Source of the DNA: Oculina patagonica
Taxonomy: Eukaryota
Reading direction: 5' to 3'
NCBI RefSeq assembly: GCF_052425735.1
Contig: NC_135758.1
Coordinates: 11,656,001 to 11,720,000, forward strand
DNA length: 64,000 nucleotides
The notes under the pieces are model-generated. The model did not search any database. It saw nothing but the letters and a program-made list of their open reading frames with translations, and was not told the origin of the DNA. Both the position numbers and the translations under genes were made by a program. Positions 1 through 64,000 of the stretch are shown here, piece by piece (within the stretch, counting starts at the first letter, position 1; the number at the start of each line of letters is the position of its first letter).

Positions 1-3000
1 GAGATGGAACAGGGAAGAAAACAAACAGAGTTTAACGAGGACAGCAGACAAGAGAGAGGTAAAAATGCTTTGATAAAGGGCTCTTCATTTCACTTTAGCA
101 AACAGTTTGCCTGCGTTTCAATGCACCTCTGAACAGGAAATGACGGAACTAACATTTGCTGTCTTGACTCGAAATGCGCGAGTCACAGATAAAACGAAAA
201 AAACTGAGTAGACGATCGACAGAGTAGAAGTCCATTTAATTATATCATTCATTTTTTCTGTACTATATAGCCTTAAGTCGTTGTAAATATTTGTCTTGTT
301 GCAACCTAAAATCTACTCGAAACATTTTTTAAAAGGTTCAAGTAGATATAACGTTACCAGAAAGATGGATATTTACAATAATTCGTAGTTCTATAAAAAA
401 TAATAAACCATTAACTACGATTGTATATGTTCAATTTAAATTTTTAAAGCCAATATTTTCTTTTAATTGTAGGTCTGAAGAAGACTAGCTCTATTAGTTA
501 AAATATTTCCTAACAAATACTATACTTTGCAATTGCCCTGTTTGCCCTTATTGCTTATACTTATTAGTTTGCTCAATTCGTATTCCGGTAGCGAGAAACC
601 AGCCACCTTTGTTTATGGCAAAATACAATAAAAATAACCTGTTTAAGGCACGGGTTCTTGCTTAATTTTGCCAAACAAAACTATCATATTGCTGTTACTC
701 AGGGGTAGTTAAAAAGAGGCGAGAAAAAAAGAAAAAAATTAACTGCTTCATTTTAAAATAACAAAGATAACCTATTTTCATTCGAGGCGTATTTTTGTCC
801 TTTTGTTCACAAGGAACACACAACAAAAGAAGCAAACACCAACATAGACAGTGGATCTGACGGCTCTGATATGAAAACAAACTAAAACAACCAGAACAGG
901 TGAAAGAAGTTATCTTGATAACTCACCATCTTCACGCTGGACAAAGGGTCCTCCATAGATCTCACACACGACAAAGAAAAATATCATTAAAAAGCGAAAT
1001 ACTTGGTTGATCATCTTGAGTTGAAGGGTTCAAAATCGTGTAGATCTTTCTCAAAGTTGACTAGGTTTTATTATTGTGTTGATAAAGGTCGCTAGGCGGG
1101 AGGTTTTCCTAACTTATCAACCCTATCAAAGAAAAAAGAAAATATGACACTTCTTATTTAGCAGCTTATAAAAATGGGATCGTTCAATGAACAAATGTCC
1201 ATTTAAGTCACAAACAATTCTAAAACTTGACGTCTTCGTTCCGCAGACCAGAAACAATTCAACTTGTTGATGTTATCGAGGACTGACAATACCAGAAGCT
1301 TTTGACAATCCAACTTCTCACTAAAGACTAAATAACTTTCTCCTAGCCAACAATTAGGTTGTTTTAACTGTCACGGCTCATTTTAATTTTAAGTATTGTA
1401 CTTTATATTACCTGAAACTTACCATAAGGACATTGGACGCCTATATCGCACCAGAACGTACGTTAGTTATCCACTTTTTCCATGTCCATTCCTTGATATT
1501 TATGTTTCGCGAAATGTTTCACAGAGCAATTCATGAAACATAGATGTCGCAAAAGGACTCGGTCGAGTTGTTAACATGTGCAGTTCCCTGATCAGAAGCG
1601 AAGTTGCGAATAGCGGTACACTGGACTCTTCCCTGTTTACATGTCTCTCCCAATATAATGGTCCGCGCTTTAACTTTTAGGGGTTACCTTTTTCAATCTA
1701 CTTCCAAGAGATCGAGTTTGTTTAAAGGAAGACCATATTCCGTAAGCTTGAGCGGTTGTTTTTATTTAACAAATCGTCAACGAAACAAATTTTACAGCTA
1801 ATATCACTGTGATTATCGAGCGCTTTGCAGACTGCGAATTTTTCATGGTAGCCTGCGAATATCGCAGGATATCTGTTACGCACGGATCACGAGCGAATAA
1901 CAATGACTTTCTGACTACAAATGGGCGTCGTTACAATTGACTCGTTGGATAATGATTATATATATAGCCTCTATTTCTACCGTTTTATGCTTCTCGCTCG
2001 TTCTACTTTCTGACAGAATAGATTGATTGTATTCTTCTTCCGGGTATCATTTCACTTTCTGAGAGAAAAATTAACTTCTGATCAGTTATAACGTTAAGGA
2101 ATCATCTGAAACTAGTATCAGACACAGTAGCAGTTGATTTTTTTCATTTTCCATATACTTATGACTATCGCATATCGGAAGCAATTTGGATTGGTCAGTT
2201 AGTAACGCTTTCAATCAATCACGATATAGGGGCAGCAAGCTTTTCCAGGAATATTGCCTAAGCATTTTGTCTCAGTCATTATTTCTCGTTTGCGTTTCCT
2301 GATTAGGAAATTTTTACTGGGCAAATAAATAGAATCTGATCTCAGTTGTAAGTCCGACACTCTAAAAAGGAACAACTGGTTGCGTCCTTTGTTATCGTAA
2401 AGGTGCCGTCCTTTTGTTGTTCACGCGCATAGATTGTGTGTTCAGTTCGTTTGTGATTTTTCAAACAGAGGTAATTGTAACACGAATGTTTCCAAACTTA
2501 AGAGATTGATTGTTAATGAGACACTAGATAATGTATAGGGCACATTACCCTTGTAGGAAGAGAATAATTACAATACGTCAAATCTCTGCAAATTTCAGTT
2601 TCTCGCATTCATCCCCTTGTTTACAGTGTGAACCAGAAAGCCTTATTTATCTTACATATGTAAATTTCTGCAGCAAACCATCGAATTATAGCTCAAAATG
2701 CAAGAAATTTAAACAAATGAACAGAGATGGCGCCAGCAGGTTATTTTTCATTAAGAATTGGTCATCTATTTTCTTTACTTCCTTTTTCAAAGTATAATGA
2801 AAGTGTTCGCGGTTTTTGTGTTAACACTGTAAGATTACAAAATAGCGGGAGGATAAAAATTGCAGGTGTATATTCTTTCTTTATCAGACTTGAAACTTAA
2901 CATGTTAAGACTTTCTAGAAATGGTTGGTTCGAGGAAATTCTGAACCTCAATTGAATTGAATGACACATTGTAGTATTAAAAAAACAAATTACGTACGTG

Positions 3001-4777
3001 ATACTGACCCACAGCTAGTGTGTGCACAAGTTTGGCATGAAGGAACTTAATTATTTCTAATTTGTATTGATGTTTTAATTTTATACTCAAGATCTTCCAC
3101 ATAGTTGTAAGGAGAGGTTCTTGTTTTTGCCGCAGACTGATTTTGGTCTCAGTTTGATTTTGACTTCCTGTGAAACGGTAAGTACACTAAAGATAAATAC
3201 GCCAAGCTAGTTATGATAGTTACGTTAGATTTAGATTTCATTCAAAGAAACAAATTTTCGACAAACAATGTTTGCACAAGTAATGTATGTAGTAACTTCA
3301 TTATTCTTAACTTGTATTGATATGTCAATGTTATACCCAAGATATTAAATAAGAATACGATACCTTGTTGCCCGAAAAAAAAAATGGCATGGGCTGAAAG
3401 CCGAATATAGAGGCATACGAAATGGACAACAGAACGTGCGTTCAAATACTTGTGTACAAACCTTGCTTGCTTGTTTAAAGGAAACGGTAGTTCTTTAATT
3501 AATCTCGTGGCGTTGTCCGAAGATGTCAATGCACTGAATCCTTTTTCTTCGGAATATTTAATTAATTCACTTTAGTTCAGCAAAAATACAAGTATTTTTG
3601 GGAGGCAATTTACATTGTTTTTAGTTTCCCACTTGAAAGTTATTTAAATTGTGTGAAACATTCAGGAATGAATGAGTTGAAACATTTTGTTGAAAGTTTT
3701 GAGCTCATTTGAGTCAAAAGCATTAGCTTCATTACATTTGTAACCGTATCGCAGCTTTGTTTCAAGGTCTTAAACTGGGTCCACCGCGCACAAACGTTCA
3801 AGCTATGGAATAGCTGATTGCAGCTGAATCATGCAGAATTTGCGAGAGGAAACGAAAGCAGATAAATTAGAAATTTGGATTTTTTGAACTACAAAGTTCG
3901 GTATATTTCCAATACTTTTTCTGTTGACATAATTCGTTTTGATTGTAATGTTGAGATTTGTCTGCTTTAATATTTTCTATTTTTTCTCTGGCTTGTTGCC
4001 CAAATTCTTAGTGTTTTGCCCGAAAAATGTTGGCACTGGGGGGGCTGCAGCCCCCTTCGCCCCCCCCCCCCCCCCCGCCTCGTACGCCTATGAGAGTCGG
4101 TCGAGCTAGGCGACCACGCAAGTAGAAGAAACGAGAAGCTCTTGGGGTGGAGTACTGCCGCTAATAATTGACTAGGGATACCTAACACTACAGCTGCCCC
4201 GCCTTTATTCTCTTTTTTTAGAGTGCCTACAAAGCGACATTTTTCTGCAAAATGGGAAAGTTACCGTTTGAAATGCACAATTCCAATGTCTGAGAATTCC
4301 ACGATAAAAATTGTCGATTTTATGAGTGTTGAAATTTCCACTTTTTGCTCGTGAATGCATAATGAACAAGTATAGTGGGGAAGTTGAGCCATCCGTCCAT
4401 CCTTCCATCGTTGTTAACATTATGCAAATTAGGTATGCTCACGGGCGCTTTCTAAATTTCGTTTCCCTCGGCTGTGGATAAAAATACAGCTTTACAAAGG
4501 TATCATTTCAAAGAAATAAGTGTAGAAAATACTTCACCCTGTAAATGAGAAACAATCGTTTCCCAAACGATGAAATATTGCCTTTTCGTATACAATAATC
4601 GCGAACATTCGGAAACGATGACCAGTGACTTTATGTATGTGTTATTAAAAGACTGGGAAGGTTAAATCACGGCACGATTTAATAAAGGATAATCAGTAAA
4701 AGAGTAACGAACTCTATACAAGACAGATATGTATATAATATCCGTGAAAAAAAAATAAGAAGAAAAAAGAATTTTAG

Positions 4778-4843
4778 CCACAGGGTATGAGAGCCGATCC
4801 CGGGTCACACGCTTCAGAACGCAGAGCAGTACCACTGAGCCAT
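4778..4843 (-). repeat. tRNA-derived SINE head relic
   Basis: Minus strand reads GATGGCTCAGTGGTA...CCCGGGATCGGCTC, an A-box (TGGCTCAGTGG) plus a degenerate B-box; no intact cloverleaf. Confidence 0.45.
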
Positions 4844-5123
4844 CGGTTTACTAAGCAATTAAAACGATGAAAAAAGTAATTCTTATACCTAAGCGACCTG
4901 TTATATGTTCACCCTATTTAAATAAAGTTGATTAATATTATCAATCACTATAATGAATATTTTCCATCGATACTATACTGTTCAAAGGAATCAACGCATT
5001 CACGAGTAGGTCATAGACCTCTTTGATTTGCCTTCGAAAGTGGCACTCGAATCGCGCGGCCAAAATACCACGTGGCATCAAGGTGTGACATCAAGGTGTG
5101 TTTGCCCAGGTCTTGAGCAAAAT

Positions 5124-5355
5124 ATGGCCGACAGTAAGAAGAGGGAACGTTAAGGGGAACGATTTTGCGCTGCTGGTGCACCAAATAACCGACCTAGCCT
5201 AAACATATCACAAAGCAGGGCATACGAATGCACCAAATTTAATCTGAGCAGGTTTAAAGGGGAGGGAGAGTACGATTTGTACGGAGAAATCGCGCTGATT
5301 TTCACTGATTTCAACCCAACTTCGAAAACATCGCTGTGCTCTGCGCATTTTCGAG
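5124..5355 (+). pseudogene. THAP zinc-finger domain relic, probably from a DNA transposon
   Basis: ATG at 5124 gives MADSKKRER*GERFCAAGAPNN, and further on DFNPTSKTSLCSAHF, matching the THAP N-terminal Cys and C-terminal CSxHF motifs. In-frame stop and scrambled middle. Confidence 0.6.
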
Positions 5356-6118
5356 GACTTGTGCTACCAGAGAAGTTCATCTGCGCTCTTTAACTTGGAT
5401 TTAGTCGAGGGATGGAAACTTTGGTCTTTTCGGCAAAGGAGCTTTTTTTCCATCTAACTTTAGGGAGCGCAAAAAAAGGCAAGTAAGCTCAAATGCCGCA
5501 TGTCGTCCAGCAAATCTCAGACGGTGGTGGGCTGACGGAGTCTTTTATCCGGGCAAGTAGTTTGTGTCTGGCAAATCACGGTTTTAAACTGAGTCTTGCT
5601 TATCGTTTATGGCGGACAAATTTGTAGATATGTTCGTACTCGTTCTTGGACAAATAAACTCGGTCTTACTTCTTCTTGACCTTGTGAAATTAAGAGAGCA
5701 CAATTCAACGTTAAGTTTTCATTTATACGTCAAAGTCTGCAGATAAACTCTGCCTAACTCTGGCTCTTCTCGTGTAAATGTAAATCTGCAATAACTGTTA
5801 CAATACTAACTCGTACTGTAAGCCCTGTTCCTACCCAACAAGTGCTTTATGATGTTCTTTCGTAACATGGTTCATAATGCAAAATTCTATTGTTTTTTTT
5901 TTTTTTTTAATCGACTGGATGTCGTTGACGCCGGAAAGCTATAAATCCAATAATAGATAGATTGCACTTAAAGTAATTAAACTAGATAGAGTACAGTACT
6001 ACAGGAGTATTGTTGTTAAGATAACTATCCAGTGTCCTCTGATATCATACGTAAAAACTTTAAGTCATCTCTTTTGCAAACTGAAAAGGGAACTAAGGCA
6101 GTTTTAAAATTCTGTTTT

Positions 6119-6156
6119 AAATAATAATAATAATAATAATAATAATAATTTAATAA
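6119..6156. repeat. (AAT)n microsatellite
   Basis: Direct tandem aataataat... run. Confidence 0.9.
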
Positions 6157-6272
6157 TTTATATAGCGCTTTTTAATCATTTTTTTTTTTTTAAACATCTT
6201 TTTAAACAGCTTTTTTTAAACATTTTTTATCATTGTATTTTGCATATAGCTTTAAGAAGAGTCCCCGCTGTC

Positions 6273-9200
6273 ATGAACTCAGTACAAGACATTTTAGAAG
6301 GCATCTGGATTGCTATAGTCGTTGCTACTTACCTTCTTAACACCTATCGCGGTCTGAAAGCCATCGAGTTGTGCAAGGAATGCTTGATTATCCTCAATAA
6401 CATAGCAAGCCGCAACGAAGCTGCACTTGATAAGAAATTGGTCGTCAAAGTACTTTTTAACCTGATATACACTACATTATTCCAGGCGTCATGTGTTATC
6501 CATGATTATACAAATGCAGTGCAATACGGCAGAAAAATACTTGAAATGCATCACAAATGTGGTGACATAGTGAAGGAGGCCGAGATGAACATAACTCTGG
6601 CAAACAGTTTGATCCATCAAAGAAAATATGAAGAGGCAAAAGAGCTTTATGAAAGAGTAATTAGCATAGCAATAGAAATTGGCGACAAAGAAGGAGAAGC
6701 CAGCGTCTATAAACAAATTGGATCTATGTTTTATTCCCTTTCTCAATTTGTCAAGGCTGAAGCTTATATCGAGAAAGCACTTGCAATCGCAGCAGTAATT
6801 AATGACAAAAAAGAAGAAGCCTGGTGTTATGGAAACCTGGGAGTTGTGTTACGATGTCTAGGTCAATACAGCAAGGCTAAAAACTACATCGAGAAAGCAC
6901 TTGCGATCAGGAAAGACATTGGTGGTAGAGAAGAACAAGCACAAGATTACGGGAACCTAGGAATGGTGTTTACATCACTTGCTCAGTACGATAAGGCTAA
7001 AGCATGTCTTCAGAAAGCGCTTGTGATCAGAAAATACACTGGTGATAGAAGAGGCGAAGCGACAGACTACGGAAATCTAGGAGACATATCTTTACGTCTT
7101 GGTGAATTTGGCGAGGCCAAAAAGTATCTCGAGAAGGCACTTATGATCAGCAAAGACGTTGGTTACAGGAACAACGAACCGAAAATTTATGGAAGTCTTG
7201 GAACTGTCTTTCAATCTATTGGCGAACATGTCACAGCTAAACGATATATTGAGAAAGCACTTGACATCGCAACAGAAATTGGTGACAGACATAGTGAAGC
7301 AACCAACTGCGGAAGGCTAGGAACAATATTTCTTAATCTTGGAGAATATTCAAAGGCCAATGAATACCTTGTAAAAGCACTTGAAATCAGTATAGAGATT
7401 GGCTACAGAAAAGAAGAAGCAACAGATTACGGAGACCTAGGACGTATGTTTAAATCCCTTGGTGAATATGCCAAGGCTAAGGAACATCTAGAGAAAGCCG
7501 TTGCGATAACAAAGGAAATTGGTGACAGACAAGGGGAGGCGGCAAATAACACAAACCTGGGAAACGTTTTGGTTTCAATTGGTGAATATAGCAAGGCTGA
7601 AGAATGCCATGAGAAAGCGCTTTCAATCAACAAAGAAATAGGTTGCAGAGATGGAGAAGCTCGATGTTACGGAAACATGGCAATTGTCTTTCAAACTCGT
7701 GGCGAGTATGTAAAGGCGCAAGATTATCTGGAGAAAGCAATAGCGATCCAAATTGAAATTGGTGACAGAGCAGGAGAAGCAGGTTGTTACGGAAACCTCG
7801 GAAATGTTTATAGATCTCTTGGTAAATGTGGCGAGGCCGAAAAATATCTCAAGAAAGCACTTGTGATCAGCGAAGAAATAGGAGACAGACAAGGACAAGC
7901 GTCATGTTATGAAAACCTGGGAACTTTCTTTCAAGATATTGATGAATATTCCAAGGCTGCAGAGTTCATCGAAAAAGCACTCGCGATCAGTAAAGAAATT
8001 GGTGACAGGCAAGGAGAGGCAGCAAGTTATGGAAACCTAGGAACTGTGTTTATATCTCTTGGTGAGTATGTCAGGGCAGAAGAATATCTGGAGAAATCAC
8101 TTGTGATGAGCAGAGAGATTGGTGACAAAAAAGGAGCATCAGACGATTATGGAAACCTTGGGAATCGTGTATCTATATCGTGGCGAATATATCAAGGCTG
8201 AAGAGTGTATCCAAAAAGCACTAGAAATCAGGGTACAAATTGGTGACAAAGAAGGAGAAGCAAGGGATTATACAAACCTGGGACAGTTTTTTATAGCGCT
8301 TGGAGAATATGTCAAAGCCGAAGATTATCTAAAGAAAGCACTTAAGATTCAAAAGGACATTGGTAACAGAAAAGGAGAAGCAGCCAGCTACGGAAGCCTA
8401 GGAAATATGTCTCAAATGCTTCAGAAAATATGACAAGGCTGTGGAATATCTCGAGGAAGCTCTTGCGATCGAAATAGAAATTGGTGACAAAAGAGGTGAA
8501 GCAGCAGATTATGGAAGCCTAGGAGATGTGTATAAATCATTGGGTGATTTTGACAAGGCAAAGAAAAATTACGAGAAAGCACTTGCTATCAAAGTAGAAA
8601 TTGGTGATAAGCAAGGAGAGGCCTCATGTCGTGGAAGACTTGGAACTGTGTTCATGACTTTTGGAGATCATGTCAAGGCAGAGGAATGTCTAGAGAAGGC
8701 GCTTGCATTTAGCACAGATATTGGGGATGGTGAAGAGGAGCTTTTTGATCTCTACAATTTGGCGTTGGTGAAATTAGTACAAGGCAAAGTCCACGAAGCG
8801 TTTCGTTATCTCCTTCCTAGTCTTAAAAAGTGCGAGGATTTGCGTGGCTTCCTTGAAGACAATGATCAGTATAAGATCTCTTTTGCAGACAAAAACGCTT
8901 TTCTCTACAAATCCTTAAGTGAGTGGTTTTGTCTCGAAGGATATCCTAATCAAGCTCTTTATGTCCAAGATCTGGCACGTGCCAGAGCTCTTGGAGACTT
9001 AATGTCAGCGCAGTAATGTGTTGGAAAACCGTTCTCGGCAAGTCCCCAGTCGTGGGTTGGAATTGAGAAGATAATGAAGAAAGAAAGAAATTCTACTTGT
9101 CTTTATATTTCAAATAATGATCAAAGTCTACGTTTTTGGATCCTCAAACCAGGCGGTGCCATACATTTCATCACAAGGATGGTAAATGGCAACAACTTTA

Positions 9201-10285
9201 ACCGGGGCCATGAATCAAGTTTGAACGATTTTTTAAATAAAATCTTCAGAGGTTTACGTTTAGTACCTGACAGGCATTGTGAAGATCGATCTCTAAATAG
9301 TATTCAACAGAGTGATACCGTATCTTTTGACGACAGCCTTCCAGTTTCTCGAATGGCAAATGATGGCAACGAAAACAAAGAACAGGAACTAAACCTATCT
9401 CTGTGTTATGAAATGTTTATCGCTCCCGTGGCTGACTTTCTTGACAGTCCTGAAATCGTCATTGTTCCTGATCAATCCTTGTATAAAGTTCCATTTGCAG
9501 CTTTAATCGATGAAAATGGGAAATATCTCTCCGAGTCTTTCAGGATCCGCAGCGTTCCTTCTTTGACGACTCTCAAGCTCATTCAAGACAGTCCAGCCGA
9601 CTATCACAGTCAAACAGGCGCATTGATAGTGGGTGATCCTGATGTTGGTTGGGTGCGTTACAAAGGAAAGAAAGAGAAAAAACGTAGATTACCCTGTGCA
9701 GGAAAGGAAGCCGCTATGATTGGACGTCTTCTGGGCGTCGAACCTCTGTTAGGACAGCAAGCAACTAAGCAGGCAGTACTCCATAGAATACCCTCAGTCA
9801 GTCTGATACATATTGCCGCACATGCTTACGCCGAAAAGGGTGAAATTGCACTGTCCCCTGTATCCTCTTCGAATTCTAGCAAAAATCCTGCTAAAGAGCC
9901 TGACTACCTGTTGACAATGTCTGACATTTCTCGTGTTCAACTGCGAGCTAAACTGGTTGTACTTAGCTGTTGTCACAGTGGGAAGGGACAACTTCGAGCT
10001 GAGGGAGTTGTTGGAATCGCTCGAGCATTCTTAGGATCTGGTGCACGCTCAGTGTTGGTGGCACTATGGGCCATAGAGGATACTGTGACGGAGCAGTTCA
10101 TGACTCGTTTCTACGAACACCTTATTCGCGGAGAAAGTGCAAGTGAATGTCTTCACGAGACCATGAAGTGGATGAGAAGTAACGGCTATTCTGACGTAAA
10201 ACATTGGGCACCTTTCATGCTAATTGGAGATAACGTGACATTTGAGTTTGGAAAGGACAGTAAGTTGTTAACAACACACTACTAA
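6273..10285 (+). pseudogene. TTC28-like TPR-CHAT gene copy 1, disrupted (19 x 40-aa TPR units + CHAT protease)
   Basis: ORFs 6240-8201, 8119-8433, 8441-9016 and 9074-10285 join into one protein collinear with the intact paralogue. Lesions: +1 G near 8160, +1 A near 8427, in-frame TAA at 9014-9016. Acceptor tatag near 6249, ATG 6273. CHAT motifs HIAAHA, VVLSCC, FLGSGARSVLVALW, WAPFMLIGD. Probable last exon 10824-10843 (donor 10260, giving ...GKDRARAEK*). Confidence 0.85.
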
Positions 10286-11839
10286 ATTTTCTATTGTTAA
10301 CAGAAAATTAGATCACAATCAAACCTAACTCTTTTTAATACGGCTTTAGTACGATTTCTTTGAACGTTATCGTTTATTCTTAGAAGCAAATAGGTCACTT
10401 AATTGGTCTCGTTGGGAAATATTACTCAATTTGGTCATTATAGCTTTAAAACTTCAGTAAGATAGCACAAGCACTTTTTTTTAACGGGCCTTCCCCTTGT
10501 TGACAAACTAAGTTAACAGCAGTTTTGAAAACGCAGTTGTGATAAAATACATATACTTATGTATAAGTTACATAAAAGAAGGGGAGCTACATAACCTATC
10601 CTCGAACCTAATATTCATTATTTATTCTTTTATTATTATTATTACAATGCTGTCAAAGTCGTATTGTTCTGCCTTCACAGAGACATCGCATGTAAGATCA
10701 AATTTAAGTCTTATGCATGAAATAAACCAAACTGAGAAGAGTTCCAGTAATTGACAACACTATTATTATGGTGTGTTTTAAGTGAGCTAGTAATAATTAA
10801 TATTAATTCCCATTGTTTTGTAGGAGCAAGGGCTGAGAAGTAATCTCTGGACCCTTCGAGGCCAACGTCAAGCACGTAATCAGTAAGGCAGGAAACGCCT
10901 GCAACGAAAACGAATGTATTTTTAACCGCGTAATATCAGTGCTTCAATAAGATGCTTTCTGTAAAACTTCGGTATGCAAAGATCATCTTTTTTAATCACG
11001 TAAAACACAAAATGAAATTAGGGGCAATGCAATCAAAATAAAGACTTGAACGGAATACATATAAAAGTTTTGGAACATTTTTGTATGTGCTCGAGAAGTT
11101 CTCTTAGCTCTATCTCCTCATTTGCCTTCTATTTGTTCAATGTAAATCAATGTTCCAGGCAAACATAGTGTAAAAACTGATCCGAGATGCAGAGACGGAG
11201 GCATAAAATGCTAGAAGACTGATTATTTTGTATGCTTACTGCATATATAGTTTTGTATTATATCTTAAAGTCAGAGAATAATGTGGTTTATAATTTGTAA
11301 CTTCATTGTAGTCTGAATGATCCAGAACTCCTATTTTGTAATTTTATTTCGTTTGTTAATGTACGTTTTTGATATTATAAGGTTTGTTGGACCTCGGGGT
11401 TCGTTTTGCGCCAATAAAGCAGTTTTTATACTACAGCATATATTAAGATACACTTTATTAGTTTTATGTCGTTATTTACCTTAGTTTTACAAAAAGCTCT
11501 CGAGAAATGACGACCAACAAAGTCCTAAGTGGCTGACGTAGTCTTTGTGCATTCATAGGAAACCCCTTCATAATAGGTTTTGTTACTGTACATTGGATAC
11601 TTGTCTGAAGTACAGTGTAAACTAGAACTAAAACGCAGTCTACATTATCATTGAGTGAAGTGCCTTAAGGATTAAAAGAATTTGTTCGGTTACTTTTCCG
11701 GAACTTTTCGGAGAACTTTCCTGGAAACTTGTCTGGAAATCTGACTAGCTAGGAAGAGGGTCCTGAGGGGTTTTTTCATTCATAAAGTTTTTTATTAGTT
11801 CCAAATCCCAGTCCCAGTGACCCAAGTGAGTGACAAACC

Positions 11840-12273
11840 CCATAAATTTCGGATAGGGGTGTGCCATGAAGGTTCTTAAACCCTGACCCTATTTAAGGAT
11901 AAACAAAGTGAAAATTGATAGGCTTTTTTTTAAGGCTCAAAACCGAAAAATGACACTCTATTCAAGGGGAGGAGACCGTGACGATCCAAATAACGGCTAA
12001 CCGCACACGGCAAAACAAAAATCCTTAGAAAATCGCTTAACTAATACTTGAAAGGATAGTACAGTTTTAGGATCCTCTTTTTCGTTTAGCTAGGCGTCTT
12101 TTAGCTGATATAATTTAGGTACCCTATTTAAGGATCACACAAAAAACACAATGCCAAAAGGAGCAAAAATGATACCCTATTTAAGGACAGAGAATTAACC
12201 TCAAAAACCATACCCTATCTTGCGGCACATACGTACATAGCCCATATATATATGGGAGTAACCCCCCCCCCGG
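11840..12273. mobile_element. Non-autonomous DNA element (CCCGGG-ended MITE)
   Basis: Subterminal repeat ACCCTATTTAAGGA at ~11887, 12121 and 12174; right end ...TGGGAGTAACCCCCCCCCCGGG; left end degenerate. Confidence 0.55.
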
Positions 12274-14583
12274 GGGGGAGGGGGTGACAAATTGTCATAC
12301 ATTGTCAACCCCGCTTTACGGACACTGTTTATCTGTGCACTGCCAATTTTCATTGTCGCGATTATTATATATTTGCGAGCTTCACCCTGGTCAAATAATG
12401 ACAGAATTGGACGATTTTATTACAAAGAGTAGCTTAATAGCGAGACTTGCAAAGGTTTTGTCGAATCTTCAGTCCGCCTGGTTGTGTCGCAAGCTTAAGG
12501 CTTCCTTCCAAAATAAAGTTACCGACTTTTTCATATGAGGTTGTAGAGTTTAAGAACGGTTACGGTCAGGGTTATACTTTCAGTTACAAAGGAAACTTTA
12601 TAGAAAACGTTCTGTTGCTGTTGAAATGCGTTTTATTTCTTGTATATAGTAAAGTTGTGACATTTTCAAATAATTCCACTGTTGAGTTTACTGAAGTTTA
12701 GTTTGAGTGTCTGACTAGGCTTTCGTAAAAACTATTAATTTTAGTCAGAGAGTTAAGAGTTAGCATTTGTTACAGTTACAGTACAATTAAACAACGTTTT
12801 GTTGTCGTAAAAACGTCCGCCTTGTCTTTGTGTCAATAAAACATGTACCCGTGTCTTTTTTCTGAGACCCCGCTTAATACGGCTTGTGACTTTCAGTTTC
12901 AAGCGCTGGTCCGTATCTTCGTCTTTGCTAACACGTACTCAGGCTCTAAACGGAGGCATGACAATAATAACTAGAAGAGAAGTTAAACATTTTTTTCGTT
13001 TCTGTACAAGCGGAACTTTTAAAGAAGGCAAGGATTTCTAGGGCAGCCTTATACAACGATTTTTTCGGTGGCTTTTATTACGGTTTTCAAAAGAAGTATT
13101 TCATAACTCTGTTTCATATAAGACATTTTGTTATTAAAAAAATAATTCGATACGATTGAAACAAATTAGACGGAGGCGGGGCAAACCAAAAATAAGCGGT
13201 GCCGGTTATTTCATCATGAGTTGACACAAGCGAGGGCTCGCAAGCACTGGAAACCGAAAATGATTGGTTGTCAGAAGCAACGTCATTCAGTCATAACAGT
13301 ACTTATAGTGGAGCAACACTTCTACATTGTTAGCTTACTTAAATAATCGTCCTAATTATTGAGGAAGGTTGATTTGGTATCTGTCCGACTTTGACATCCA
13401 AAAGAAAGGTGAGAGCAGCATATACATTGTAAAACCTTAACGTAATATTGTTAATTATAATATTGTTAAACCTTTACACAGTATCGGAGTTGTTTTTCGT
13501 TTAATTGACAACAACCTTTTCAAGTCTATGACACTGAGGCTAGTTTGAAACTAGCCTCAAAGAAAATCTTTGAAGCTGGATAAAGTTAAATATATGCTTT
13601 GATTGTACAACTGTTTGTCTTCTTCATTAGAGAGTGACCACTTGACCAATGTTCTTTGTTTCGCGCTGTTCTTCCTTACAAAAACTGAACATTGAGTGAC
13701 AAAGTTTAGATGACAAAATGACTTCCTTGTTTGCGCTCATAAATAGGTGTGAGATAGATACGAATTCTGGTGCAGTTTGTTTCGGAGGACAGAAGTCCTT
13801 TTATTTCGAGAAAAAAAAAGAAGAAAATTAGTTTTTCTCGTCGTCTTGCGTAATATTAGCAGAGTTTCCAACTTCGCTTTCACGGCTGATGTCTGTTTCG
13901 GCGGTAACGCCATCGTGATTTTTCTTCGGCTTCTTGGCACGTAGTTTTGGTTTTGTTGTCGGACGTGATCTTTTCCTTTCCCGAGATTCATGCTTCCCGG
14001 AAGCTACAGCTCGGGAAGTTTTTTTTTTTTTTTTTTTTTTTTTTTTGTAGAAAATTCGAGTTTTTTTTTTCATTGAGCGCTGCAGGTACAGACATTTTTC
14101 AAGAAAAAAATAATCTGTCGCACCACCAAATCGGGTTTGCTAGTTGCTCCTCAGGTGGTTTTCTAGTCACGTGTTCAGTTTCTCAAGTGATCCAAAGTAA
14201 TGATTGGTGAGGTAGAATAGTCCAATTTTGGCCCAGAAATCGCCATCATTGGGACACTTTCAAATTTATCGACAGAAAACTGTTTCTTCCTCTACTAGAA
14301 GGTATTTTTAGGGATGTGGCGAGACTCTTCAAAATAAAACAATTTAAAATTAAGGAAGAGTTTTTGACGATAACAGCAATTTTAATTTTGTAGTCACTCT
14401 TTCGCCGGCGTAACTCAAACTGCGGTTTTATTAATCGTCGTTTAATCTACAGAGAATTGACCAGGGCTCTTGTTTTTTTAATTCCTTTGTGAATTGCCAT
14501 TATTGTAGTCCTTTACTCTCGAAAAGTTCCAAGCATTTCAATGCAAATGGCTTGACTGCTCTGTATTGTTCCCTCGTCTCCAT

Positions 14584-14796
14584 AGAGGCCCTGTTAGGTT
14601 TTTAGGGATAATGGATAACTCGGAAAATGATTTTAGGGATAAGGTTTGAATGTTTAAATAATTACAGGGATAAAGTATCACAACTCAATTTTAGGCATAA
14701 CGAAAATCAAAATAATAAGGTCAACACCTTTAGTAATTTTATGGATAAGTAGAAATGCCCTGGATGGGATAACGTTACCCCCATAACAGGGCCTCT
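14584..14796. mobile_element. MITE with 13-bp TIRs
   Basis: AGAGGCCCTGTTA (14584) and TAACAGGGCCTCT (ending 14796); internal TTTAGGGATAA-like repeats. Confidence 0.75.
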
Positions 14797-14861
14797 TCAT
14801 AAGAAGAATTGATTTTATTATTGCTATTAATTTTTCTTAAAGGGAAAAGACAGCACGGGCC

Positions 14862-17800
14862 ATGGAGAGCAAAGAAGAAGTTATACAAGCCATATTCATC
14901 GGCTTTGTTGTTGCCACATTGCTCTACAACACCTGTCGTGTTGAGAAAGCTATTGAGCTATGGAAGGAATGCTTGCTCCTCCTCGATCGTAGGGTATTGA
15001 TGGAGAAAAATTCATTTGTGATATCCGTTTCCAAAGGCATATATGCAAAACTGTTCCAGGTATACTATCAAATTCATGATTACACTAATGCACTGCAATA
15101 TGGCCAAATACTTCTAATTAAAAACATGGAGTGTGGCGAAAGAGCTAAAGAAGGTACACTTAGTATAAAACTAGCAAAAATTTATCAGCATCAAAGTAAA
15201 TACATGGAAGCAATAGAATTGTACGAGAAAGCAATCTCAATCATGGTGGAAATGAAAGACCGTGATGGAGAAGCATCATGTTATGGAAACCTAGGAACTT
15301 TGTTTATATCTTTGCGGGAGTATGACAAGGCCAAAGACTATCTTGAGAAAGCACTTGTTATTAGAGTAGAATTGGATGACAGGGAAGGGGAAGTGATTAA
15401 CTGCGGAAACCTAGGAGCTGTCCATGTATCTCTTGGTAAATATAGAAAGGCCAAAGAATATTTCGAGAGAGCTCTTGCGATCAGCATACAAACTGGCGAC
15501 AGAAAAGGCGAAACATCATATTATGGGCACTTAGGAAATGTCAGCGTCTCTCTTGGAGAGTATTCCGAGGCCAAAGAATATTTCGAAAGGGCACATGTGA
15601 CCAGCGTGGAAACGGGAGACAAGGCTAGTGAAGCATCAATTTGTAGAAACATGGGTGCTTTGCTGAAGTCTTGCGGTGAATATGACGAGGCCAAAACATT
15701 TTTTGACAAAGCACTAGCGATCAACATCGAAGTTGGTGACAGAAAAGGTGAAGCTTTGTGTTACGAAAAGCTAGGAGCTATGTATTACTCCCTTGATGTT
15801 CGTGAAAAGGCTGTAGTATGTTTTGAGGAAGCACTTACGATCCAGATCGAAACTGGTGATATTTTTGGTCAATCGACAGTTTACGTTAACCTTGGACATG
15901 TGTTTATTTCCCTTGGTGAGTTCGTCAAGGCTCGGGAATGTCTTCAGAAATCGCTTGCAATCGGAATAGAGGCTGGTGACAGAAAAGTTTTAGCTTCATC
16001 TTACAGGCAGTTAGGAAACGTCTGTCAGGCTATTGGAGAGCACGCCAAGGCCACAGAATATCTAGAGAAAGAACTTGCGATTAGAATAGAAACGGCAGAC
16101 AGAGAAGGAGAAGCGATATGTTACGGAAACCTGGGAAAGGTGTTTGAATTCCTTTGTGAATATGGCAAGGCGGAAGAATATAGCAGAAAGGAACTTGCGG
16201 TCAGTATGGAAATTGGTTGCAAGCAAGGAGAAGCGTCTTCATTTGAAAACCTTGGAGCCATTTTTCGAAATCTCGGTGAATATGTCAAGGCCAAAAGCTA
16301 TTTTGAGAAAGCACTTGCAATTAGAATAGAAATTAGCGACAGAGAAGGAGAAGCGGCAGATTACGTGCACCTGGCAAATGTGTACCGCCTGCTTAGTGAC
16401 TATGCAAAGGCTTATGAATACCTTGAGAAAGCACTTGAGATCAGAAGACGAATTCACGACAAGAAAGGTCAGGCGACAGTTTATGTGAATCTTGGAATAG
16501 TGTTTATATGCCTTGGTGATTATGCAAAGGCTAATGAATATCTTGACAGAGCCCTTCCTATCGGAATAGAAACTGGTGACAGAAGGCTTGAAGCTGTAGT
16601 TTACGAAAATCTGGGAAAAACCTTTAGTTTTCTATGTGAAAATGACAAAGCTAAAGAATACTCCCAGAAAGCACTTGCAATCACAAAAGAAATTGGTGAC
16701 ATTCGAGGAGAAGCGTTTTCGTTGGGTAACCTAGGAAGTGTTTTCCAAACCCTTGGAGACAACGCAAAGGCTAAAGAATATTTCGAAAAAGCACTATCCA
16801 TCATGAAAGAGATTGGCGATACGGCAGGAGAAGCGGCAATTTACGGAAACCTTGGTCTTATGTTCCAAGCACTTGGTGAATTTGGAAAGGCTCCTGAATA
16901 CCTGAATAAAGCCATCGCCATTAAGACAAAAATTGGAGACAAAAGCGGATTAGCGACAGACTACGGAGTCCTAGGCACAATTTTGGCATTCCTGGGCGAA
17001 TATGACAAGGCTAAAGAGCATATCGAGGAAGCACTTTCGATCAGCAAAGCAATTGGTGACAAGAAAGGAAAAGCGTCATCCTATGGTCACCTAGCTAATC
17101 TGTACTTAGCACTTGGCAAATATCCCAAAGCCTCAAAATATATTACGAAGGCACATGCGATCAGTGAAGAAATTGGTGACAAAGCAGGTGAGGCGACAGC
17201 GTATGAAATCTTCGGAACATTGTTTTATTCTATTGGTGACAACGATAAGGCTGAAGAATTCTTTGACAAAGCACTTTCAATCAGCATAGAAATTGGTAGC
17301 AAAAGAGGACAAGCAAAAGCCTACGGGGAGCTTGGAAATTTCTTTGTCTGTCTCGGTGAATATTTCAAGGCTAGAAAATATCTTGAAAAGGCACTTGCAA
17401 TAAGTAGAGATGTAGGAGACCGGGAAAGAGCATTTTTATGCTATTGTAACCTTTCATTGGTGAAATTATTCGAAGGTAATATTAACGAAGCGGTTATGCA
17501 TCTCATTGCAAGTATCAAACAGTATGAGGATCTCAGAGGCTCCCTGGGTGACAATGACCAATTGAAGATCTCTTCCTCGGACCTGCGCGTTTTCCCCTAC
17601 AAGATGCTGACCAGTTTGTTGTGTTGGACCGAGAATCCTGATAAAGCTCTTTATGTTGAAGAGCTTGGACGTGCTAGAGCTCTGGCAGACCTAATGTCAG
17701 CTCAATATAATCTGGAAAAACCCAAACCGACTAATCCGCAATCAATCGCCAGTATTAAAAATACAGTGAAAAAGGAAGGTAAATGTACTTTTTTATACAT

Positions 17801-18941
17801 CGCATATTCCTCTCGAAGCTTGTTCATGTGGATTCTTAAAACAAGCGGCGTCCATCGTTTAAGGGAAATGGAGTTACATGAAAACCCAGTCCAGGACGGG
17901 CTGGCAACAGGTTTTGGCGATATTTTCGAAAAAGGCTTTAGGAAATTTGTTATTTTACCGGACCAGCTTTCCGAAGATCGATCTTTAAACACTTTTCAAG
18001 GTCAACAAAGGGCACCTCTGAAAGAAAGCCCGGCAGCTCCTCGCATTGTAGAGGAAAATGAAGAAACGAAAGAACTCAAACCGAGTCTTTCGTTGTGTTA
18101 CAAATTAATAATAGCTCCTGTGGCTGACTTACTTCAAGACCGTGACATCATCATTATTCCTGATCGTTTCTTGTTTAAAGTTCCATTTGCCGCGTTAAGT
18201 GACGAAAGAGGAAAATATTTGTCAGAGACCTTTAGGATCCGCATCGTTCCTTCTTTGACGACTCTCAAGCTTATTCAAGACAGTCCATCAGACTATCACA
18301 GTCAGACTGGCGCATTGATAGTGGGTGATCCTAACGTTGGTCGGGTGCGTTACAAGGGACGTCTTAAAAACATTTCACGACTGCCTTGCGCTGAAAAGGA
18401 AGCAGAGATGATTGGGCGGTTGCTTGGTGTCGAGCCCTTGCTTGCGGAACACGCAACTAAGCAAGCAGTACTTCAAAGAATAAATTCTGTGAGTCTAATA
18501 CATTTTGCCGCACATGGTAATGCCGAAAGGGGCGAAATTGCACTTTCACCTGTATGCCCTCTCAACAGAACACCTCAAGAAGAAGATTACCTGTTGACAA
18601 TGTCCGATATTTCACGAGTTCAACTACGAGCTAAACTTGTAGTACTTAGCTGTTGTCACAGCGGAAATGGAAAGATTAGAGCCGAGGGAGTTGTTGGAAT
18701 CGCTCGAGCGTTTCTTGGATCCGGTGCACGCTCAGTGTTGGTGGCACTGTGGGCCTTAGAAGACAGTGCAACAGAGCAGTTCATGAATCGTTTCTACGAG
18801 CAACTTGTTCAAGGGCAGGGTGCCAGCGAATCTCTTCACGTGGCCATGAAGTGGATGAGAGCTAACGGCTATTCTGACGTGAGACAGTGGGCACCTTTTA
18901 TGTTGATTGGAGATAACGTGACTTTCAATTTCGGAAAGTAA
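14862..18941 (+). CDS. TTC28-like TPR-CHAT protein copy 2, intact (1359 aa; 20 x 40-aa TPR units + caspase-like CHAT protease)
   Basis: Uninterrupted ORF with repeats of consensus GD(R/K)xGEAxxYxNLGxxFxxLGEYxKAxEYxEKALxI. CHAT domain has putative catalytic His (HFAAHG) and Cys (VVLSCCHSG) and ends WAPFMLIGD. Acceptor ttaaag at ~14842 implies an upstream exon. Confidence 0.95.
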   Translation: MESKEEVIQAIFIGFVVATLLYNTCRVEKAIELWKECLLLLDRRVLMEKNSFVISVSKGIYAKLFQVYYQIHDYTNALQYGQILLIKNMECGERAKEGTLSIKLAKIYQHQSKYMEAIELYEKAISIMVEMKDRDGEASCYGNLGTLFISLREYDKAKDYLEKALVIRVELDDREGEVINCGNLGAVHVSLGKYRKAKEYFERALAISIQTGDRKGETSYYGHLGNVSVSLGEYSEAKEYFERAHVTSVETGDKASEASICRNMGALLKSCGEYDEAKTFFDKALAINIEVGDRKGEALCYEKLGAMYYSLDVREKAVVCFEEALTIQIETGDIFGQSTVYVNLGHVFISLGEFVKARECLQKSLAIGIEAGDRKVLASSYRQLGNVCQAIGEHAKATEYLEKELAIRIETADREGEAICYGNLGKVFEFLCEYGKAEEYSRKELAVSMEIGCKQGEASSFENLGAIFRNLGEYVKAKSYFEKALAIRIEISDREGEAADYVHLANVYRLLSDYAKAYEYLEKALEIRRRIHDKKGQATVYVNLGIVFICLGDYAKANEYLDRALPIGIETGDRRLEAVVYENLGKTFSFLCENDKAKEYSQKALAITKEIGDIRGEAFSLGNLGSVFQTLGDNAKAKEYFEKALSIMKEIGDTAGEAAIYGNLGLMFQALGEFGKAPEYLNKAIAIKTKIGDKSGLATDYGVLGTILAFLGEYDKAKEHIEEALSISKAIGDKKGKASSYGHLANLYLALGKYPKASKYITKAHAISEEIGDKAGEATAYEIFGTLFYSIGDNDKAEEFFDKALSISIEIGSKRGQAKAYGELGNFFVCLGEYFKARKYLEKALAISRDVGDRERAFLCYCNLSLVKLFEGNINEAVMHLIASIKQYEDLRGSLGDNDQLKISSSDLRVFPYKMLTSLLCWTENPDKALYVEELGRARALADLMSAQYNLEKPKPTNPQSIASIKNTVKKEGKCTFLYIAYSSRSLFMWILKTSGVHRLREMELHENPVQDGLATGFGDIFEKGFRKFVILPDQLSEDRSLNTFQGQQRAPLKESPAAPRIVEENEETKELKPSLSLCYKLIIAPVADLLQDRDIIIIPDRFLFKVPFAALSDERGKYLSETFRIRIVPSLTTLKLIQDSPSDYHSQTGALIVGDPNVGRVRYKGRLKNISRLPCAEKEAEMIGRLLGVEPLLAEHATKQAVLQRINSVSLIHFAAHGNAERGEIALSPVCPLNRTPQEEDYLLTMSDISRVQLRAKLVVLSCCHSGNGKIRAEGVVGIARAFLGSGARSVLVALWALEDSATEQFMNRFYEQLVQGQGASESLHVAMKWMRANGYSDVRQWAPFMLIGDNVTFNFGK

Positions 18942-20195
18942 ATTTAGAAGTTTCACCCACAAATGGTTTTTGTCAATTTTTAACTTATAAACTAGTAGTA
19001 ATCAGAGATTAGGGGAGTGCGTTCGACCTATAGGTAAAATTGACCCAAGGTAGGCAGGCATTGGCAAAAGACGATATGGTTTGCCTACTAGTAGTATGCC
19101 TTATACCAAAGTTAGTTAATATGCATATACCTCACTAAACGCGAGGAGGATAAGTGTGAGAAAGATTGTGTGACGAGCCAAAAGAACATAGAATGAATGA
19201 AATATTATGTACACAAAAATAATTATTTATTTCACTTGACTTGTTATCGTTTGGCACTAAACGAGATTTAAACTTCCACAAACTTGTGGAAATAGTTTCA
19301 CTTCGACTTTACGCATGTAACATTCAATGTACAACGATTTCCCCGTCAAAACTTCTAGTGTTTCTAGGAACAACGATATATCACGAATTCAAAGAAGTGA
19401 TAAAACAATTTTGATCCGTATTATACCCACTCTCGATGCATGTAACTCTTACAATTCAATTGTAGTTTTGTGCAACGTATAATTGCAGGACAACACGCTG
19501 GTTTAGCTACGAACGAACTCCGTACGAGACTACGCATCAACTTACTCGATTTTCACTCGTTTTACGACGTTCAGTGGCTGAAGACAACTCTGCTACCTTG
19601 GATGATAACCCTCTTATGTTCTCCATGACATTTTCGGCAAAATTACAATTTTGGCCACACGTTTTTAGCCCTTTTTCTCAAGCGAAATAATGTTTTTGAG
19701 CTCAGTTTGGGACGCCATCTTGTTTTGCATGAAATCGAGGCCATCTGTGGCTACCAGTTTCCCGGCCGAGATTTGCCCCTGCAAAAATTAAGCGGGGGAG
19801 GCTAGTCGTGTGTCTATACATATGCGCGCGCAATGCGGCTCGATTCGTTCCGCATAACAGTACACAGGCATACCAACTCAAAAGACACAGGACACAAAAT
19901 CAAAATTAGGCTTGCGCTCTCCTTCGTCGAACGCAATTATCATTTTTCCTTCCATAAGGTTCCATACGAAGTATTATATATCAAAATACGGTAATAGATG
20001 TTTCCACTTGAAAACACTAGTGTTCATCTGAAAAGTGTAAAAATGTGCCTTTTTAAATATTTTTCCCTCGTCAATAAAATTAAAGATACATTTTAAAGGC
20101 TCTGATGATGGCGATGAAGTAACCAAACCTCTCTCCGCCCTCGTCCAACATGGAAGACAATTTTATTGTGAATAAAATTTTCGTGTTTAAATAAA

Positions 20196-20233
<38 letters not shown>
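20196..20233. repeat. (GAT)n microsatellite
   Basis: Direct tandem gatgatgat... run. Confidence 0.9.
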
Positions 20234-20234
<1 letters not shown>

Positions 20235-20254
20235 AGGGAGTTAGAAAGCTAACA

Positions 20255-20608
20255 TAAATTCCGTGAGTCTGATGCATAATATTTGCCCCACATGGTAATG
20301 CAGAAAGATGATATGCAGACGTATTTTAGCGAGCGAACGCATTTTGATAGGGCGAGCGCCAACTTGGATTCGTACTCTGCAGAGAATTGATGAGAGAAGA
20401 AAACCCGTCCCAGGGAGGAGCAAGGCTAAATGTCGCTTCCAAACCTCTCTCCGCCCTCGTCCAACATGGCGGCGAATCTTCTCGATCGCTAACTCGCGCG
20501 TGCCCACGGAAAACGCCTGCACTGCAGGCTACCTCTCCTCAGAACTCCTGAAGTGGAAGACTACACTGTACCTGTTGACAACGTATGACATTTCACAGGT
20601 TCAACTAC
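20255..20608 (+). pseudogene. Third CHAT-domain relic, split by a ~220-bp repeat
   Basis: ataaattccgtgagtctgatgcat...cacatggtaatgcagaaag matches 18480-18529 (INSVSLIH...AHGNAER). After an insert (~20308-20531), cctctc...gaagactac...tacctgttgacaa...gacatttcacaggttcaactac matches 18558-18627 (EDYLLTMSDISRVQL). Confidence 0.75.
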
Positions 20609-21051
20609 CTATTAACAATGTCTCACACGCAAGCAAGCCCCACTTGGTAAACAGGATGGTACAAAAAAAAAAAAAAAAAGAAACAACAGACAAATAGTCT
20701 TGCAGAGAGTTATGATGAAAAAAAATTCTTGCAAATACCAATGCTGGTGCTTACTCAAAAGAAATCCCCCCCCCCCCCCAGAAATTTAATGACAATACTT
20801 ACAGTGCATCTTATTATACTGCTTTTTTTTTTTTTCAAACACAATTACGACAACAATCAACGAACATTGAAGTAAAACAAACAAACAAACAAAATGGGTC
20901 TGACCTTTCCATAAATGGTATTATTTTATTTATAAATGTTCCCATCGACGTTTACACAATTGTACAAGACTTTCTTCAGTAGTTCTGCGCTCTCCAGTAC
21001 AAATAGTGTCTACATGTACTATACAGTTGTCAGGTCGCTCTGCTACACATC

Positions 21052-21183
21052 TGTATAACGAACGATATTCTTCACCCCAGTAATAGTAAAGTACTGTGTA
21101 AATGGAAAGAATCCCGATACAACGAAAGATATTTTGTCAGACCCTTGGTCCTTACTCCTTCGTTATATCGAGGTTCCACTGTA
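21052..21183. mobile_element. Tc1/mariner/pogo-type MITE end
   Basis: Ends ...TTCGTTATATCGAGGTTCCACTG-TA, the reverse complement of TA-CAGTGGAACCTCGATATAACGAA; other end eroded. Confidence 0.5.
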
Positions 21184-21753
21184 TGTTGTACATGTAAGTA
21201 CAGTACAACTCAGAAGTAAGTGGCCACCTGTTCGCAAGACAAATCTTTGGTCTTGATTTATATTGACGTTTCTTGAGAAAAAAATAATACAATGCGAAAT
21301 CAAAATAAGAGGTGGTGCATCATGGGCATTGTTATTTAGGTGTGAGTGACATTACAGAAGTTTGCACGGCTACGCTTAAAAAAATATAACTTAAATTGCG
21401 ATTTGATGTAGTTCCATTCACTATCATCACACAAACACTTTTGTGTCATGTTTGCCTCATGTTAAACAACAACAACAACCACTACCACCACCTAGGTTAA
21501 AGTGAAATGGTTTACAACTTACTGAAGAATTTCTGCTAGTCTGCTTTTTTTTAAAATATTAAACAATAATAACAGCAATCTTGTAATCTGATCTCGCGCC
21601 ACTTCATGCTTTGCTCAGTCAAAGGGTGAACCATTCCTCAGTTTGAACCTCAGTACCAAGTCCTGATGGTTTTCGTACCAGGTAGCAGGACATACACGTA
21701 CATATGTAAATAAGTCTTTTGAACAACCAGCATTAAGTTCAATACAATTGAGA

Positions 21754-24700
21754 TCATCCCATCAACAGTAGCAGCAGTATTGTCAGTGAGTTGAGCAATA
21801 TCAGAGGAACTGAAATATAAAAATAAACATAATACCAATATTATTGACACTAATGCATGAACTCTGCAGGCTACTATTGTGTGTTTTAGAGCAGTTTTCA
21901 ATTGAGTGAAGTAAAACCAAAACCAAAGTTATTACTATGGCCAATCACAAACAACACAGACAATCCAGTGAACCAATCCAAACTCGAAGCTAATACATGT
22001 CGCAGGCACAAAGCGCAGGAACGATTGGTTTTGGTTTTACTTTTGATTGGCTAAGAAAGTGGCGCGAGATTATTAAACCAATCACTAAGCGTAGTAATGC
22101 AAAACCAAAGCAAAGCAAAATTACTTTTGACACTCAAGTGAAAACCGCTCTAATCTAGTCGCTTAAGTTTTTGCACTAGTAAATTTTTACATGTAGGGCT
22201 TGAGAATAGTCCCATCTGATCCTCCATGACAAGTACATTTTCCTGCCGGGCAAGTAACTTTTCATGTTTGTTTGCTCGATGGGCAAGGGCCTTCTGCTGG
22301 CAAGTTGCCTGAAAACTACATGACTAGGGTCCTAGGATCCTTAACGACAAGCATGCAATTGTTACAGGCAAACACAATTATTTTCAGAACTGCTTGTCTA
22401 AAGAGCAAGCAGGAATTCAAGGTCAAATGTATCAGATGCTTTCACAGCAAAAATACTTGTGAACTACATGTAGATGGTGCACTACAGTTGTACATGTATG
22501 TATACAGGGCTGCAAATAATTGTTTTCCCTTGAAAGGTCATGCGTCCAATTAAGTCACCATTTTGATCAGACAAAACAAAAGTGAGGTCGGACATCATAT
22601 TACAGTACTGCTCGATAAGTGAACCTGCTAATCTAATGCCTTATCATTGCAGAACATTGTTGTTTGCACTGGAAAGCAGAAAAAAGGTTGTCCGGACATT
22701 CTGTCCGACCACAGTTGGAATTTCATCGGACATTGACAAATTGTGGTCGACCAGTGTCCGATGTCCGACTGTTACAGTATTTGTAGTCCTGTGTATACCA
22801 ACAATGTTTTTAGTACCTTAGCACAAAATGCAGTCTCATGTAGCAGAAAACTTGGCCAAAAATGTAACAACAATGACGTGAAAACAAAAGAAAAACAGTT
22901 TAAAAAGTGGCAAATGGAATCTAGTCCAATCTACAGTATATCAGCTGAATACTACTGTATTTAATTTGATGGCACTAATCAAAAAGTATTCCGTAAGGGA
23001 CCGTTCATTTTTTATGAGGAAGGGGGGGGGGCTGGTGGGATTTGAGGGGGGGTCATGCGAAAAAATATGGCTTCAAAGGGGGGGGGGCAGGCAAAAAAAT
23101 ATGGTCAGTAAGGGGGGGTCACTGAAAATAATTATACTTTATAGTGTTGTAATAAGGGCTTCTGTAATACACTGTAGTTAAAAATATTGCCAGAATGCCC
23201 AAAATAACATTCCTTTGGTTCTAATAATTCAAATTTTCACGGGGGAGCATGCCCCCACCCCCCTACTTTGTTATCTACCCCTACTTTGATATTAACTCAA
23301 CCCAACAGCATATTGGTTACAAATGCAGTCAACCCATACTTTCAAACGGCATCCACAATAAAAGTCAAGGCACTGTCAGCTTTATGGAGGAATGTAGTTG
23401 TCTGTTATTATGACTGCACAACTAATACATTCTTTAGTCATAACGCTTGATAAATTTTAATTTCATTTGATAAATTGTTTTTTTTTGGGGGGGGGGGAGG
23501 GGGGGGGGGTCATCGAAAAGAAAATTGGATTTCGAGGGGGGGTCAGGAAAAAAATTCCGATGAAGAAGGGGGGGTCACTATATATAACAGTGACTGTCTG
23601 TCAAATCCCACCAGCCCCCCCTACCCCATATAAAAAAAATGAACGGTCCCTAACCATTTACCAGGGCACAACATTCACCATCGCCATGTACATGTACATG
23701 TTGTTACTGATTAAAGTGTGCCCTGTATTACTGAAATATGACTTCAGACACAAAAAGTAGCACTCCGCTGCTTAAAACTAAAGCAGCGGAATAGAACAAC
23801 AACAACAACAACAAAAACAGTTATATTAAAGTTACAGTGTATAGCCTTCAAGTTCCATCAAATTTCTGCTCTCAAAGCAGAGTGGCACCAGTGATAGCTT
23901 CAGTGTACAGTACATGTACAAACAAATTTTATTCCACCTCCCTTGTATTGTTTCAGTTCTTTATGACATACATGTACATGTAGATATGAACAAGGCAACT
24001 TTTTCAGTATCAATTAAAAGACATAACTTACTTCTCATGACAGTCCTAACAGAATGAATAAGATTAATGACTTGATGTTTTGTTCCTTTGTCTTCTCCAA
24101 ATCCTGAGAGTTGGTCAGTTCCCCAGCCAACTACAAATAGAAAAAAAAAAATGCAAATTACAAACATATTATAAATCAACTTGTGAGTTGGTTAACTGCA
24201 TGGAAGTCTCCCTCCAGCATCGACTCCAGCAAATTGATTAAATGTACGACCCTGGACAGACAAATTTAATTGATGTTATTAAACTAAAAATATTTCTACG
24301 ACAACTTGGTTGAAAGGGTTTAACTGTACTTCTTCTTACATTTACATATACAGGCGTAATATTATATGGACACCTCCATAACACAGACACTCAGCTACAC
24401 TATGCCCCTTTAGTGTTAATACTAAAGAGGTTCAACTGTGTTAGATATATACAGTCAACTTACATGTACATGTACATGTACATGCAATGCTCTCGTTGGC
24501 ATCATCAATCAACAAGCTACATTTCTTTTTTTACAAGAAAAAGGTAGAACATGGCCGCTCAAAATACATTGCAAAGACAAAAAATTCTGTAACATAAACG
24601 GGAGTTGGGGGGGAACTAAATACATACATGTGTACATGTAACTAAAGTACCAAGTCACGTGAGGATATAATTATTTTTATGTGCAGTGTGGAGGCTTTTC

Positions 24701-36904: not shown

Positions 36905-38075
36905 TTTTCTGAAATTTGAAAAAAAAAAATCAACAACAACTGCAAATAAACAATGGCAAGTGAAACTGTTCTGTGGTAAAAAAAAAAGAAGAAAAAAATC
37001 TGTTTTTTTTTTTTTAATCAAAAATTCTGCAGAAAGCCTTAAAAGGAGCAACTTGAGAGGAATTATACCGCGAAAAATTGTCATTTTATTTAAAGAAGAT
37101 CTTAGCCTTTCTTTAAGTTCATATTAAAATTAAAATTTCCCATTAATTAATTAATTTGGGGTATAAAATTGTGTCTGAATGCTTTTTGCATTGGCGGGCG
37201 AAGAAGTTCTTGCCACTAAAAACTTCAAGGGTTATGGAGAAGGAAACACTTTTAAACATGATGTGTTTAGAAATTGTTTGCAATGTGAAACACATGATAA
37301 CTGCCGGCATTCAGTTGAGATTCCAATTTACTCATATCGTAAAAAAATAGTTTACCACTACACAATGTGCGAAGACGCAAATGAATCCACTCAGATCAAA
37401 ACAACATGGCAAACACACAATTCGTCACTTTCATCACATCCACGCGGCTTTCAGAAGAATTTTTGCTTCAACTGACAAACTTGTACGTTGGTTTACAATG
37501 AAATTTTGTTCTAAATTTAAGAAATTTTAAAGACGCCGTAAAGATGCCAGTCTTCTAGAAATATCCCCTCTTTATTTCTATAGGGCTCGAATGATAAAAT
37601 GAAGTACAAAAACGACATTCCAAGTATCTTGTTAAGTTTTTCCCTTAGGCGATTTAGAAAAATATATTCTGTGGTGCAGCCTCTTTATATAACGAAACAA
37701 AAAGGAACGGGTTTCAGAGAAGAACTTTTCTCATATTATTCAGTTGACGTTGGTGTAGGGCAAAACCAAGCGGCCGCCACTTTATCGCCGAGCTGTTTAA
37801 GTTGTAAAATAGAGCTACAAAAATGTCTTACCGTTTTAGTGATTTCTCGTTGAGCTCTTTTCCTGTGAAGTCAAAGCCAAAAGCTTGTGTTGCAGTTTAG
37901 GTCTCTGTCGAGAACTGAACGCCGTGCGTGGCTTTGTGTCCTTTAAGAAGTCTTAATTTGGCAATGATAAAACCAACAATGTAATGTGAAATTGACGACT
38001 AAAAATTGGAAACGTGCTGTTTACTGTTCAAACTTCACTTGCCCAGACTGGACGGCGCCAGTAGAGCTTGAAAAC

Positions 38076-39990
38076 AGCGCATGCCTGATTGAATTTATCT
38101 AGGGTGGGCTTCTCAATGTTTACTAAATGAAAAAAATATCGTCCAGCTTAAAAAGTATATATCTCTTGTTCATTATACAAATTCTAAAAACGTTAGACCG
38201 GCCACAAAGAGTGTGAACACCAGCAAGCTTTCCCACATTTGTATTTTCAAGTTTATGGCTAATGTTGTGCTTGAAAATTTCGTTCAAAGTTCACAATTTT
38301 AAACAAAAGACGACAAAGACTACGAGGTGGGGGTGACAAAGCAGATTTGTCAGTTGGTGTCTAGGAAATCTTCCCTAAACTTAAAAAATTTGCTATATGA
38401 AAACAAAGTTTCGAGACGACGAAACGTGACCGTTTAAGCCAGTTAGTCATTAAAGGAGACACCTTCTGTCAAATTTTACCAGACGTTTCGTGAAAACATT
38501 TTCTCTAAAGGACACGCAAAGCTATCCTGAAAATTTGCTCAAAGGACGCCCAAAAAATTTTAACACTACAGGTCACGAAATAATTTGGTATAATTATTGG
38601 GTACCTAAACGAACTATTTTTCAAATAGCAAGAAATTTCTCATTTAAAAATATCGAAGTTTTGGAAACTGACTAGAAGCTGGATATTTAAAATAGCCACT
38701 TTTAGAACACTGCAGGAAATTGTTTCTATCAAAGTAAGAGTTGGTGAGATTTCTGATGAATTGTTTCTATCAAATATGCATATATTTCCCAGCAATGAAT
38801 TTGAAAATATCATTCTAATAAGCAAAAAGTGGCCTTATTGATCTTCAGATGTTTTGTTTGTGAAAATTCAGTTCCAAGACGATAAAACACACCCGCTTAA
38901 GCTATAAGTCAATATTTTTCGAGAAAAGACACGCTATAAAAGCCACGCAAACTTGTGCCGAAAATTGTTTACACTACATTGAGGTCACGTAACGATAAGA
39001 CATCCTTACTTATAGCGCATGCCTGGTTGAATATATCTAGGGTGGGCTTCGCAATATTTACTTAATGAAAAAATATCGTCCATTAAAAAAAGTAATTTTT
39101 TTTGCTCGTTGTAAAACTTCTAGCAAATGTTACACGAGCCACAAAGAGTATGAACACCAGCAAGCAGTTCCTACATTTGTATTTTTAACTTTATGGCTAA
39201 TGTTGTGCGCGAAAATTTCGTTCAAAGTTCACAATTTTAAACAAAAGACGACAAAGACTACGAAGCAGGGGATACAAAGCAGATTTGTCAGTTGGTATCT
39301 AGGGAATCATCCCTAAACTTTAAAAATTTGCTTTATGAAAACGAAGTTTCGAGACGACGAAACGTGACTGTTTTAAAAGGTTAGTCATTAAGGAAAACAC
39401 TTTATGTCAAATTTTCCCAGACGTTTGGGAAAACGTTTGTTAAAGGACACGCAAAGCTATCGTGAAATGTTGTTCAAATGACGCTCGTAACATTTTACTA
39501 TTACTGGTCGCGAAACAATATAAGATCACTATTTCTAAACGAACTATTTTGCAAATAGCAAGAAATTGCTTATTTGAAATATCGAATTTTTGGAAACCGG
39601 CTAGAAACTGAATATTTGAAATAACCGCTTTTTGAACACTCGAGAAAACACTTTCTGTAAAAGACAAGCATACTTGGACCGAATTGTTACTCATGTGGCG
39701 CGCACAGGTCACGTAACAATAAGGGATCACTATTGATTAACTAAAATATCCACTTTTCAGGTAGTAAGAAATTGATTATTTCAATTACTTCTTTTTGAAA
39801 ACCGGCAAGTGATTGCTTATAGCAGTAACAACTTTTTGAACACTGACGAAAAGTGTTTGAATGAAGTAAGTTTTGGTGAAATTTCTGGTAAATGATTATA
39901 TCAAATAAGCATATATTGTCTCGCAATGAAATGTGAAAATAGGTACCATTTACGTATTAATTTAAAAGAAGCCTGCTTGATCTTCAGAAT
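38076..39990. repeat. Diverged tandem duplication, ~940-bp unit
   Basis: AGCGCATGCCTG(A/G)TTGAAT(T/A)TATCTAGGGTGGGCTT starts at 38076 and 39014; shared blocks such as GAAAATTTCGTTCAAAGTTCACAATTTTAAACAAAAGACGACAAAGACTACGA and AAGTTTCGAGACGACGAAACGTGAC. Confidence 0.85.
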
Positions 39991-40951
39991 TTTAAACGCA
40001 GCGATTAACCTACTCCTTGATTTTATGGTAGAATACTTAAATAAAAAGAAACAGATTTAATGTTGTATCAACTACAAACAGAAGCCAATTAAGTGTCAGT
40101 CCGGCTTAAAGCGGTCCTCTTGACTTCGTGCCAAAAAACGTTTCCTTTTATTGTTTTGCCCGTGAAAAGGCTTTGGTCCATACATACAAAAAGACAATAA
40201 ATTATTTTCTAGTTCTTATCTTCGCTTTGCTACAGGCCAAAATTGAATTTTGGCCGACCAGGGGCCGCCGACGGTAGTCGAAGGGCTAAATTTCGACCAT
40301 TTTGTGAAGCGTGCTATGTCCACAAAAATGCACTTGACGGAATATCCTTTGGCACAAACTCGACGACACCTTTATTTAGTTCACTGACGAAACGAGGAAA
40401 ATTTTCCGAAAATTCTAAGCATGCCAGCGCTTCTGAAAGACACCATACTCTGAGGTCTTTATTCACACGTTAAAATGTAGGTAAATACAAGAGAATAAAA
40501 CTCAAAAGTTTCAACATATATTGGAGTAAAAAAGCACATCAATGCAATCTTCCTACCTCAATGAACCGTTTTCTACTTTCAAACCGGTGGGTATCTCCTT
40601 GGATTGCACGCGAGAACAAATTAAAATCTGCCATAATCAGTGTGTTTACATAATTGTCGCTCGTGCCGAAGCTGATTTGCATAACATTGCACTCGATGAG
40701 AAAACTCCCTCAACCGTCCAAACTCGATTAAATACCTTTAGAATATAAGGAAATTGCTTCTTTTGATATTCCTATACCATACAGATCCAGCGCTGAGAAA
40801 GAAATTGTGTTGAAGATGACCAGAATACTCGCGGTGTGCGAGACTCCACAAAGTAAATATTGACGGTTTCACTGGTCGCACTTGTCCCAATATTGTAAGT
40901 TCAATTCGCTCTCGTAGTATCTTTAGGGGAAGAAGAAGAGTCGTAGTTCAG

Positions 40952-42787
40952 ATCACCTTGTTAATCGTCTAGAAATTAAGACGTCTGTTAAAATCCTTGG
41001 AATTCATTTCACGTACGATTTATGCGCCAAACGAAAGTTAAATTGTGACGATCTGATTAAATCGATCAAAGAAAAGTTAAGAATCTGGAGGTGGAGGGAC
41101 CTTACAGTTATTGATAGGATTCAAATTGTTAAAACTTTCATTATTCCAATTATCCTATATCGTGCAAGCATGATATGTCTAGACAAAGAATTCTTAAACA
41201 AGGCAAATAGCATTATATTCAATTTTATCTAGAAAGGAAAAGATAAAGTCAAACGTTTAGCGCTTGTTAGCGATGTCGAAGATGGCGGACTCAAAGCTCC
41301 TCATCTCGAATCCATTATTAGAACCCAAAGAATTCTTGTTTGCAAGAGACTTGCAAACGAACAGACCAGCAACTGGAAAACTATTTTATTGCATTACCTT
41401 AAACCTGTTGGTGGCATATTTATCCTCTGTTGCGACTTTGATGTGAAAACTTTGCCTATCAAGCTTCCACTCTTTTATGAAGAATGTCTAAAATACTTTT
41501 CAGAATGCTCTGTATCGAACAAAGCCGTACAGAACCTATCAGCTGCTGATATTTTAAAAACTGTCCTTTGGAATAATAAAGCTATTTGCATCAATGGCAA
41601 GTCTGTATACAATCACAAGCTAGCCAGCATCGGTATACGTAAAATAGGAGATTTAATAATCGCTGAAAATAATGAACTTATCACGAAACATAAGTTACGT
41701 GAATTAAATATCTCCCCATTAGATGCCTTTAGACTCACTTGTGTCATCGAAGCCATTCCAACCGAATGGCGAAAATGTCTAAAAACGTGTCAATATATTA
41801 CTGCGAAGCCATTCAACCTACAAGACCAGATGCAATTACATTTAAACGGACAAGATGTGCAGATCTGTAAAGCTGTATCAAAAATCATTTACCAGGAATT
41901 ACGTGATAGGATCATCACTCCACCTACAGCGCAATTCAAATATAATGATCTATTCGAAAACGATGTGTTGGACTGGAAGCAGATATATAGCTTACCGCAT
42001 CGAGTTGCCCTGGACACAAAACTGCGCGAATTTCAATATAAAATTTTAAACAGATGTCTCGCAACGAATGCTTTTCTTTGCAAAATCGGCATTTTGTCAT
42101 CTCCAGCTTGTTCTTTATGTGGAGAAGCGGACGAATCCCTCGAACACTTGTTTGTAACTTGCCATTATTCTGAAAATTTTTGGGGGGAGGTTATTAAATG
42201 GATTAGCAGCCTTGACATTCAAATAGTCTCTCTTTGTTGTAAAGATATAATATTTGGGATAACAGTCTCGAAAGAAGAATTGTTTGTAAATCACATTTTA
42301 TTAATCGCGAAAAAATATATTTATTCTTGCAGATGTGATAAGCTTAAACCTTCTTTTTTGGTGTTCCTTGCTAAAGTTAAGACTATCTACAAACTAGAAA
42401 TGATGGTAGCTAAATCTGGCAACAAATGGCCAACTCATTTAAAAAAGTGGGGCAAGTTTATAAAAGTGCATCAAACTGATTGTTAATTATTATCGCAGAG
42501 CGTTTTTTTTTTATTATTTTTTTTTTATACTTGCAATTCATCACTTGCAATTCAATATACTTTATATAATTCAATTATTTTTCACAGAGCTAGTATACCT
42601 GTAACTCCCAGGTGGTACAGTGTGTGTGTGTTTGCGTGAGTGTTTTTATTTATTTATTTATTTATTTATTTTTTGGATATTTGTGTGTTCGAATTGTAAT
42701 ATAAATATGTATGTTATCTTTTGTGTGCTGTAAAAAAACCTTTGAGTATGAAATAAATATCATTAAAATACAAAAAAAAAAGAAAAA
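40952..42787 (+). mobile_element. 5'-truncated L1/Tx1-clade LINE (ORF2 C-terminus, zf-RVT), flanked by a 104-bp TSD
   Basis: Reads VKILGIHF...WRWRDLTVIDRIQIVKTFIIP...FI*KGKDKVKR...DGGL...KLREFQYKILNRCLATN...CSLCGEADESLEHLFVTC...KKW; 3' UTR with AATAAA (~42752) and A-rich tail; direct repeats 40848-40951 and 42788-42891. Confidence 0.92.
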
Positions 42788-43066
42788 ACAAAGTAAATAT
42801 TGACGGTTTCACTGGTCGCACTTGTCCCAATATTGTAAGTTCAATTCGCTCTCGTAGTATCTTTAGGGGAAGAAGAAGAGTCGTAATTCAGCCATTTAAT
42901 AAATATAAAACGTGTTAAAACGACAAGTCCCGGGGATTGAATTCTGACAACACGAATCGATCATGCAAAGACAACTTATAACTTTACGTCCAAAAACATC
43001 ACTTACAGGTTGGACCAGGTTGCTTACTGAGGAGGCGTAGTCGCCAGATACAATCAACAAGCTTCA

Positions 43067-43250
43067 TTAGTAGAAACTCAGCTGTGTTCTATTGGAAATC
43101 CGCGAATCTGATTGGTTCTCCCACTGTTTTCTATTCGCCGATAGAAAACAGTCGCGCGCGCGCGTAGCTCTCTAAGCGGTAAATTTTCTTGATTTTTGTC
43201 TTCAAAGTGCACAGTATTGTAGGTTTTGGACTGCAATCATTTGCAGTTTC

Positions 43251-43286
<36 letters not shown>

Positions 43287-43287
43287 T

Positions 43288-43323
<36 letters not shown>

Positions 43324-43324
43324 T

Positions 43325-43362
<38 letters not shown>
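43067..43362 (+). mobile_element. Small hairpin-ended element, Crypton-like non-autonomous
   Basis: Absent from the opposite fold-back arm (empty site AAGCTTCA|ATAGAACTG) with no TSD. 3' stem ACAATTAGACTAC.CGCCC...GGGCTCGTAGTCTAATTGT. Confidence 0.65.
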
Positions 43363-45397
43363 ATAGAACTGTTTTATGTGACAAAAAGGCATTAATTTCA
43401 ATTCATACTTGATGTTTTTCATTCCACAAATGTTCATTTGGAGCCACAATGCAAGTTATGTGCTTCGAGATCCGTTAAACAGAAACTTTTGTAGTGCGGT
43501 TGCGTCACAGTAATTTGCAATGTCACGCAAATTGTAACGTATTCTTATTAGCTGTGTGATGTGAGGTAAGTTGTTTTTTGAGAAAAGAATAAAAGAACAG
43601 AGTAATTTACCTCTGTGGTCGGGCATTTGGGAGTAAATCGCTAAATGACAGAACAGAAAATAAAACAAATGAAAAGTGTTCCGAAAAAGAGACAGAGTGT
43701 GCTAAACTGTTTTCAATAGTGAAAGGAACTGAAAAATGCGACCCGAAGTTGCATTTGTAAGTATTCAGTTTGATATCGGCACTTTATCTCAGCTGTGAGA
43801 AAAATTGTATGACCTACCAAATATTTTTTCCAACTAGATTGGACTGCAGAGGCAAATGAAAAAGAAACTGATTTATTTCTACGAGAAACCCATAATGGTT
43901 ATTCAACTCTTTTGTACTTGGAGGTGGTTTTATTAGTAGCGCTCCAGCAGGGATCATATAATGGAACCATGCCGTCATTGTATTTTTATTACTTTACTTA
44001 TGTATTCTTCAGAAAATATGGGGAATTTTTACTATACGAGAAAAGGGCTGGGTAACCCCTCCCTCCCCCCCCCCCCCAAAAAAAAAAAGTCTACCATCAC
44101 CATGTTTCTGAGCACTAAGACACACTTGCGAGGGATGAACTAGTTGATTTTTATCTTCATCTCTCGAGCAGGTAAACTTTAGTGGCCAAAACATGATGTT
44201 TTAGTTTTAAAACGTGAATTGGAAGGGGACTCATCGTATTCCAAGCCAAGCACAATGACATTCCTTCCCCCTCCGTGGGGGGGGGGGGGGGAGCATTCCC
44301 CTACTCAAGTTTCCCAAAAATTCTTTTACAGTGTCCGGTGTGTCTGTAATTACTTGTGACAATACATAACTAGGCAGTTCAGACGATCCTGCTTCATGGT
44401 GCTTTTTGAGGGAATTCTTTGAAGTCCGAAGGCGGAAGTCGTCGATGCCACAGGCTCTGTAAAATACAATCTTCGCAGATTGCAGACCTCTCCTTGTATT
44501 GTAGCGTTTTCGGGAAAAGGAGTTTCGTTTGAGGTCATACACCGCCAAGCGTGTATTTTATGATGTGCCAGCGAGAAGGGGGGGGGGGGGGGAGGGAAGG
44601 AGGGGGTGGGGGGCTGAGCCTTCCCAAGTTTTTGTTTGGGGGACTTCAGTCAGGCATCCTGTCCCCCACCTCCGCCGCCTATGTAAATTAAAAAAGTAAA
44701 CGTTGTAACGGTATTCTGACACGTTATCGAAATTTAATGTCGCAATGCTAAAGGCCACGTGCGCTCACTTTGAACTTCCACACAAAAGGACTTGAAAGAG
44801 TGCAGCAGTTATAAAGAGCTGACGAAACTGCTGAGAGCTGTTCGAGAGATGAAGATAATAATCAACTAGTTCCCTTTCAAGTATGTCCTGGTGCTCAGAA
44901 TATGTGCTTTAAAAAAATACAATGATTCTGAAGCGCTACAGACAACACCACCTCCAAGTAGAAACAGAGACTCAAAAGAGTTGAACTGACCATTATTTTC
45001 TCGTAGAAATAAATCAGTTTCTTTTTCATTTGCCTCAGTCCGATTAGTTGGAAAAAATATTTGCAGTCATACAATTTCTCACAGATGATAAAGTGCCGAT
45101 CAAAGAAACTTACAAATGCTACTTCGGGTCGCATTTTTCAGTTCCTTTCACTATTGAAAAAAGTTTAGCACACTCTGTCTCTTTTTCGGAACACTTTTCA
45201 TTTGTGTTATTTTCTGTTCTGTATTGGATTTCTCCCAATGCCCGACCACAGAGTATTGTTCTTTTATTCTTTTCCCAAAAAGCAACTCACCTCACACCAC
45301 ACAGCTAATAAGAATACGTTACATTTCGTGACATTGCAAATTACTGTGACGCAACCGCACTACAAAATTTTCTGTTTAACGGATCTCGAAGCACATA

Positions 45398-45679
45398 ATG
45401 CACCTATCAATGTTAAGCCCGAGGGGTGGGGGGGGGGGGGGGGCGGGCTAACCACGGGAATTTGATCGTGAGGTAGGTCCCCAGGGTAGGGATTTTGATC
45501 GTACTTGATGGCCCCAGGGTAGGGATTTTGGTCGTATATGAAGGTTTGAAGGACATCTGACCACCTTTCATGGGGATTTTGACCAATTATTTTGTCCCGG
45601 GGGTGGGGAATTTGACATTTGTTTATAGAAAATGTCAAAATCCCCACCCCTTGCCTGACCCCCCCCCCTGATAGGGCCA
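45398..45679. mobile_element. MITE inserted at TA in the right fold-back arm
   Basis: Begins TA|ATGCACCTATCAATGTTAAGCCC; internal CCCCAGGGTAGGGATTTTG repeats; absent from the left arm (GCAAGTTATGTGCTTCGAG). Confidence 0.75.
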
Positions 45680-48600
45680 TAACTTGCATTGTGGCTCCAA
45701 ATGAACGTTTGTGGAATGAAACACATCAAGTATGAATTGAAATTAATAACTTTTTGTCACCTAAAACAGTTCTATTGAAGCTTGTTGATTGTATCTGGCG
45801 ACTACGCTTCCTCAGTAAGCAACCTGGTCCAACCTGTAAGTGATGTTTTTGGACGTAAAGTTATAAGTTGTCTTTGCATGATCGATTCGTGTTGTCAGAA
45901 TTCAATTTGTCGTTTTAACACGTTTTATATTTATTAAATGGCTGAATTTCGATTCTTCTTCTTCCCCTAGAGACACTACGGGAGCGAATTGAACTTACAT
46001 TATTGGGACAAGTGCGACCAGTGAAACCGTCAATATTTACCTTGTGGAGTCTCGCACACCGCGAGTATTCTGGTCATCTTCAACACAATTCAAAAGTAGA
46101 ATCCTTAAAGAAGAGTAAAACTCAAAAGATAAGAGTTTAACTATTAGAGAAGTGTGTTTGCACTGATATTAAGTATCTCATCTTTCTTTTAGTGCATTTA
46201 TACTGCATTTAGTTGAAATCCTCTAAAAAAATATTTCCTCCCTAAACAAAATTCTAATACCCTGAAAAAAAGGGAAGATTACACTTTTTAGTGTAATAGA
46301 TACTGATTTCAGTGTTAAAGGAAATGTCCTTACACTGATTCTAAGTGTTAAAATATTCTTTAAGTGAACTTAAAAAAAAGTAATTTACTTATCCCTAAAG
46401 TAAGTTTTTTTCTCTTTTAATAATAAAGCTTTCACACCCTTAAACCTGGAAAGCACACTCTTTTAAGAGTGCATATTACAAGATAGTGAACTGTGATTTT
46501 AAGTTAATTATATTTAGTTTTGCCATAACACAACCTTAACTGCAATAATAAAAAATCCGTACAACAACTTTTGTTTTCTAATTAACATAACAAAGCAATG
46601 GTTTGGTGGGAATTGTATGTATGACTTTTGAATAAATTATATTACTTGTTAATCTTAATTCAAGTAACTCAACATCATAACAACAATATATGGCCTTGCC
46701 ATACAACAGGTTACTAGTCTTTGAGGTCAGAAATGTCATATTTTAACTTGATGTAATTATTGCCATTAAAAGAATAGAGAGGCAATGGGGTATATGTAAC
46801 AAGCATATCTGGTGTCACTGACACAATCCCAGATGCTTGGGGCCGTACTTCATATGCTCTCAGTGACTCATTAAATCCAACTGTCTGCAGGAATATTACA
46901 TCAAACACGACAAGAGAAATGTTAAGTTCCAGTATACCACACAGTTTTCCAAACATTGGCATTTCTTCATCATCAAACTTCACAGCCAGATAACATTTAT
47001 CCACATGATACTTAGTGCCATGAAGAATAATCCATTTGAACGATTCAACATTGTTTATGCTGTCCTTTTCAATTGAGAGGGATGACGAGATCCTTTGTTT
47101 GGTTGCGGACAGATCATCTCCTTGAAGTTGCCGCACAGGTCCATACTCATTTTCCTTAAAGAGTGAACTACGACTGATGGCAGCTAGCTTCTGGTGATGG
47201 CGGCATAATGATAGACATAAGTTCTTAAAATTCATAACTTTCTTAAGCTGTTTGAAATACTTGTGTTTGGCCTCAAATCGCATAGCCCACAAATTAATAA
47301 GAGGGCCCAGAAGGAGAATAATTTTGGGAAAATGGACTAGGTAATGCTGTTTTGGGGTAAACGGTTGGTCTGGGAATAGCTCCTTAAAGAGTCTTAAGTA
47401 GTCTTTAACTGCTTCTTTAAGTCTTGCAATGGTTTCTAGGCTAATGACTGAAGCAAAAGAAATATCAGTTATTTCAGCCAATAAAGTGTACAACTCCCAG
47501 TGAACATCATTAAGGTTGACATTTTTCCCAACTACAAAAGGAAAAATTTGAAAGAGTAAATGTGCTTTGGCTGCATCTTGGTTAAGACATGAAGAACCAC
47601 GGAGATCTTGCTGCCTTATATTGTTAGGTTTGTCTTTCTCTTCCATGTAGCCATATAAGAAATTCTTGATTCCATTGTTAATTTCAACAAGAGTTGTCTG
47701 TTTAGTGCTTATAAAGTGTTTTATCAAAGCTTGCAAAGTAAGAGGGATGACTCCCTCCAACAAAACATGCATCACATCAGGTGGAGTTTGTTCAAATATA
47801 TCAAAATATGGAAATTCACACAGGATGCTTTTGCGATTTATGCCATAGGCAGTCTTATAATTGTCCTTTAAGGCCTGGGGTGCATTATTGATTACACTGC
47901 ATTGCTGAAGATGTTGTTCAAGTGTCAGTGGATCAAAATCTTCTTCATAAAATCCATTTTGCATGGCATCATAGTCTGCATGACAGAACCTGCACTTTCG
48001 AAATGCTCCTCCTACTGACTCCTTTAAACCAATGGCTTGATGTGCTGCAGGATTATCTGCCACATAGGCAACCAAAGCTGCATTGATGCCAATCAGGTTT
48101 CCACTCTTCAAATGAATGGGATGTCCTCCTGCTGTACTGAGCTTTTGCATATCCTCCAATAACGGTTGAAGAATTGTGTCAAATCCATATGTTGCCACAT
48201 CTGAAGTTGTCACCACTGCATACAAGTTGATTGCATTTAAAACACTCCGATATATTTTAGGTAAGTTACCTATTATGTAATAAAACATAAGTAGCTTGAA
48301 TTGTTTCACCCTTGTACCAATAGCATTACACAGTTCAATCTCGTCACTATAAAGGATAATTTCAAGTGTGCTGATACCACTGCTTGCAAACAAAGGGTGG
48401 CTCGACAGGACTGCACCATCCTGGATGTATTCAAATTTACCATGAGCATGCTTGCACTTTGCTTCCAACAATGTTTTTCTCAATGGCTCATTCGATAACA
48501 TAGCCTCTTAATGTTGGATGAGAGGAATAAAACAAAAGGAGTGTGTTTTAAACAATGGTCGCCTTCCTCTCCTTCGACCTTGTGATGAAAGTGTTGTTCC

Positions 48601-49346
48601 AAGTTTTTTTTGAACAGGCTCCTGAGGTAAATAAAATCATAAGAAAAGAATCAGTCTTCTTTTCAAACTAATTATTAATTTTAAATCACTTTAAAATAAA
48701 TGTGCTTAAATAGCATACAATATATTACAAAACTCTTCCTAATGTACAAGTCATGTCTGGGACAACCCGCCTTGAGGGCATCCACAAGTCATTTTCATTT
48801 TGATGCCGGACCAGACCAGCACAGAGCAGCCAAGTGACATAAACAAAGTGATCCAACTGTTCATTCTCACATACAAAATTATTTGAAAATGTACATACCA
48901 CAACATGGAAGTGTTTCTTGAAAAATTGATTCCGTAACCAGTCACTCCCACAACCTCGAAATAGATGATCATCAGTCATGTCAAAACAATCGCTTAAATC
49001 GCATTGTTCTGGGACAGTGTCTGCTAGTCGTCTTCTAACCTTTTCTTCAGCTATCCTAACACTGTCTTCGCAACGTTTTGTCATCCCTTGCATAATATTA
49101 CTAATTGCTCTTTGTGGTAGTTGGTACATCTCCCTCATACTAAAAAGAAAATAATATACTGTAAATTTCTTTATCTTCTTAAAAGTAGAGAAACTGTAAC
49201 GGGTAAAAATAGAACCAGTGAACTGAGAACATCTTCAGTTCTTTTAACCTTAAATCAAACAGAATGATTTCAGAAAATGCTGAACACCTAGTGACATCAA
49301 ACAATAGGGATAAAAATATGGACACGAATTTCCTTTTACCTAGTTG

Positions 49347-49531
49347 CAAAATAGTTCTTTGGCTTGTTTTAGTGTGCCACTATTTTTCTCTGTGAGAATC
49401 TTTTCTTTTGGTATTTGCCCACCCTTTTCCATTAAAAATATTACGGTGACTGGTCTGTCCCATTAATGGCTCATTAATGCTATCCCCCAGATCCAATACT
49501 CAACCAGCCCCTACCCCACCCCCACCCTGCC
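49347..49531 (-). repeat. Intronic block, inverted near-identical copy of 55399-55578
   Basis: CTTTGGCTTGTTTTAGTGTGCCACTATTTTTCT...CCCCACCCTGCC is the reverse complement of 55399-55578, differing by a few substitutions and two small indels. Confidence 0.9.
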
Positions 49532-50077
49532 CTCCCACGGAGGAAATGTCAAAATTTTTTAGGTATACCTTTCAAGGAACAAAATGGCGTGCTCCTGAGC
49601 TTCGTTCTGTAATTCTTCAATGGCATGCACTTCAGGCAGATCGTCCATTTCTTGATCTTCGTCTCCTGCATGTATTTGAGGCTAAATATCTTCTGCTTCT
49701 TCATTAATTGGCACAATAAAGTAGTTGCAATCTTGCGGTGGCCTTGCGTGGCCTTTGTAAATGTCGTCGTGTTTTCTCCTGATGTGCTTATAAAAGCTGT
49801 TTTATTTCATACATACTGAGATTTACAGTTAGAATTGATCTGTTGAAAACACGGTTCGGAAATTCTCGCAGCCAATGGCAACGGCGAAACGACTTTCTCA
49901 CACGTGAGAAACCCGTTTCGTCCAATCAGAAAGCGGCTGTCAAACGCATCAACATTTTCAATGAACGTGGAGCGAACGTGGTAGCTTTGTCGATGGCGCT
50001 AGCTTTTTCACTGCTTGAAAGTTTTTGGCCTTTCGCAGTACATTTGTGTACGGTTTAAAACGTTCTCATTAACAACT

Positions 50078-52394
50078 ATGGCTGAATCTTCTGGCAGTAG
50101 GTTTAAACCATTAAGTAAACCCATCGAAGAATATATTACAGAGCAGGAAAACAAAAACACTCGAGCGAAAACGCAGCGGGATGTGAATCTGCTTTCTACA
50201 TTTCTGCTGGAGAAAAACGAACAAAGAAAAATTGAAGACATCCAACCAGAAGAGCTCAGCCGTTACCTTAGTGAATTCATTCTTAGTGTGAAAAGAAAAG
50301 ATGGCCAAGACTATGAACCATCGAGCCTTCGAGGGTTGTTATCAAGTTTTAACCGGTATTTAAGAGAACGCAAGTACTCAGCGAGTATTATCGAAGACAC
50401 TGTGTTTGATCAAGCAAGAAAATGTCTGGAAGCTCGCAGCAAACAACTGAAAAAAGAAGGCAAAGGGAACAAACCCAACGCAGCCGAAGCAGGGGCGGAT
50501 CCAGAGGGGGTGGATTGGGTGGCTAGCCACCCCCCTTGATCCACCAAAAAATGAAAATAAACACATTAAAACAGAAAATAAGGACAATGACAGTGGGTAA
50601 GGTGAAAAAAGTGTTAAAGAAGTGTTAAGTGCTAAAGTAAATTTTACATATTTGTCAACATTCACCTTCCTTAGCCAGGCGGCCGTTCAAAGTAAAGGAC
50701 GGCCACTCTTCCGAAGTAGGAGATTTTCGACAGCCTGTTTTACAAACTTCTGTGCTTAATGTAACAAAACGTGTGTATAATTTTAAAAAATTACATTCCT
50801 TTTAGCTTTCAAGAGTTGGTTTAGCCTTGCTGGCATGATTTTCTTCTCCATGTTAATCTTTCACGGGAGATTTCTTACCGTTTTCTTCGCATCGAAGCGA
50901 TTTCTCAAGCAAAGCCGCTGTTCTAAAAACATTGACTTACCAAAATGTCCCCAGGCCACTTTGCCAAGAGCTAAAAATTTCCTTGCACGTGGTCAGCAAA
51001 ACAACGCATATCTGTTCTTTCGTGTAAGTTCGTGGATAGTCCTCAAAATTCAATCACTGTTCATAGGAACTAAAGTTTCTGTCCCAAATATAATTCAAGG
51101 TAAGTCGAGGAAAGAATGCTTGCCAAATTATCCTGGAAAAACAGCGGTTTAATAACTTTATTGAAAGATGTTTAAAGCTGCTCAGAATCGCGGAAATCAC
51201 GTCTAAGAGGCCTCAACTTTTCAAAATTTTCGAGGGGGCATGCCCCCAGAACCCCCTAGGAGAAAGGGCCTACGGCCCCATGAAATATGGGTCTCAGGCC
51301 CGAAATAATTTGGACTCCACTTTCAAAATCCTGTCTAAAAGCCTGATACCCCCTCCCCCCACCCCCATAAAAAACCTGGGGCTTAAACAAGATAGTAAAC
51401 AAAAATATTGTTAAACAGCCACCCCCCTTTGAAAAATCCTGGATCCGCCCCTGCGAAGCTTTGACTGATGTGGAGGAAAACATTCTTTTCAAAAAGATTT
51501 ACTAGAATCTCAAATGCCGAAGCTTTGCTAAACACAGTCTGCTTTTCAATTCGGTCCATTTTGGTTTGAGAGGCTGTGAAGAACACGGCAGATGATTGGG
51601 GCGACGTGGAACTTCACATGGAAGCCGACGGAACTGAATACCTAGAGTATTCTGAACGTCAAACGAAAACTAGAACGGGAGCTGAACCTCGAAATGTCAG
51701 AGCTGTTAAACCGAAGGCTTTCGCAGCACCAAACGGTTCACCTGAAAGAGATCCAGTTGCCGTTTACAAAATTTATTCCGAAAAGAGACCTGACGCGATG
51801 AATAAACCTGATGCGCCATTCTATCTCGGAATAAATTACACAAAAAGTCCTTCGTCGAAAAAACTGTGGTTTAAATCAATTGCAATGGGTCAGAACAAAT
51901 TGAATAGTCTGATGAAAACCATGGCGGAAAAAGGAGGCCTTTCAAGTAAACGACTGACTAATCACAGCGCTCGAAAACGCATGGTACAAAAACTAAACGA
52001 CAGCGACATACCTCCCAGTCACATTATGCAGTTCTCAGGTCACAAAAATGTCCAAAGCATTAACAATTATAGCCACATTTCCCAACAACAGCAAAAAAAC
52101 ATGTCAAGGATACTAAGTGCGACCTCGACTGAATCTTCTGCAAAAGTTCATCGAGCATTGGCTACAGAGAGTGAAGCTGAAACTCTGTCTTGTAGTTTTC
52201 AGTCGTCAAGCAGTCCAACATTGCCTGGAGCAAGTGTATTTAGCGGAGCCGTGTTTCATGGAGGACACTTTAACATTTCTATAAACACAGTAAGTCAGTC
52301 GCCTAATGCGTACTCAGCAACAAGAAAGCACACCTTCAAGCGTGTTAAACGTATTTTAGATTCTTCGGATGAAGATAGCCCTCCCTTGCAATAG
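50078..52394 (+). pseudogene. Crypton tyrosine recombinase (DUF3504/ZMYM-KCTD1-like), interrupted by a MITE and frameshifts
   Basis: MAESSGSRF...NKNTRAKT...KRKDGQDYEPSSLR...GKGNKPNAAE|ALTDVEE...HFGLRGCEEH...WGDVEL...ERQTKTRTG...TNHSARK...SGHKNVQSINNY contains the catalytic R, HxxR, H and Y. Several apparent 1-bp deletions at 51495-51600. Confidence 0.88.
50490..51453. mobile_element. MITE with CAGGGGCGGATCCAG TIRs and 5-bp TSD (hAT5-like)
   Basis: TIRs CAGGGGCGGATCCAG / CTGGATCCGCCCCTG with TSD CGAAG (50485-50489, 51454-51458). Removal restores the NAAE-ALTD frame. Confidence 0.9.
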
Positions 52395-53112
52395 CACGGT
52401 TACGTATTCTTAGTTCTTATTTCTATATTTCATTTTTGTACTTGTTGAGTGAAAAACTCTTGATATTCGATTTCTTATCCAATTAGAACAATTTTAAGAC
52501 ACGAGAATAATCTCATGAAATGTCTTTTTTCAACGATTTTGTTGTTATTATCATTTTGTAAATTAGCGTACTTTCATTTTCTGTGCTTGTACCAGGGTAT
52601 TATAACAATAAAAAAACAGTTCAGCGTGGAAAAATCTCTGTATTTATAAAATAAACAAATTACAGCATGGAAAGTGCTTTGTACGGTGTTTACGCACTCG
52701 TTGTTTTGTATCAGAAACTCTCACTCGTTCGATTTCTGATACGTCAACAACTCGTGCGTAAACACCGTACGCGCGCACTTTCCATGAAGTAATCTATATG
52801 TATTTTGTATAAACTTTCTTGCATTCTGGTATATCGCCAAGACCACAAATAAGTTTAAAATCATCGTCAGTATGAACTAGATTTAAATGCGAAATAAGTA
52901 TTTTCAGTGATATTGCGCTAAACACACAGAACTCGAAGATGCACCGCCACATGCTGGAGATCGGCAAAGACGAAAGAAATGATTATGTCAATCAAACTAA
53001 ACACGAATGCGTAATGCAATATTCTTAGCCAATGAAAACATCAGAAAACCCCGCCAAAAATTGTCAGCCTCTCTTTCGTGATGAGGCGAGGGTGAAGGAA
53101 CATTCGTTCAAG

Positions 53113-56100
53113 ATGGCGGGCTTAGCGAGGGAGGATTTAATCGGCCTTTCCGCGAAAGATTTAGCCGTTAAACTTTCGGAAGCCGGCTTACCGAAATCAC
53201 TCACAGACGCCTTGCATGGTAAGCGTTGCATTTGTCGCATTTGTTTAGCTTTTTGTTGCATATCACTGTGCTACATGACCTTATTTTCACGGGTTTGTTT
53301 TTTCTGGTTTTTGCCAATGCAGAAAGGGACATTAAAGGATCGACACTCCTACTCATGGATGCAGAAGATATTGAATACGAGATGGGCGAATTAACAGTTG
53401 AAGACAGGCTATATTTACGAAATTTTCTTCGTGAAATTGTAAGTTTTGAAGTCTAAATGTTCTAGCAAGTGACATTTGCTTATGGCCGCCATTTTGGCGC
53501 CCTTTTTATAATCGAAAGCACATGCTGAAATTAAACGTCCAAAAAGTGGACAGAATTAGTCATCAATTGCCCCTTTTCTTTATAGTTTGATGTTTTGTAT
53601 GGAAGCAATCTTATACGTAGTATCTGGGTTGTATCTTAGTGGCTTATGTTTTGGGAACCAGTGTTTTGTAATACTGAGCTAGAAAGAAAGATATCTTAAG
53701 CAGTCAAATAATTGACAGCAATTGATATCTTCAAATTAAGACAATTGTTTGCAAAGTACAATGGTGTTGGCATGCTCCTCAAAAGGATTATTAAATGAAT
53801 GGTGATTGTATATAGACTTGAACCTATAACAACCAATTTGCAAATCTGTATTCTGTTATCATCTGTGATTTTCAGAGAAAACAAGAGGAATGTATTACCG
53901 AAGTTGTGCTAGTTCTTAGTGACAGCAGTAGCAGTAAAAGGAAAAATAAACCTACCAGTAGTTCATCAGAAAGTGGTTCAACACTATCCGTGTATTCGTG
54001 ATGATAGCTCATACTCTCCACAGTCCCAGACAGCAAAACAAACACAGAGAGACGACTATGGTAGATTGGAAAAATATAAGCCCCTGGATCTGCCTCCAGA
54101 CTTTGATCTGCTGACTTCCTTTCCCAAAAAAGTCGAAAAGGCCTTAAAATCAGATTTCAAGCAACCTGGGTCGTTGCCCCATGATCTTCTGAGGAAATTT
54201 GTAAACCAGGTTGCTGACCACATAGAGTCGGAGAATTCTCACCCTTCAAAGCAAACAATTGAGTGGGTCGCATGGAGACATTGTGTCAAGTATCCCTGCT
54301 TGCAGCAAATTAACCCATTAGGAATGATTCCTGAAGAGAAACCTTGGAAAAGTAAACCTTTCAAGGAGTGGGTAAGAATTAATAATTAGGATTATTCTGT
54401 CAATTCAAACTGAAAATGATTTTGTCAGGACCAGACGTAACTCTATCAAGAAGTTATAAATAAATTCCGTATTTTTGCATACCTTTGTCACATCTTTGTG
54501 GCACACTTTACTGAGATATTTAGAATACAAAATTGTTAACCCCTGCAGAAAGTCAAACTTAAAAATATTGGTTTGCTATTTTTATTGCATCATAGGATCT
54601 CTTAACAGAGAAAATACGAAGAGCCCTGGAAAACAAACGATACCAGGCAAAAAGAAAGTCCTCGACAAATGACTGTTGTCTGGTGGAAATTAAAAGGTTG
54701 AAATCAGTGATCAAGGTATAAGATAAAGTGATGCTTCATTTTTACAGGCCTGTGCTAAACCAAGCTTAAATTGTATTGGCAGTTATAAATTTTGATGCTT
54801 ACTGTTGACTATATTTAATGTTTTTGTGAGTGACACTCACCATGAGGCCATGAAACCTGGTCACTATTGGCTATCATGTCTATAACTCATGCTATAGTAT
54901 ATATTACTGTGCAAGAAAATACTTTGAGAGAGATCTTTCTGATATGTGTATATATATTTTAGCTCTAGATCAAGGAAATAGTCAGGTTTATATTACTATG
55001 GTTCATAACATGAAAATAATTTTGTGGTGCGTAGTTTTGTTGGATACTCTCAGTATACACTGTTTTTATATATACAAAGTAGTTGCGGACTAGACTTATT
55101 GTTATGTACATTGCTTAGCAAAAACAGGACAGGGAGCTGTTGATGACAAGGCCTCATTAGCAAGACACAGCAAAAGACTCCAAGAAGAGTTTAAAAAAAG
55201 TTCCCCAAATGAAGAGGTGATAAAAGAACTTATGGATGCAGAATTTTCAGCCCGGAAACGCTTCATAACTAAGACTGATGTACGAACAAGAATAAGGGAG
55301 ACCCTAGCAAAGTATCATATTCTCAGTAATGGCAATGAGGTACTTAAATAATGATATTATTGGCATAAGTACTTGTTTTACACCTGCTACAAAAGGTGGG
55401 CAGGGTGGGGGTGGGGGTGGGGTAGGGGCTGGGTGAGTATTGGATCTGGGGGATAGCATTAATGGGACAGACCAGTCACCATAATATTTTTAATGGAAAA
55501 GGGTGGGCAAATACCAAAAGAAAAGATTCTCACAAAGAAAAATAGTGGCACACTAAAACAAGCCAAAGAAATATTTTGGTGTGGAAAGGCTACATCTACT
55601 TAAAGGTTTAACTCTTACCTCATGCATGAAGAGGTTGGTATAAGAAGGGTGGAATAATATTAGATTTCTGACTGTGGGTTCTTATGGATTTCAGCTTGAG
55701 GAAGAATTGATAAGAATTCTTAAATTTGAAAAGGACATGAAATGCAATGTGGAGGATTTACTGAAGGCTTGGAAAACCCAGTATGAGAAGTTACGAGAAT
55801 TCATCGCACAACAATTTTCATTAAAGAGAGATGAAATTACAGGTATGCAAACAAAGATTTAAGAGGTTTTCTTTTAAATTAACTTGTTTCCTCAGATTTA
55901 CAGTGTCCCCAATTAGCACAGCAGTGCTAGATACATCAACACTCAAATATAGTGGTTATTTTTTTTGCTATGAAATGAACTGTAATGTACATCCACGAGT
56001 CCAGCTCAGTCAATTATGGAGTAAATAGGATAAGAATACTTAATTGGTGCTTTTATTTCTCTTTTTTTGCCATCAGATGCTTTACTGTTGAAGAGCTTGC

Positions 56101-56848
56101 CACAAATATTTGTTACTAAGCTGCACAAGAAGAAGGAAGGCAAGAAGGAAGGAGTCTTGGCTGTAATTTCGTCCGATGAGGTGGGTGCACAATAAGACTG
56201 TAAATCTAAATTTAACAACATGTACAAGGCTGTTCCCGTGAAAGAATCATGGGTATCCCATGTAAAGTCTTCCAACCATGAAAATTGGGGTGCCTAGCCC
56301 TTTGGTTTCATTATCCCCCACCAGAACACAAAGTCAGTAGCCTGAGGCTCCCCAGGAACTGCTACTATAGGGCACAACCACAACCCAAATTCAGGAAAGT
56401 AATTTGCATACAATTGGCACACATAAATATATACAGGTCCAGGGAGAATATATATGATTAATGTCTTCACGGATAATAATTTATTTATCTTTATTTTTAT
56501 CATAATTACGGTATCCCTCTTTGTCTGATATAGGAAATCCCTTCAGATCCTTATATTCTGGTGCAGTCAGGAGAAGATGATGACTCTAGTGAGGTCTCAT
56601 ACACAGTCATGGTTGGAGAACAAAAGTATTGCACCACTGAAGGCGAAGATGCACTTGGGCATGCTATTCTTCAACTTTTGGCATTGTTTTATGTGTATCA
56701 CTTAGAGTATCCACAGCCAATACGTAATACGTACTTCTATTTGCAGCAGTTTATATTAGGAGACCATAATGTGGCATCAACGCCTAGAATTCTTAATAGC
56801 TACCACGAAGCTATTCAAAAGTACTTGGTGTTTGCCAACGCTTTGTAA
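53113..56848 (+). pseudogene. SAM-domain (SAMD3-like) accessory gene of the CMC element; ~8 exons: 53113-53218, 53323-53438, 53876-54371, 54596-~54715, ~55119-55339, 55694-55842, 56077-56180, 56534-56848
   Basis: Exons 1-2 give a SAM-like MAGLARE...LSAKDLAVKLSEAGL...ERDIKGSTLLLMDAEDIEYEMGELTVEDRLYLRNF. Later exons give WRHCVKYPCL, HSKRLQEEFKKSSPNEEVIKELMDAEFSARKRFI and the C-terminal LLALFYVYHLEYP...FYLQQFILG typical of SAMD3-like proteins. A frameshift falls in exon 3 (~53900-54000). Confidence 0.75.
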
Positions 56849-57752
56849 GTTTAGGACACTGACTGTTCAAGAAAATTCAAGTTAAAATGGAATTGTATGC
56901 AAATTACTTTCCTTAACTTTTTTGGCGTTGAAATTGACTTTGAATAACCTTCCTTGTACTATAGAGTGATTACCCATTCAGGGTACTCATAGTATTGAAC
57001 CTTGACTTTTACGAACTACATGTAAGAAAAAAAAAACCGCAGTAATTCCCACTGATCTTCATTGCTGCATTTGCAAAGGAGTATCCTGTCATCATCCTTC
57101 CTTTGCAAGATGATTTCCGCGTTAAAATAGTTCAACAGTTGGCTGTCATCTTGTCGATTCCCGTCTTGTCTACTGGAGGCCATGTTTACATCGTGGAACG
57201 TGTCAGTTTTCTTGCATTTAAAGGTTGGTTTGTTTATGTTAGAAAATGTGCTCCTCACTATGGAGAAGGGTCTGTTTGCAGTGAGACACATAAACAAATT
57301 TATATCTGTCAGTTACTGTTGTTGATATCGACTAGCATTTACAAGGGTAACAGCTAGAGTTATATTTTTGGCAAAGGATTAATAAAAGGATTTTACTCAG
57401 TTTTTCAGTGTCATGTTCTTGTTACAGGAAAATGCTGTATTAAAGAGCTTTACCAAGCTAGCATGCATGCAGTTAAATTGTATTAATAATAGTTTTCCAC
57501 AACCTTGCTATAGATATTGGAGACTATAACTTCTTGATTTTGTATAAGTGCAAGTTAAACTATACTCAAACTTGATACACCTAGTGCATATTGACAAGGA
57601 TTATTTTTCTATTTTTAGGAAACAAAAACCCTTTAAACAAGAAGCTTGAGAAGCTTGAGAAGCTTAAAATCGGGCGCTTAATAATTAGCTATCTGTTTTG
57701 ACTTGAAAGGCAGGGTACAGTACAGTAAAAATCACTGGAAAAACAGTCACTT

Positions 57753-59400
57753 AAACCTATTCAGGCCGGGGGGAGGGGGCCTTTGAGGCCCGCGCTGACT
57801 ATGGACGCTTATAACTTTTTCAAGATTCAACCAAACGCTGCCAAACTTTGCGCGTTTATCTAAAATTTATCTTGCAATAATTTGGTAGGATTAGCTATTG
57901 TGCCAGTAACTTGAAATCACCATGGCAACGTCATTTTGACAGGCTTGTTTTCCCAAATTTGAATTTTTCGTGTTTCTATTTAATAATGAAAATCTGGAAT
58001 GTTTTCAAAATTGCATTATTACTTAATGACATAATGGTCTCAATTTAGAAAAATATATTTCGCACAATACAAATAAACGATTGAACTAGACGTCTAGAAA
58101 ATATAAATTTGTAACACTTAGCAAAGTGCAGCCTTTTCGCAATACTTAATAAAGGCGGAGTTTTTACCTGAAGACCAATTTTTCCAACGCTTTAGGTGGC
58201 TGACGCATTTCAGTATTTTCCAGCCCTTACACTTTAATGGAACAGTATACAACTCCTAATCAGGTAACTACTATTATTATCAATACACGCGGCCAAATTG
58301 AAAACCGCCCTATTGAAAACACGCGCTTTGCGGGCCGCAAATGACTCCTAGCGGGCTGTTAATGCATTAACGGCCCTGCAGCTGATTGGTTCTCTGTTCA
58401 TCATCCGATTAACTTTAACCAATCAGCGTCGCTGACGCGGGAAAACCATTCAGGTGCGTACGCGTACAGCAAGAGTCTCAAACAGTTTTTCGACAAGCGA
58501 ATTGTGTTCGGTAGGAAAAATCAAAGTCTATTTGTTGTAAATGGGACAAAATACAGCCAAAAAAATCGGATTTAGAAGCAAATGCACAAGGCGAAGAGAC
58601 AAAGAGAGCAACTCCTTGTTGTCTTGCGAGAAACGAAACGTCGTTCACTTGAATTGTGTATCGCCGTTAAAGCAGTTGCAGGAATTTTACGCCGAAGTTC
58701 AATCGGAAAATGTAAGTTTGTAAAGTATTATTATCCATGAATCAACCCATTGCTCATTATTTTCAGAGACACTGCAGCTAGCTCTTTTATACAACAACTA
58801 CACAATAAGACATTAGCCTCAGTAGCATCGTGTATAATTTTCATTGCGACGAAGTACTTGTGTTATTTGAATTGAAAATCATGATGCTAACTTCATTAAA
58901 CTGAATGTTTTACCTATCTGGATGTTATTTGGCCTTGTTTATTGATAATAATGATAGTAAAATGACTTTTTTCGGGAATATTGTTTATTTGCTCCCTTGT
59001 AGTGTCATTTGTGGCCCTTGCGCTTCGCGCTCGGGCCACAAATGACACTACGCGGGCGCAAATAAACAATATTCCCTCAAAAAGTCATTTTATTCCCTTA
59101 TTGTCAAGAAAATGATCACAACTTATTGACCAATGATTAGGTATTTGTTTCATACCATTACTGAAATAGCAACTGGTGAAAAAATGGTAGTACTGACCCA
59201 AAGTATAAGGGCTGGAAAACACTGAAAACCATTTCAGCCGCGTTTCAAGGAATCCAAAAAAGCTTTATCCCATATATATTTGCTTTGCAGTATTTTGTTA
59301 ATTTTTGGACGATTTTGGGGGATGTCTGGGAGGCCATAGTTTTTCTCAAAGGATTAGTAAAATTTAGACAAATAAGAAATATTGGAGATTTAATGTGATT
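57753..59400. mobile_element. Degenerate non-autonomous DNA element starting TTAA-ACCTATTCAGGCCGGGGG, hosting a nested insert
   Basis: TTAA followed by a piggyBac-like terminal sequence; no matching right end found. Confidence 0.4.
58270..59100 (+). mobile_element. Hairpin-ended Crypton-like non-autonomous element
   Basis: Long 3' stem AAAATGACTTTTT..GGGAATATTGTTTATTTGC...GTAGTGTCATTTGTGGCCC / GGGCCACAAATGACACTAC...GCAAATAAACAATATTCCC..AAAAAGTCATTTT; 5' part shares TTGAAAACACG with the Crypton left end (~49843). Confidence 0.6.
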
Positions 59401-61713
59401 TTAAAATTTGAATTTGAAGTTAAAAATTGGTGGACGGACACCAAACAGTCTCCTGACAACCCGGAGTGCTCTTGCGAGGGGTCAACTGTTTGGAGGTGTT
59501 TCCATTCTTTTCTTCAATCCCTTCTTTAAATCTCTTAAAGTTCCATTCAACTTCAGGTAGAACCCCACCTTAAGTTTTGTTCTTGTGAGAAAACAACAGA
59601 AGTCAAAGGTTGCGTGATATAACCAAGCATGGATTTTAATTCTCCCTCCCTTTCCATCTCCTTAGCATTTCACCCCCACTTGTCCCTCCCTTTCTACTCT
59701 CATTCAAGTAATGTTTGTTTACATTTCCTAACCAATTCAGTATCGTACTAATCTGTACCAAGCAATCAGATAATAACAGAAATTTGCCTTAATTTTGATC
59801 TCCCATACCAAGACCTTAGAGTATAAACCGCTAATAAAACAAAACACACTTGATAATATATAGATTTAGGCAAGCCTAAAAGCGGAGCTCCCCAGTTAAT
59901 TATTTTGCACTTTATTGAATTCTGAATTCTGGCCATTTAAATAAATAAAAATTAATATTTGTCCTTATTTCTTTTTTACTATGTCCGCGTGGGGGATGTA
60001 GCTAAGAAAACACTATGCCGGCTCGTCAACAAGCCCACCTGGCTTTTCTGGGCTAAGCAGCTCTTAAAGTTTACTATGTCTTTGTGTACATGTGAAATTT
60101 CAGCTGAGTTTAAGTTTTATTTCTACATTTGCCTAGTACCACAACAAGACAGTTTATTTTAAGTTAGGGCTTGAGCTTATTAGCTGTTAGGGTTAGGTAT
60201 TAACAAAAGGAATTCAAACAGGTCAATTTGCAATTCTCCCACAAAATCATTAAAATATATGGCATGAAATGAACTCATTGCAGAATGAAAGTTATTCCGG
60301 AATAATTCAGGCACCGCACTAATTAACTTTTTTTTCCAAGCGTATATGATAAGTAGTTGCTCATTTGTAATGATTAGCAGAGCCTACGTCATTCTCATTG
60401 TTTCTCACCCCGCATTCCCCCGCCCCTGCCCCCTTCTCGCTTTTTTGGGGGGTGAGGGGGGGGGGGATACTCTTGGAATAAGGTTGTAGTGTAGTAGAGC
60501 CATTGTGCGAGAGAATAATGCCGTGGAGAGAAATGAGGGATTAAATGTAACATTATCGCTTTTTTAACGTGAATAAAGATTTATCATTTTTTGTAGTTAT
60601 AAGTCTGTTGAAGTGTCACTTGTATAAAAACAGCGAAAGTCTGTCCTATTAAAGTGTGAATTTAATTTTAATTTTATATAATTTTGTTGAGGTTTTCTGT
60701 TAATATTTTTTCTGTCCCACAGTTTTGACATGAACCAATCTCAAACGTAACAAAATATTAGCTTTGGGAAACCCTTTTAAACAAGAGAAATCAAAATCCT
60801 GATCATCTTTTAATCCTGGGTTAGCGTTAATCGTCTTTCGAACAACAATCAGAAAAGTTAAATGTTGGTCTTGGCATAATTACACAGGTCCTTTTGCTTT
60901 GTAAGTACATCATCAAAACAAATCAATTTTTAAAGTGTAAAACACAACCACATTAATACAGGTAATAAACCAAACAAGTAAAAAATAACAACAACTTTTA
61001 ATTGCTTACCAACTTGAAATCGTTTATTCTTTGGTTGACTAGGGTTTGAATGTTTTGACCCAGGCGTCAGGTCATGTTTGGTTCCTCTCGGTTCACCTTT
61101 GTCACTTCTCTCACTAAACTGGCAAGCCAATTTTCTTCTTGATTTAACAGGCGTACCTGTTCGTGTCGGCCTCACAAAATTGACGAATTCGTCTTCATCT
61201 ACGTGTGAAATGACAGGTTGTAATTATTATCAATTCAGGTTACTATATACACATATTTCACATCGAAACAGGGCAAAAAACCGGCGAGCATTAAAATCAT
61301 TCCTCTCAATTTCCTAGATGTATCCAGCAAAAAATATTTCCGAAAAACGGCCAGTGCACACTTTTCGACTTTTCAACACACTTTTCGACTCACGATCTGC
61401 CGGTCGTCTCCTTTGCTTTTTCTCTTCCTTCCGTTTTCAGTTTGACCCAGTTTCCCTGGACACAGGAGAGACAGAACAGACGACTGGGGACGAGTCAGGC
61501 GCCTTTGCAACGCGCGGAAAAAGGCGGGAAAGCTCTCGCACGATGGCCTATTTTACCGTGGTGACAGTTTGAAGAAGCCGGTTGTCTATCTTAGCTGCAA
61601 TAAAGGTGGGTGGCGTTGCGTACTCTGTATTGAAGAAAATCTGTTTTTTCCCCGTTTAGCTTCTGTTACTTAAGCTTCTTTTTTAACTTTTTATACTTTA
61701 TTTTATACTGAAG

Positions 61714-63392
61714 ATGTCAGACCGATCCGACGATGAGGTAAGAAAAAGCAATTCATTTTTTTTCTTGTTGTTAGACAGAAACAAAATTTTAGCACACGCA
61801 CGCATTCATTAGGAAGTTTACAAAAAATGCTCAATTTTTATGCAAGTTCTGATTAACAAATGAATTAAAACTGTTTCATTTTCCCCATTACTAGCTGTCA
61901 GCCGACGAAAACCGGCGCGAAAGATGTAAGTAACTCATGTAAGATACTTAGATATTATGCGAACTTAAATATTTTTCTAAAGAACTACAGTTGGTCATTT
62001 TGCAAGCTTAACTTAAAATTCAATTATATTTATTAGGGGCAGGTGACCTAACTTAGCTGTATCTTTTCTTTTACTTTTATATCTGCCAGTCTATAGAGAG
62101 AGAGAAGATACACCGCCGCCCCGCGCGCGCCGTGATCCGCCAGGTGTGTATGATAAGGTATTTGTACTACCTAGGATGGAGAAATTGGATGTGATTACAA
62201 CATAACTGCAACCCTAAATATGACTCTTGAGCAGTTTGTACCCTTAAATTAAAATTGATATACAACTTTCGTACGTAAATGATTCAGCGGATATTCGCAA
62301 ATATGCAGCGCAATGGATTTAATCATGGTACAATTGCAATTTTGTTTAATGCAAGGCCTACAGCTTGAGCTAACTAATAGTTTCCTACTTTTACATTACA
62401 GAAAACAGACCACCAAGAGGGCATAGAAGTAAGTATGGTTAATAATACTTCTGTATAAAATTTGTTGTGATTTAATGTTATTACCCTTTGACAAATTGGT
62501 GAATACTTTTGTTCAACTCTATATTATATATGGTAATGACTACAAAACTGAAGTGTATGACTGAAGAGTAAACAGCCCAATTTCAATATTCTAAAATAAA
62601 TTATTAAGCATAAAGCTAAATTAGACATCACTACCAGGCTCTGGATAATAGACCCCACAAGCTCTATATAGTTTTATTGCACAGAGCTTCATACTAAGCT
62701 ATCGACCCAAAACAACAGGTGTTCTCCCTGTGTTTATTTAAAAGTTCAGTTTGGCATTAGATTTAGAGAATCAAGATTTAAAGTATCCCAGCTATGACTA
62801 ATTTATGACAATTCCTGGTTTTAATTCAGAAATCAAGTGAGAGCTATTCTATGAGGGAGTGGTCATTATTTGTGGGGAGGTGGGCTTGAGGTTGGGAGAA
62901 GTCAAAATAGCTAAGTGATTTCATTTTTACTTCCCCTCCCCTACACATGACATGAAAATTTTTAAAAAAATAAAAGAGACCAATGTGGTTGTGAGCCACC
63001 CTAGCCTAAATGAGACCCTGACAGCTACAAAATTATGCCATTTTGTCATAAAAGGCACTCTAGGTTATTAAAGGGTTCATAATTAGGTATGACATTGATA
63101 ATTGCATAATAGCAATTTACGGTAGTAATACTGAAATTGCTATAAAAAAATTAACTTTCACATGATAAGGTAATAACTATCGCAAACATTACTTAAAAAG
63201 CACTAAACTACCACTGTTGGTGCATTATAACTGCATATGATACAAAGTTAAAACAATTTTATTAACGTATTAAACTCATCTTCAAGTACTAAATTTTCTT
63301 CAATATATTTTCAAATTTGTTTACAGGAATCTGTTACAAGTGTAATGGGCATGGGCACGTAGCCTATATGTGCCCATCAAGAGAAGATGGAG
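61714..63392 (+). CDS. 5' part of a CCHC zinc-knuckle (possibly CNBP-like) gene built from micro-exons: 61714-61737, 61895-61925, 62090-62143, 62402-62428, 63327-63392; continues beyond the window
   Basis: GT-AG, phase-consistent splicing gives MSDRSDDELSADENRRERFYREREDTPPPRARRDPPENRPPRGHRRICYKCNGHGHVAYMCPSREDG, containing Cx2Cx4Hx4C. Confidence 0.75.
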
Positions 63393-63405
63393 GTAAATAA
63401 CTTGT

Positions 63406-63731
63406 CCCGGGAACAGGGTATACTAATCACCCTTTTTACTCTGGAACAGGGTCAAATTTTTCCCCATTAGCCTGATTAAACACAATAAAGTTTACCTACA
63501 AAACTCTGTTCCTCTAATTGCTTTATCTCCGAGCCACAGACGATTAAGTGAGATATATATAAACTTTAATTAAGATATATATGGAACAGGGTACCTATTT
63601 TGCAATGTTTCTTTGTGTATCAGGGTAGCAAATTAAGCACTGTTAAGCTTTAATTTTCCTCTGGAACAGGTTCTGAGTCTCAGATACTCAGCGGCACACC
63701 CCCGTTGTAAATATTAGGGAATCCCCCCAGG
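63406..63731. mobile_element. CCCGGG-type MITE relic in an intron
   Basis: Starts CCCGGGAACAGGGT; GGAACAGG repeated four times; ends ...CGGCACACCCCCG...CCCCCCAGG. Confidence 0.5.
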
Positions 63732-64000
63732 AATGTTGTATAGTCGATATTCGCCATCATTATAGACACATCAGTCAAAAGATGAACACATCTCTAACAT
63801 ACATACTTCTGATTTCTACCTTGATTTTTGCGCCCATTTGATCATCCCCGTTAATAGTTAGAATCTAGAGTATCCCAGATGCATTAATTGCTGTCTGTCA
63901 AACAATGACTTTGCAAACAAAATTATAATAACCTTCCACGGGAAAACGTACATTACAATATTAATTTATTATGGCCTTCGTGTGGTTATGAAAAGCGTCT

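Follow-up and report, generated by a model that had tools for sequence, protein, structure and literature searches.

A TPR-CHAT cluster on contig C1 of Oculina patagonica

The window analysed here, a stretch of 64,000 nucleotides, lies at about 11.66 Mb on the chromosome-scale contig C1 of Oculina patagonica and contains one intact gene encoding tetratricopeptide repeats (TPRs) fused to a CHAT domain (copy 2), a pseudogene of the same kind (copy 1), and a CHAT-only fragment (the relic). Together they span positions 6273 to 20608, exactly as delimited in an earlier note on this DNA, which had described three TPR-CHAT copies on the same strand. That description holds for the disrupted copy 1 and the intact copy 2, but the relic is a CHAT fragment without a TPR array. 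The features are as follows.

6273..10285, plus strand: copy 1, TPR-CHAT pseudogene with 18 clean TPR units and 1 degenerate unit, linker, and CHAT (tblastn, Pfam)
8160..8165, plus strand: copy 1, +1 shift from frame 3 into frame 1, the first of two, in TPR unit 14 at GGGAATC (three-frame translation, sequence context)
8401..8406, plus strand: copy 1, +1 shift from frame 1 into frame 2, the second of two, in TPR unit 16 at GGAAAT (three-frame translation, sequence context)
9014..9016, plus strand: copy 1, in-frame nonsense codon TAA (LMSAQ, then stop), where copy 2 has Tyr (LMSAQY) (translation compared with copy 2)
9407..10231, plus strand: copy 1, CHAT domain (Pfam 1.3e-58, 199 bits, residues 112-386 of the ORF 9074-10285)
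14862..18941, plus strand: copy 2, TPR-CHAT gene, single ORF of 1359 aa (ORF and Pfam)
15150..17429, plus strand: copy 2, TPR array formed by residues 97-856, with 19 clean units, each exactly 40 aa long (40-residue rows in register)
17430-17549, plus strand: copy 2, degenerate 20th TPR unit, directly after the 19-unit array
17550..18086, plus strand: copy 2, linker with a predicted helical region, small beta-sheet subdomain, and disordered loop (AF2 model)
18087..18914, plus strand: copy 2, CHAT domain, residues 1076-1351 (Pfam PF12770; Foldseek matches to Csx29, DdvA, separase, and SAVED-CHAT)
18513..18515, plus strand: copy 2, codon for His1218 (AAHG), a putative catalytic residue, invariant in 120/120 homologues
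18654..18656, plus strand: copy 2, codon of the putative catalytic Cys1265 (LSCC, with C1264 just before), Cys in 119/120 homologues
20253..20308, plus strand: relic piece 1, degenerate His-motif region reading APHGNAER (nhmmer E 5.1e-5)
20543..20608, plus strand: relic piece 2, degenerate DYLLTMSDISxVQL region reading LYLLTTYDISQVQL (nhmmer E 1.2e-4)

The 1359 codons of copy 2 are uninterrupted. Pfam recognizes TPR_12 (PF13424, 2e-154) in 14 stretches, followed by a single, C-terminal CHAT domain (PF12770, 2.2e-57) that covers profile positions 4-289 of 289, scores 195 bits against a gathering cut-off of 24, and ends 8 residues short of the stop codon. The repeats keep a period of exactly 40 aa with zero indels over the whole clean array, the autocorrelation of which is 0.42 with peaks at lags of 40 and 80; entropy was computed for each position of the unit. 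In the linker part of the AF2 model, helices are followed by strands at model residues 116-144 and by a segment with a pLDDT below 50 (163-213). The structural matches to TTC28 and separase extend over this region too, and it may represent a separase-like pseudo-protease subdomain. Only TPR-type and CHAT families were detected by Pfam in copy 2, which gave no hit for an adaptor, a death fold, an NTPase, or a signal peptide; with neither a NACHT nor an NB-ARC NTPase, we rejected the possibility of an NLR/STAND receptor.

Annotated homologues of copy 2, named "tetratricopeptide repeat protein 28-like," occur in Oculina, Orbicella, and Stylophora with 56-69% identity, its nearest paralogue is 56-62% identical, and none of the matches returned, to named or unnamed proteins, exceeds about 71%. 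Most of the ORF is covered in an independent DNA sample, the main contigs listed showing no difference from it. Among the sequencing runs listed as containing copy 2, none is recorded as RNA; in three runs presumed to be RNA, copy 2 is represented by short, patchy contigs only, including one perfect match of 221 nt, and two contigs from presumed-RNA runs carrying another species label are 97-98% identical to it. As a single-ORF gene without a close cross-reacting paralogue, copy 2 is a practical candidate for expression and mutagenesis.

Copy 1 starts with an ATG at 6273, and its homology to copy 2 in tblastn runs successively through frame 3 (6273-8225), frame 1 (8110-8427), and frame 2 (8336-10255), which therefore implies two +1 frameshifts in addition to the nonsense codon. 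Its pieces still match TPR_12 (PF13424, 2e-113), and its CHAT domain retains LSCCH (nt 9962); its His motif reads HIAAHA, with HA in place of the HG found in 120/120 homologues. The relic, detected with a DNA profile built from the CHAT domains of the family, amounts to about 120 nt in total and lacks both a TPR array and a Cys motif. Its two pieces are collinear on the same strand and separated by ~235 nt (30 in the model). Piece 1 shares 78-80% identity with the CHAT DNA of five paralogues and piece 2 shares 87% identity over 38 nt with copy 1 (9905-9942) and with the loci L011-L013; overall, the BLASTN identities of the relic to CHAT DNA, in copy 1 as well as in eight other paralogues, are 78-87%. 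The similarity is not significant at the protein level (E 1.5-2.6). We thus rejected a third TPR-CHAT gene, only a fragment of CHAT-domain DNA being present. Copy 1 and the relic represent the death side of birth-and-death turnover, a mode of evolution under which such pseudogenes and fragments are expected. The local pair is old: copies 1 and 2 do not come out as sister genes in the family tree, and copy 2 is distant from its nearest paralogue, so that no recent birth of copies is seen here.

The CHAT domain and its relatives

The His and Cys motifs, reported earlier as intact in copy 2, are indeed so: HFAAHG begins with residue 1214, LSCCH with residue 1262. Profile alignment places H1218 on the HG of the DdvA CHAT domain and C1265 on the Cys of LAAC (8rot), and each residue is preceded by a beta-strand in the AF2 model, the pLDDT of which is 72 overall, 82-93 around the His strand, and 53-59 around and after Cys1265. 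Against the PDB, Foldseek returned Csx29 as the top match (7e-10), along with separase, SAVED-CHAT, gingipain, and MALT1; against Swiss-Prot, it returned TTC28 (~1e-30), separases, and bacterial Roc-COR-CHAT proteases. The model thus supports the assignment of a caspase/separase fold, for which Csx29, separase, and the gasdermin-linked bacterial CHAT proteases are the structural relatives, and identifies the CHAT domain of copy 2 as a clan-CD domain with a putative His1218/Cys1265 dyad.

Csx29, the protease of the bacterial type III-E Craspase, shares with copy 2 the TPR and CHAT modules, the caspase/separase fold, and the His-Cys dyad, and it offers an example of how a binding event can switch on a TPR-CHAT protease. 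However, it is only 10-14% identical, has few TPRs, and is activated via Cas7-11 and target RNA, factors without relevance to this eukaryotic locus. Membership in Craspase was rejected, given the animal genome, the low identity, and the lack of Cas-like proteins among the window ORFs scanned; the resemblance indicates a possible mode of working, not family membership. Separase likewise has helical repeats followed by a C-terminal caspase-fold domain (Foldseek 7e-8 in the PDB and 2e-8 in Swiss-Prot), but it is a single-copy protein regulated by securin and Cdk1, with 11-14% identity. The active CHAT subdomain of gasdermin-associated bacterial CHAT proteases, such as the Roc-COR-CHAT protein of Runella (P0DV49), superposes with an rmsd of 5.3-5.4 over ~225-235 residues (E 1e-5 to 2e-4). 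These proteins too join their protease to a repeat or sensor module, which is Roc-COR instead of the TPRs of the coral protein. None of the nine window ORFs scanned with Pfam, each taken as a single open frame, encodes a gasdermin, and we found no link between CHAT proteins and gasdermins of cnidarians in the literature.

The best structural match in Swiss-Prot is vertebrate TTC28 (TPRBK; Q96AY4/Q80XJ3), which also combines a TPR array with a CHAT domain. However, TTC28 is a protein of ~2450-2481 aa with an internal CHAT domain and is linked to mitosis and cytokinesis, whereas copy 2 encodes 1359 aa in one ORF with CHAT at its end. Given in addition the hundreds of coral copies and a match of only 25% identity, copy 2 was rejected as a canonical TTC28 orthologue.

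Expansion of the family and selection on its two modules

Counting across the genome of O. patagonica gave at least 135 scored CHAT domains, all above 198 bits, among 416 candidates. They are arranged in tandem arrays on C1, C3, C8, C14, and other contigs, and the chromosomal clusters form clades in the family tree. The O. patagonica gene LOC144654306 matches C1 at position 8138642 with 100% identity. The number of TPR units ranges from 10 to 25 among paralogues, in agreement with the variable repeat number proposed earlier, and together with the tandem arrays of CHAT domains it establishes that the earlier reading of a lineage-expanded family, rather than a single-copy TTC28, was right.

This expansion has already been published, as has its possible immune or apoptotic meaning (DNA Res 2025; BMC Ecol Evol 2022; Sci Rep 2018; PMC12314368, PMC9145168, PMC6208414), and the genes are annotated "TTC28-like." The published family of Acropora, Montipora, and Pocillopora shares the architecture, with TPRs in arrays of variable length at the N terminus and one CHAT domain at the C terminus, occurs likewise in hundreds of tandem copies within transposon-rich regions, and shows haplotype copy-number variation (PMC12314368); it differs in nothing essential from copy 2, which belongs to an old, isolated lineage in a coral of the robust clade. 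Cnidarian architectures of the conflict type, in which TRADD-N is fused to TTC28-like TPRs, have also been described (PMC8195603). The locus is an ordinary small cluster that adds nothing beyond the published family, and very probably the region as a whole is a small, old cluster of this scleractinian TPR-CHAT family.

The contrast between a variable TPR region and a conserved CHAT domain, foreseen in the earlier note, appears in the comparison of copies 1 and 2 (41% versus 77% identity) and in the substitution rates. In two independent young pairs of paralogues, the TPR positions predefined from copy 2 gave dN/dS values of 2.1 and 2.6, or 1.1 and 2.0 when measured against the gene-wide dS (Fisher p 0.26 and 2e-4), a signal that is based on these two pairs, with 6-8 synonymous differences and sites preselected as variable, and that gene conversion among repeats could distort. 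In the same pairs, the framework positions of the TPRs gave 0.23-0.65 and the CHAT domain 0.09-0.22, and pN peaked at unit positions 3, 7, 10, 13, and 14, which form a stripe on helix A; older pairs of paralogues had values of ~0.5-0.6. Replacement changes gathered on one face of helix A next to a constrained CHAT domain are consistent with a conserved protease coupled to a sensor that is diversifying. The low dN/dS of CHAT, the invariant dyad, the open frames, and the register kept in copy 2 also indicate purifying selection on many copies.

A candidate sensor-protease and the alternatives

How might such a protein function? The solenoid of ~20 TPR units would bind a protein or peptide partner in its concave groove, and this partner would differ between paralogues. 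The CHAT protease would then be controlled by this binding, which would either relieve autoinhibition or bring in a substrate, and the cleavage of the substrate would lead to signaling or killing. The family would thereby act as a sensor-protease, analogous to the CHAT defense proteases of bacteria, and serve immunity, allorecognition, or the control of symbionts. Human TTC28, the sole animal TPR-CHAT protein with functional data, is linked to mitosis and cytokinesis and not to immunity. We tentatively suggest, as a possibility, that the coral TPR-CHAT proteins are ligand-gated caspase-fold proteases, each groove reading, through positions 3, 7, 10, 13, and 14, its own ligand, a peptide or protein that is non-self or danger-derived and that switches CHAT on to cleave a death or signaling substrate.

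A diversifying sensor-protease could instead serve the fusion or rejection of colonies, or the control of dinoflagellate or microbial symbionts, and not defense against pathogens. Corals are both colonial and symbiotic, the authors of the DNA Res paper raised allorecognition and symbiosis for expanded immune-type families of corals, and the evolutionary signature expected is identical to that of the pathogen-sensing version, from which the sequence data used cannot separate it; we regard this alternative as rather unlikely. It is improbable, in our view, that the family is for the most part a by-product of unstable, transposon-rich regions, expanded as tandem duplicates through non-allelic recombination and by hitch-hiking, with most copies having little or no adaptive function and the locus consisting mostly of decay. 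Such a view accommodates the death of two of the three local copies, the mobile-element ORFs that abound in the window (zf-RVT, a Plavaka-like transposase, and a tyrosine recombinase, by Pfam), the high-copy repeat that adjoins copy 2, and the hitch-hiking of unrelated genes noted in such expanded regions by the DNA Res paper, but it is at odds with the long ORF and perfect 40-aa register that copy 2 has kept despite its distance from any paralogue, with the constraint on CHAT and its dyad, and with the long open frames, free of stops within the CHAT match, that hold most of the 135 scored copies. Finally, it is very doubtful that the expanded genes still do the housekeeping work of a TTC28-like scaffold or protease in mitosis, cytokinesis, or another cellular process, with copies that differ by tissue or stage and not by ligand: in Swiss-Prot, TTC28 is much the nearest relative (~1e-30, 25% identity, linker and CHAT), and the Montipora paper proposed a role in the cell cycle by homology, but hundreds of copies with variable repeats, pseudogenes, and haplotype copy-number variation are atypical of such genes (TTC28 has one or two copies in most metazoans), as are replacement changes focused on a single helix face, acroporids retain a separate canonical TTC28 gene, and the C-terminal CHAT region of copy 2 matches TTC28 at 1117-1718 of about 2450-2481.

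O. patagonica is a classical model of Vibrio-induced bleaching. If the proposal of ligand-gated TPR-CHAT proteases is true, these proteins would be an NTPase-free eukaryotic counterpart of the bacterial CHAT defense proteases and would constitute a second large repertoire of intracellular receptors beside the NLRs. Should coral TPR-CHAT proteins be shown to work as sensor-proteases, the innate receptors of animals would include a new class, the cell-death proteases of animals would be connected to the CHAT defense systems of bacteria, and the finding would have a bearing on coral disease, bleaching, and allorecognition.

An intact gene, a pseudogene and a dead CHAT fragment

The intact TPR-CHAT gene of the locus (copy 2) encodes a protein in which Pfam searches found no domains other than those of the TPR type (TPR_12, 2e-154, 14 stretches) and a full-length CHAT domain (PF12770, 2.2e-57, residues 1076-1351). 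Residues 97-856 form 19 units in perfect 40-residue register (consensus EAxxYxNLGxxFxxLGEYxKAxEYxEKALAIxxExGDxxG), and a 20th, degenerate unit comes after them; self-identity reaches 0.42 at lags 40 and 80 versus ~0.12 at the remaining lags. The earlier note had claimed His and Cys motifs for this copy, and both are there (HFAAHG at residue 1214, LSCCH at residue 1262); its coordinates for the cluster (6273-20608) also proved exact. An exact look-up of the protein in public assemblies, from which O. patagonica's own records may be excluded, returned no record.

Features of the TPR-CHAT locus (position, strand, description, basis)
~8160-8165, +, copy 1, first +1 frameshift, GGGAATC (frame change in homology)
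~8401-8406, +, copy 1, second +1 frameshift, GGAAAT (frame change in homology)
9014-9016, +, copy 1, TAA in place of a Tyr codon (comparison with copy 2)
14862-18941, +, copy 2, ORF of 1359 aa, no interruption (ORF calling)
20253-20308, +, relic piece 1, reads APHGNAER (DNA profile of family CHAT domains, E 5e-5)
20543-20608, +, relic piece 2, reads LYLLTTYDISQVQL (DNA profile of family CHAT domains, E 1e-4)

The upstream copy 1 is collinear with copy 2 from an ATG at 6273, with the homology passing through three reading frames. Its array holds 18 clean TPR units and one degenerate unit, and its CHAT domain (1e-58) retains LSCCH, while Ala replaces the Gly, invariant in 120 homologues, that lies beside the putative catalytic His. 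The TAA codon and this HG-to-HA change speak for real decay, the frameshifts thus probably not being assembly errors, and copy 1 is, judged from its sequence, a pseudogene. A 241-nt period equal to two TPR units was reported by Tandem Repeats Finder in copy 1 (7756-8343, 73% matches) and, together with the equal autocorrelation of copy 2 at 80 and 40 residues, hints that the TPR array may be built on a two-unit super-repeat. Simple repeats comprise (AAT)13 at 6120-6157, just upstream of the start of copy 1, and a poly-T run of 28 at 14019-14046.

A third gene copy had been proposed 3' of copy 2. What stands of this proposal is family CHAT DNA: the two pieces of the relic, as we call this fragment, match the DNA profile, are 78-87% identical in BLASTN to the CHAT DNA of copy 1 and eight further paralogues, and are collinear. 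The relic is nevertheless far short of a gene, with neither the TPR part nor the Cys motif surviving in it, and it is confirmed only by the DNA profile and BLASTN, a search of its six-frame pieces with the family C-terminus HMM being below significance (E 1.5-2.6). The gap between the pieces (20309-20542), ~235 nt versus 30 expected, holds unrelated sequence and is probably an insertion into a dead CHAT fragment. A perfect (GAT)12.7 microsatellite (20196-20233) lies directly upstream of the relic.

Copies 1 and 2 share 43% identity at the N-terminus, 41% in the TPR part and 77% in the CHAT domain, and no homology was found between their flanks. In a maximum-likelihood (ML) tree of 59 CHAT domains, both fall in a polytomy with Orbicella and Stylophora sequences, and the nearest paralogue of copy 2 across the genome is only 56-62% identical. 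Together, these low identities, the lack of flank homology and the polytomy argue that the local pair is old. A recent tandem duplication was rejected on the non-homologous flanks, the identities of 41-77% and a tree that does not resolve the two copies as sisters. As far as its sequence can tell, the locus is marked by decay and not by recent birth.

Reads over the locus and its surroundings

Most of the locus is represented, at single-copy depth, in an independent DNA run labeled "coral metagenome", whose main contigs are listed without differences. None of the runs listed for the locus has RNA as its recorded type. Three that were presumed to be RNA gave only short contigs on copy 2, one of them a 221-nt perfect match; two such contigs, under a different species label, were 97-98% identical to copy 2, and the 12 differences in this set (7 replacement and 5 silent) are too few to assess constraint. 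High read depth on the conserved CHAT motifs is most likely due to reads from paralogues. Directly 3' of copy 2, at 18900-19800, the DNA contigs of run X3 reach a depth of 5,700-15,000 versus 48.8 over the single-copy gene body, which points to a repeat of several hundred copies. We considered this segment as a flank common to the family and rejected this, since none of the other TPR-CHAT loci compared carries a matching sequence in its flanks; it is thus a separate repeat.

Other open reading frames of the window (position, strand, Pfam assignment)
27887-28513, +, HSP20/alpha-crystallin, 208 aa (3.6e-12)
41389-42486, +, zf-RVT (LINE-type reverse transcriptase tail)
46714-48501, -, Plavaka/DUF4218-like transposase
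51576-52394, +, DUF3504 and phage-integrase tyrosine recombinase

Small HSPs are a further family reported to be expanded in corals. The three mobile-element ORFs place the TPR-CHAT cluster in transposon-rich DNA, a setting like that of the Acropora TPR-CHAT genes.

A large family with a putative protease and a variable TPR arm

The proposal of a lineage-expanded family, as opposed to a single-copy TTC28, was borne out by a genome-wide six-frame search using a CHAT model, which yielded 135 scored matches, all above 198 bits, from 416 first-look candidates. Most of the scored matches lie within long open frames (~300-2100 aa), and they form dense arrays on contigs C1 (which carries the window), C3, C8 and C14 and on further contigs. 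In the ML tree of 59 CHAT domains, the members of each chromosomal array group together in a well-supported clade of their own, which argues for local tandem expansion. The closest named proteins are "tetratricopeptide repeat protein 28-like" or uncharacterized proteins of Oculina patagonica, Orbicella faveolata and Stylophora pistillata. One O. patagonica protein, LOC144654306, is present in the genome in full length and with 100% identity, in line with the origin of the window from this species. On C6 (16708357-16747805), four CHAT matches with equal scores and 854-aa open frames are spaced by ~12.5-13.7 kb, as if a single TPR-CHAT gene had undergone tandem quadruplication very recently. Three arrays (loci L028-L054; C3 20.2-20.7 Mb, C3 16.8-17.0 Mb and C8 22.2-23.7 Mb) make up a subfamily set apart by a deep split (branch length 0.68) whose open frames start inside the TPR array, with no obvious start codon; unlike copy 2's subfamily, it may possess an upstream exon.

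Several observations bear on the CHAT domain as a putative protease. All of 120 homologues share His1218 of copy 2 and 119 of them share Cys1265, and the profile of the linker and CHAT domain matches the solved CHAT of DdvA (8rot), aligning H1218 with its HG motif and C1265 with the Cys in LAAC. An AlphaFold2 model (63-sequence alignment, mean pLDDT 72, pTM 0.58) places each of the two residues directly after a beta-strand, the loop following the Cys being of low confidence. Foldseek matched Craspase Csx29 (7e-10), DdvA, separase, SAVED-CHAT, gingipain and MALT1 in the PDB, and TTC28 (~1e-30, 25% identity), separases and bacterial Roc-COR-CHAT proteases in Swiss-Prot, where the bacterial matches are labeled only "Roc-COR-CHAT protease" or "probable protease". 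We take these Roc-COR-CHAT proteases to be linked to bacterial gasdermins.

The TPR arm varies from 10 to 25 units in copy 2's subfamily. Ten variable unit positions were set from copy 2 alone (entropy across its units), and Nei-Gojobori dN/dS at these predefined positions was measured in other genes, within the 49 paralogue loci that have enough flank for ORF extraction (L011-L059). In two independent young pairs with 83-84% amino acid identity (C1 8.09-8.14 Mb; C14 17.65-17.68 Mb), dN/dS at these positions was 2.1 and 2.6 relative to dS at the positions themselves (binomial p 0.04 and 0.03) and 1.1 and 2.0 relative to the gene-wide dS (Fisher p 0.26 and 2e-4), values subject to few synonymous changes, preselected sites and possible interference from gene conversion. 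In the same pairs, dN/dS was 0.23-0.65 at framework TPR positions and 0.09-0.22 in the CHAT domain; older pairs gave ~0.5-0.6. Unit positions 3, 7, 10, 13 and 14, which lie in a single stripe on helix A, are those where replacement differences peak, and in TPR proteins generally that face of helix A lines the ligand groove. The case for a sensor-like evolution of the TPR arm is suggestive but thin.

The family in corals and the immune hypothesis

According to Takeuchi and colleagues, two Acropora species carry 276 and 304 TPR-CHAT genes, the number ranges over 6-362 across corals, Nematostella has 15, and most metazoans have 1-2; tandem duplication in transposon-rich, nonsyntenic regions is described there, with haplotypes differing in copy number, and the family is named as one of those with a likely role in innate immunity (PMC12314368). 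Furthermore, a TTC28-like expansion accompanies a retained canonical TTC28 in Montipora (PMC9145168), and the Pocillopora genome revealed coral-diversified TPR proteins with CHAT, for which apoptotic signaling was suggested (PMC6208414). Kaur et al. placed TTC28-like TPRs among the TRADD-N-fused modules, in animal conflict-type architectures (PMC8195603). Our literature search turned up neither a study on the function of a TPR-CHAT protein from any cnidarian nor a paper tying CHAT to gasdermin in this group. The lineage expansion is thus already known and published, and the genes are annotated; the locus described here is an ordinary, partly decayed cluster of family members. For the TPR-CHAT family, an immune sensor-protease mechanism is a reasonable hypothesis.
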